Assembly (NCBI RefSeq): GCF_037042905.1
Contig: NC_087245.1
Span: 25,050,001 to 25,114,000 of the forward strand
Length of the DNA stretch: 64,000 nt
Origin: Lytechinus pictus
Taxonomy: Eukaryota
Direction of reading: 5' to 3'
Part shown: in pieces, positions 1 through 64,000 of the stretch
Layout: the number at the start of each line of letters is the position of its first letter
How positions within the stretch are numbered: position 1 is the first letter of the stretch
Notes under the pieces: model-generated
What the model was told of the DNA's origin: nothing
Seen by the model: the letters and a program-made list of their open reading frames with translations, nothing else
Database searches by the model: none
Program-made: the position numbers and the translations under genes

Positions 1-478
1 CTCCTCTGTCATTAGGGTCACTCTTAGCAGCAGTTGGGGAAGAAACTCTATGGCAACGATCAATTTCATCCATCTTTAAGTTAACTCCTAGCTTCTTCTG
101 AGCAAGTTCGATGATAAGGGCGTCTGTGTCTTCATTAGGTGTTTCCTGGATTCCATGAACACGAATACTATTTCTCCTTGTGTACTGTTCAAGAGCGTTT
201 AGCTTACGATCGGTCAAAGAAACGTTGTTAGTAGCAGAAGCAATGGTTTTCTTCAAATTTTCAATCTCATTAGATTTGGATTCAACCTTAGCCTCTAGAT
301 CCATAATCTTTCCTTCTTGTTCTTCAACTGTTTTCACCAATGCATCTAGCACTATTTGTTCTTTGATGGCTTCTTTCACTGTTGTTTTTAGGTAACTTTT
401 GAATTCCTCATTTTTCAGAAGTTCTACAATAACATCTTGTGCAAGCTCGGATGGTGTAGCTTTCTTTTCTCTAGGCAT
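1..478 (-). mobile_element. LINE (L2/CR1-group-like) ORF1 N-terminal part, open to the window edge, inside a CAND1 intron
   Basis: Manual translation from ATG 478: MPREKKATPSELAQDVIVELLKNEEFK...KVESKSNEIENLKKTIAS...KLNALEQYTRRNSIRVHGIQETPNEDTDALIIELAQKKLGVNLKMDEIDRCHRV. This is a coiled coil followed by the LEQYxRRNxIRxxGI...IDRxHR signature of L1-type RRM ORF1 proteins. No stop before position 1. Confidence 0.85.
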
Positions 479-1090
479 GATAAGCTCTAAAACTCAAGGG
501 GTCAATTCGTAATTCAGAACCCCTGTAGAAGCTAAGCCGTAAGACTAGTAGTAGTAGTAGATCTACAGTACATGTACTATGTAGATTTAGCTGATTTTTA
601 GCTAATAATATCACTCCAAAAACCAAGCTGGAGAGCCCCAAAACAGCAATAAAAGTTCCACACCAGAGTAGTGATTGTACAAAATAAACAACCCTTTCGG
701 TCACAGTTCAACAATAATGTATGATAGTCTATGTAGATCTATAATCCAGATTAAACTAACCATCGAGTTCCAGCAAAATTATGTGTACGTGGGACTGTAC
801 ACAATCATCCAACTTACTGTGGTACCGAGAACTGCAAATAAGATCATGTAGACCTGGCAAGATGTGGCTCAAAAATATGCTTCTACATTCCAGACGGGTT
901 CATCAAACAGTCTATGATGAGGAATCACGAAATAAAACTTATTTATAAGTCTAAAAAAGTCCGAAATTAAAATCTTACTGACTCTTACTAACTGCTCATC
1001 ACCTCAGAGAATAAAGCAAAGCTTTAAAAAAGTGATAAATATTACTCAACCATTTGGCTTACCATACTCTGTTAATTATGGAACACCCAC

Positions 1091-1217
1091 CTGATTGCTC
1101 CGATGCACTGTACATATGTCCTTGTAGTAGAAGAGCTCTTGTTAGCACTCAGTTCACTGAGCAGGTAGTCCATCAAATCAGAGAAAAGTTTGACACTGCT
1201 ACTCATGACCAGGTGAC
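1091..1217 (-). CDS. CAND1: CAND1 coding exon 8
   Basis: [41 protein letters not shown]. Confidence 0.93.
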
Positions 1218-4200
1218 CTGAATAAACAAATAATTGTCAATGGCCGATTGAGATTACAGCTACTCATGATACAAAAATTTATAGAGCATGATCTACACAC
1301 TACTCATAGTATTATTACTCTGGCTTTGCCTGACTGCCATCTTCAGAGCTGCCAACCTTGTGCAAGCAAAAAAAGGAATCATTATGGCCAAAAAAAGGAA
1401 TTTCCAACAAAAAAAAGGAATGTGTTAAAACGAACCTTAAAACCACACGCAACAAACATCCAATGCAAAAAGTATGTATGCAGTGAACAATTTAAAAAAA
1501 GTTAATCTCTAGGCCTAGTCTGGGCTAAGTAACGGAGTGTTACAAATTGGACCCTTAGTCTTGGGCCGTTTGATATAATCTACCAACTTTAATTAAGTCA
1601 GTAGCAGGGCTTGAATTAAGAATTGAGAGGGGCAAGGCCATTTTTAAATGGGCACTTTCAGCTTGGGGCAACCGGCAAAGTGGCCTTGAATGCCGCAAAA
1701 TTTCAAGGGGTATCAAGGCCATTCTAAAGGGCATGAAGGCCACTTTTATTCTAGTCAAATGGGCACCTAGGCAAATTTTTCTAAAAATGATAAGTAGCTA
1801 GGCCTTTCATTTTGTAGTGCAACCTACTCCGGCACTTATCAAAGTGAAGATCTGTCGAGAAAAAATTCTTTCAGGGGCCAGGGCACCAAAATCAGTTCTG
1901 GTGAACATTTTTAGGGCTCCATTTTTCTGGGGCTTCCTTTCCACTTCTAAAATAATTCATTGTTTTATGTTGAGTTTCCAGACAAAACTACCAATTTGTA
2001 GACTAAGAGAAATAAAAAAAAAAGTTGACATCAGTTCAGACTTCTCTTCCCAAGTAACATTGTTTTTGCCAAACAGTACCCTTTAAAATTAAAGTGTCAT
2101 AAAATGGAAGTGTACATGTAACATTCCACAAATATAGAAAAATTATTCATAAATCAATCTAATCTAAAATTCAAATAGATCTATAGATAAGATTAAGAAG
2201 TTGAAATCATTCCACAAAAGTCCCATCGTAAATCACTTCACGATGTGCACAGCTCAGCCTCAATCACACTGCACGCACACTCAATCATCCCCAGCAGTGA
2301 CAGCACTATAGAGCAGACATCTAGGCCGCCAGAACCGGGAAGAAATCTTCCCATTCCTGCTAAACTGAATGCTAAAGTGCCGACTTTTTTAATGAATTCC
2401 AAAGGCAGTAGGACATCTCTCTAGTATAAATCATGTGAAACTGTCAATAAATGTTGAATATCACCCAGAATTATTACTTCAGGGGACAATGAAGAGCTTT
2501 CCAGGTCTTTTCAAAGCCGAATTCATCGTATTTGTTTGATACGAGTTGATGAAAATTAACCAGACAGTACCGTTATCCGAAGGGAATTGATATTAATCAA
2601 TTCAAGAAAATAGCCTCAAAATTTCATTTCTTTATCACTACAATTAATTTTAAAGTATATGAAAAATATCTTTTGATGATTCAATCTTTAATATATATGA
2701 TGAGTATTTTTGTAAAATTTTGCAAATGGAATAATAATTTCCCTCAAACCTCCAAATCCCCTCCATTACAAATGGACTCTTCTCTTACTACATTTGGGGA
2801 ATTACCCTACCCAATTCATCGTACTCCTCGCTCTGCGCTGCAAGAACAAACGTTGGCTCCACTCACCTGAAGAGTGTTGGCCCGTGCGTAAAGACAACGT
2901 ATTAGCAGTAACGTTAGATCTAACATTCGGCGGAAATCTGATTTTCGGATCGTTTTTTTGTACATAAAACATCACTTTATAGGAAAGAAATTACATGCAA
3001 ATTTAAGATAAAATATATAAAATTCAGAAATATCGTACCTTAGACCGCAGTTACTGTTATTTCCTTTCAAATGATGATCAAAACATAATCATCCTCGATC
3101 ATTTCGTTTGTCATCGTAAGTTGCCATCTTGGATGACGTCATCATCCTTACAGACGTATTTACCAGTCGCTGTACATCGCGATTCGTACCATGCATGCCG
3201 CTCGCATATTCAACTAACGTATATGTACGTGCACGCTATCAAATTATTAAAGTGCGTTGGAAAACTGGCCGGCAGGCGACTACGCACGCGCAAGTACCAG
3301 GCTCATCTCGGGCTCAACACGCACTCCACATACATACAATTATGTACACACATTATCAAAATTGTCAAAAAACGTAATTTGAAAAGAAAAACCATAATGC
3401 CGTAATTTGAATGAAAAAACGTAATGATTACGGCAAAAACGTAATGGTTGGCAGCTCTGCATCTTGATGCACAGGCATTTCATTGAAGAGATATTCCTGC
3501 CAGGCACCTATTTACTACTGTACATCAGGATCTAGTGCAGCACCATGTGGATAAACTTCTTGGTGAAGGAAGTAATGCTATGGCTGGATTCAAACCAATG
3601 TCCCTCTGATTCAAAGATGAGGGTTTAAACCACGAGACCACAATGCTTCCACACACATTATCTCAACAATTTCAAATTTTTCGAGAGAATCACAAAGAAA
3701 TAGCTCTGCTGCTATGTCAGCACCTATACAATAAGATCATTTATGCAGATATATGTGACATTACTAAGCAGGGATGCCAGTCAGTTTTAGAGACTGGGCC
3801 AGAAAAGAAGACAGAACATGATAAAGTCTCACATTAGTTGAAAAATATAAAGCCTGCAAATCCTGAAGACTGACATCTCGACAAGACTGACATAGTCCAG
3901 TGTATTAAAGGAATAGAAGAGTTTTTATTCTGAAAAATGTATTCTGTGACATTTGTAACTTCAGCATCTAGCTAGATTACATGTATGTGACAAAACCTAC
4001 CACACTTTTCATGAATTTTGGCTGTAGGCTTTGCGACTATGTACCACTTAAGATTCATGGAAAGGAATAGTCTGATAACAAATGCAGATGTTCACAATGA
4101 CAAACAGAGAAGACTTACCAATAGCAATGATAGTTCGTTTTCTGACAGCCATCCTTGGACTAGCAAGCTGAGGAAGAAGGGAGGATTGGATTGATGGATG

Positions 4201-7200
4201 GAAACTCACTAACAGACCTTAATAATGGAGAAATCAAACAAAATGAGAACATCAATATTTCTAAGGGCTTCAAGATATTTCAAGGACATGTATCTCCAAA
4301 ATATCATATACTGAAATGAATACATTCAGAAAAATGATATCAAACCAAAAGAAAACAAATGACTTCAAAATTAATCAAATATATTTGGAAAGAGACTTTT
4401 TAACCAACTTACCAAAGTTTGTGGTAGTAAACATCAACTGAAACTGGCCCAAATTAAGCAATGATATTTCTCATTATTGCCTTTTCTGTAGTTTTTCTCC
4501 TCATTTATTGAATTTCATGATAATAATAATAAGAATAGCCAATTTTTATATAGCGCTTTTCCCAGAATGGCTCAAAGCGCGTTACGGCATATTATTACCC
4601 CGGTCATTGGATTCATTTCAATCCCGCACGAAAAGTGCACAATTTCCACTCCCTGGGGAGCATTCCTTGCATTCATCGCAGCCTCATAATGGCGCTGGCA
4701 AATTTAAACGTACAATATCTTTCGCATCCTACCGGGTACCCATTTAGCACCTGGGTCGAGAGTGGCAAAGTGTGGATTAAAGCCTTGCCAAAGGACGCTA
4801 GACCGCGGTGGGATTCGAACACACGACCCTCTGTTTACAAGGCGAGAGTCAGAACCACTACACCACGGCTCTTCCATGATGAATGTCGCAAATGGTAAAT
4901 GGCCATGATATTCAAAGCTATTCAGTCAACTCATTTTTTTTAGCTGGTTTATGAATACATTTAGAAGTTAACAGGATGCTGTAACACAAAGCATTGCACT
5001 CGATCGTGGAACAAATTTAGCTATTGATTGCATTAAGCAGTGTACAATCACTTGTACGATTTTTTTATGAGACCCAGAGAGTGCTTTTTTTTCCAATAAG
5101 TATTCATGACAAGAACAAATACTTTGCTGCTGTCTGTTGCCACCTGACCAAGAAATTGTCAGAAGCAGATGGTATCTTTAGACTTCAGTAAGTGACAGAT
5201 CTTTCAAGACAGACCATCAAAATATTTTTCCCAATTACCTCCAAATCTGCTGAGAAGATCACCCAAGATGTCTAGGGCTTCCAATTTGACTGACACATCC
5301 TCTTGCTGGAAACAAACAAAAGAAAGAAAATAAAATTTAGTTGTCATTTAAAAATAAATAACATATAATCAACTTCTGATTTTAATTCACAATTCAGCAG
5401 ATTGCATTTTGTAAATGCTATATTGATCAGGGAAAATCAGTTTCTCAAAGATTCTGCTCATTCTGCTGTAAGAATGGGTAAAAATATCTAGGGGAGGGGG
5501 GCGGGGCATACCATAATCTTTCATGAAACCTCTAATATCGACATTCTTCATACTAAGAAAGTGAGAAAGCATACTTACCATGGCAATGGCATTGGTTAGC
5601 CTGCCAGTGATGCTCTTACATATGTTAGCTGCCAAAGGGCTGGAAGCAGGTGGCAGTTCATTGATGACTGTCTTCAGACCTATGTTACAAAATATAAAAA
5701 TAAATCATTTATAACCAATGATTCTAACCTCATTTTTTTTTCCACATGATACATCAATGTTCTTAACCTCATTAATTCTTGAACATCAACATTGTTACAA
5801 TGTTCATGGCTCCATTGGAGATACCGATATCAGGATGTACTTGCTTGAGGACTTCTTTTCATTTTGGGGATATGGACATGTCTCTTTAAAAAAAATTGTA
5901 TATCCATATCAACCCCTCAAATATGAATGAAACCAGAGATAATATTTATCTAATTTCAAGTTGAGCAGTAATATAGACATGCCCAATAGAAAAGTTGCCG
6001 AGCCGTAAAATTATTGTATTTTAAAACCCATAAGTGCTTGATTTAATTAATTGGCAAAATTTAAAAAAGGATAAAATACGTTCCACATTGACCAAGGAAA
6101 CAATGAAATTCTGATAGATCCTTAAATACAGTATGCCAATTAATAGGATGTAAAGGGAGATAATCTTTAAAATTGAAAAAAGTTCTAAAATAATATCTAT
6201 ATAACAACTATTAAGAGAGAATCAAGCGTTGTAAACAACTTTTACAGTCTTTGCCCATCACAGTCATCTTTAGCATGCATGAAACCTATCCTTACCATCC
6301 TATCATATTACCCCACCTTCATCAACTAAAGGGTGTACATGTATGTATGCTCAATTACACTGGCTGTCATAAACATGGTAACAGATACGAGTACATATAG
6401 CTGCATGACAGACATCGCTGTTCACACATAAGCCAGTCAAAACTGTCAGCATAGTACATGGCATGTATACATGGCATGTATGCCAAGTACATGTATTCAG
6501 AAATAAGGTAGTCTCTCAATTTTCTTTTTATTTGAATAAGCAAGTTTTTTGTAACTAAGAATACAAAAATATATTTATTTTTGTGTAATGTGAATGCACA
6601 TGACTCTATTTTCTGCAAGGAGTCTCTCCCACACAAACAAGAAAATAATAAGTCAAGTGTTTTCATATCATCTTACCTAAAACATAAAAATAAATAACCA
6701 AAAACAAGATGGTTAACAAACCACTTGTCTCGCCTCATTTTTGTGATTATTAAAACCTGCAAAATGACCTTTTTACTCCTAGATGACCTTTGCCCTCGCC
6801 ATCTCTATCTCCACAAATGTGATATTACCCAGGAATCATTTGTACCAAGTATGAACGCAATTGATGCAGAAACAAAGAAACGAGAGCAAGTTAAACAAAA
6901 ACTTTTAAATTTTTGTAACAGACTAACAGACCATCAGGAAAACTGATCACTAGGTCTCTGCTGAACTTAGTTCAATCGAGACAAAAAAGAGCTACCAACC
7001 TTACAACAAACATTTCTTTGGGGGGAGGGGGCCTACTTGGTATTTATACCCTTCCTTCAGAGATTGATAGCACTTGGCTTTCCATGTATATCCAAAGAGT
7101 TAATGCTACTTACCAATGCTGGAGATATCTCTCAGTTGTTCTTTATCTGAGAGCATATTGTTACACAGTGTATCCACAATCGTCTCCACTTGGTACTCCT

Positions 7201-10200
7201 TGACCTTTGACACTAATGGACCCAAGCTGAAATGAATCAATAATAAGATTGTGGTAAAAGTCACTTAATTTGTAAAATGTTCAAAATAGAATAATAAATT
7301 ACTTTGTCCTGGGCCCTGTAACGTGAAATATAAAATCAATTGTACAAATCAGTGTAACTGCACATGTACGTCTTCTGTCTATGGAAAACCATGAACAAAA
7401 AGATACAATTCATTGTAAATATTGCATCCCCTGATTTCCAATCAATTTGTATTCATATCATCAGTACTTACTAGCTTTGGGCAATATGATTACATATGAA
7501 TTCATATTTCCATCAATTTATGCAGGAGTCATAAAATAAAACAAATCTTTAAATATTCCACCTTTAGTTATGCTAAAAGTGTGTCAAAAATTTTGACAAT
7601 GAACCAATACTGTGAACTACATCACATGTATCTGACATCCAAATCTAACAAAAAATCACAATTGCGACCATTACATCATTTTCACAGATATCATTTTCTT
7701 TTAAATGTCCCCCCCCCCCCCAAGTTGGAGAGTGGAGGGGTGAGTAGAAGAAAATGAAATCTAAGTTTTATATCATTTATCTCTACAGCAGCAAGACCAT
7801 TGTTTTGGATTCTAAACTTTAATCTAACTTTAAACTATTATCAAAGACCTGTTGAACAAGTTGAAAAACTCTCATACAAGTAGGAATTTCTACATAATCT
7901 CACAACAATGGAATATATATTTTACCATTTGACGGCCAAGTTCTGGACTTCTCCATTCTTATCTTCCAACAACTTCAAGAGCATCCTCACCACCTGGATT
8001 TTTATGAGAAAAATTTGAAACAAATTATGAACTCAAACCTAGGGGAAAGGGGTTACAATATTCATAATGGGCAAATACACACGTCAATAACCAATCTTCA
8101 TGCATCAGGCCTAACTTGTGTGTATGCTTTATGTTGATTAAAGAATAAGTAAGTACTGATAATCGTAAATTGAAAATAAAAACAATTGCACTAGGATTTC
8201 AAAAATCTACTGAAATTTGAAATCCACAATCTCTTTATGAACGCCTATCCCAGCTTGCTCCATGGGTAACAACACAAATAATAGTACTTAATGTTTATTG
8301 TGCCATGATGCCCATTGATAGCAATAAAGTATACCAATATCTTACATATCACAAAAATCATGTAAATTTCTTAACAAAATGGAAGTGTCAAATATAAATT
8401 AGGGATGTACAATAGGTGGTGCAAAACCTTAAATCACTTTCCATGAGAGCTTTTCATTGGAGCTAATATCTATCATGCATGTATACTTGAGTTTTATTTC
8501 CTATTATTGTAAATTCCCAAAGGGATTGCAGCCACCAACCATGGACATTTATGTGGTAGTTTACAGTACATTCAATTTCTTGGCCTTAGCTATGAACGTA
8601 ATTTTGTTATCAATTCTCAACTGTCTTGGGGGGGGGGTGGGGGTAGAAACGTTCAACAAAAATTCTACCTCAAGCAAACATCATCCAAAAAATCATTAGT
8701 TTCAATGCAGGTTTTATTTTGATTTAGTTTTTCAAAAAAAATGATCACAATAATTCATTCTTACACAATTTACCGGTATCTTTTCTATTAAACACATAGG
8801 GGCTAAACCTATCAGGCCTATTGTGACACTTTGGCTGGCAGATCACCCTAAAACACTGTGTAAGTTTTTCCCTGTTGTAAATCATGCTGGGAAAATTACA
8901 GTACTTACCTTTTTCTCACTGTCATCATCAAGCTTGATGGAGTCTTTCTGAAGCTCAGTCATCAGATCATTAGTTGCCATAAACCGAAAATCCTTATCAC
9001 TGGACGTCATCTGTATAGAAAATTAATATAATAATTTGTTGGGTTTTTTTTCAAATCCAAATATAACTATTAATTACCGGTACTAGATTGTGTGATGTGC
9101 AATAAAACATACCAAGACAGAAAATGATTCTTAAAAAGGGGGCTTTAGAAAAAAAAGGATAAACTGGGGAGAGAGTTATCAAGTTTTTTTAGCTGCATGA
9201 GGGACTATCCCATCAAGTAAATGAATCATGATCCTGCCATTCCCAAAAGCTACAACTGAAAGCCATCCCAGCAAATCACGTGGTCTACATGTATGTACAT
9301 GTACCCAATAAAAAAATAACATACTTGGAAAAGGATTTGTAATGTAAATGGGAAAGATTGCAAAATATGAAAACATTACAATATTGAGACTTAATTAAAT
9401 CAGGGCTGAAAACTTTGTCTCCTCAGAAAATAAAAATTCATCTACAGGTCAATTATATTCCTGACTTTTTAACCATTATTTTGTTTGAAGGCAAGTCCAT
9501 CCAAATGACAAATAGTTTTCACTCAAACAAGCATAACAATGAAAATTTCATCAAAATCAGGTGTACATCAAAATGTTTTAATAGCACTTTTAACTTTTGC
9601 CTAGACTTCTACATCGCAAAACAATGTAGCTAACACAAGCACTATGCTAATGAGGGACCAACTCATATCACACTTATAATTTATTTCTTTCATGATATCA
9701 AATGGGATTTTAAACCTGTAATGGAAAAACAGGATTTGACTAAACTTTGAACATACATGTATGAAATTACCATTATTTCAACTTATTATGAATCAATCAA
9801 GAACCTCTTTACTGTATTTAAAAATTATATCTGACGAACCAGAAAGAAAATCTGGCAATGTTTACACCACCATTTTGGCTTTTGTTAAGGAAAGCTGTTG
9901 CGCATTACCAATGAGCCGATCATGAAGCAGGACAATCACAATACTGCATGGCTTCAATTGTCTAGCTGGCTTGCCAATCGGCCCTATGATTGCGCAACTT
10001 AACTTCATTCCATGACAAAATGTTGTGATGATTGGATAAGTGCTGGCTTGTGAAAACAAGATTGAATGTTAAATCTTGGCACATGTCAAATAAAGGGTGC
10101 ATTAACATTTTAAATTATACCCTATCATGCAAACCCATCATTGATCTGGTCTGGAAGTACGTGACGTTCTTACTTTTAAAAATGCAATATATCAGGGGAA

Positions 10201-10904
10201 AAATTGAATATTTGAGAGAATTTGTGGATACTTTTATCTCATACGCATATTTGGGTAGACTATAAGTATAATTTTTTTTGGCAAAGTTGAAGTTTGAACA
10301 CTGCTGATTAAATATTACCGATGGCGAACTAACGAGTTTGCATTTTACCTTTTTTGCATTGCCATTGCATGGATAGACTGGAACCCGGTTATTTTTTTCC
10401 TTCTTCTTCTTACATTATAGTATGTCCCTCTTGTAGAGTATTTCCATACTTGTCACAATTATAACTTTCTCTCTTTTTCAATTTTTATTTTTAAAAAATT
10501 CTTCAACGTGACAACAGATCATGGTCAATAAATGAATAACGGACAGATAGAATCATGAAATTGATGCAAGACTCTATAGTATAGTATAAATGGAAACTTT
10601 ATTTTTTGTTGCTCTGTTTGTTTGAAATATTTGGAACCTTATACCAACGGTAACCCGATTATTCTTGGCCGCGCACACATTCACAAGAATCCCGAGGCTG
10701 AACTCCACCGACGCGACGCCGACAATAATTTGGCGGCGGAGCCGTGTTCCCTTACTAACTGCGCTGAGTTACATACGCCGTACGCAACGTGTGGGACTGA
10801 AATTGGGCAGTACCCGGCAAATTACGCTGCTCTGAACAATACACAAAATTTGTATCCATTACCTTCTCCAAGAGATTGGAGATGATGTAAGAGAAGCTTG
10901 CCAT
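1091..10904 (-). CDS. CAND1: Cullin-associated NEDD8-dissociated protein 1, 5' part (coding exons 1-8; gene continues beyond left edge)
   Basis: Exons 10904-10863, 9010-8909, 7993-7926, 7226-7114, 5679-5579, 5305-5239, 4217-4119 and 1217-1091 splice in phase (GT-AG) to [119 protein letters not shown]..., the highly conserved CAND1 N-terminus. Confidence 0.97.
1344..3459. mobile_element. Non-autonomous TIR DNA transposon (~2.1 kb) with 6-bp TSD
   Basis: TIR CAGAGCTGCCAACC (1344-1357) / GGTTGGCAGCTCTG (3446-3459). CATCTT is duplicated at 1338-1343 and 3460-3465. Subterminal repeats are AAAAAAGGAAT (left) and AAAAACGTAAT (right). Confidence 0.8.
3490..3650 (-). mobile_element. Degenerate tRNA-derived SINE head
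   Basis: Divergent similarity to the SINE at 4519-4871 (ggattcaaacc...ccctctgattcaaagatgag...accac). Confidence 0.45.
4119..4217 (-). CDS. CAND1: CAND1 coding exon 7
   Basis: [33 protein letters not shown]. Confidence 0.95.
4519..4871 (-). mobile_element. tRNA-derived SINE (family A)
   Basis: The minus strand begins GAGCCGTGGTGTAGTGGTT (A box)...GTTCGAATCCC (B box), followed by a body with CCCAGGTGCTAAATGGGTACC, an L2-like 3' end (AAAGCGCT..TATAAA) and a (TTA)n tail. A near-identical copy lies at 50895-51236. Confidence 0.88.
5239..5305 (-). CDS. CAND1: CAND1 coding exon 6
   Basis: [23 protein letters not shown]. Confidence 0.95.
5579..5679 (-). CDS. CAND1: CAND1 coding exon 5
   Basis: [33 protein letters not shown]. 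Confidence 0.95.
7114..7226 (-). CDS. CAND1: CAND1 coding exon 4
   Basis: [38 protein letters not shown]. Confidence 0.96.
7926..7993 (-). CDS. CAND1: CAND1 coding exon 3
   Basis: [23 protein letters not shown]. Confidence 0.96.
8909..9010 (-). CDS. CAND1: CAND1 coding exon 2
   Basis: [38 protein letters not shown] bounded. Confidence 0.96.
10863..10904 (-). CDS. CAND1: CAND1 coding exon 1
   Basis: [14 protein letters not shown], then GT donor. Confidence 0.93.
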
Positions 10905-11029
10905 GGTTTCCTGATTTTCCTTAACCCAGATTGATGATGAACGTCTCAAAAGGTTATAGGTAAAGCAGAATAGTCCTAATAGAAGATGATCTGAGTTCAC
11001 AAGATCAACATGGCACTGTCAACTCTTAC

Positions 11030-11039
11030 GCGCATGCGC
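11030..11039. promoter_or_regulatory. NRF1/P3A2-type palindrome GCGCATGCGC in the putative CAND1 promoter
   Basis: Exact motif ~125 bp upstream of the CAND1 ATG. Confidence 0.5.
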
Positions 11040-12099
11040 GAGAACGATCGAGCTGAACTTATTTTCGATTTCATTATCAGCAGAAGATGAAGATACATTA
11101 TTTCCAAAATTATTATATTCTTTTATTTTTTTACTCCTCGATAAGTAAGTCCCACATGGCCCTACCCCTGTAACCCCGCTGAAGCACCCCAAGATTTTTC
11201 CGGGGGTGCTGCGTGTATTATTCTCCATAGGCAGCACCCCTGGAGGTCTGGTAGGTGTGAAAAAATTGATAAAAATGACCTTCATTTTATAGAGAACCCC
11301 TCTCCGTTGTGGGGGAGGGGGGCCTTGTGAAATTTCTCGGGACCAAAATGATCTTTAATTTTTAGTGAATCAAAAGCTGGTATCTTGCCTCTAATAATTC
11401 GAGATTCTTCATCGGTTACAGAGAATAATATTAATTTGTGTTTCAATCATCTATAAAAGTATAGCTTCATAACTATGAGCAATAGGCCTACTCGCTCGTT
11501 GAATTTTTTTTTCAGGGGGCTGTCAAAATATTAAGTCTATAAAAATTCAATACTTTCTAAGTTTCTCTGCAAGAAAAATAGACAAGCAAGGGGTCGCTCC
11601 AAAATTTTCATTTTTATCTCTATTCACATTTTGGGTGAAAACGTGAAATAAAGTTGAAGAAAGAAAAGGAACTGAGAAACAGAAAGAGAAAAGGACGAGA
11701 AACCAAAGGAGAGAAGGGAAATGAAACTAAGAAGAAGAACAGAAAAATAGAAGAAAACAAGAAAATGAAGGAGGAAGAATAAAAAAAAAAACATCAAAGG
11801 ATAACGAAGGAAAAATGTCATTATCATTATTTTAGCGATTATCGATATCATAATTAAAACCATTGTACTTATCATCATTGATGCTATTGCTTATTTTTCA
11901 TTATTGTGTTGTTTTTATTAATCCATCATCTAAGCAGAATAGTCACCATCAACATTAATACAACTTTTTTTTTATTAATTCCCTTTAACAATATTTTTGC
12001 CCTCAACTTTAGCTGTCCGGCTCTTAAAAACTGTATGCGTGAACAAATAAACTGTGTTATATGGCTTTCCACAATAATTATTGTAGGCCTATAATTTTA

Positions 12100-12334
12100 C
12101 ACTCTAAATTCCAAGGATTTAAAATAAATCCAGATCGGCTGTGAATAGTGACCAGCCAAATCTTTTTAAAATTCATTTGAATCTTAAGGATTAACTATTA
12201 AATCTCAAAAGATTTAGATTTAAATCTTTTAGATTTATATCTAAATCAACAAGGTTTAAATCTAAATCTAATATTCAGCTGGTCACTATTCACAGCCGAT
12301 CTGGATTTATTTTAAATCCTTGGAATTTAGAGTG
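12100..12334. mobile_element. MITE with long TIRs, CACT termini, TA TSD
   Basis: CACTCTAAATTCCAAGGATTTAAAATAAATCCAGATCGGCTGTGAATAGTGACCAGC and its perfect reverse complement at the right end, flanked by TA on both sides. Confidence 0.85.
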
Positions 12335-12808
12335 TATTATTTCTTACCTATATATACAACAGTCCTTTGCTCCTTGTGAAAAACTTGTTTCAATAATTTG
12401 ATAGCAGCTTAATGCATTTCATAAAACGATTTTGTGTAAAATCTTGCCAAATTATTGAATTTCATAATCTTTCATATATTAGCAACAGGTCGCAAGGGCG
12501 TATAGGCTGGGGGTGCACTGAGTGCACCGTGCACTCTCCCGCTGAGACAGAGGAGTTCCGACACTGGCAAGCAAAATGAAATTTGGACCCCTTCTTCTGC
12601 TTTCAACAGCGGATTAGTTCCACCTCCCCAAGATGTTCACCTCCCGATGCTCAAACCAGGCTGTAGTATGTCCTTTGTGTTATTTTGTTTGATTACTGTA
12701 TATGTTATGCTTCTTTTCATATGTGTTTATTTTTTTATTGTATATGGACCCCATGGAAGAACTGTATTGTCATGTTGACAAAACTGAATATGGGCTATAC
12801 GTCAGTTT

Positions 12809-12863
<55 letters not shown>

Positions 12864-12870
<7 letters not shown>

Positions 12871-13084
12871 GTGAAAGAAATGGATGAAGAGAACAATGGT
12901 AGGCGTAGCTTAAATCAAGGTTCCCCAGAGCTCCTGGCTTAAAGCCGGGAAAACATTGCTATGTATAAAACATTGCTCTGGGGAACCTTGATTTAAGCTA
13001 CGCCTACCATTGTTCTCTTCATCCATTTCTTTCACACAATATTTAAATAAAAGAGTTGCCAAAGCTGTAGTACATGTATAACTT

Positions 13085-13090
<6 letters not shown>
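12864..13090. repeat. (TA)n-flanked element with a 68-bp perfect inverted repeat; related fragment at ~19015-19085
   Basis: Arms are 12864-12931 and 12975-13042. The tail TTTAAATAAAAGAGTTGCCAAAGCTGT.GTACATGTATAACTT is shared with 19015-19085. (TA)n tracts lie on both sides. Confidence 0.75.
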
Positions 13091-13135
<45 letters not shown>

Positions 13136-13995
13136 GTTTATACGGAGAATAGCTTTACATGTACACTATAAACTTTACCATCATTATCACAATGGGCATA
13201 ATTCTTTACATCTGAATTCCCCCTTAATTTGTCTAGGCAATCGCTCGCCAAACTTTACAATATTATTAACAACGTCTATTGGCGTGCAAATGCTACACTT
13301 TCAAACAGTGTCGTAATGAGCCCAAAGGCATTGAGGGGCTAGATATGGCGTATTGGGCAAAATTTATTTTTAATATTTTCAATTTAATAATAAATATCAA
13401 GTTTTGTGATATATTTTTACATAATTTTCAGAAAGTAATATCATATTTCACTCTTCTCTCTTTCCTTTTTTTTTCTTGGTCGTGATTTTTTTTTGGGGGG
13501 ACAAGCATCCCAAGGGCCCCCATCTGTACGCCACTGCTGTCAAAACAAAATAATTAGGTGTATATGAGATTGCTACGCGCGTTCCGTATACCCAATGGTG
13601 ATAACACAAAGCGGTCATTGACCTTTTCCTGTCTGGTGAGTGGTCATCTAATCCCTTCCGGTCGGATTTGAACTTCGACCACTAATTATTTATTCATGAT
13701 GTCATGAGAGAAGACTTCCTTGAAATGACCCCCTGATGAGGAAGAGGCTTGAGAACACATTCCTAGAAAGCAAGGGGGATTCGAGAATCACCGTCATATT
13801 ATTATGTTTTACTCTTTGATTTAAGATAAGAACCATTTACCACGCTGTGTACGTACGACTTGAAACCAAGAAAAGTCACAGCATCAATGACTGTTTTTCG
13901 AGCATTAAAAAAATTAATAGAAAAGTAGAGGCGGTAGCTACTTTTTACGAAAACATTTATGATTGTAGTATAATAGTAGTAGGCACTACTTGTAT

Positions 13996-14754
<759 letters not shown>

Positions 14755-15115
14755 TATAGTAGGCCTAATCATCTTGAAGTATATTGGAAATATAATAAAG
14801 GGAAGAGTAAGAAGAAGACTTGAAGAAAAACTTCCCGCTACTAATAATGCATGAATTTTCAGAAATGAAGGAAGCAGTTAATAGCTTAAAGGAGCAGAAG
14901 AAAGAGAGGAGGAGGCCCGGGAGGAGGAGGATAGAGAAAGCTGAACACGTATATTAATTAGCAGATCAAGGAATTTATATATCGTCTTCTGTTTGTCCAT
15001 GAAATAAGCATCAAAACCCCTTGGCATATGGTAGTTCCAAAATAAACAATCATCTTCTATGCCAATTCTATAACTCAATTCTTTTTATCCGTTTGTCAAC
15101 TAATGTTACTTTCAA

Positions 15116-15243
15116 GTCGCGTGCCTCCCTCTTGACCAATCAGCGTTCAAGTCGCCATTGTCTGGTCGCCCCACGAGATCAGACAGGGAGGCCTCATTAA
15201 CAAGTCCCCGAAGAGTGGTGCCTTACTTATGACGTAATATAAA
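15116..15243 (+). promoter_or_regulatory. tbr proximal promoter: Hairy/Hes class C site, CCAAT, N-box, CRE-like site, TATA
   Basis: GTCGCGTGCC (GGCACGCGAC on minus) 15116-15125; CCAAT 15136-15140; CACGAG 15172-15177; TGACGT 15230-15235; TATAAA 15238-15243. The cluster lies ~400 bp upstream of the ATG. Confidence 0.65.
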
Positions 15244-15647
15244 GAGAGTCAACCAAGCGAAACGTCAATGTGTATGATAGCATGCGATGCTCAATCCAGG
15301 CAAAGTTTAACTAACTTCTTCACTATTGTGTTCAGTCTTTTCATGTAAAAGACGTTTCGCAGGTTGGATTTTGACAGTTCCTGCAAATTTGACGGTTCAT
15401 CATCGTCTCACGCCCAAATGAGATGATCGCACACACATCACGCCAGGGGAATTTCAGGAAAAGTGTTAACATTTAAGAGAGGTATTTCATCAGCGTTCAC
15501 GCCTTGTCACTTCTTTGTTTATTCATGACTGCTAACCGAATTTTCGCACTCCAACTTTGTCCTAAAGGGATTGAATTTTATCACGTTTGCGCCTTTTGAT
15601 TTGGCGCGATTTCTTTTTTTCGAGATTTTTTTGGGCTTCAGAAGATT

Positions 15648-16738
15648 ATGATGGGAGATGAATTTCAGCATGCGGCTGCAGCAACAGACACGACTAACTT
15701 TCTAAAGACAGAACCAGAAGAAAATATTTGCGTTTCTGAAGATGAGAATCTTAATGGTGAATCAACAGATAATATCGTCGATAAATCAGCAGATTCCCAA
15801 AATAAAACGAAATTTGAATTATGCGAGATCAAGTCAAATCTAGAGAATTGTGATGAAAACAGACAGTCTGAGTCACTACAGAGGAATGGACATGGGAACA
15901 CCGAACAGTCATACAGTTTACACGATTTTGGAACCCATCATGATTTGCATGGGAATTTACAGAGGTATTGTCCTCTGTCATCTCTCCAAAACCAGCCTCA
16001 GCAACCGGCAAATTTACCGCACTACCTGTTGAATACTTGCACGGTATCCAACTTCACTGGAATTCCCACCCCGCCACCCGCCACTTCGCACAGTCAACAA
16101 CAGGTGATTCAAAGGACGTCGCCTTTCATAGATGGGTTCCAGCACCTGTCGGGAACACACCAAACCCACCAGCAAATATCCGAAATCGGTACCCCATCAG
16201 GAAATAGCAATGCACTGATCCACCATCTCCATGACACCAATGAGTTTTCAAGTCACGACACAACCGCATCGGGCCGTTGCAGTGCAGATGAAAAATCCTC
16301 AATGCCGATCTGTGCAAGCCACGATCCTATTCACCAAAGGTTGCTACAACAGCCACAACAGTTGCAGGAATTCGACATGAAGAAAGAACTTGAACATAAC
16401 GATGTCCAAGTACCACCATTCTTTGTTGAAAACAAACCACCAATACTTCAGACGACCAGTGCTCCACCACATCAGCTAATTGGCGCCTCTTTGGTTCCGC
16501 CATCACCCCATACCTTCGGTCACCTCCCAAATGGCGCCTCGCAGGACCACGAGGACGAACATGCGAAGGGTGTCGTTCCGAACCATGTCGTCAGCCAGCC
16601 ATACCCTCCACCAGCGGGTCACCAGCACGTCGAGGTCGCCAACGGGCCAGGGAAGGCGTCAGTTTACCTCTGCAACCGCGACCTGTGGCGGAAATTCCAT
16701 CAGCATAATACGGAGATGATTATCACAAAACAAGGAAG
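15648..16738 (+). CDS. tbr: tbr exon 1
   Basis: Long N-terminal ORF ending at the T-box start [15 protein letters not shown]. Confidence 0.94.
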
Positions 16739-18440
16739 GTAAGTAAAATGCAACTTTTAAAAAGCCATGCACCAGCTACAAACACAATGTCATATTTCTC
16801 TATGAAATGAATACTTGTATATTCTACTTCCCTGTGTCACACAAGAAAATAAAACCATTATACTCTTCCCCCGATCATATTGTATTTTACATTGCAAGGA
16901 GTAACGTCAATAAAACCAAAATCCCATTCTTCGTTTTATATCTTTTCACAATTTTATAGAGTGCGTGTCAGGTTATTTTCTTATGCATTATTTATACCCA
17001 AGTTGTATATTTTTGCAAAATATCAAGTAATCTCCCACATAAATTATCAAAATAATCAAAACAATTCGTAGCTTTTTGTAGCTTAACATGCGTAAAATTG
17101 TCTAAATCACTTTAAATTTATTTCAGTGTATGTTTTTAAGGTCAATGAAAAATAAAACATTCTTCTGTTTAATAAATGAATGGCAATCTCTGGAATAAAA
17201 TCTATGAGCGGTAATTGTTGCCACATGTAAGTCTGGCATTCATCATCATCTAGCAAGTTTTCGAATATCCAAAACAACGATTTTTTAAAGGGTATGTCAT
17301 TTTGATAAATGATATTTAACTTCTAGATCGATTTAAGTTAAAGCTACTTTTAGGGCACATTTTTGACAAGGTATGATAAACACACACACAATTTATGGAA
17401 ATTTCTTGATAATTTAACAAAGACGATTTCGACAGATCATTTGGCGTCACCACAAACTACAATAATTTTTGTTCGCGGTCTTTTGAGAAAAATTGATTAA
17501 ACCAGTGATTTAACAAAGGTGGGAAAAATTGAAGGCAAAATTATAAGTTTTCAAAAATCAGAAAGCTTATTCTTTATTGACAATATATATTTGTTTTAAG
17601 AATTTCTTGTGCGGTTATTTTAATATATGCTAATAAAACAATGACACGATAACAACCGCATTCGTGCACATAATTATATTTGATGATACTTTTGAATAAT
17701 GTTCGCCTCCCTATTGGTCTAACGGATTTTTCATTCACATTTTGGAAGTGTTTTTTTTAATGCCACCCAATCATGTTGATAAATGCGTGGTCTCAGACGA
17801 TATGTGATAAAGAATACCAGGAAGGGAATTCTCTCAAATTTCATTTCACAGTATTCATACCCAAAAAATTATTTGTTTTATTTTCACCATGCAAAATATA
17901 CTTGTAGATAAGAATACATAAAGCAAATCATAAACGAAAACAAATGATGGGTAGAGTCCCTGAAATGGAATTATTTTAGGTGAGATACTCTTTTAGATAA
18001 AGCATTAATAATTTTGTTTTCAGAACAGAAACAAGAACTATACATTTATATGAGTAGGATTTTAAAAACCTATGCCGATATAAACCTTATTGATAAATAA
18101 ATCATACATTTTCAACACCCATAAAGCCTTAAAATACCACATTCCTCACCAAAAATGACAGGTATTTGGAAATAATAATAATAATAACAACATTTATAGG
18201 GCGCTTTGTATACGGGTGTTTCAGAGCGCACATGTTGGCTGACTAAAGTAAACAATAAGCCCATTAATTGAATTTTTAAAAAAGTATGCTAGTGTTGAGA
18301 AAATGGGAATTTCGAGTGAGGATTTAAACATTTCAACAGAGGGAGCATTTTGGATATGAGTTGGGAGCTTGTTCCACAGAGTAGGGGCAATAACAGAAAA
18401 AGAGCGATCACCGTATCTCGTCTTTGTGCGAGGGTCAAGA

Positions 18441-18507
<67 letters not shown>

Positions 18508-18759
18508 GTAAGGGGGCCCTCAGCACAACGAGTAGTGCAGGCACTCATCATTTAGTGTAGATAAACTTGGAAGACAGAAATAACGACGAGTGAGACGTAG
18601 CTCTCAGGTTTCCTTTTTTTGCAAGCTTTCGGCCATCATCGGCCTTCGTCAGGCCTACAAAAAAAGGAAATCGGATGGAACGAACATAGTATTTACATAT
18701 ATATAAATTAGGTATAATATTAGGTATACGTCTCAATCATCGTTATTTCTGTCTTCCAA

Positions 18760-18799
<40 letters not shown>

Positions 18800-18971
18800 G
18801 TATATATATATACACTGTAAAAATGGAAGTGCTAATTTAGCACTTACAGTGCTTGTATAGTGACTGCACTATACGAGTGCTGATTTTCTAGTTTAATTTT
18901 GAAAATCAGCACTCGTAGTGCAGTCACTATGCAAGCACTGTAAGTGCTAAATTAGCACTTCATTATTTACA

Positions 18972-19014
<43 letters not shown>

Positions 19015-21380
19015 CTTCATCCATTTCTTTACAATATTTAAATAAAAGAGTTGCCAAAGCTGTTGTACATGTATAACTTTACACATATATATATATATTA
19101 TATATGAAGAGTATATCCTTCACATTTCTTTTCTTTTTTAATGATAAAATATTGATACAATGAAAGTCGTATCATAAACGTATATAAGGGTATTGAATTC
19201 AAAAGCATCGCATAGCTCGTTTGATCATTTTAATTTTACTGAAATGTAAAAATATTCTAGTCAAAACAAAGTTCGTCCAAATGTTTATTTATTTATTTAT
19301 GTATTTATTATCAATTCGGTCATTACAATATATGAAATATGAATTAACAATAAAACAAACAGAACCGTGGGTGGATACATGTATATAGCTTTGATTGAAC
19401 AAAATATCATGGGTTATTCATTCAAAGCCAAAATCTTATCTTTTTTTTCAATTCATATTATCATGTCAACTGATACTTGTAACTGGGACAGATCGTCAAA
19501 TGAAATCATGTGGACTTTTCAGTAATCACATAAGAGATGATTCCATCACTGTGAAAGTCTATGAATGAATTTGAACTCGGAATAGTGTTTACACGATGGC
19601 CACTTAACCGCATGGCGCGTCTAGTTCGGATGTGGAATGTCTATTTTCAGCGTGCACCTGTTTCATCGATCATTGTTGATACCAAGTGGTCATGACGGTC
19701 ATAATCTTTACAAAGCATCCCGATGTGTATGTTCTTAACTCATTACACCTGTAATCAATATTATTCGCTGCTAATTAATTTCCGAGAATCCATTGTACGA
19801 ATATTCAATACATTACAAGTGTGTAGCGTTAAGCCGCTGCGAGGCTTAATAATAAGGTTTTTTTTTTCAAAGAAAGGGGCCTTATGCTCATAATCTTTTA
19901 TTATTATTGGTCTGAATGCAAGCAAACATCATTCTATTTAATGTATGCAGGCCTATTTGAGAACAAGATAAAAACAGATGTTGTTCGACTATTCAGTTCT
20001 TTATTTCCTGAATAGACTTTATTAGGCCTACAGATCTACCTGTACTTTGCTTGCTGCAACAGGGACAGTGTTATATAGGAGGAAAGTAAGTCTGTTCCCT
20101 ATGATTTTGCAAGTAGTGAAAAGGGAGAAAAGTGGAAAAATAAAAGGAAAAAGAAAAAACAGGAGGAAAAAGAAAAAAAAAGTGCATAAGAATGATATCC
20201 TTATTGTTTAGCTCTTTACTGCCCATCTTAAAGAAGACAATTACGTCACTTTTATTTAGTCTTTCCGTGTGAAAATACCGCGTAGCCTCGCTTGGCAGGA
20301 AGTACATTTTAAGAAGAAAATCAATGTAAATAAACAATCTAAAGCTTTTGAAAGCCGTTTATAACTCGATATTATTTACTCGATCAAGAATTTGGAAATT
20401 TCATCATATCTAGGCATTTTTAAATATAAATTGTTGCTTCAAACTGTGGTTTCTTTTTTAAACGTTTGAGAAAATGAAGATTGGTCCAATCATGGACCTA
20501 TGAAGAGATGGACATTCATCGCTTACTTAATGAATTCACTAACAGGTGACTGTAATTGTCCTCTGAATAACATTCTCTTCATACTAGTCTTCTTTGGTTC
20601 CATGATCGTCACCGTGAGAAGGGACGGAAGCAGTTCGTGACTGGACATTTATATTTCACAAATTATATGCGCAATAGACAACAAATCACTTAAATCATGG
20701 CAAATCGATGTGCAGTTCTTTTTTACCTTTGGTAATCTTAGTTCCATGTGTTTTATTTGGGAGAAATGTCTGCATATTTTAATGTAGAGGCAATATTGTG
20801 ATTGATTGTTTACCATTTAAAATTCAATTTCCCAAGTTTCTCCATAATATTCCAAATATACGTGGTACATAACATATATAGATCGTGTATCTCTCAATGT
20901 TATTGAGGTCCTTATGTGTGAGCGGTAGTTAGCGGATCGAATGATATCATATTTTATATCATAAAGATCGTCTGCTTCTCATGTTTGCCGCTCCAAATAT
21001 GAAGCATGTTGACTGAAAGGCTCATGCTAAAACAGGGTATCAGCCAACAAAAATCAAGACCGGGTAACTGTTCCGTCTTTAGGTAATCAGATACGCCTTG
21101 GTAGTCATGGTAATTGCTATTGTTACAACACCTGTATGTTCTCATTAAGATGTGCATAACCAAGCGACGGTGACTATCATTGGACCAAAGAAATGCTCGC
21201 GTTGATAGTCCATCTCTTCATAGGTCCATGGTCCAATCGAGCCGATAGCTAGCATTCACAAACATCACCATTATCAAGAGAACTCAATCTTAGTCAATGC
21301 AATTCATTTCAATTTTATTTCACATCTTTAAAAGCTAGCATACATTCTAAGTATGATATAACATTAACATAATACATAAT

Positions 21381-21427
<47 letters not shown>

Positions 21428-23474
21428 TTTTGTTTTATTTATTTTATACTGCAGGGTAGGCCTGTTCAGTTCTTAAAACTGCTTTACAAAGGCGCCCTGC
21501 AGTTTAAAATACATGTCAAGATAACTATGAACAACAACAACAAACAACATCAAAAATACAAAATACAAAATATCTAACATCAGATGTATAAATATTTTTA
21601 AAAAATGAGGTTTGCTTGTAAGCATGATGGCCCCAACATACAATGTGAAATTAACATTGAAATACTTAAAAAAATATATGTACATTAAAAAATTACATGT
21701 ACAACCCTGTAAAGACACACAATATATAGAAAACAGAAAGAAGAGAGAAGAAGAGACCTCAGATGTACATGTACATTAAGAACAAGTCATAACGAAGAAA
21801 TGAATCGAGATTCTGAATAGAAAATGAGAGGTGAATTTGTAGTACATGAAGGGGAGATGAGGAAGACAATGAGATAAATAGAAGAAGATGAGACACATTG
21901 CATAAATCTTCTCAGCATGCATTCATTCTTTTTATTTTTGGGGGGGTGAAAAATACAATCTCTTTAAGGAAATTTGGAATTTTGAATGAGTTGAGCTTTG
22001 TAGAGTACCATGATCAAGACTATTCCACAATTTGATTATATTGGATACGGAATGAATTTAAGGTCATATAAAAGAGGAAACCTTGGGTTGATGAATTAAT
22101 ATACATTGGCGAGTGTTGTGAACTTGTGAAGTAAACATGTTTGAATTTTTTGGCATTTGTATTTGTACATAGAAATTAGAGAATCCACAAAAATCATATC
22201 AGATATGAATAAATATTCTTTTTTTTTATATGGAAGAGATGAAATAAGTCTAAATTGATATTTTTTCTGCAGTATTATATACTATATTATATTGAGAATC
22301 TCGAAAGATGGCTTTTAAAAGTATACATGTATATGTCCCCATACTGAGTTGCAGTATGTTAGGTGAGGCAAGATAAAGTAATTTTTTTTTTTTTTGGGGG
22401 GGGGATCAATATGAATTCTTGATATGCTTCCTATACACCTTTACACTTTATACTGCTAATATGCGGTTACCGAGATAAATCAATTAGCTGTAAATACCTA
22501 ACACTTGAATATTTCCCACAGGTGATCATGACCATTAGCAAGATTTATAAGGTCTTTTGAACCCTCCTGATCCTTGTTCTGAAAATCATAAATTTTGTAT
22601 TTAATTTATCGAAATTCGAGGAAAGTTTACTACAACAGAACCAAATATATGATTCAATAATTTGTTTATTAGTAATAGACATTAAATCATGATATTATTG
22701 TGAGAAGGTATATACATGTAATGCATGTGTCATCTGGAAATAATGAATCACGAAATAATTCTGATAATTTATCAATTCGTGTATCGTCATCTTCCTCTAT
22801 ATTTCACCACATCAATTATTTTTTATATTTCCTCTTCTTGTTAGTCTTAAAAATGAAAAAATGGACAATACATTCACCCCCTCTCTTCTCGCATAGTCGT
22901 ATACATCATTAACTAAACGACATCGTCTCTTCAATAATTAGCGTATGCCTGATTTTGAACGATTGTAGCTTAGAAATTTTCCGTTAAAGTAGGGGTTTCA
23001 GGATTCATTGAATTTTCTTCAGATGAGCCCACCTCATTTATTTTTTACACATTTCAATCAAGAAGTGTTAATGAATAAAGTCGACTATCTCATTAATTTC
23101 CAATTCAAATCTGAGCGAAGTATATGTATTTCGTTGCGCTGCCTTGTCCACCATCTGGTGTCGCCAATTGAACAATAAACAAGTAAAAAAAATGTCAAGA
23201 GGGTTCTTTGGACGGCGTCGTACATTCTTTCCAGTATCCCCTTATCTTCTTTCGACCCCCACCGCTTTCATCCCCGCCTCACCACGAAATTATATATCTC
23301 TGTTTTACTTTTTTAACTGTTGTATATTGTTTATTTCTTCCAAAATCCCCATTTCTCCATACTCTCGTATTCGATATATTTCAACTCTTTAATCGTGATC
23401 GAAACTTTTAATATCTAACTCGGAACGCTTCCTTTGTTCCTTTTTCTCGCCCCCCCCCCCTCTTTCTCTCCCTC

Positions 23475-23507
<33 letters not shown>

Positions 23508-26500
23508 TATGCTCATTATGTGACTATATTATATCCAGTAACTCGAAAATGGGGGATACATTATTGTATTGATACAATAAGACTTGAATCGCAGTCTGGT
23601 CATGTTTTCTATAAATCAAAATTTCGTTTAAAACTTTGCTGCTTTGTAAAAATAAAAGGGGGGCGCAGTCACTGTCATTTCCCATTTGTCTTAAACTGGT
23701 GAGAATTAACTCTCAAGTCAGTCCAGTCCTGACTAAGTATATATTCTCGTAGTTTTGTATTAAAAAGGGGATCTAAATTCCATTTCTGTTTTTAGGTTCA
23801 TAGATATTTACGTTTTCTTTTTATGAATGGAACGACTTTTTAAATATTTGAGCAATCATACGCGACTTGTAAAATCAGGAACTACGTGAAATATAATTAG
23901 ATTTGTCCTTTTTTTCTTATTTGACTAGTCGCGTTTAGCGACTATGATTACTACATGTATATCACATTTTGAATAAAAAAAGAAATGCGTTGTAACGAGA
24001 ATCTATGTCATAATATCGATGGTATTGAAATATATCACCATAACTTATTTCACATTCTTTCATTATTCAACTCGTGTTTGTATCAAAAAGTGAGACATGG
24101 CGACATTACTCAGGATGCATTAATTGATTCCCAATTGGGTACCAGTATAGACGGCTTGGGCAAATTATGTGCTGTAAATGTGTTTATTGGTAAACAAAAA
24201 CATGACATCCTGTGCTGATAGACAAAGGAAACACGTCAAAGAAGCTCGTGACCATGTACTTTGAACTTGGATTTGTTTTTGTCCGTAGCTCATTGATTTG
24301 TTTGTTCGTCAAAGAATCGGGGAACAGGGGGATTAAAGTTTTGACATATGAGGGTACGTCTGCTCTACCTCTTAACGATGACGAAATTAAAATCAGATGT
24401 TTGAGCTTGTGTCTGAAACATGCTGCAATTTAAAGAAAATCAAACTGGCGTACAGATGGGGAGCGGACTTGGGTGGTCATGCCCCCCTCCCCTCCCTGTT
24501 TCACGACCAAGAAAATGGAGAGAAGGAAAGGAAAGACAACAAAAATGAAATATGATATCACTTTCTGAATCGTATGTCAAATCTATTGAAGAATAAAATA
24601 TGTTTTTGTCTTTTTATTTTTTGTGTCGCATACACCTGTCTGGCCCACTCAATTATTATTATTCTTTATTTATTCATTTATTATTATTATTGTTTTTTTT
24701 TTTTTTGGGGGGGGGGTCATTACGCCACTGCTTTCGGGTCTAGTGTGGCGTCTTAAACCACATTTCCAGCCCATCGTACATGTTTTTTTTTTTTTTTTAA
24801 GCACCGGCGATCGTGTTTTTCTGAATATATATGGAGTTGCATGCAAAAAAAGGAGATGCTGTAAAAGTAGAATGAATAATACAAATATTTATTTTCAGCA
24901 CATCCAGTAAAAAAAAATACACGTCTCGTTGTCTACTTACATATCTTCTCACTATATTGTTAAAAAAAAAACACGGTCGATAGACGAAACCGAGACCGTG
25001 TCTTAATTCCCTGGCGTCATTTAGCTACTAATTCAAAAACCTTGATTTTCTTATTATATTTTAATTTTTCCTATTTCATGCTCTACGCCATATTTTCTTA
25101 TTCATATTTTCCCTGATGCAGGCGCATGTTTCCACAGCTCGTGTTCAAGCTTACCGGTCTCAATCCTACCTCACAATACAACGTCTTTGTTGATCTGGTG
25201 TTGTGTGATCCGAACCAGTGGAAGTTCCAGTGTGGTAAATGGATGCCGTGTGGACAGGCCGAGAACATACCAAAAGGTATTTCACACAAATTCATAGAAA
25301 GAGAGAGAGAGATGATTATTTTTCATACATAGTTTATTATTGCAATATATTTTAAACAAAGGATGATGTGACGTTGTTTCCATCACCATTATCAGCAGCA
25401 TAGTTGTAATCAACATCACTATTGTCATCATCATCATCTTCATTATATTTATCACCATCGCGTTCATTATTGTCGACATCATCATCGTCGTCACCATGCA
25501 TTTTCTTCATTACCATCACTATCTTCATGTACAACTGGAAAGGAAATCTTATCATCATCGTCATCTTCACCGTCATCGTTGTCGTCACTATACAGTGTTC
25601 TTCGGCATCATTTGATACACTTCCATGCTATGAAAGCACGGAACAATAGATTTGGTCCGCTGAACCCTATCGTCCTGTGCCAAATAGCGTTATTTATAGA
25701 TTTAAAAAAATATACCGCGGGATATTGACAGTCACCTACATCTCCATTATCATCGCCAACATCACAAACCATGCAGAGACGTTGATCCGGGGGGGGGGGG
25801 GGGGCGATCACCCCTCCCTCCTTGCTCCCCAATAATTTTGACAACTTAAATATTAATAATACGCAACGCAATTGCAATTGATGTAGTTGATACACATCAT
25901 AAAGATGAATCCGAATCAACATCCTCCTTCATCAACAATTTGTCATTAAAAAAAATGAGTCCAATTAAGAAATAATCCGTAACTTAATTAAATTTTAGTT
26001 ATGTTTCAAACGAAAACCTTGCTTGCGTAAACGATAAACAATAATTATATATGACGAATATAGCCTATAACATAGAATCATTCTTTCTTTCATTCTTTGC
26101 GTTTCTAGTAAGCAACATCTATCTTCACCCTGATTCGCCAAGTAATGGACTACATTGGATGCATCAGGACATCGTATTCAGTAAACTCAAACTGACCAAT
26201 CATCGGGGAAAAGACAATGGATTTGTGAGTACTCTTTGTTATAAAGTTTAATTTCCCACATTTTCGTAAATATTGAATACGGCATTTTTTGTTCATTTCT
26301 ACAATTTATTTACCAAATCTTCATTTTTGTTCCTTATTTTCCGTGAATGTACAATAAAGACATAGGCCCGTATTCTGAAGTCGGGTTTAACTTATACCAT
26401 GGTCTAACTCTGTGCTAAAATTATTGGAAGCCAAAAGTGTCTATTTTTTTGTATGTTTCTTATGTTTACTATGCTCTTTCCTGATTCATCGATGGTGAAG

Positions 26501-29500
26501 GCAATCATCTATTTATACTTCCTAGACAATTATGAATGATTTGAGAGCCAAATGAGCTGAAATATTATATCTCTACTGTTAGTGATTTATGTAACAATTG
26601 GCTATCCATACTTAAACCACAACTTTAAATCGGAGTGTAAGTTAACCCGACTTCAGAATATGGGCCCTTAAATTTAAGCCAAAATCAATTACATGGTTCA
26701 CAATGGCATACTAAAGCAAAAATGAGTGGGCTGAGTTCTGAAATTGCCCGAACGAGAGATCAAAGCGGGCGAAACATATCCTTCAAAAATGATCAAGTTC
26801 AATTTTATTTCAATTCTACAAAAACATTATACATGTCATCAATGAGTAACAATGAATTAACAATGATTCAAATGCAGAACTGAGGTGATCTGTTAAAAAA
26901 GCACAGCTTGTATAGATCACATGTGAAACATATATACAGTGCAAAGATGATAAGAATACATACATAATTATACATCAAGTAAGCGAACAGAATAGGATAG
27001 AATAAATTGTAGAGAGCAGAAGTTTAAAGAATGATCATTGGTAATTTAGAAAGGAGATTGGAATGACCAGGTATGAATGGAATTCTACGAGAAATATGTT
27101 TGAATATATTATGTAAAATGGCTAAACAAAACGAAAATATCACTTTGTGAAAATTTGGGAGCTATTGGCCACCGCTTCCCCGAAAGAGAAACCGATAGTC
27201 AGCCAGCGAATATGTAGGCCATACTTTTGATCTGCTGAAATCTCGTTGAGTTTGATTTAATTCAAACGCAATTTTTTTGCAAAGAGACCAGTCCACATTG
27301 CATTTCTTTTTTTTTATTTGCTTTTTTTTTTCAGGGTTTCTCGTTAAAAAATATTCCATTGTCATTTGTCATGGAAATTCCTTGATATCTTGAAAGTGAC
27401 ACATCGTTCTTTTCATTTCCCTTTACACAGGTGATTTTAAACTCAATGCACAAATATCAGCCTCGGATTCATGTCGTTGAGTTGAGTGAAAGTCGATATA
27501 TCCAGACTCACAGTTTTCCTGAGACGCAGTTCTTTGGCGTGACAGCCTATCAAAACACTGATGTAAGTCCTTCTCATCTCTTCCCTTTTTTGCGTTCGTT
27601 TTTTTTTTCAGCGCCGACAAGTTTTATTTTCAAAGTGAATTGGATGCTTACAATTTGATGACCAGGGGCCCGTTTCATAAAGGACTTGCAACTGTTGTAA
27701 CTCTGCCATTATGGCAACTACCATGGAAACCTTGATTCTGATTGGCTGTTGAGCCCTGTTACCATGGTAATTGCCATAATGGCAAAGTTACAACAGTTGC
27801 AAGTCCTTTATGAAACGGGCCCCTGATGGAATGTTCAACGATACTCTTTATGCTGTAATAAGTAATTATTGAGGTGTTTTGATTTTATTATGGAAAGTTA
27901 TGGATATTGAACTGAATTGCTTAATTGTCATTTTGGTGTGGCCTTCATATCAACCCGTCCATCTGCGAGGACTTTAAGCAGTTGATCCTCAACTTACAAA
28001 CAAAGATGTCGAGTTAAAATCAAGTTACCGATCATTTCATGAATGATAGACGATATCTGTGGCTTAATGGATTAGCGTTTGAAAAGGTGTCTTTTGCTGC
28101 CAGTTTAAAATGTTATTTGTCACTTTACATGTGTGAACGGCTTTCAGAAGCTTCACAAAAATTCATTTAAACTCTTACTAATTGACGAGAAAAGACAATA
28201 TACATTATTTTGTACCATTCATTTTTATGACCTCGTTTTATTTCCATTCAGGTCACACAACTAAAAATCGACTACAACCCATTTGCGAAAGGCTTCAGGG
28301 ATAACTATGACAAGTAAGTTATCTACTGAAATAATTTTGCTTCGTCCAGAAATAGAAATTTCTGCAAGTGTGACGTTAAATTTTAATTATTGTGCCGTAC
28401 TTATTTTATCTTATACGGCAACTCTAGGATTAACCAGTAGGGGGCTCAAAAGAGGTCCACTGTTTCCCTCCAGATCAAATTATCATTCAATTTTTTTGTC
28501 ATTTTCCTGAAAGACGATTATTCATGCATTGCTAGCAAAATAAGTAATTTAATATATTGTTATAGATAATGACGTCAAAGCAACCCCTTCTGCTATGTCT
28601 GAGATCCCTTCCACTAACTTTAAAGAACATATAGTTTTCAGGGGGATGTAATTATATATGTTGATGGTTTGCGAGATGCCTATTGTTAAAAATAATTTCT
28701 TTTAATATGTTTTCATTTTCCCCGCTTTTTCCATTCTAATTCTTGAGCAGCTTGTCACCACGGGACATCAGTATTCTTTCGAATGGTCCTCGGTCAAAGA
28801 ACGTGACAGTCAGTAGGAACTCCTGTCCTGCACCGGTAGTTAACGCAGCCAACATCAACATGGGACAGTATCCTGCGGCACACTCTCACCAGACTGCTCA
28901 CTATCAGCATCCGCACCACCACCAATACCACAACGCCCACGCCCACTATCGGCCACCCCCGCATCACCAACCCCACCACCCTCACCTTCGATTCCCTACA
29001 TTCCACCACCGACCAACGCAGTTGGCCCCAGTATGCAGCATTGGCCAATCTTCAGCCGAATGCACCGGACCGACGGGTGGGAATTTCCGGCTTCCAAACC
29101 CCGAAGAGACCGCTTTCAAGCTTGTGGGAAATGCCTCGAATCTGAGTCGTCCCACCTTCGTCCCGATCAGCCCACCGCACTCGTCGACATCTTCCCCGAA
29201 GCCGTTTCCGATTCCAGTGCCTACCTCGCTCGCTTCAATCGTTGGCCAGGACTCGCTCTGTGGGACGGAACACGAAATGCAGCAGCAGCAGCATTGTGAC
29301 TCCCAGCTGCCTTCCCCTTGCGACTCAACCTCCGCTAATGGAGACACCAAAACCATTCATTATCGCTCTTCTGCAGGAATGATTAATCTTTCAAACCCAT
29401 GTGATCCGACGCCACAGGTAGATATTCCTCATTTACCCGACATGCACACGCCAACTACTTGTCAAGATACCCAGAAGTTGCTGGACAGGCAGGACATGTC

Positions 29501-29930
29501 ATGGCTCAATACTCCACCTTCCTCGGATTGTTCGCCCGATTCCAAGTCCAACTCTAGCGACGGTGGGAGTCGGGCTGCGAAGCGACAGAAGATGTCAGAT
29601 GAGCAGCTCTCGGAAGGTATCTCTCCAAAGCTGACAGATCTCGGAGACCAACATAATAGTCCTTCCTCTTGTGAGTTTACATCTACCACAGATCAAAGCT
29701 ATATCAACCAAGAGGGCGCCAAACAGCTCTACCCTCAGAGCATCGTGCACACACAGCCGGGAGCACCCAATCAAGCGTTTCAGCCGTATGGTAATATGTA
29801 CTTTCCGGCGCAGAGTTTCTCTCCATTTCCTCCTCAGCCATCGTGTATGAGTGGATACAGCATTCCCCCGTCACCGTACAATCACATCAATAACATGCTG
29901 TGTCATGGCCAGTCATATCCAAGTGTATGA
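15648..29930 (+). CDS. tbr: T-brain (Tbr1/Eomes subfamily T-box transcription factor), 6 exons, 911 aa
   Basis: Exons 15648-16738, 25122-25276, 26109-26224, 27431-27562, 28252-28313 and 28751-29930 (2736 nt) are in phase. The T-box reads [32 protein letters not shown]...[15 protein letters not shown]...[12 protein letters not shown]...[52 protein letters not shown] and GFRDNYD are typical of Tbr/Eomes. Confidence 0.96.
18172..18440 (-). mobile_element. L2/CR1-group LINE 3' end fragment
   Basis: [40 protein letters not shown] (RT-ORF C-terminus), followed by a short 3' UTR and (TTA)n tail. Confidence 0.85.
18506..18761 (-). mobile_element. Penelope-like terminal fragment between (TA)n tracts
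   Basis: 35-bp inverted repeat (18565-18599 / 18727-18761, 2 mismatches) enclosing a hammerhead-like core. Confidence 0.55.
18609..18670 (-). ncRNA. Minimal type I hammerhead-ribozyme-like motif
   Basis: Minus strand UUUCCUUUUUUU-GUAG-GC-CUGACGA-A-GGCC-GAUGAU-GGCC-GAAA-GC-UU-GC-AAAAAAAGGAAA. It contains the CUGANGA and GAAA boxes, stem II, a palindromic stem III (AAGCUU), a CUU triplet and a 12-bp outer stem I. Confidence 0.6.
18813..18974. mobile_element. Palindromic MITE with CACTGTAAA termini inserted in (TA)n
   Basis: Near-perfect ~75-bp arms CACTGTAAAAATGGAAGTGCTAATTTAGCACTTACAGTGC... / ...GCACTGTAAGTGCTAAATTAGCACTTCATTATTTACAGTG; TA on both sides. Confidence 0.85.
20491..21230. mobile_element. 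Non-autonomous TIR element, P-superfamily-like (CA termini, 7-bp TSD)
   Basis: Perfect 23-bp TIR CATGGACCTATGAAGAGATGGAC; GTCCAAT duplicated at 20484-20490 and 21231-21237. Confidence 0.85.
21380..22620 (-). mobile_element. Degenerate L2/Crack-like LINE 3' portion
   Basis: The minus strand encodes [14 protein letters not shown] (~22335-22380) and further RT C-terminal remnants, with a (TAAA)n tail at ~21380-21430. Confidence 0.7.
25122..25276 (+). CDS. tbr: tbr exon 2
   Basis: [51 protein letters not shown]. Confidence 0.96.
26109..26224 (+). CDS. tbr: tbr exon 3
   Basis: [39 protein letters not shown]. Confidence 0.95.
26365..26666. mobile_element. MITE (GGCCC termini, Harbinger-like); second copy at ~61120-61438
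   Basis: TIR GGCCCGTATTCTGAAGTCGGGTT / AACCCGACTTCAGAATATGGGCC; internal sequence matches 61120-61438 in reverse orientation. Confidence 0.8.
27431..27562 (+). CDS. tbr: tbr exon 4
   Basis: [44 protein letters not shown]. Confidence 0.96.
27665..27823. mobile_element. Palindromic MITE (GGGGCCCG termini, Harbinger-like)
   Basis: ~60-bp near-perfect arms GGGGCCCGTTTCATAAAGGACTTGCAACTGTTGTAACT... Confidence 0.85.
28252..28313 (+). CDS. tbr: tbr exon 5
   Basis: [20 protein letters not shown]. Confidence 0.96.
28751..29930 (+). CDS. tbr: tbr exon 6 (His/Pro/Ser-rich C-terminus to stop)
   Basis: CAG acceptor in phase with exon 5; open to TGA 29928-29930. Confidence 0.92.
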
Positions 29931-30649
29931 CCAAGGAGATTTAGTATAACGTTTAGCGGAATCCGTTGTTACATAAGTATCATACCTCGGACAAAAACCA
30001 CAAACTGAGAAAGAGCTGGTTGAATATTTGTCATTTGTTGTTATTGCCAGATAGTTTTATTGCAGTTCTAACATGCGCTAGAGCTAAACCTCCATAAATA
30101 TTGACTTAAGTCATGAGTTTAGAAATGTAAGTTTCTCTTGCCTTTTGTGTTGATATGGATTTGAAAATATCAACGAGACTGACTGTTGTGTGTATTGTGT
30201 CCTACAAAGAAAGATGTACTTTATAAACGTCCTAAATTTATGTAATTGATAGTAGATTCTGATAGTGAAATAGAGAGTCGTAGAAACATTACAAGTGACT
30301 TAAAATAATATTGATCATGGATCATGAGACTAATTTAATTTCAAGGTCCATTGAATTTTTTTTTAATGTGATTATTCACGATGTCAGATATAATGACAAT
30401 TATACCAGGTCCATAGTTCAAATCATTATTGCTTTTCAAGAAGACAAGTTTCATTCGCGTGTTCTGGCAACAACTTATATATTGAAATGTAGAACCATTC
30501 CATTAATGAGTAAACATAGTGTTTGAAAATCTGAATATCAAAGCGTGGTTTAAATAAGAGTTCATTAAATTAATCCATTCGACTTTTAAGAATTATTGAA
30601 CGTAAAATTTTACTTAGAATTTTTAAAAATACGCGTCACACCAAAGGGT

Positions 30650-31560
30650 GTCTAGATGTAGAATCGGTTGTCAAAGCAAAGTGACAGGTATATTTTTATC
30701 GAAACACCAGCAATTCTAGACATAAGGTTGTTGAAACACAGTGAATGGTAAACATAATGTATGGCTGTCGAAACATAAAGAATTCTCGACATAAGGTTGT
30801 CGAATCACAAAGAATTCTAGGTAGAAAGTTGTCGAAATACAATGAATTTTAGACATAAGCACTAGCGTACCTAAGGGGGGGGGGCAGGGGGTAGACTGCC
30901 CCCCCCCCCTGACGAGTCACAACTCATGCAGGGGACGTATCCCTGCCCCCCTGCAGAGTCAAAACTGATACAGGGGACGTGGCCCCTCCTTTTGAGAAGC
31001 AAAATTAATAATTTGTAATGTAAAAATGCGATAAAAATAGACGTGTACCCCCTCTTTTGAACCTGAAGACCTTTTTTTGTACTTGTCAATTTTTTTGTGA
31101 TAAGAAATCCTTTTTTTTTTTGCTTGTCAATTTTTTTTGTGGAAAGAAATCCTTTATTTTTGGTTGGAGAGCTTTTTTTTTTTGCTTGTCAAATTTTTTC
31201 GCGGACGAAATATCCTCCAAAAATTTGCACCCTTCTGGAAAATCCTAGGTACGCCAGTGGACATAAGGTTGTTAAAATATAATGAAAGGTAGAAATAAGG
31301 TTAGGTTGTCGAAACACAAAGAATTCTATACATACGGTCGTCGAAGCACAAGGAATGCTAAATAAAAAGTTGTCGAAACACACGGAAATATAGTTACAAC
31401 GTTGACGAAACACAAAGAATTCTAGACATAAGGTTATCGAATCAGGCGTCATTTTACATATGAGGATGTCAAAATACAAGGAATTCTAGACATAATATTG
31501 TCGAAGTAGAAGTCAGTTTACATATAAAATTTTCGAAACAACAAATTATAGACAAAGACA
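30650..31560. repeat. Degenerate ~32-bp tandem minisatellite (GAATTCTAGACATAAGGTTGTCGAAACACAAA-like) interrupted by a hAT MITE
   Basis: Recurring TAGACATAAGGTTGTCGAA units on both sides of 30860-31259. Confidence 0.8.
30860..31259. mobile_element. hAT-like MITE with 8-bp TSD
   Basis: CACTAGCGTACCTA / TAGGTACGCCAGTG termini; GACATAAG at 30852-30859 and 31260-31267. Confidence 0.85.
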
Positions 31561-32252
31561 TACGTAATGTCTAAGGAGAAGAAATGATTGTTAAAACGAA
31601 GATGACGCAGTATTGAGGTATACATCGAAAGTGAAAGGTGACGAAATCTTGTACCAAACGCTGGGGTGTCAAAAAGGCGTTTTTTATAATAATAATCGTT
31701 AAATCTGGGTTGATAAAAATATAATACCAAATAAGGTGCTCTCTAAATATTAGGCCAATTGCATGCACAAGGGGAGGGGGGCTTTGAAGTCAGTGAAAAA
31801 CTCACTGTTGTTATTTTTACATTAATTCACGTGCAATACGGAGTGTAAGATTAATGTTTTTGATATTACTAAAACTGTTCTTAAATCTCTTATTTTGTTT
31901 GTCTTTACGTCAATTATCATCTTGTTTAACTTGATATTTCCTATTATTACATTCCAACGATGATATTGATTATATGCCAATGTATGTAAAAGACGTTTTT
32001 ATCATCTCACCGCCATCTATCGACAAAATGATTTTATGTCGATTTTCAAAGATTGTTTTAGTGTTGAAATGATCAATACTTTTAATGTGAACTTGCCATC
32101 AGAGTTGTACAGAAATCATGATGCTCCATTGTTCGATGTAAAGTGTTTATGGAATTGTTTAAGTGTTTTTTTTTAAATAAATTTCTAAAATTATTCTTAA
32201 ATAGTTGTTGCTTCTTCTGAAGTCTAGAATGTTAATGATCATGGTGATGGCA

Positions 32253-32283
<31 letters not shown>

Positions 32284-33855
32284 CGGAATAAGGATTGTTA
32301 CTGATCCTGCATGATAAGATAATAAATATGACAAGGAAAACAAATAGGAATAGAGAAGAGGGTGGGCAAGAAAAGGAAGAAATTAAAACTGATAGAAAGA
32401 GAAAGAGGAAAACGAAGAGAGAAAGAAGAAGACGAGGAGAGAAGGAGGCATAATAGAATAAACAAAAGGAGAATAGCAAGTTTAAAATGTCAAAACAAAA
32501 ATAAAGTAAGTTTAAAATGAATGGACTAGTTTCATAGTGCTTAAATTATTTATTATATTCACTCCCTGAGCATCACAATAGTTATTTTTGGACGGTAATG
32601 ATGTTACATAATGATGAGAAAAAGCTGTAACAGGATATAAGAAAAAAACTAAAAAGGTGAACTATTAACGAATAAACATACAATGGGAACTCGTAACTCA
32701 TGAGACACAAACTGTTAAGATTTCACCTGCACCATAATACACTCCTCCTTGTTGCAAATTTTCAATAAAAAGAGTCATATTGATTCATATATGATAAAAG
32801 GGAACCATATAATTTTTTTTCAAAATTGTGATGAATATTATTGTTATATGGAAGTGCATTTAATCGCAAAAATCGATCAGTGGCCGGGACTAGGGGTTTA
32901 AGCCCCTCTCCAAGTTTTTCAATAAACTTTTTTTTTTGAAAGTCAGCCCCAAACTTTAAAAAACGTTCTACGGCCACTGTCGATTGCTAGTGATAACGAA
33001 ATTACACTACAGATACATCAATTAATGCTTTCTGTTTAAAAAGCTTTCTAGTCATCAATTACATATTGGCAATTCACTGAATTAGGATTTTGACTCAATT
33101 CTGAATTTTGAAACGAATGATCCAAGTTAATTCTGAATTTTGAAACGGTTGATCCAAGTTACAAATATATTTTTTTAACAACCCTCTACTAATCTCACAT
33201 CTCGCCCATAATATTTTAAACCCAATCATTAATCAAACCATTATTTGTAAGGCCTTTTTTCCTTACTTGCAGTAATTTTTAAAATAAAAACTGAATACAA
33301 TGCTTAATACAATTTATAAACAATATAGAAAATGTGTTAATAAAACAGTCCTCATTATAACCATATCGTGCATACATGTTCTGTGCGTTGTTAATAAAAA
33401 TATCATCAAAACAACAAATACCGAATGGATTAAAGTCGAGTGAATTTATTTTTGCACTTGATCATGACTTCACCATACAGAATCAAATGTTATTACTTGA
33501 TATGGGTTCCTCGTTTGGAGCCATTTCTTTAAGTGTGCATACAAATCAGGAATGGCGCCATGATAGTTTGAGAGATGAAGGTGAGACGATAAAGATGACG
33601 TCATATTCCCAATTTATATATGACCGATAATTAACGTCTCAGATTTCTGTTTCCTATCTTCCCGTTCTTTTTTCTTTCTTTACCTCCTTTCCCCAACACC
33701 TCTCGCCTGGCACCATACCTGATACCATCAGTCTTATCGTAGAAATCGCATTAATCTATAGCACGAGATGTTTTTCCATTAAAAGTGAAGTGATATATTT
33801 CCCTGATAACAAGTATAAAGAACAAATATCACATCGTTTTATCATTATAGCACTA

Positions 33856-34138
33856 GGACCCCGTCTTACAAAGAGTTACGATTGATATGATTAATCTCAA
33901 GTATATGGAAATCCATCAACGTTATATATTTTTCTTTGGGAAATTTGCCCAATGTCCTTTGAAAAACAAAGAGAAGCATACTGAATTGTCAAGTAAACAC
34001 TGTTACTGTATGAATATACATACGTCATTTCTAGAAAATATTTTGAACACAGTCACGTGTATTTTAGATGCTGACCTTGCTGGCTTTCCATAGTTGCAAC
34101 TGATCGGCTCAATCGCGACTCTTTTAAAGACGGGCCCC
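33856..34138. mobile_element. MITE (Harbinger-like termini)
   Basis: Imperfect TIR GGACCCCGTCTTACAAAGAGTTACGATTGA / TCAATCGCGACTCTTTTAAAGACGGGCCCC. Confidence 0.7.
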
Positions 34139-35109
34139 TGCCATTTCTCAGAAAGACAATCCACAATACTTTAAGACAATAATAACAAATATAATATTAA
34201 GAAGAAGTATGATAATAATACATGTAATAATAATAATAATAATAATAATAACAGTTCTTTCATTGTGCATATTACATTATGATATAACGTCCCTATATGC
34301 GCTTCCAAAGGACTTGGATATAATAACCCTGACTTTGGCCAATACATATTATGATGATGGAACGCTAACATAGTGGAAGTAGTGTGACGAATAAAAGAAA
34401 TTAAACAAATATCATAAAAGGCACATTATCATTGGCAATTCTCTCGATATATACATATATTTTGTTAAGGTCAATCAATGATTATTCGTCCTATAGGGCG
34501 TAGTGTTTTTCTCGAAAATTGGGGTCATGCATGAGCTTTATTTGCAATTTATCGAATTTTAAAGAGGTATAAATAAACAGTTGACGACTTGCAAAATTTC
34601 ATGAATGACACCACGTTGGCGAATAAGTATTGTCGTTACATATAAATTCCTATATCACTTTATTTAAAAATCCCACCATTTGTCGTAATTACCTTCCATA
34701 CTCTTTAAGTTTATAACAATATCACGCTGCAGTAAGGCCTACGAAACTGAATCCAAACCGATCGATATTATGTCATTGGTGATAACGTAATAACTGTGAT
34801 CAGTCTTGAGTCGGTTAATTTGGTATGACTGTAGCATTTGAGCGATACACGCTCCTTCTTTGTTGCTTAATTCAGTGCCCCTTATATAAGCAATATCTAT
34901 TAAAAACATTCGTATAAACAGTACAAACAAAAAGACAAATACAACATAGTGAAACTTTGAGCATTAATCAATTGAATGTAAAGTAAAAAAAAAAAAGGAA
35001 AGAGAAAAAAAAACGAGATTAAAGTGAGATAAGTGAAGTTTGAGCAATATCAGATAAATATGCTAAAATTATGATTCATTAAATGGCAAACCCACCCTAT
35101 GATGCTGAT

Positions 35110-35154
<45 letters not shown>

Positions 35155-35763
35155 CAAAATTAAACAAGCCAAACAACGAAATTTCAGATAAATCTGATGC
35201 AAACAAAAACAGGTAGGCATGCAAATGAGGGAACACCCAAGCCACTATTCTTTGGGCGAGTTTTATTCTTTCCTCATTATAATGAGACGTATGATTTGGT
35301 TCCTTTGAGCACAGATGCAATTTCCTGGCGTCGTAACCTATTGTGATTTGATCAAAAGATTCCATTTTAATTTGTCACATCTCCAAGAATCGGAAATTTC
35401 TATGTTCAGCATAATGAAATATGAAAGTGAGTGCGCGACATAATTTGCTCTCATATTTGTTTATCACTCGCAATTATCAGAATTAGTATTATACAAAGAT
35501 AACGAAAGATTATATTTGATTTTCTTTAAAACATCCGACCAAAAAGGGCCATATAAGTTAAAATCTTTTTGGCATCAATCTATGGTGTACTGATTGACAT
35601 TTATCAGAACAATGAAAACGTATCACTTGGCTTGAATAAAGTCCACACCTTTTGGCAAGAGCTTGTCCACAAAATCAATGTTGATAAAAGTATATATATA
35701 AAAAAGGCATCGAAATTTTCAATCAAGTTACATTGATATAAAATAGTAAAAATTTCACTTCAT

Positions 35764-36041
35764 TCAAATACTGTTTTCATGATCAAGGCTCGGTTCGATT
35801 TCAGGCACATCCGGCTTATCCGTATCCGAATCATTGTGTGCAGCCGGTTCGTAAAACCGAAGCGCCAGCGAATAGAAGAGCACCGTTAGAAGATTGCAAA
35901 CAAGCGCAAGTATTGCTAGTTTCCAGGACAGGCTTTTGTTGTCGTACAGCCAGCATGCACCTCGTTCACCACACGTTTCTTGCCATTGTACACATGTACT
36001 GTCAATGATGACACCGAACAAAATGTTGCCTGGAATGACGC
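35764..36041 (-). CDS. SLCO coding exon 10 (to stop)
   Basis: VIPGNILFGVIIDSTCVQWQETCGERGACWLYDN...DHENSI*. Confidence 0.94.
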
Positions 36042-39000
36042 CTAAATACGAAGACAAAAAAATATTCATAGTTATCGAGACTATTGTGCAATGGTATGAA
36101 TATTCAAAATGTATATCGACCATCAAAGCTATATACTGTATACCAACAATAGCTTGTCAACATATTGCACTCATGAAAAATATAATTCCTTTAATGAAAT
36201 GACATTTAGATCAAATATCTAAATCATTTTGGAACCAAAATAATTAATATCGAAAATTTTTCCCTCCTCCAATTTATACAACCGCCGTATTCCAGTCCCA
36301 TTTTCGTTAGTGCAAGTATATCCTTTTCATATCCTGCTTGAACTACTTGTATCTTGATTATTTTTACATTCATGTGCACCAGAGTCGATAATGATTAAAC
36401 TGAATACGCTTAAAAAAAAAATTAAAAACAAGCATCCATATCCTATTTATTGTTCATTAGCTAAAGGCCGTCATATGATTTACAGTCAATTCCCTTATCA
36501 ATATCATTCACGAAAGATTATTACTTCATTCTTATGCTTGCTTTTCAATTCTTATTCACTCTCTTGCCTTTCAATTTCTAATACCAACTGCCCTTTTTAA
36601 GACTTTCTACACGGTGAACGTTATTATCCTCTACATAAAAAAGTAATTTTTTTTTACTCATTTTCCAAAAATTATGAAAACTTGGGTCCATTGAAAAAAA
36701 AGATAAATTATTATCTTGGTATCTACCATGGTGACATGGCTCAGCCGATCCAAACCTTCGCTTTCATGGTAGTTATTATACTGACAAGTTTACCACAATG
36801 GATGAACATGGCCCTTTGAAGACTTACCAAGTGTTCTGGCCACAACAGAATTCATTCCTAGAGCTACTGGTCGTTCATGCTCGGCAACACACCTATAATG
36901 AAACATAATAAGTAGATTTTAGTAGCGCATCATGAAAATGATATTGTGTACATCCCCGACTTGGTTAGGTTTTGATAGTTTATTTGGCCAAAGCGTTAGA
37001 TATATTATGAGTGGTCATCTGGACGATTTAGCCACCGTACGGCACGCAGTTTTACCATGAAAACATATTTTATTTTAATAAAAAAATTATTTGTTGGTAT
37101 ATACTGTATATATATATAGTATATACCAACAAATAATTTTGTATAATATATATATATATATAAAGAATTAACAAAAATAAAACGTCCGATAAAAGATCTT
37201 TGACCGAAATGTCAACAAAATAGACCGTTTGCATGTTTTTTCTTTTTTGACCTTGTTGTTTGCCGCTCAACTCACCAACGCAGAACTGTTTTGATTTACA
37301 TTGATTTGAAACATCATTGGCACCTGTCAATATTCTGCTCAAAACAAAATACCTAACTATACAAAACATACAATTTTTTCATTTGAGGACATTATGTATA
37401 CATTCTTACCTGAAAACTATGTTCATCAGAGGCACTTTACCCATGAATATGGCGACTAATACTATATTCATTATAACAATGAATGCAGGTAAGAGATTAC
37501 ATGGTGTGGAGCATTTCCCGTGGTGAACAGTACCCAACATTCCAGAGCTAGCCATTGGAGAACAGACGCAACCAGCAAACGTCTGTCAAAGATAATAAGA
37601 ACGACGGATATTGGTTGATTTAGAGTTCTCCGGGTCTAAAGGTACCGGGTTCGAGTTGATGTAGCTCTGTATTAATATACCGGCTCTGTAACCTAGTAAT
37701 CTTTTTGTACCACTAATTATGTCGACGGTTAGTCAGACTTGACTACCAAGGGTACAAGCACGGATCTTGGTAAAAATGACTAACATTCTTTTCCAAATTA
37801 CTGTATATCAGATGATCCCGCGTGTACCAAAGCTCGTCTAGTCCAAACTTACACAGTATTCAATCATGGTATCGGTCAATTTTACAATTTAGTACGCTAA
37901 TTTGCCTAGATACCCTATTTAGACACTGTTAGGGTCTGTTACACAAAATTCATTGATTAATATTACTATAGGATTGATTTTATAATGATTAACTGTATTG
38001 ATAATTATATGCGAGTAACTGTAAAAATAAAATGTCGCTAAGCTTTTTGTTACAGGACGTAGAACCATAAAAGTCAATATAAAATTCTGATAATGTTCAG
38101 AATTTGAAGATTACATTTCGAGAAAACATGGTAAAAAAATATACCTTTCACTTTATCATGTCACATCATGTCATATATTACGTTACGTTACATTTCATTG
38201 CCAAATAATTTTTTTATAAATGAGCTTTACAGCTGGAATATAGTCAATATTTAGTCTTTTTTTTTGCGCCGTTACATGTAACTTTACAATCCACTTTATG
38301 AACTGCAGTCCCCTTGTTATCTTACACCATTCCCAAGATCTTGGCTGCATCCCGCGTGACAGGGGCTAAAGAAGCTGAGGCCGGTTTCTTCCATACACAC
38401 TGGCTTAAACTTATCGACAGAACAGGAACAGGCTTGGTTGCATGGGGACGTCAAGTCGAGAAGACTAGATCTGTATTTCATCGATCAAGAGAGTGGTGGA
38501 GATATTGGACGGTAGGGAGAGAGAGGGGGGGGGGAGAGAGAGGGGTGAGAGGGGGAGAGGGGGGAGTAAGAGAGGAGGTGAGGAGGTGAGAATGAAAGAC
38601 AGGAGAGAACGGGGAAGAGTAGAGGGGGATGAGTAGTTGGGGGAAGAGAGAATGAAATAACAATTGTCCTTGATAATAAATCTGCGATAAAGTTAAAGTT
38701 ATATTTCCACTTTTATTGTAACCATTTGTTCGTGACATCATCATTATCACCACCACCTTATTTATCATAATCATCATCAGCAGCATCAGAAGCTGTATCA
38801 TCATCTTCTCCATCATTATCATTATAATGATCATTATCAGCATCGTTATTCTTCTTCATCATACATTTCCACTAGATTTAAAAAAAAAGTTTAAATCACG
38901 TACAAATGAAATTAAGATAGCCATCCATTATTAAACAGTCGGTAAAGATTTTCACAACCGTCCTATACACTCACCCATTGCTGTACGCGGTTGTCACCCC

Positions 39001-42000
39001 TGCTATCCGAGCCTGCGGACAATGCATGAAAACACCAAGGAATGCGATGGTTTCGATGGTGCTCCCTACGATGGCAAGCTTGATAAGACCCGGGACCTTC
39101 AGTTTCCATCGCTTCATCACCCATCCTCCTAGAAACGTCCCTAAGACAGATCCGGGGATCACTGCGATACCTGAATGGATGAAATATGTATCACAGAAGA
39201 TTCGGCTTGAATGTCACCTTTCTAGATTTGTCAGACATAATTATTGAGCATCTTCGAAATTATTCTACAATTCAAGTAATTATTTTACTTTTAGTAGTTG
39301 GAGGTCCTATCGCAGAATGTGCCGGAAAGTAAATCAAACAATGATGTCCAGAAACTAATGGATCTCACACGGAAAGAACTATTGATATCAATAAAAGAAC
39401 GCAAACTCTCATATTATGGCCATACTAGAAGACACGAATCTTTGTCAAAGAAATCATGGAGGGAAAGATTGAAGGCAAAGAGGAAGAGATGACAGGCAGA
39501 AAGATAAACGAATGCTGCAATATAGCACTGGACAGAGACAGATGGTACATCATGACATCCAACCTCTTTAAAGAGAAGGAACAGCCGTAAGGTAAGTTAA
39601 GTTGGAGGAATATTTCGGAAAATGTGTGATTTGTTAGGTATGACGGAGATAAATGGAAGTAGATGTTGATAATGATGATGATGTGGTAGGTGTTATGTTG
39701 GTGATGGTAGCGGTGATAGTGTCGGAGGTAGTGGCAAAGGTGGTAATTATGGCGGTGGTGGTGTAAGTTGCTGTCATTATTTGGATGATCGTAACTTCGG
39801 TCGACGTGGTGGCGGATTTTGACCGTGGAACTGAGGGTTGAGAATACGCATCTTGGCTAGTTATTTTGGTAAGTGATATAGTGGGTGGTGCCATTGTCTG
39901 TTGTGGTTGCAGTGATTGTGATGTCTACAATGTGGTCGTCATGTGGTGATAGTGTCGGAGGTAGTGGTGGCGGTGTTAATGGTGGTATTTGTGCCGGTGG
40001 TAGCGTATGATGATGGTGGCGATGATGATACTAGTGGCGTCGATGATATGTATTTAGGTAAATTGAGCGATACTGATGTTGCTATAATGGCGGTGACAGT
40101 GTCACTTAGTAATAGGTACGGTCGTGGTGGTGGATTGACCGTGGAATCGAGGATTGATGATATACTTTGTAAGTCATTTCGGTAGGTGATACATCGGTGC
40201 AAATGGGGCTATCCGGACTTTTCGCATTTACTACGGGAAAATTCTCTACAAACGCACCAATACCTTTGAAAATACAAGTCAAATCACAATGGAGAGCTGA
40301 GAGGCTTTTCTCGAAAGTTGGTGGACCAGTGGAGGCGGAAGTGATCAATTGTGTTTGATGGTGTCGTGTTTTGGGGTGTACTTGTGTAGGATTTGACTAA
40401 CCTGTAATGATGGTAGCCATGCTCGATGTCACCATGAATTGATTCTCGAGGAGTTTAGGCAAGAAAGCGGCAAAGGAGTTGATGAGGAGGATATCGGGGA
40501 CGGTCGAACATACAGTGAAGACATAGGTAGGGTTGATAGCCAGGTGTTTCAGAATCTTCAACACACCCTTGATCTCCTGGACTAGACGAGACGACTCGCT
40601 GCTGGACTGTCCTGGGTGCCCACCTTTGTGTAGGCCAGAGTTCTTGTGAGACTCCACAGGCTTCTCAGTTCGGATTTTAGCAGTTTCTTTCGTTACACAC
40701 AAAGGTTTTGGATAGAAAATTCACAAATAAAGAGTGATTGCATTATTTTCAAAATGATACAATAGAATTAGTATCACAAATGTGAAATAAATCACAACCA
40801 TAAAAATAACCAAACAGTTCATAACACATTTTTAAACTGACATTTCTGAAATAATATTGTTTCTTTCCTCTAAAATAAAATCAGGTATATTTACCCCTTA
40901 TCAAGCTTGCTCATTATTTGGTTATTTTAATTGCAGCAGTGCACTTGAAGAACAATAAAAACTTAAATCAGTAAAAGCTTTATTAAACATCATTACTTTT
41001 CTTGTATGGTATTACAATTATACGTATACATTTGTTTATTGCTGGCTAACTCACTTGGTAATTCCCTAGGGAAGAGTCCGATGGGTATAGAGAGTATGAT
41101 GATGACTAACCCGGCCACGATGAAGCCTAACCACCAAGCACCCACCCAACCAGGATCTGATGGAGATACAGACACTCTGATGACAAAGTAAAAAACAAAT
41201 TATTTAATGTGCATTATTGTGCATTAGATTGAAAATCTCAATCTAAGATTTAGAACGCAACCTTTTTTCAATCTTATTTTGGATTGGTCTTCAATTCAAT
41301 CAATCTCTCAATGATTTGTTTCAAATCAATGGAATTTTGAATTTTATTCAATTTGTGTAAAAGAGCGAATCTGCAGCCGTCTTTTTTTAACGAGTGAATA
41401 TAATTTCACTCTCAACTGAGTTGAATTCTACTCGCCTTTGATTGTCATTGACGATATACTTTCAACCATTCATTCTCAATCTTTCAAAGAGTGAGCCAAG
41501 TCATTGTTAAAATAAAACGAGATAAATTTTTATTATAATGACCCGATTCGAGCTATTAGTGTATAGTATTTTGAAGATATAGTATTCGCTTTGATAACAT
41601 AATATTTACTCATCGAGCATTATTATTATCGGTGCACATTAATGAATTGAACAATTTGCAATTTGTTTTGTCTTTTACACTTACCACGGAAACTAATTAA
41701 ACGAAAGGAATTTGCTAAACTTTCATTTACACCCATCAGAGAACAATAATGAAATGAAATTAAAATCCAGTCCATATTTTATTGTTCTAAATAGACATGA
41801 AATGAAATAGTCTGAAAATTTGCTTTTCCCAATTGATCGCTGGCCCGGCAACCGCTGTGCAGCGCCAGGTCGACGAGGCTCTATCCCTAATTGTTGAACG
41901 CCAAACAGGGTAGCAGCAACTCCCATCTTCTAACGTCTTTTGGTCTGACGCGGCCAGGTTTTGAACCCCCGACCTCCCGGTTGTGAGACGGACGATCTAC

Positions 42001-45000
42001 CAACTGAGCCAACACATTGGTCAATAAACAATATAATGGTGTCATACGGATGTTATAAATCACATGCAGAGAATATCACATGAATAACATTATTGTCCTT
42101 ATTTCCTTTTGGAACTCCAGAACAAATAGAGATCGAAACTGTAATATTGTTACATACAGATATTAAGAATTGAAATGAAACGAATTACCCGGGCGGCATT
42201 TCAATATCTGTATAGATGTTGAGGAAGAAGCCAGCTAGAAGATATCCGATTGCAGTTCCAAAGGTTGCCATGGTGAAACATGTACCTGTAAAGAGTTGCC
42301 ATGGTGATATTCATTTCAATATCCGCTTAAAAACAAAGCTCTATCAATAAAATGTCGCCAATTTGAACTGATCAATTAAGTTAGAGTGAGGCCTGCATCG
42401 CACTACTCATCTATTTCAATTTCAGCTAAGTTGCGGTGAATCGACAAAAAGGCAACACATTAGATTTTATTTATGGGGTAAAGGGAGATTCCACTGAACT
42501 TGCACGTGATTGCAGTTACCAAAGGGCGCATTCGCTTAGGCTGGGTTCACATAGAAATATACGGTATACGGTATTCTCTATTCGCTATTCGCTATTCTCT
42601 ATACGGGCATGGCGGGTCACATAAAGGTAGCACGCGTGTCCTACTTTAATATTCAAAATGGATACTTCAGACGAAGAAGATTTGGCTCTTCTCCTACTGG
42701 CCGAGGCTGAGGAGGTACATATGAAGAAAAGAAGAACGGTACGGGTACGACAACACTTCCAAATGCGACCTGTGTTGGGGGAGTTCCACACAACATTTAA
42801 AAATTGTGATAGATCACCCTGATGAGAAGGTGTTTTTTAACTACATGAGGATGTCGTACGACAGCTACAAAGGTTTAAAAGACCTGATTTTGCCCCACAT
42901 CCGTCCCATTAGATCAAACTGGAGGAAACCGATATCAGGAGAAGAGAAGCTTCTTTTGACGATCAGGTGAGTGAAACAAATAGGCCTAACAAGTGAGTAC
43001 GTGAATAAAAAAAACCATTAGTCATAAGTTGTGATGCTACATAGCAGAACTAATGTTTTATTAGACATGTACCAAACTTCTATATGAATGCAAGTTGACC
43101 CAACTCAATCTGATTATAAAATTGACCCAACTCCATGACTCCCCCCCCCCCCAAGAAACTGAAATTTTACGGTTACAAAAAGTAAGCATAGAGACTGCTG
43201 TTCTGATGCAGTGTTGTGTATCATGATGAAATTATAATGTTATTAAACAAAATATAATCAGTTTAATTGATTTACCCGAAATTTCAAGGTAAAAAAAGAC
43301 AGAACGAAAAATGCAGAGCCCACATAAATCATACAGCATGTGCATGAGATAAACTCTGAAGTGCTGGATAACTTACATATGACGGCCATGTGCTATGAAA
43401 TTCCAACAAAATGAGTACCAAGAAATCATTTCATTTGAACTTACCTCATTTAACCAACGCACACAGTAAATATTATAGGGAAATTCAGAACACCACCTGC
43501 CACGTCTGTATACGCTGCACGAAAATCTAACAAGTACGATTCCCACTATTACCGTGTTTACACTTAATCGGCATTTGAATCGGCTCGCGGTTCTGAACCG
43601 CGAGCCGATTCAGCATCGGCTTTTTCATAGCGTGTAAACGCGAGCAACTTGAATCGGCTCGCGGTTCAGAACCGGCAATTTGCACCACCAAAGTAGTAGG
43701 TTCTGAACCGCGAGCCGATGCAGAATCGGCTTTTTTACTACGTGTAAACAGAAAGCCGATTCTGCACCGGCAATTTGTGCGCATTTCAATTACTTTAGCA
43801 TTGTGACGTAATTGTAAGCGCACTGATCCAGCGTCGTCTTTATTATGACGTATATTGTAGGTATGCGTATCATTTCAGGTTTTTGCATCGGCTCGCGGTT
43901 CTGAACCGCGAGCTGTAACAACGTGTAAACGCAATCCAAATGCCGATTCTGCATCGGCATTTGGTTCAGAACCAATTGCCGATTAAGTGTAAACACGGTA
44001 TATACTATACTATACGCAGCTATACGGCATTTTCGTATAGTGCCCTCTCATGTGACCCGGTATTAGGAAATCCTATTGTTCGATTCAAGCTATTCGCGTG
44101 CCCTCGAAAACGTGCACCGTATACCCGAATAGTATACTTCTATGTGAACCCAGCCTTATAGTCACGTTTTCCAATGTGCTGGACACTAGACGATTAAAAT
44201 ATCGGCACATAGGCTGTTAAATACTTTCAATAACCTCCATCAAAGACCCTTTTCTATAAACTACAATGAGATTGTAATACTTTGTAGTTGACCTAAGCTA
44301 ACCAAATTACAAATCACCGGTACGGAGACTCAACAACGAGAGGCCACAACTTCAATAAAGTAACAAAATAAAAATAAAAACGTTTCAACACTATATTTAG
44401 ACAGCATGCTTTTTAAGAAGTAATGTGAATAGTTGGATGCTCTGCCAAATGAAGTAGTCAATGCTGCCACCTTTAACTACTTAACGTCATCCCTAGACAG
44501 GTATTGGCACAATAATCCAATCACGTTTGACCAATATTTGAGAAAGGACGGAATAGTAAAGGGGGATAAATGAGCTAGCTTCAAGTCTCTGTATACACCC
44601 AAGCATAAACAAGTAAAAAAGTGTGCCTTTATATCCAAAATACTGCATCTTTCCATAGTCTCCTATATCATGACTAATGTTTTAATATTTACATGGACTT
44701 GTTTCTGAAGTAAGTATATATTCTCTTTATTTATAAGACATGTATTCTTTCCTACATCGTGCCCGAAATCACACAAGAAACACACACATACCATCGCACC
44801 CTTTCCTTAAAACTTACTTAAGTACATTCCATTCTGTTTGGTCGTGATGCTCTCATCGAGGAACACAACCCCGAGGCTACCCGGAGGTGTTGCCCCTATT
44901 CCCGCTATAACTTTGGCTGCTCCAAAGAGAATGATATATTTTGATAATGACAAACTGCTCTTTCCGCTCCGTTGACAACCATCAGGCGAAGATGTTGACG

Positions 45001-47381
45001 TACTATTCGCCTGTGGGAGTTGGCACGTCGTTTGTCCGGCGACTTTTTCGACAAAATAGGCGTATCTTTCTGTCGTAAAATGGGGCAGGGCAAAAAGCAG
45101 TGAAGCCATGCCCACTAGAAAGCAACCAATCGAAATCCAACGTGGCTTATTGCCACGCCCACCGAAGTATGTAACTGGTATCATCGAGATGATGACGGTG
45201 AATTCATAGATGCTCAATAAAGTACCAATATCTCTACTGCGCAGCTGGAACCTTCTTTCGATAGACGTGATCGCACTATTTGTAAACCCATCCTCGATCA
45301 TGAGCTAAAAAAAATGGAAAAGGAAAAGAAAGATGTGAAATAATCTAATAAGACAATAAGAGTCCCATTTATTTCACATTTTTTATGAAATGTCACTCTT
45401 TATGAAAAAAACTCTAATTCGCACAAAAGTTTGATGAAAATAATGTAAGCGGAAAAGATTACGCTGTAGTCAAAATTTTAGATTTTCGATACATATATAT
45501 ATGATCATTATAGATTTAAAACAAAACGATAGAAACAGATACCGTAAGGAAAAGCAGTGATGATAGGCAGCCACTTCATATTCACCAAAGATCATTCTGT
45601 CATGGTAAGCCTATGCTCATTTTGAAGATAATGTATCAGTATTTCCGTCATAACTCTGTTTATTCTTTCTCATTTTGTTGAGGTGTCATTTTAAAGAGCA
45701 GAAATTTATATACTTCCGCCAAATAACTTTTGATAACTTATCTTTAAATTGTTTATATTGACCCATGCGTGAACATGGTGAAGTATTATCTATGACATGA
45801 GTTTCATGAAATGTAACAAGAGGGTATGTAGATTCATAAAAAGCGATTATTAAAGGGGTATCCAGCCTTGGCCATAAAATGTTGTGTTGGGAAGGAGAAA
45901 AATAAATTAAACAAATTGGTGAAAGTTTGAAAGAAATCGGACAAGCAATAAGAAAGTTATAGCCGCTTTAAAATTGAAATCACTAATACTATGTAGATTT
46001 CAAATTGGCAACTGGGTAAGTAAATTATGACAAGGGGCAAGGACAACTTTCCCATAGGCCATGTACTTTATTATCAGGATTTGTGGTTTTCTCTTAAGCA
46101 CCCATTCCCCTTGGGCAGTAATCTAAATATAACCCAGGTAGTATATTGTTTTATGTCCTCATGAAAGAAAAATATAATTGGAAATAAAACTTTTGGGAAA
46201 AATTACATTTTAGCCATATTATGTATTGGAGTACATGGAAGAGTAGTCCTTGCCTTACATCACTATGACATCCCATATGCGGCCAATTTGAAGTCTCCAT
46301 GGGTATAGTGATTACCAATATTTACAACTTTTAAAAATCCATAACTTTCTTGTTGTTTGTCCAATATTGTTCAAACTTTCACCTATCAACTTGTCTGATT
46401 TTTCTTTTCCTTATAAAAACAAGTTTTTATTTGGGTTGGAGTCCCCTTTAAGGGGAGGGGGTTCAGGGACGCAAAATGGACACTTGATCCATCTCAATCT
46501 CATTCCATTATTTATTGGAATTGAGAAAGCCATTCAGTGCGTGTCTTAAGTACCGAGTTGAGTTTTATCGAGGTGTACTATTGTGAATTTTGTATTTTAC
46601 TCTCAGGTAGCTAGTATTCAAAATAACGAGTGAAGCGATGACTATTAAGAACCGTTATCATTCCAAACGTTAACAATCGTTTTCGCTGATCCGCCTCAGT
46701 GCCTGATTCCCATTGACTGATTGAAGTATTTATGCCCCGTAATCATATACAGTAACTTGATGCAGAGCAAAATCTATCTTTTCTTATACTGCAAAAAACA
46801 ATTCTGTCTTAGCAGCAGTATCCCTCCCGGGGCATTCCTGTTTCAAAAATCTTCTTTTTATGGGTATATATTTTAAAGATATATGCTCTGAAGGTGCTAT
46901 AAATATATAACCTATTGTTATCATCATGATACCTGTAATTGATACATTTTTAAAAAGAATTTAGGTATCGGTAAGAGGAAATGAAGATACTCCTATGAGT
47001 AACTTAGTAAAATTGTGTATTTATAAAAATAAGCTTTCCGACCAAACTAATGAAAAGAATAACAATGATCCAATTTAAATTCATAGTTATTTTCAGAAAA
47101 TATACGGTTAATCAGCGGCTTCAAAATTAATCATATTCAAACCTGCCATGGAAGTTTAACATATTATATCTTATCTGAACTGGAATACTGCTTACCGTCA
47201 TGAAAGCGGCTCCACTCAATGAAGCCAGAAGCCAACGTTGAGAGTTAAATCGTTGAAGCCATCGAGGGCGCCAATCACACCATCCACAGGACGTCACAAT
47301 TTCTTTCGAATTCGACGTCGTCTGCTCGTCCGATTTGAGCCTACTGCTTTCATGCCTTGAGTTTGGTGCTGACTCTTCCAT
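35764..47381 (-). CDS. Solute carrier organic anion transporter (SLCO/OATP family, SLCO4-like), 10 coding exons, 677 aa
   Basis: Exons 47381-47196, 45304-44818, 42285-42189, 41176-41055, 40686-40402, 39170-38975, 38470-38326, 37582-37410, 36892-36828 and 36041-35764 (2034 nt) are in phase. Diagnostic motifs: OATP signature DPGWVGAWWLGF, SIERRFQL, YFGGRGNKPRWI, Kazal-like loop CNQACSC...PVC...FFSPCHAGC, and IDSTCVQWQETCGERGACWLYDN. Confidence 0.95.
36828..36892 (-). CDS. SLCO coding exon 9
   Basis: CVAEHERPVALGMNSVVARTLG. Confidence 0.92.
37410..37582 (-). CDS. SLCO coding exon 8
   Basis: TFAGCVCSPMASSGMLGTVHHGKCSTPCNLLPAFIVIMNIVLVAIFMGKVPLMNIVFR. Confidence 0.92.
38326..38470 (-). CDS. SLCO coding exon 7 (Kazal-like loop)
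   Basis: SSLLDLTSPCNQACSCSVDKFKPVCMEETGLSFFSPCHAGCSQDLGNG. Confidence 0.93.
38975..39170 (-). CDS. SLCO coding exon 6
   Basis: IAVIPGSVLGTFLGGWVMKRWKL...MHCPQARIAGVTTAYSN. Confidence 0.93.
39298..39597 (+). mobile_element. RTE-clade LINE 3' fragment
   Basis: LLISIKERKLSYYGHTRRHES, then after a frameshift KEIMEGKIEGKRKR...ALDRDRW, typical of the RTE ORF C-terminus; short GTAAG tail repeats. Confidence 0.75.
40402..40686 (-). CDS. SLCO coding exon 5
   Basis: TAKIRTEK...LAINPTYVF...FAAFLPKLLENQFMVTSSMATIITG; the AAG acceptor is weak but in phase. Confidence 0.85.
41055..41176 (-). CDS. SLCO coding exon 4
   Basis: VSVSPSDPGWVGAWWLGFIVAGLVIIILSIPIGLFPRELP. Confidence 0.95.
41745..42020 (-). 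mobile_element. tRNA-derived SINE (family B, Meta-domain-like centre)
   Basis: Minus strand TGGCTCAGTTGGTAGA (A box)...GGTTCAAAACC (B box), then GTCAGACCAAAAGACGTTAGAAGATGGGAGTTGCTGCTACCCTGTTTGGCGTTCAAC, with a TTTCA-type tail. Confidence 0.75.
42189..42285 (-). CDS. SLCO coding exon 3
   Basis: TCFTMATFGTAIGYLLAGFFLNIYTDIEMPP. Confidence 0.92.
42658..42966 (+). pseudogene. Harbinger transposase first exon with frameshift
   Basis: MDTSDEEDLALLLLAEAEEVHMKKRRTVRVRQHFQMRPVLGEFHTTF, a frameshift near 42800, then IVIDHPDEKVFFNYMRMSYDSYKGLKDLILPHIRPIRSNWRKPISGEEKLLLTIR|GTGAGT. The FxNYxRMS...RxPIxxEEKLxxTxR motif matches Harbinger transposases. Confidence 0.85.
43552..43998. mobile_element. MITE with TA TSD nested in the Harbinger element
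   Basis: 22-bp perfect TIR CCGTGTTTACACTTAATCGGCA; TA at 43550-43551 and 43999-44000; repeated internal palindrome CTCGCGGTTCTGAACCGCGAG. Confidence 0.88.
44390..44620 (+). mobile_element. Degenerate CR1-like LINE 3' end
   Basis: ...LPNEVVNAATFNYLTSSLDRYW resembles the CR1 ORF2 C-terminus. Confidence 0.55.
44818..45304 (-). CDS. SLCO coding exon 2
   Basis: LMIEDGFTNSAITSIERRFQL...PRWISIG...LGVVFLDESITTKQNGMYL. Confidence 0.93.
45854..46447. mobile_element. Kolobok-like non-autonomous element (AGGGG termini, TTAA TSD)
   Basis: TTAA|AGGGGTATCCAGCC ... GGTTGGAGTCCCCT|TTAA; subterminal sequence similar to 57045-57626. Confidence 0.8.
47196..47381 (-). CDS. SLCO coding exon 1
   Basis: MEESAPN...CGWCDWRPRWLQRFNSQRWLLASLSGAAFMT; AG immediately precedes the ATG. 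Confidence 0.88.
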
Positions 47382-48236
47382 CTGAACAAAATGGGGAAAA
47401 AAACGAAATTAAACAAAATTATGATGATGACATACGAACTTGCAGTTTTTGTTTAATTCTTTCATGTCGGATGAAACCGTCCATTTCCGGAGTTCGATTA
47501 AAGTATACCATCAATCGCCTCATTTCCCCTCTCAAAATTAATGAAAGGTCAGAACTTCCGCGCTTCGCACGGGATGAACTCACTACCTCCTCGTTGGGCG
47601 GACTGATATTTTCACATTCAAGCTCCTTCATCATTCAAAAAGTGTCATCGTATCAGAATATTAGAAGGTAATTTGATCATTTTCTCTCAAATTTCGATTT
47701 AAAAGAAGCGAGAATGGACCCCCAGCTCCCTAAATTCACCTGGTTATCGAGCCCTAATGACGTAACCTATACATTATTCAACTGCTCATGTCAAATAATA
47801 TACATTTGATACTTTTCAACTCATTGAAGAACAAATGCGGCTATACATAACAGAATCACATACAGCATAAAGGAAGTGATTTGCATTTTTTGCTGCCGAA
47901 CGTTTGTCAAGATAAAATAATGCAAAGCATTAAATAACAATTTTCTCCGAATATAAGCTAAGTCAAGCAATGATTACAAAACAAACCTTTCGTTTGAACT
48001 GGTAAAATGTCACATGATATAAAGATTTAACTCACAACTTCTGGAACAAACTATACTTGATACAGGTCCTACTGTTCATGTTGAAAAAAAATAGATCGAG
48101 TCTCATTATTCTACCTTTGATACATATTTTCATATGAATACCAGTGGCGTAACAGGCGGGGGGGGCAGGGGGGGGCAAGCTGCCCCCCTGGCGAGTCTCA
48201 TTATTCTACCTTTGATACATATTTTTATATGAATAC

Positions 48237-49799
48237 CAGTGGCGTAACAGGCGGGGGGGGGCAAGGGGGGCAAGCTGCCCCCCTGGCGGATTTCATCGGG
48301 AAAATAAAAGAAAAATGGGAAAAAGAAAAAAAGGGAAAGGGGAAGGAAAGGGCAAAAGGAAAGGAGGAAAAGTAAAGGGAAAAATGAAAAGAAAACGAAG
48401 AAAAAAAAAATTTAATGGAAAAGGAAGGCAAGCGGGAAAATGTACGAAAGAAGAACATTTGAGAAAGAACAAATCATTCCGAAATAGGCCTATGTCATGC
48501 AATAGCACGGTGGGAAATAAATTAAAAGATGATAAAATGGCAAACAATAGCGGGAAACGAAAGTAGAATGTAATTAGTCGAAAGCTTAATTGGAAAACAA
48601 AGAAAAGGGACACGAAAAAAAATAATAACACGACCGGGCTGCCGATGATTGAAATTAAAGAGCGGGAAGAAAGATGGACTGCATACAACATTGTGCTATA
48701 AGCTTACCTAAATTTTATGCAAATAAGCTACCGGGGCTTTGCCCCAGACCCAACGCAGTAGGGGCTCTTCATTTATAACCTTCAAATGGCTCTATAACGC
48801 CCCCCCCCCCGTTAAATCACGTTCAATCACTGGCATACAGGTGCGCGGGGGGGGGGGGGTCTTGGTTCCACACCCAAGAGGAAATAAAAGAAATTATAGG
48901 AGACAACGTATAATGAAATATGTTATTTGCTGAATATAATGGAAAAATCTATCACATAATTAGAATTTAATTTCAATAGGCAATTTTTTTTTCCAGCTCG
49001 CTTTGCACGCTGGCGACTTTTTACAACTTTTTTCCACATTGCTATGTTTTGCCCCCTCAAAATATTTGGTTCATTACGCAACTGGGTTGAATAAATGTGT
49101 TGTGTAAAAGCTATATTTTGTATATGCCCGCGATTTGATTAAAATAACGGCAATCTGCGAGGTTTAAATGGCTTTGATATCAAGAAGTTCCGGGGGCTCC
49201 GCCCCGGACCCCAACCGCACATCACTGCGTATGGAAGGGTTGGGACATGGCCCCAAAAAGTTATACAAACAAGATCCCAAAAAAAGGAGGAAAGAAAAGC
49301 AAAGGAAAAGTGTAGGATATGATTTTATTTACTGAATATAATGTCAAAAAAAAACTCAAAGTTAGATTCTCATGAAAAGTTGATTTTTTTTTCTCGCTCG
49401 CTTCGCTCGCTCGGGACTTATATAAAGCACCTTTTAAGCACATGGGCTATACTGCGCCCCTAGTTTTTTTTTTACCCTTCACGCTACAGCCGCATAGAAT
49501 CCTGTTCACAGTGGCGTACAGACCAACAAAAAAAACTCTAAAGAGAGAAAAGTGAAATATATTATTCTCTGGATATCATGTCAAAATCCATCACAAAATT
49601 TGATTTTTGTATTAAAAAGGTCAAATTTTTTGCTCGCTCGCAACTTTTTTTTTAAAGATAAATTCTGCCCGATACGCAATATCTGGCCTTCTCAAAATAG
49701 TCGCCTCGTTACACCTGTTCATACCATGATATGACCGGGAAATTTTTGGCTCTTGCCCCCCCCCCCCCCCCCTGGCCACCGACCCCTGTTACGCCGCTG
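48237..49799. mobile_element. hAT-like composite non-autonomous element with 8-bp TSD
   Basis: CAGTGGCGTAACAGG / CCTGTTACGCCGCTG termini; ATGAATAC at 48229-48236 and 49800-49807. Confidence 0.85.
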
Positions 49800-50242
49800 A
49801 TGAATACACACAAAAGTGGGCGCGGGTCAGAATACCTATAGTAAGCAACTGTGTGTAGAAGTCCGATCATAATTATAATAAGCAATCTACTTTAGATGAA
49901 AGAATTTGTACAAAATAGACTCGTTCTAATGGAACCAGTCAATTGTCTGATATATGCGATTCAGCTACAGTCTATGGTTTATTTCCTGATGTACACAATC
50001 CCAGGGTAGTATGCAGATTTTTTTTTACCGGGGGAAAAGACGCATTATAGAATTTGGAAGGCTAGAAGGCGATAGAGCGAAGCGACCGAGCTTGCCATGA
50101 GGGTGCTTTTGCTTTTTCTAAAGTGAAATTGAATTTCTTGCACATTTAGTGATTGATGTGAAAATTTTCAGTAAAATATACGTTTTTAAATTTCTGGGGG
50201 GGGGGAGCAACTGCCCCCTGCTATTAGATTGTAGGGGGGAAT

Positions 50243-50334
50243 AGTAGTAGTAGCAGTAGTAGTAGTAGTAGTAGTAGAAGTAGTAATAGAAGAGTATAAT
50301 TGTAGTAGTATAGTAGAAGTAGTCGTAGTAGCAC

Positions 50335-50376
<42 letters not shown>

Positions 50377-50437
50377 AAGTAGAAGTAGTAAAAGTAGTAG
50401 TAGTAGTAGTAGCAGTAGTAGTAGTATTAGTAGTAGA
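50243..50437. repeat. Imperfect (TAG)n microsatellite
   Basis: Direct inspection. Confidence 0.95.
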
Positions 50438-50894
50438 CTGATATGTTGACGAAATTGATGGAGACAAAATGAATATAAGACAACCTGAAGACAGACAAAA
50501 TGGTTATAGCCTACCTATGCTGGGCTAAATAGTTGTTAAACGAAATGTTGATGGACAAAGTGATATCACACTGAAAGTTAGACCATGTGATGAGTGGACA
50601 AGAAGACAGTAGATTAAATGTAAAGTCAGCCCCACAACATCATCATTTATATTGATATTCAGAGAGATAGAAAATAAGGCTATAAATTCAGCAATGGGAC
50701 GTTATGTTCATTGTGTAAGGGTTTTTTGGTAGAATTTCAAATTTCCCCAGTAATTATGATATTCTTTGTTTCCCCTGCAGAAAAGAGAGAAGAACCAATA
50801 TAACACAAATTCTTTACCAGTTTTTGATCTACGGTTTTTTTTATGACGCAAAGGCAATTCAGACGCCATGTAAACAACAAAATGTGCATGTTCT

Positions 50895-51236
50895 GTGTAG
50901 CGGTTCTGACTCTCGCCTTGTAATCAGAGGGTCGTGTGTTCGAATCCCACCATGGCCTAGCGTCCTTTGGCAAGGCGTCAATCCACAATTTGCCACTCTC
51001 CACCCAGGTGTTAAATGGGTACCTGGTAAGATGCGAAAGCCTATGTAGTATGCCTAGCAATTGAGTCTTAGAACTCTTGTTGGAATGCTCCCCAGGGAGT
51101 GGAGAAGGTGCATACATTGTATGCGGGCATGCAAGGATCCGATGACCGGGGTAATAATATATCTGTAAAGCGCTTAGAGACGTCGTTCCGATGTGTTAAG
51201 CGCTATATAAATGCGGAATATTATTATTATTATTAT
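50895..51236 (+). mobile_element. tRNA-derived SINE (family A, second copy)
   Basis: GTGTAGCGGTTCTGACTCTCGCCTTGTAATCAGAGGGTCGTGTGTTCGAATCCCACC...CCCAGGTGTTAAATGGGTACC...AAGCGCTATATAAAT followed by (TTA)n. Confidence 0.88.
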
Positions 51237-51373
51237 GTTTCAATTCTTGACATTTAGTACAACATAAACAAGTATTATTATGATTGCAAAACCAGTGTTT
51301 GTCCATTCTCCAGGAAGTTCATTACTACCAAGGAAACACCAATGCATGCAATATCAAAAATAGGAGTACTTAC

Positions 51374-51760
51374 CTTATGTTGCTGGTGGTGTTTCGTCGG
51401 CCTATCCCAATCAAAACCTTAAATACATGAACGTGAAGTTCAATGTCTCTGTAGTGTTGCACCAAATTGACGGAAAACTCAAAACAGGATCTATAATTTG
51501 CTAACCTTCGGAAATAAATGAATGAATGAATGAAGAACGAACAAGCAGTGCATCATCTGTTCAGAATGAACCCTCGCTATGGTCTTTATTGTTCATCCAT
51601 TGTAAATGCTCAGTAACAACACACTTTCACCAGTCACACTTGAATTAGAAGCACGACCTATCGATATCCAGTGCAATACAATCTTCGGTTGAATATAGCT
51701 CCCCTAAATGGCGGAGTCTGCGTCTGTGTGACTCACGCTCGTTTTTCGAAGCCTCCTCCC
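51374..51760 (-). other. Candidate non-coding 5' UTR exon of the SLCO gene
   Basis: Strong donor AAG|GTAAGT at 51374/51373. The SLCO ATG sits directly after an acceptor AG, so an upstream exon is expected. An in-frame stop excludes a coding extension. The 5' boundary is a guess. Confidence 0.4.
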
Positions 51761-52187
51761 GCACTTGAAGTTCTTCACTGGCCCTTGTTCTACTCTCTCA
51801 AACAAAATAATGCAAAATGAAAAGAAAAAACTATTTAATAAAAACCTGATCATATCAAATTGTTCTTTCTGGTATTAAGCAAAGTTGATAGAACTGTTTC
51901 CCATGTAAATATGTCTAGTTACATAAAATCTCAACCTTTTCTTTTCTCCCGTGGACAATCGCTACAATATGATACGTGTTCTTTGTTTAAACAGTGAGGA
52001 TGTCATTGATAATAACATAAAACACATCGGATCTCCTGCAATACGACGCTTCCGTTCATGAAAGTTTACGCTGAACGTAGCTGACTTTTTTCAATCAGCT
52101 ATATTATGATATACATAGTTTCATATACAGTTACAGTTATGATGTAAATATAGTTTCACTATATATATAATATATATAAATATATAT

Positions 52188-52284
52188 AATCATAAATGGT
52201 TTGGTAAATGCCGTAGAAATAAAATCGTAGATTTTAAAAGGAGCATATTTTATTTCTACGGCATTTACCAAACTATTTATGATT
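52188..52284. repeat. Short inverted repeat between TA-rich microsatellites
   Basis: AATCATAAATGGTTTGGTAAATGCCGTAGAAATAAAAT / ATTTTATTTCTACGGCATTTACCAAACTATTTATGATT. Confidence 0.75.
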
Positions 52285-52316
52285 ATTTTATTCCATATGC
52301 CGAAGCAGACTATTTC

Positions 52317-52370
<54 letters not shown>

Positions 52371-55300
52371 TGTATGTGTGTGTGTATATATATATATATA
52401 TAGTTGCTATATGCATATAGTTACATGCGTCTTGTGTATATTTTTGATCGCCTTCTGCCTATTTCAGATGGTTTTTTAACAGTTCTTCAAATCACCATTT
52501 AAAAAAAGATGATGAGAGATACAGGAAGGGCCTATTTCTTTTTATAGAAAAAATCCCAAATAATCTTCTTTTAAATAATAATAATAATAAATTCCACATT
52601 CGCTTTGAATACGATTATCAGTTTTCAAAAGAATTCCAAAAGATTTCCGAATTCAGATTGTCCTATTACTTTGATATCTTTTTTCCCCTCATAATTGAAT
52701 TTTCACTCGAATATTTGTCATCCAAGTTATTGCATAAACATAATCCTTATTTCAATTAACATAAAATTGCTTACCGATTTCATATCCGTTTTACTTTGTG
52801 AAATGAGGCCTTCTCATTGTCGGGGCCATAGCTCGAGTCGAATGATGGGATGGAGGAATATAATGACACTGGATCCTCCAGGAATTGTAAAAATGGTAGA
52901 GTTCCCAGTCTTCTGCGATACCGAAACGGGGAAGAACTAAAACACATGGAATTCAGGAAAAAAAACACGGAAACGGAATTTCATTAGTGAAATCAGCCAT
53001 CAAACCGGAACACAGTGTCTTTATATTATGTTTGCCAGGCTTGATCTGCATAAATAACATTTTCTAAAATTATGCACGAATCACAATTAATGTATCATGA
53101 TGTTTTGCTGAGAGGCACATTTTTTTTAAAGTCTTACAAAAGATTTCCTTGCGTGAGGACTTACTTATACACTGTAGAATAAACGTGTTTAATCTTATCA
53201 TTATTTCTTATCGTTTTTATGTTCTCAATTTCCTTATTCTTTTTTTTTCTTCTTCTTATTGGTATTATCATAATTATCACTATTATCATTTTTATAACGG
53301 TTGTTTTTATTACTGTTTTTATTATTATTACTATTACTATCAATGTTATTATTGATATTATTTTAGTATTATTGTTACTACTATTATCAATTATATTATC
53401 GTCTCAATAACACTTTTACTATATATTACTACTATTGCTATCGTCATCATCATAATCATCAGCAGCATCAGTATTTATCACTACCTTTACCATTACATTC
53501 CATTGATTGACATTAACATAATTATAATCCATGTGATGGCACAAACCACGCATTTGACATATTTATCTTACGTCATTTTTTTCTCCAGTATATACTGTCT
53601 TTCAGTGCAATATTGAAACACTATTTGAAATATATGGTAAATCAGAAACCATACAAGGTATAAAGCATGCATGTACGTTGGTCTATTGAACGCCTAAAAT
53701 GTCAAACAACAACATTACAAATTCGTGTCTAGGCCTACTCAAAGTACAAGCGAAAGCGTCCAATCAGAAAATTTCAACCATTATAAAGGACTCTGACTGA
53801 AAATTGATCCTTGTTGGTTGTATCTATTCTTTCTACACCCCCAGCCTCCTCCCTCAACTCCTGTATGTTTTCTTTTTATGTTTAATGCGCATTCAGATCA
53901 TATTTTTATCGCTCACTATATATCGCATAGGCTATATACATGGATACTACTTATATTCGTTTTCTACTGATACATGCAGAATATTGTTATTATATTTCGA
54001 ACCATTATCATGAATTCATAATTATCAGTCATCCAAATGCAACACCTATTCATTTTGTATACTTTAAAAAAAATAAGTTCATTTGATATGGTTAGGATGA
54101 TTTGCACCGTGGTTCTTTCTACCAAGGCTGTACGCAGATTTTTTTCCTGCTGGGGGGGGGGGGGGGCAAGACGCATAAAACTTAAAAGCGAGGAAGCGAA
54201 AATAAATGATTTCGTGCACATATTTGGTGAAAGAAAGAAAGAGAAACCTAGTGGGAAAGAAGAAATTATTGTATATTGTATTGTGCTATGTTATATTATA
54301 CTTAATAATATGACATAAATATTTTTTTCAGAATTTTATGAAACATAATTTGCTTAGGGCCTATGTGTTAATCATTTCTGGTGCTCGCATTGTCTGTTAA
54401 ATGAGATAAATAATCATGTTCAAGGGGATTAAGTACTTAAGTACTAAAACATCCCGTTTTCAAGTCAATATATACCAAATATATTTCCTCGCACTTCGAG
54501 TTTTATCATTTCATATAATGACATGCGATTCTTTTTCATGAGTACTTAAAGTGATTGCCCCCATTTAAGGTCTAAATAAAAAAATTCAGTCCGTGCTAAC
54601 GTTCACATTAGTGGTTTTGTGAGATATGTCTGCTCTTCACGAATTCCTATAAACATTCCTTAAAATGACTCTTGGTCTGAATATCAAAAATTTGTGCTCG
54701 CGCTCGCATCATTTGGTCAGGTGAAATACGTAGGCCTTTGATATTAATGAATTTCTACAAACAAGCCTTAGAATACCCCTTTTCAGGCCTAAATATCAAC
54801 AATTTTCAGCTCGCGCTTCGCGCTCGCAATATTTGAGTTGTGAGATAGTATCATGTTCATGATTACAATGACTACAAAACTGAATTCCTTAAAATTCCTT
54901 AAAATGTCCCTGTTTGGGTTCAATATATAAAAAGAATCAGCTTGTGCTTTGCGATCGCATTGTTTATTTAGTGAGACAGGTACTTATCATGATTACAAAA
55001 ATGTGCTTACAGTGTCCCTATTTTAGGTCTGAAAATCAAAAGATTTCAGCTCGCGCTTCGCACTCTTTCATCGGTGCGATACAAAATTATCATCTTAATG
55101 GCACAGTCCTTAAAATGTCACTATTACTATACCTGGCTATTGAGCGCGCTTCGCGTGCCCACTAAGTGACTCAAAATTGTTGCTGGTGCCCCTCCCCCAT
55201 GTCATAACCCACGGTATGCCACCGATTAATAATGTATTGCGGTACGTGCCTGATGGCAACATTGCCTCACATTGTTTCACATAGATACGCTGTAATCCAC

Positions 55301-57044
55301 TGCGATCCTATTAAAGACATGAATCGTTATAGAGATACCCGGTAGATATTATACCAGGGGCCCCGGAACGGGTTTGAAAGGGAAGAGGGAACATGCAGAA
55401 AATCAAAATCAGATGGTAATTTTTATTCTTTTGCACACGGTTTTGGAAAATAATGGAGTAGCTGAAACCCCCAGCCCCGGTTCCGCGGCTGTTATATTTA
55501 ATGATATACTCGTGGTTTGGGCATGGTCTGAGTAAGCTTGTGAATAGTATGGGTCAAATCGTAAATCTTGTGTGAGATGGGGAAACAGTTCTTTGAGGCG
55601 GTCTGAAACCACTTAACGTCTTGATCTTTTAAACCTAAATTTCTTCTTTATCATTGAATGGGCTGAAACATTGTACCTTGATAATATCAAATCCATACCT
55701 TTTTTTTAGATAAGTGTTTAAAGGGTCATTTTTAACGAATGAAATATAAATATTTATATGAATATTTCCGAAAGAGGGCGCTAGATACACAAATAATTAA
55801 ATTTCAAATTTACACAAAGAATCAGCCGTCGATATCCACTACAGATTGCGCGATGATGGATAACAGTAATTTACTGAAGCTTTTGTTATGTAGCTGTCGG
55901 ATCTATTGCACATTTATTTTCAACCAGTCTCAAATGAAGACAAAGCAATACAAGATGTACATTTCATAATAAAGTGTACACATTCATTGAAGATGGTTAT
56001 AACTTGATGATGAATAACACAGCAGTAAGTCCAATGGTGGCTATACTCTGAAGATGAAGATAAAATAAACTTTGCAAACTAATGAACCCTAAAATGTAAA
56101 ACTTTTCTCTAAAAGCTTGGAGATGAAAAAATAGATTTTTCTCTATCAGCTACATATAAAGAGGTGCTGGCACATTGAAGCCTATCCCCTCAGATGGCTG
56201 CCGAATTCACCCACCCATTTTCCGTATGGCGGCTTTTTATGGGAAAATCTATTGAGGCCAAATCCATTGAGGCCAAGTGTTTCTGTTATATAGCAAGCTA
56301 ATTTCATTGTCTAAAAACCACTTGGATACGAAAGAGTAGGTTTTTCTCTCTTGGCTACATAATAAGAAGTGCTGATATATCGAAGCCTATTCCTTCAGGT
56401 GGCTGCCGAAGTCACCCACCCAATTATTAAGCTCCTCTCACTTATCCCTGAAATGAGAGTGGAATCAGATTCAAACGTTTCTGCGCAAATCGTTTCTGAC
56501 ATGCCTCGATATTTATTGTTTGTAATCTGCCATGCGTAAACGACTTGCTAAGCTGTTGGTTTCAAATGAGGGGTAAGATTTCACTTCTCTTACCATGAGT
56601 ATCAACTTAATAGTAAAAAAATATTTAATAATGGTGAAATTTATATCTGAAAACGACTTTCCTATTTTGTGGGAAGCACTGTATATAAGCAGCTTGTTCA
56701 ATGACATCATTATAATCAGATCAGAACTCAGATTTTCACGCCAGTCTTCATGACAGAGTATTATTCACTTCTATGTGAAATACAGAATTAACTTCTGTGG
56801 AATTATTTGCACACCATCAATAAACTGTTTCCAATTTTGAGGGAGGAATTCTCAGTTCTCATCGAGATCATCAACCTGTTCTAGTGAACATTTTTCAACC
56901 CATGGACTACTGAAATCAACTGTTTACCAATTACCATCATCCACTTCGTCTTCACGGACATTTCAACCCACTACAGTGAATGTAATTATTCATTGTGTTT
57001 TAACATCAATTTCTTCATCGCCCACATTGTAGACTCTAACTTAA

Positions 57045-57626
57045 AGGAAAATGAAACCTTTGAAACAAGATAGACTGTGTTAAGCATAAAAATCAAAGAA
57101 ACAGATCAACAAACGTGTGAGAAAATTGAATAAATGATAAGAAAGTTATGAGCATTTGAAGTTTAGATCATTATCATAATGTAGATCCTCCAGTTGTCAA
57201 TGCGACAAAGATGTGGGATGTCACTTGTGAACAACTTTCCCATTACTTTTCTTTATATTTCACTTAAACTGCCTCTTTTATCACATCTATCAGTATATCA
57301 TGTATTCTTTCTATAAGAGGGCATGTAATACGGATTTTTTTAAATACATTATGGATAAAGAAGTTTGTATCACTATAAGAAAGAGCAAAAAATGACATTT
57401 TACGGGTATTTTATAGTCCCTCACAGGGAAAGTTGTTCACATGTGACATCACATATCTTTGTCGCATTGCCGATGGGAGGATCTCCATAGCATTAGTGAT
57501 CGCAATATTCAAATGCTCATAACTTTCTCATTATTTGACCGATTTCTCTCAAACTTTCTTTGATCTTATTCTTTGATTTTTTTCTCTTTCCACACAAACC
57601 CACTTGTTCCAAAGGTTTCATTCCCT
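57045..57626. mobile_element. Kolobok-like non-autonomous element (TTAA TSD)
   Basis: TTAA|AGGAAAATGAAACCTTTGAAACAAG ... CTTGTTCCAAAGGTTTCATTCCCT|TTAA, with long imperfect internal inverted arms. Confidence 0.85.
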
Positions 57627-57989
57627 TTAAAGAACTCCTTGCCAGCTAAATCGGATAATTTGGACTATCATAATTTAGGATTACTCAGAACTGACTCTTC
57701 AAGATATGTCAGATACTTTTTAAAATTTTGTTTAGTGTATGATTTATTTCCTGTAAATAAAGAAATGAATCAAATTTATAATCAATCTAACTTGTTAATT
57801 GTTGCAGTATCGCAAAACCATTCAATCAAATCTCTATCCATTCTTGAAAGTTCTACCCATTCAGTACTTTAAAGCTCTTTTTTCTCTCTCTTTTATCTCT
57901 CTCTCTCCACCTACCATCCATCTCACTCGTTCTCTGCGTTCTCTGTCTCGCGTTTTGCGCGAGTGCTTTCGTCATTCTATAAGATGACG

Positions 57990-58197
57990 AAGTATGACGT
58001 GCAATCTAATTATGGGGAAGACCGAAAAGTTTGTTTCCTGTATGATATAAAAGGCAACTACGTAAAGCATTTAAAATACATTTTATTCATTTCTCACATG
58101 GGGATGACTGCTGGCGAGACGAGAGCATCCTGGATCTGAAGCTAACCTTTATCACATCATTTACCCTTTTTGTCTCGCGTATCACCAATCTGTAAAG
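57990..58197 (+). promoter_or_regulatory. Candidate TATA promoter and short first exon for the downstream unknown gene
   Basis: TGACGT 57995-58000, TTCCTGT 58035-58041, TATAAAA 58046-58052, donor AAAG|GTAAAA at 58197/58198. Confidence 0.4.
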
Positions 58198-61119
58198 GTA
58201 AAAGGATTTTTCACTTCTCTGATATATTAGTTATTTTACATTTTATCGCTTAGTTCGTTTGCTTGCTTGCCTTTATTTATGCATTCAAATGATTGTGCAA
58301 TACGTGTATGCAAAATCAGAAAGCATGTACTCGTAATATAAATAATACAAAAGAAAGATGTAAAGTACACACTGTAATTTTCTTGAGAGAAATGTGCAAT
58401 TGATAGGCGCAGGACATTGCCATTGGAGATTGAAATTGTTGACGGCCTCGTGGTATTTTTTTGATCTCGTGTCATCTAACTTCTAAAATTTATTTTGCTA
58501 TGATAATGGTGACTGATGTAATCATAACTCGGTGATTGTAATATAAATTAGTTTGTAAACTCACATTTTATTGAACAGTATACATGTTTTAATTATCCAT
58601 GGGCGACAATTCACTACGTGTTTAACCGTTCTTAAATTAATTTATAACCGGGAGACACTCGAATTTGAAAGGGGTATGGGTGCACGGTCCCAAATTCTGA
58701 AACCATATATACCCTCAACATCTGAAATTTAACGTAAAATGGGGATCTTCTAGAACTGTTGTAATTTTTTTATTGAGATGTACATCTTGTTCATGATTAC
58801 AAAGTTGTTCAGAATGTGCTATCTTCGGGTCTAAATACATGAAATATCTAAAAGTTTGAGCTCGCGCTTATTTATTTAGGCCTGATAGAACTCATTATCA
58901 TGTTTATGAGGATAAAGTCAAGATGTACTTAAAATTTAGTATTTAGTTAGCATGGATAGATTTACCCCCTTTAGATAAACAACAAAAGTCACCTTTTTGT
59001 GGCCGATCGAGGAAAGATATTTTTCGGCTCCCCTTATTGCCAAAAGAAGCTGGATCCGCCCATGAAATTAATGAGGATAAGTATGTATTCACTCGTTGGC
59101 TTGGCACTGCCTTCACAATCTCAATGACAGATATTATCATTGTGAATATACAATTTGATCTATTGTAAGTCGAAATGAGGTATCTATGAGAAGCTTTTTT
59201 TTTTTTTTTTTTTAACTAAACCCAAACAATCCCAGATAATTGATATTTGCAAGGAGCTGAATAGTATTTCTTCAAATAGTTGATATGGGTGCGTACCAAT
59301 TGGTGATCAGAAAATGACATGCTTTCATAAAATAAACATTAGCAAATTGCTTTTCTTTGATTTATCAATCTCTTCTTTCAAACATACTCTTTTCTGGGAA
59401 TGAAATGATGATTGTGAGTGAACGGGTTGTGTAGGTAAGAAAGTGAATAGTCAGAATAAGTAAGTACATCATCCGACATAATTATCATATTTTACTCGAA
59501 TTTATATATAAATTCGTTTATTGTTACGTTTTTAGATAACGTTTGTTTTTTACTTACTTGCTTTACGTATACAAACATGTTAAATGTGTTTCTTAAAGTA
59601 GGGAGCTTCTCAATCAGGCCCCCGGGTCAGGCCCGCGAGACTACTATTTTTTTTTCTCTCTTCTTTATCACTTATACGCCACAACATTAAACATGCCTCA
59701 ATATGTGTCCATGCGACCGTAATACCTCTGTCACATTTACTCGAACATTTTTTGTTCAAGCTATACATAAGTGGTTTGAATAAAAATGAATAAAACGGCT
59801 GTTTTCGACTCGCCGTACGGTCGCCATAGAACAAATGTGACCGAGGTATTAGAAAGGAAATGAAAGTTAAATTGATTTGCACAAGTTGTTTCATCTGGGA
59901 ATCACTCCTTTTTTGGCCAATGTTTAAGCAACGCGTTGCTACAGACAGTGCAACATTTTCTACTGAAAGTGACACACATGGGGAAAGATTTATCAGTCTA
60001 CCACCGGTAAACATATTGGGAGGGGGGGGGGGCTTGAGGGCCCTGGAACCTCGAAATAATCACGACCAAGTTAAAACAAATATGTCAACGGAAAAAATAG
60101 AAAGGGTAAAATGCGATTTTTATCTTCTGAATTTTTATGCCCATCACAAAACTAGATGTATGTATTAAAAAGGGCACAAAATTGAGCTCGTTCGCTTTGA
60201 TCACTTGCAGAATTTTCGAACTTTTTCCCCACGCGCCATGTCTGCCCCCCTCAAAATGTATGGCTCATTACGCCACTGGAGTCCACAGCAGGCCTGGTAT
60301 ACAACTGTACTTTGAATACCAAACTATTTATACTTACTTACATTTGTCTCCTCAGTTCCTGGTATGTGTTAAAACTGATAAAAGTATAATTTTCATTAAT
60401 ATCCTCTATAAAGAAGTACACTTTTTTCTTAATAAAATATTGAAACTCTTTGTATTCTAGAATCTTGTGTCATTTCTCCTGTGTTTCATATAAAAAAATG
60501 TTATGATTTTTTTACAAAATACTCCCAACATAATTGCCAAATTGCATTAGAAAATATCATGAACCTCCCTGAGCTTTCAGGCCGCAAGGATCTTTGCGCT
60601 TCGCGCTCATGTTGTGCTCAAAGCGCAAAAATGAATAAACTTTGCGCTTTCCACACTATGTTTATTTTATGTAAATCTCTCAGTTCACTCAGCTCTGACC
60701 CTTTCAGGTTATATTGGAGTCCCATCTGGCCCTTCAGGGAAAAATGTGGAGAAAATTTGGGGGAAAATCACAAAATCAACACATGATGGCAGTAATAATT
60801 CTATATGTTTTTTAATGAGTTCATGATCATATTTATCATGGTTTTTTTTTCATTTGAATGTGTTTATAGAGCAACTTGATATCAAATTAATTGACAATTA
60901 TACTGATTTTCACCAACTTAATGGATAACACTCGCTGTCAAGGCAAATAAACGTCGCTTATTTTCTAAAAAAAAAGAAAAGAAAAAAGGAGACTCAATGA
61001 CCGGGTTGAGAAAATATGAATGTTCATCTCATGTAGCAGTATTTTCCTAATTTTTTAATCTGCTATATCAGCAACAGGGGCTCATCAGAAAAAAGTACAT
61101 CAACGACCCCCCCCCCCTT

Positions 61120-61438
61120 GGTTCTTTTACAAGTCGCGTTTAATGTAAACTCAGGTTTAAAATTGTGGTTTAACTATGGATAGCCAATAGTAGCATAAAT
61201 CCCCAAAAGTTTAGTTTCATTGTGTCAGCTCATTTTTCTCTCAAAATCATTCTTAACTGTTTCGGAAGGATAAATAAGATAGCTTTCTTCACCATTCTCG
61301 GGTTGGGCTAGAGCACAGTTAACATAAGAAACATAGGCCTACAATGTAAGGAAAATTTTGACATTTTTGGGCTTTCCATAATTTTAGCACAGAGTTTACA
61401 GACCATGGTCTAAGTTAAACCTGACTTCAGAAACGGCC
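61120..61438. mobile_element. MITE, divergent copy of the 26365-26666 family
   Basis: TTTTAGCACAGAGTT.AGACCATGGTCTAAGTTAAACCTGACTTCAGAA matches the reverse complement of the left arm of 26365-26666. Confidence 0.75.
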
Positions 61439-61543
61439 ATAGACATCGCGCCGCCAACATCGTTATGTTTGGATGTTGCTCTAGATTGATTATATTTTTT
61501 TCTCCACTTTTGTTTGCCTATTCCTTGTAGACGAAACCCTGAA

Positions 61544-62284
61544 ATGGCGGAGAAAGGTGTAATTTTGGGAAGCAGTGAAACCAATGCCAGCCCAGTACCG
61601 AGGAAAGTCCTATGTTCAGGTCTGAACAATGAGTGTTTCGATCAACATGTACCAACAATCAATGTCACTCCGTCAGTGTTTGTACATAGTGGGCATGACG
61701 TGCCATCATGCATTTCTGATTGCAAATGGCTCCAGGACTGTTACTACACGAGCATAGGGATATCCCAAACCATTACTCAAGAATCTGATTATGAAAGAAA
61801 ACCCGTAGATCTTCAAGAAGATGGCAATCTGCTCGAAGCGCAAAACTATGGCTTCAAGAAAATCAAGTCTCGTCTACAACATGTACAAGGGATTCCAGAG
61901 GGAAATAAACTTGACTTGATGAGAACGAAATCCACGCCCATACCCATTTTTAATTCATCGTCTCCTCCGTCCAAAGACAAGCAGTTTATAGGTTGGTCGA
62001 AGAGCCCTGGTAGGCAGGGATTTCTATTTTCGGAATCAGATTCTTGTTTGTATTCAACATCACTGCAAAAACGAAGTAAATGTGGAACATTGGAAAGGGT
62101 CGCTTCCGCCGATCAACCGCTTGTTTCTCACTCTCACTTCCCTGCTGGGAGTAAAGAGCAACATTATCTTCAAACAAGCTCTGCGATGAGTCCTATGATG
62201 TACAACGCTATGAACGCGGTGGATTCCAAGACGTCGCCCATGATGAAATCGAACGTAAAATTGGCCTGGACCTCACCCAATTAG
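61544..62284 (+). CDS. Uncharacterised Ser/Pro-rich protein (246 aa as read; C-terminus uncertain)
   Basis: Polypyrimidine tract plus TAG acceptor at 61529-61530, AAAATGG start context, 741-nt ORF with coding-like composition in an AT-rich background; no family recognised. Confidence 0.6.
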   Translation: MAEKGVILGSSETNASPVPRKVLCSGLNNECFDQHVPTINVTPSVFVHSGHDVPSCISDCKWLQDCYYTSIGISQTITQESDYERKPVDLQEDGNLLEAQNYGFKKIKSRLQHVQGIPEGNKLDLMRTKSTPIPIFNSSSPPSKDKQFIGWSKSPGRQGFLFSESDSCLYSTSLQKRSKCGTLERVASADQPLVSHSHFPAGSKEQHYLQTSSAMSPMMYNAMNAVDSKTSPMMKSNVKLAWTSPN

Positions 62285-64000
62285 AACTTGGATGGACTTC
62301 GGAAGATCGGACAGGATTTCGAAATCAGCCAACTAGGACGTTACCAGCGACAACCCAAGACGGTACCAACATGACTAAGCCAGAAGGACTCCGTATCGTG
62401 TCCCGCGATTGTCCTCGCTCAATTTGATGAAACCCAGTTCTATAGTCAACAAGGGAATAATATTGATAATAAGGACGTTGAAAATGATAATATTGATGAA
62501 TAATGATAATATTAATAATAACAATAAAATTAATAATATTCATCATAATAACATTAATAATAATGATAATGCTAATAATAGGACGAATGATATTCATGGT
62601 AATGATAATAATGATACTAATAATATGCATTTTACATAGCGCCATTTCTTAGGCGCACTGTTATTATCTCGAGTTGCCGATTCCCGACCAGTGATCAGTA
62701 CACCGGGATGTTCACTTTATGGATTAATACGAGTATGCTGTTTCAGAAATGTCATTCCATCCTGAAATTGATTTTGGGGTGGGGTGTGGGGCTGCCTTTC
62801 TCATCACCTGGTCTGTCCCATCAAGTTTCGAGAGATTGCTACCATAATTTGATTTGACACCAACAATCATCTCTTGCCAACGGAGGATGGCGTTGGTTGT
62901 TTGCAGAACAAGTATATATAGGAAGACCATAAGAAGCGACGATGGTACGAAATACAAAATGGATTGTTTTCCTTCCTTCACTGTATTACTGCCACCCAAT
63001 ACGGTATTAAAGGGGGCATATGTCTGCGCTCCCCAAAAAATGTTACTTACGATAGAACATGAATTTCTTTTAAAATCCACAAAATTTTCATATGATATCG
63101 TTCCTCATATTCTAAAGAGTACGTGTGCCAAACATCTCATGAAAAACGAGGGAAATGGTATGATCTTCTTGAAAAATAAAACCAGCGACCGTATCTATAT
63201 CATGAAATTTGTGAATTACCCATATTGTAATCGAGGTTAATCCCATCTTATAGACCCGTTTGTGAATTTGTCTTTCAGCGCTTTGTTTCACAAAACATTA
63301 ATAACTCTATAACTTAACTCGCTCGCTCTCTCCTTAAAAAGGGGAGTTCACTCTGATTATAAACTACATGTAGTTTAAACAAGAAGGAAAAAATAGAAAA
63401 CAATATAGATAGAATTAGATTTTTGTGATACTGCTCCATAGGAATTACATGAATCACAAAACCAATTAATACTTGAATAATTGAAAAAAATCAAATAATA
63501 TCTATATTTGCATTGTACTTATTCTAATTAAAAATAACGTATACGGCATTTTGATCTACGATCATTGAAATCTTTATAATACTGCTTCATAAGAATTATA
63601 TAAATCACAAAACCAACAAACCAATTGATACTTGAATAATTGAATAATCAATTAATATCTATATTTGCATTGTACTTAAAAACGTATAAGGCATTTTGTA
63701 TGTAATCCCAACGGTATTGTAAGCCTATTTCAGTTTGTCTATGTGCATACGTATTTGTAATTTTGTGAACCCGATGTGAAAGGAATTTCCTACAACACTG
63801 TACAAAGGACAATAAATACATTCCATTCACTTCATTTTATTGATTAACAGACGAAATAATGTTGTGCAAGAAGTGACAGCATTGTCTACTCTCTCCGAGT
63901 TAGAGGATGCCCATTTTGACCAAGATGTTGGCCTAGTTCTTCAAACTAACAGTGACAGGTTATACAGGAATAAATCAGAGGCGTTGGGAGGGTAGATGAG

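What the first reader, a model, noticed from the sequence alone, without database searches (positions are those of the whole stretch)
18506..18761. Hammerhead-ribozyme-like motif in a (TA)n-flanked element inside tbr intron 1
Seen on the minus strand: CUGACGA (18652-18646), stem II GGCC/GGCC, GAAA (18630-18627), a self-complementary AAGCUU in place of stem III and a CUU triplet. A 2-bp proximal helix and a perfect 12-bp distal helix I follow, all nested in a 35-bp inverted repeat and bounded by (TA)n. Established: Penelope-like elements and retrozymes carry such minimal type I hammerheads that cleave as dimers. Deviation: one extra A lies between CUGACGA and stem II. Predicted cut between 18623 and 18622. 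It is antisense to tbr, so it should not cleave the tbr pre-mRNA. Inference: terminus of a microsatellite-targeting PLE or retrozyme-like family.
Basis: partly seen in the sequence, partly recalled or inferred. Interest (0 to 1): 0.7.

Follow-up and report, generated by a model that had tools for sequence, protein, structure and literature searches.

The report
Penelope remnant with predicted locked hammerhead
A 256-base insert in the first intron of a sea-urchin T-brain gene carries a textbook minimal hammerhead-ribozyme motif and is likely the broken-off end of an ordinary Penelope-like jumping gene, but here the motif is predicted to be folded shut by a likely splice site right beside it, which would link splicing to self-cutting.

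Summary
The motif is real (1 descriptor hit in the window, 0 in 1,500 shuffles) and fits the published minimal hammerhead of Penelope-like elements (PLEs). The 'extra A' is part of that consensus, not a deviation. The insert belongs to a multi-copy family in two organisms whose coverage falls towards the 5' end. The 35-bp inverted repeat is a short second copy joined head-to-head, the known PLE pattern, not a terminal repeat. It is antisense to tbr, has no partner motif in the window, and is likely inert. The scan already reported several such PLE ends in this genome.

Its 5' strand looks like a strong 3' splice acceptor ending exactly at helix I; without that strand the canonical register is predicted to return. 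Splicing and cleavage are untested, and most of the lock follows automatically from an acceptor at that place. New member of a known kind; interest 0.3.

The parts
15648..16738 (+). tbr (T-brain) first coding exon, host gene context
   Evidence: 91% identical to Lytechinus variegatus T-box protein; T-box start found by Pfam; GT donor at 16739
16739..25121 (+). tbr first coding intron, which holds the insert
   Evidence: tblastn exon chain and acceptor at 25120-25121
18442..18505 (.). (TA)32 run, left flank
18506..18728 (-). Main copy: 5'-truncated terminal (pseudo-LTR-like) fragment of a PLE-type repeat family
   Evidence: Family reads and contigs cover 18506-18728 and continue in other sequence beyond 18728 in runs of both organisms; coverage falls towards 18728
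18506..18564 (-). 59-nt 3' extension ('tail'-like), present at this end only; holds an ATG at 18551 with 15 open codons (possible ORF start, untested)
   Evidence: Absent from the inverted arm; other copies end near 18571, 18561 or 18534-18538 (tables 7, 8); translation
18565..18599 (-). Inner arm of the inverted repeat (ordinary family sequence)
18609..18622 (-). 3' strand of helix I (GC plus A-rich run); predicted cut between 18623 and 18622
18623..18630 (-). GAAA box, GC palindrome, U16.1 and U17
   Evidence: fits consensus GAAAN-palindrome-NU-H of PMC4209133 supplement
18631..18644 (-). Stem II (4 G-C pairs, G10.1-C11.1) and 6-nt loop
   Evidence: pair probability 0.98
18645..18652 (-). 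CUGACGA box plus the extra A (CUGANGAH consensus)
18653..18654 (-). 5' strand of the 2-bp proximal helix I; G18654 would be the first exon base after splicing
18655..18670 (-). Likely 3' splice acceptor (pyrimidine tract + UAG); also the 5' strand of the predicted 18-bp locking helix with 18626-18609
   Evidence: 14 of 16 pyrimidines, 75 nt free of AG; shifted helix -28.2 vs -17.9 kcal/mol; inferred, no spliced read seen
18707..18723 (-). Two CTAAT branch-point-like motifs (18723-18719, 18711-18707) within a partial 12-nt duplication
   Evidence: the CTRAY consensus is recalled, not from a call
18724..18729 (.). 6-bp palindrome at the inversion junction, with 2 nt (18727-18728) shared by both copies
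18727..18761 (+). Inverted, 5'-truncated second copy (35 nt), joined head-to-head
   Evidence: 2 differences in 35 from the inner arm; zero depth at 18731-18761 in 4 of 4 runs, and a different inversion junction in another copy
18761..18812 (.). TA-rich run, right flank

Best explanation
The insert is likely a 5'-truncated end (pseudo-LTR) of a Penelope-like retroelement family that was likely pasted into a TA microsatellite together with a short inverted second copy, and it carries that class's minimal hammerhead motif, which in this copy is predicted to be folded shut and likely does nothing to tbr. Steps. (1) Shown: motif, orientation, TA flanks, inverted 35-nt fragment, junction palindrome. 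(2) Shown in public runs: a multi-copy family in two organisms with variable 5' and 3' ends and a second, different inversion junction. (3) Inferred from known PLE biology: the element's RT/GIY-YIG protein nicked the target and reverse-transcribed from the 3' end; synthesis stopped early and a second short copy was joined in reverse. (4) Inferred: in the parent RNA the motif could cut only as a dimer, through the 4-bp AGCU palindrome, between 18623 and 18622. (5) Predicted: the U-rich strand is the 3' end of the pseudo-LTR intron, as in Drosophila Penelope; while it is present it pairs in a shifted register over the cut site, so unspliced RNA stays uncut. Whether the parent is autonomous, and its clade, were not determined.
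For: Class: every feature of the published consensus is met; sea-urchin PLE motifs with the same CUGACGAA box are listed there. Same core and stem II in 23 metagenome loci (21 of 23 from one assembly, so few independent families; they are other families, sharing only about 30-48 nt with the window). Helix I was not in the search pattern, yet 19 of 23 have 3 or more adjacent pairs in the canonical register, with different pair types. 3 of 23 have PLE-type ORF remains upstream on the same strand: L006 (309 open codons ending 26 nt before the motif; Pfam GIY-YIG E 0.0018, below the curated cut-off), L002 and L018 (tblastn E 9e-30 and 3e-9 to L006). Family: 53 contigs laid in run X2; summed depth 322-914 over 18515-18658, 162-177 at 18668-18694, 44 at 18722-18730, 0 beyond, against 10.7-12.5 for four long single contigs (the tool warns depth is no copy number). 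Inverted 5'-truncated copy plus a one-sided tail, and TA preference, are described for PLEs (PMC8557442); palindromes at head-to-head junctions too (PMC3846280); three relatives show fold-back inversions around the motif (L014, L016, L021). In X2, substitutions touch 1 of 25 core and stem positions against 17 of 76 others (one-sided Fisher p 0.029). One deep contig has C at position 17 and a G-U pair at 2.2-1.2, both compatible with the motif (phase inferred from equal depth). Acceptor: among 6,667 AG sites in the window, 47 have as pure a tract, 26 also Y at -3, 10 also 40 or more AG-free bases, 1 also CTRAY (thresholds set after seeing the site); the D. virilis intron ends at helix I; by my eye count 18 of 43 rows of the supplement's alignment have YAG within 8 nt of the core (rows not independent).
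Against: No RT or endonuclease ORF is linked to this family: tblastn of the L006 protein finds nothing in the window at E<=10, and no genome is held. Rfam gives no hammerhead match. The canonical pair 2.1-1.1 has probability 2e-7 in the window copy and the active dimer is 24.7 kcal/mol above the shifted dimer, which argues against cleavage as written; nearest-neighbour energies ignore core tertiary contacts. The Fisher test left positions 17, 1.1 and 1.2 outside the core set (17 and 1.2 vary) and did not count a 10-nt deletion at 18629 in 2 contigs; one copy has G12 changed. No covariation could be seen in stem II (fixed by the search pattern in relatives; invariant in the family). No target-site duplication can be read in TA runs. 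Three listed copy ends have non-TA flanks. No spliced read or intronless copy appears among the rows shown (4 loose ends and 47 pieces were not shown), and the donor-like GTAAG motif 26 nt beyond 18721 rests probably on one contig.
Confidence: 0.85

Rival explanations
1. A monomer of a non-LTR retrozyme: a tandem 150-450-nt repeat that is cut by its hammerhead into monomers, circularised and re-inserted.
For: Size of about 250 nt, no ORF, hammerhead motif; retrozymes are proposed to derive from PLE ends (bioRxiv 10.64898/2026.07.22.740005). The family's 5' end was not seen, so a short non-autonomous element is not excluded.
Against: Single copy in 64 kb; no joints in 4 of 4 runs and the loose end at the 3' terminus is TA-rich, not a next unit; coverage falls towards the 5' end; the motif is the minimal PLE type, whereas retrozymes carry canonical type I motifs (PMC7229834).
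Confidence: 0.07
2. A miniature DNA transposon (MITE) with 35-bp terminal inverted repeats and a TA target that happens to carry a hammerhead-like sequence.
For: 35-bp arms 94% alike, TA flanks; a real fold-back MITE-like element sits 50 bp away in the same TA run (18813-18974).
Against: One arm is 59 nt inside the element; family sequence runs on past 18728 instead of entering the outer arm in runs of both organisms; another copy inverts at a different place (18563 to 18665).
Confidence: 0.03
3. The copy has been co-opted by the host as a regulatory element of tbr (enhancer, antisense RNA or pre-mRNA hairpin).
For: It lies in the first intron of a developmental regulator; either strand can form a long hairpin from the 35-bp arms (minus strand folded).
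Against: The copy differs from family reads at few positions and shows nothing that sets it apart from other copies; no piece in the four runs spans the whole insert; nothing found in print by one search.
Confidence: 0.03
4. The hammerhead-like motif is a chance match inside some other repeat.
For: No Rfam match; the catalytic fold is not the predicted one.
Against: 0 hits in 1,500 shuffles; same core beside PLE ORF ends in other animals; full match to the published consensus.
Confidence: 0.02

Closest known systems
Minimal hammerhead ribozymes (min-HHR) in pseudo-LTRs of metazoan Penelope-like elements (Cervera and De la Pena 2014, PMC4209133)
   Same: CUGANGAH box with the extra nucleotide, G10.1-C11.1, GAAA + 2-nt palindrome + UH, short helix I, U-rich 5' and A/U-rich 3' flanks, mostly found as single dispersed motifs from truncated elements.
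   Different: Stem II is 4 bp (5 with a G-U), shorter than in many listed motifs; a continuous 18-bp shifted helix covers the cut site, which 0 of 23 relatives have. No ORF link shown for this family.
Drosophila virilis Penelope pseudo-LTR (intron ending at hammerhead helix I)
   Same: 2-bp helix I directly behind an intron end; short 5'-UTR intron in the pseudo-LTR (75 bp there); here an acceptor-like site ends exactly at helix I and an intron of roughly 93-105 nt is inferred.
   Different: Splicing is shown for Penelope, only predicted here. No lock of the cut site by the intron strand was seen in the passages read.
Canonical endonuclease-positive PLE insertions (Penelope/Poseidon, Neptune, Nematis) and Naiads (Craig et al. 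2021, PMC8557442; Arkhipova et al. 2013, PMC3846280)
   Same: 5' truncation, inverted truncated copy at the 5' end, one-sided tail, palindrome at the junction, insertion in (TA)n.
   Different: Tail-like extension is 59 nt here against 30-40 bp reported; Naiads lack canonical hammerheads; clade cannot be assigned without the ORF.
Animal non-LTR retrozymes (PMC7229834; bioRxiv 10.64898/2026.07.22.740005)
   Same: Short, non-coding, type I hammerhead.
   Different: No tandem array, no circular junction, minimal rather than canonical motif.

Membership tests
PLE minimal hammerhead (min-HHR) | Core boxes CUGANGA and GAAA | tested here: met
PLE minimal hammerhead (min-HHR) | [quoted passage not shown] | tested here: met
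   A18645; feature named in PMC4209133
PLE minimal hammerhead (min-HHR) | Helix II closed by G10.1-C11.1 | tested here: met
   18644-18631, probability 0.98
PLE minimal hammerhead (min-HHR) | Palindromic 15.2-16.2 instead of helix III, then U16.1 and H17 | tested here: met
   A-GC-U then U; AGCU duplex -2.5 kcal/mol
PLE minimal hammerhead (min-HHR) | Helix I adjoining the core | tested here: inconclusive
   2 pairs are possible, and 2-bp helices occur in published motifs, but the shifted register wins by 10 kcal/mol; canonical pair probability 0.77 without the 5' U-rich strand, 0.36 with the tail included
PLE minimal hammerhead (min-HHR) | Self-cleavage as a dimer | not testable with these tools
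   Needs in vitro transcription; 13 RNA reads gave no power
Rfam hammerhead families | Covariance-model score at or near gathering threshold | tested here: not met
   No hammerhead family at E<=10
Penelope-like elements (endonuclease-positive) | RT plus GIY-YIG ORF linked to the pseudo-LTR | not testable with these tools
   No genome held; none in the window; present beside the same core in 3 of 23 loci of other families
Penelope-like elements (endonuclease-positive) | Dispersed multi-copy family with 5' truncation | tested here: met
   53 contigs, coverage falling towards the 5' end, variable 5' junctions
Penelope-like elements (endonuclease-positive) | Inverted truncated copy at the 5' end and one-sided tail | tested here: met
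   described in PMC8557442
Penelope-like elements (endonuclease-positive) | Retained spliceosomal intron in the pseudo-LTR | tested here: inconclusive
   Strong acceptor-like site, donor-like motif in one loose end, no spliced read seen
Penelope-like elements (Neptune/Naiad type) | Preference for (TA)n targets | tested here: inconclusive
   This copy and one contig end in TA-rich sequence; three other listed 3' ends do not
Non-LTR retrozymes | Head-to-tail tandem units, each with a hammerhead | tested here: not met
   One copy in the window; no joints in 4 of 4 runs, though the reference lacked the family's 5' part
Non-LTR retrozymes | Abundant circular RNA | tested here: inconclusive
   13 reads in two RNA runs, no back-joints; too few to decide
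MITE / non-autonomous DNA transposon | Terminal inverted repeats at fixed ends in all copies | tested here: not met
   Inner arm is not terminal; outer arm not shared by family pieces; other copy inverts elsewhere

The most novel reading that the evidence does not exclude
A splice-gated ribozyme: in this PLE family the intron's 3' splice site and the hammerhead's cut site lock each other in one 18-bp helix. Unspliced RNA stays both unspliced and uncut and serves as the transposition template, while splicing removes 16 of the 18 pairs and frees the ribozyme. This would give one physical reason for two open puzzles, why PLE copies keep their introns and what their hammerheads are for.
Probability: 0.12. 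Interest if true: 0.65.

Novelty: new member of a known kind. Interest (0 to 1): 0.3.

Why it matters
As filed, it matters little: minimal hammerheads in truncated PLE ends occur by the thousand in animal genomes, sea urchins included (PMC4209133), and this scan has reported several others from the same genome. The one point of value is a cheap, sharp test. The significance of intron retention in PLEs is called unknown and hammerhead function unclear in PMC8557442, and uncut RNA was the main insertion substrate for an anole PLE in vitro (PMC11167929). This family offers a 60-nt RNA in which removing the likely intron strand is predicted to flip the fold from closed to cleavable, so one gel and one RT-PCR would show whether splicing gates the ribozyme.

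Tried and rejected
No genome is held for this window, so copy number, orthologous site and the parent ORF could not be examined. Rfam scans: no hammerhead. Pattern scans of viral and prokaryotic collections: 0 matches each. The metagenome scan found none of this family, only other families with the same core. No RNA holder was listed by the run search; this is no evidence on expression. Two raw RNA runs gave 3 and 10 reads, no pile-up of ends and no joints, nearly all with the first mate on the minus strand, which under the usual stranded protocol means host transcripts running antisense to the ribozyme: too few to test cleavage, splicing or circles. The pair count (3 of 3 helix I pairs with two-sided change, 0 of 500 shuffles reaching the score) used 11 of 23 loci that I chose for an intact helix I, so I rely on the unselected 19 of 23. 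The z-score of -12 for the whole insert comes mainly from the copy-specific inverted arms and says nothing about the ribozyme. A second loose motif at 8965 (minus strand, 3-bp stem) fails the descriptor. Protein-atlas search of the 73-aa frame left of the TA run: only unnamed clusters, weak; Pfam none. Family variants were judged pair by pair by eye and were not folded. I considered that the insert is the 5' part of the LINE-like fragment to its left and rejected it: the family ends at 18506 in TA. Lunse et al. 2017 is not held; I know it only as cited in PMC6765202. Not-in-print claim for the splice lock rests on two searches and passages only; most subscription papers and supplement file 1 of PMC4209133 were not seen.

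Full report
Observation. A descriptor built on the published consensus hits once in the 64-kb window and never in 1,500 dinucleotide shuffles. The insert lies between TA runs at 18442-18505 and 18761-18812. The host gene is a T-brain gene on the plus strand, 91% identical in its first exon to the Lytechinus variegatus protein, with its first coding intron at 16739-25121, so the motif is antisense to tbr and cannot cut its pre-mRNA. Rfam does not recognise it.

Class of the motif. [quoted passage not shown] The consensus there has U-rich and AU-rich flanks, and its rows include sea-urchin motifs with the same CUGACGAA box, 2-bp helix I (Culex, three Drosophila species, Oikopleura), a GC palindrome with U17 (Chrysemys) and many U17 sites. 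So nothing in the core deviates. Such motifs showed no cleavage as monomers and low cleavage as dimers. A metagenome scan for the same core and stem II gave 23 loci, 21 from one assembly; they share only about 30-48 nt with the window. Helix I was not in the pattern, yet 19 of 23 have three or more adjacent pairs in the canonical register, with several pair types. Three of 23 have PLE-type ORF remains upstream on the same strand; L006 has 309 open codons with a weak GIY-YIG match ending 26 nt before the motif. The window holds no such ORF.

The element. Twenty public runs of two coded organisms hold part of the stretch. Laying four runs shows a family: 53 contigs in DNA run X2, summed depth 322-914 over 18515-18658, falling to about 165 at 18668-18694, 44 at 18722-18730 and 0 beyond, while four long single contigs have depth 10.7-12.5. 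Depth is not a copy number, but tens of copies and a fall towards the 5' end of the ribozyme strand is the natural reading. In runs of both organisms the family sequence continues past 18728 with letters not in the window, where the window instead turns into an inverted copy of 18565-18599 (2 differences in 35) across a 6-bp palindrome. Another copy inverts at a different place (18563 to 18665; X1 record 2). Copies end at 18506, near 18534-18538 and near 18561-18571. This is the PLE pattern of a 5'-truncated copy, an inverted truncated copy at its 5' end and a one-sided tail (PMC8557442 passages), with a palindrome at a head-to-head junction (PMC3846280 passages), and it rules out a terminal inverted repeat. 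TA targeting is only partly borne out: one contig ends in TA-rich sequence at the same 3' end, three other listed ends do not. No head-to-tail joints were found, which speaks against a retrozyme (definition from PMC7229834 passages, and part 1 of 5 of bioRxiv 10.64898/2026.07.22.740005). Substitutions in X2 touch 1 of 25 core and stem positions and 17 of 76 others (p 0.029); this left out positions 17, 1.1 and 1.2 and a 10-nt deletion through the core in 2 contigs, so it is weak evidence of constraint.

The fold. Sliding the proximal pairing by 4 nt gives one continuous 18-bp helix, -28.2, that pairs the palindrome, U16.1 and U17; U17 is paired with probability 0.996. The active domain-swapped dimer is -34.9 against -59.6 for the shifted one. 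None of 23 relatives has more than one pair in that register. These energies omit tertiary contacts, but a 10 kcal/mol gap argues that this RNA is closed. In the family the six proximal 5' bases show no change in X2; the distal helix carries indels; one deep contig has C17 and a G-U at 2.2-1.2, which by eye breaks one shifted pair.

A likely intron end. The 5' strand of that helix is a pyrimidine tract followed by UAG, ending exactly before the first base of helix I. It scores like or above the true tbr acceptors: 14 of 16 pyrimidines, 75 nt without AG, two branch-like motifs; 47 of 6,667 AG sites in the window match the tract, 10 also Y at -3 and a 40-nt AG-free zone (thresholds post hoc). 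The D. virilis Penelope intron ends at helix I, is 75 bp and is partly retained (PMC2377424 passages). By my eye count 18 of 43 rows of the published alignment have YAG within 8 nt of the core (rows are related, and the PDF columns may be off). A donor-like GTAAG lies 26 nt beyond 18721 in one loose end of X2, which would make an intron of about 93 nt, or 105 with the 12-nt duplication (probably one contig). Folding the stretch from 18654 on, without the strand, restores the canonical pair to probability 0.77 (0.36 with the tail) and drops the shifted one to 0.005; the true upstream exon was not available. Against a selected lock: once an acceptor YAG abuts this helix, three of the four extra pairs form automatically and the fourth has a chance of 0.18; relatives in the metagenome set lack such an acceptor (7 of 23 have any AG within 14 nt, none with 12 or more pyrimidines); and no spliced read was seen.

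Mechanism and verdict. Most likely (0.85) this is a dead-on-arrival end fragment of a PLE-type family, inserted by target-primed reverse transcription that stopped early and added an inverted stub; this step is inferred from the literature, not shown. In the parent the motif would cut only as a dimer and, if the fold prediction holds, mainly after splicing. For an anole PLE, cleavage was not needed for insertion and uncut RNA was the main substrate (PMC11167929 passages), which fits but does not prove such gating. Published explanations of intron retention that I saw are an antisense template and a splicing-dependent gain in expression; a structural lock was not found in two searches or those passages. 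RNA data were too thin to test anything (13 reads). Earlier notes of this scan describe several other PLE ends with minimal hammerheads in the same genome, none with look-alike sequence; I did not check them. Class: new member of a known kind. Interest 0.3; the splice-gated reading has probability 0.12 and would deserve 0.65.

Noticed in passing
window 18813-18974: A 162-bp fold-back element (89% self-complementary, ends CACTGTAAA) sits in the same TA run, flanked by TA on both sides; it looks like a MITE of a DNA transposon. Single copy in the window.
   Followed up: partly
window 18166-18441, minus strand: A 73-aa open frame ending near a short (ATT)n-like tail resembles, from memory, the C-terminus of a CR1/L2-type LINE ORF2, i.e. 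a truncated LINE 3' end abutting the left TA run. Pfam and the protein atlas did not name it.
   Followed up: partly
window 18551-18506, minus strand: ATG ATG followed by 15 open codons up to the element's 3' end; could be the start of the parent ORF, as PLE tails overlap the ORF start in PMC11167929. Too short to search.
   Followed up: partly
window 18708-18728: A partial 12-nt tandem duplication that holds the two branch-like motifs; the family appears polymorphic for it (loose ends behind 18721 and behind 18728).
   Followed up: partly
L014:663-845, L016:836-978, L021:3874-4081 (oriented coordinates): An unrelated PLE family in a metagenome assembly shows fold-back head-to-head pairs around the same hammerhead core.
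   Followed up: partly
PMC4209133 supplement file 2: 18 of 43 listed minimal hammerheads have YAG within 8 nt upstream of the core by eye count, in fish, frog, snake, insects and nematode rows; an intron end beside the motif may be common beyond Drosophila.
   Followed up: partly
window 13965-14762: An 800-bp (GTA)n-type trinucleotide array about 900 bp upstream of the tbr coding start.
   Followed up: no
window about 35764-45304, minus strand; 61490-62284, plus strand: Further exon-like open frames: pieces resembling, from memory, an organic-anion transporter (SLCO-like) gene on the minus strand, and a 264-aa frame on the plus strand.
   Followed up: no
window about 4554-4898 and 50737-51048: Two related repeat copies on opposite strands, seen as similar translated frames.
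   Followed up: no
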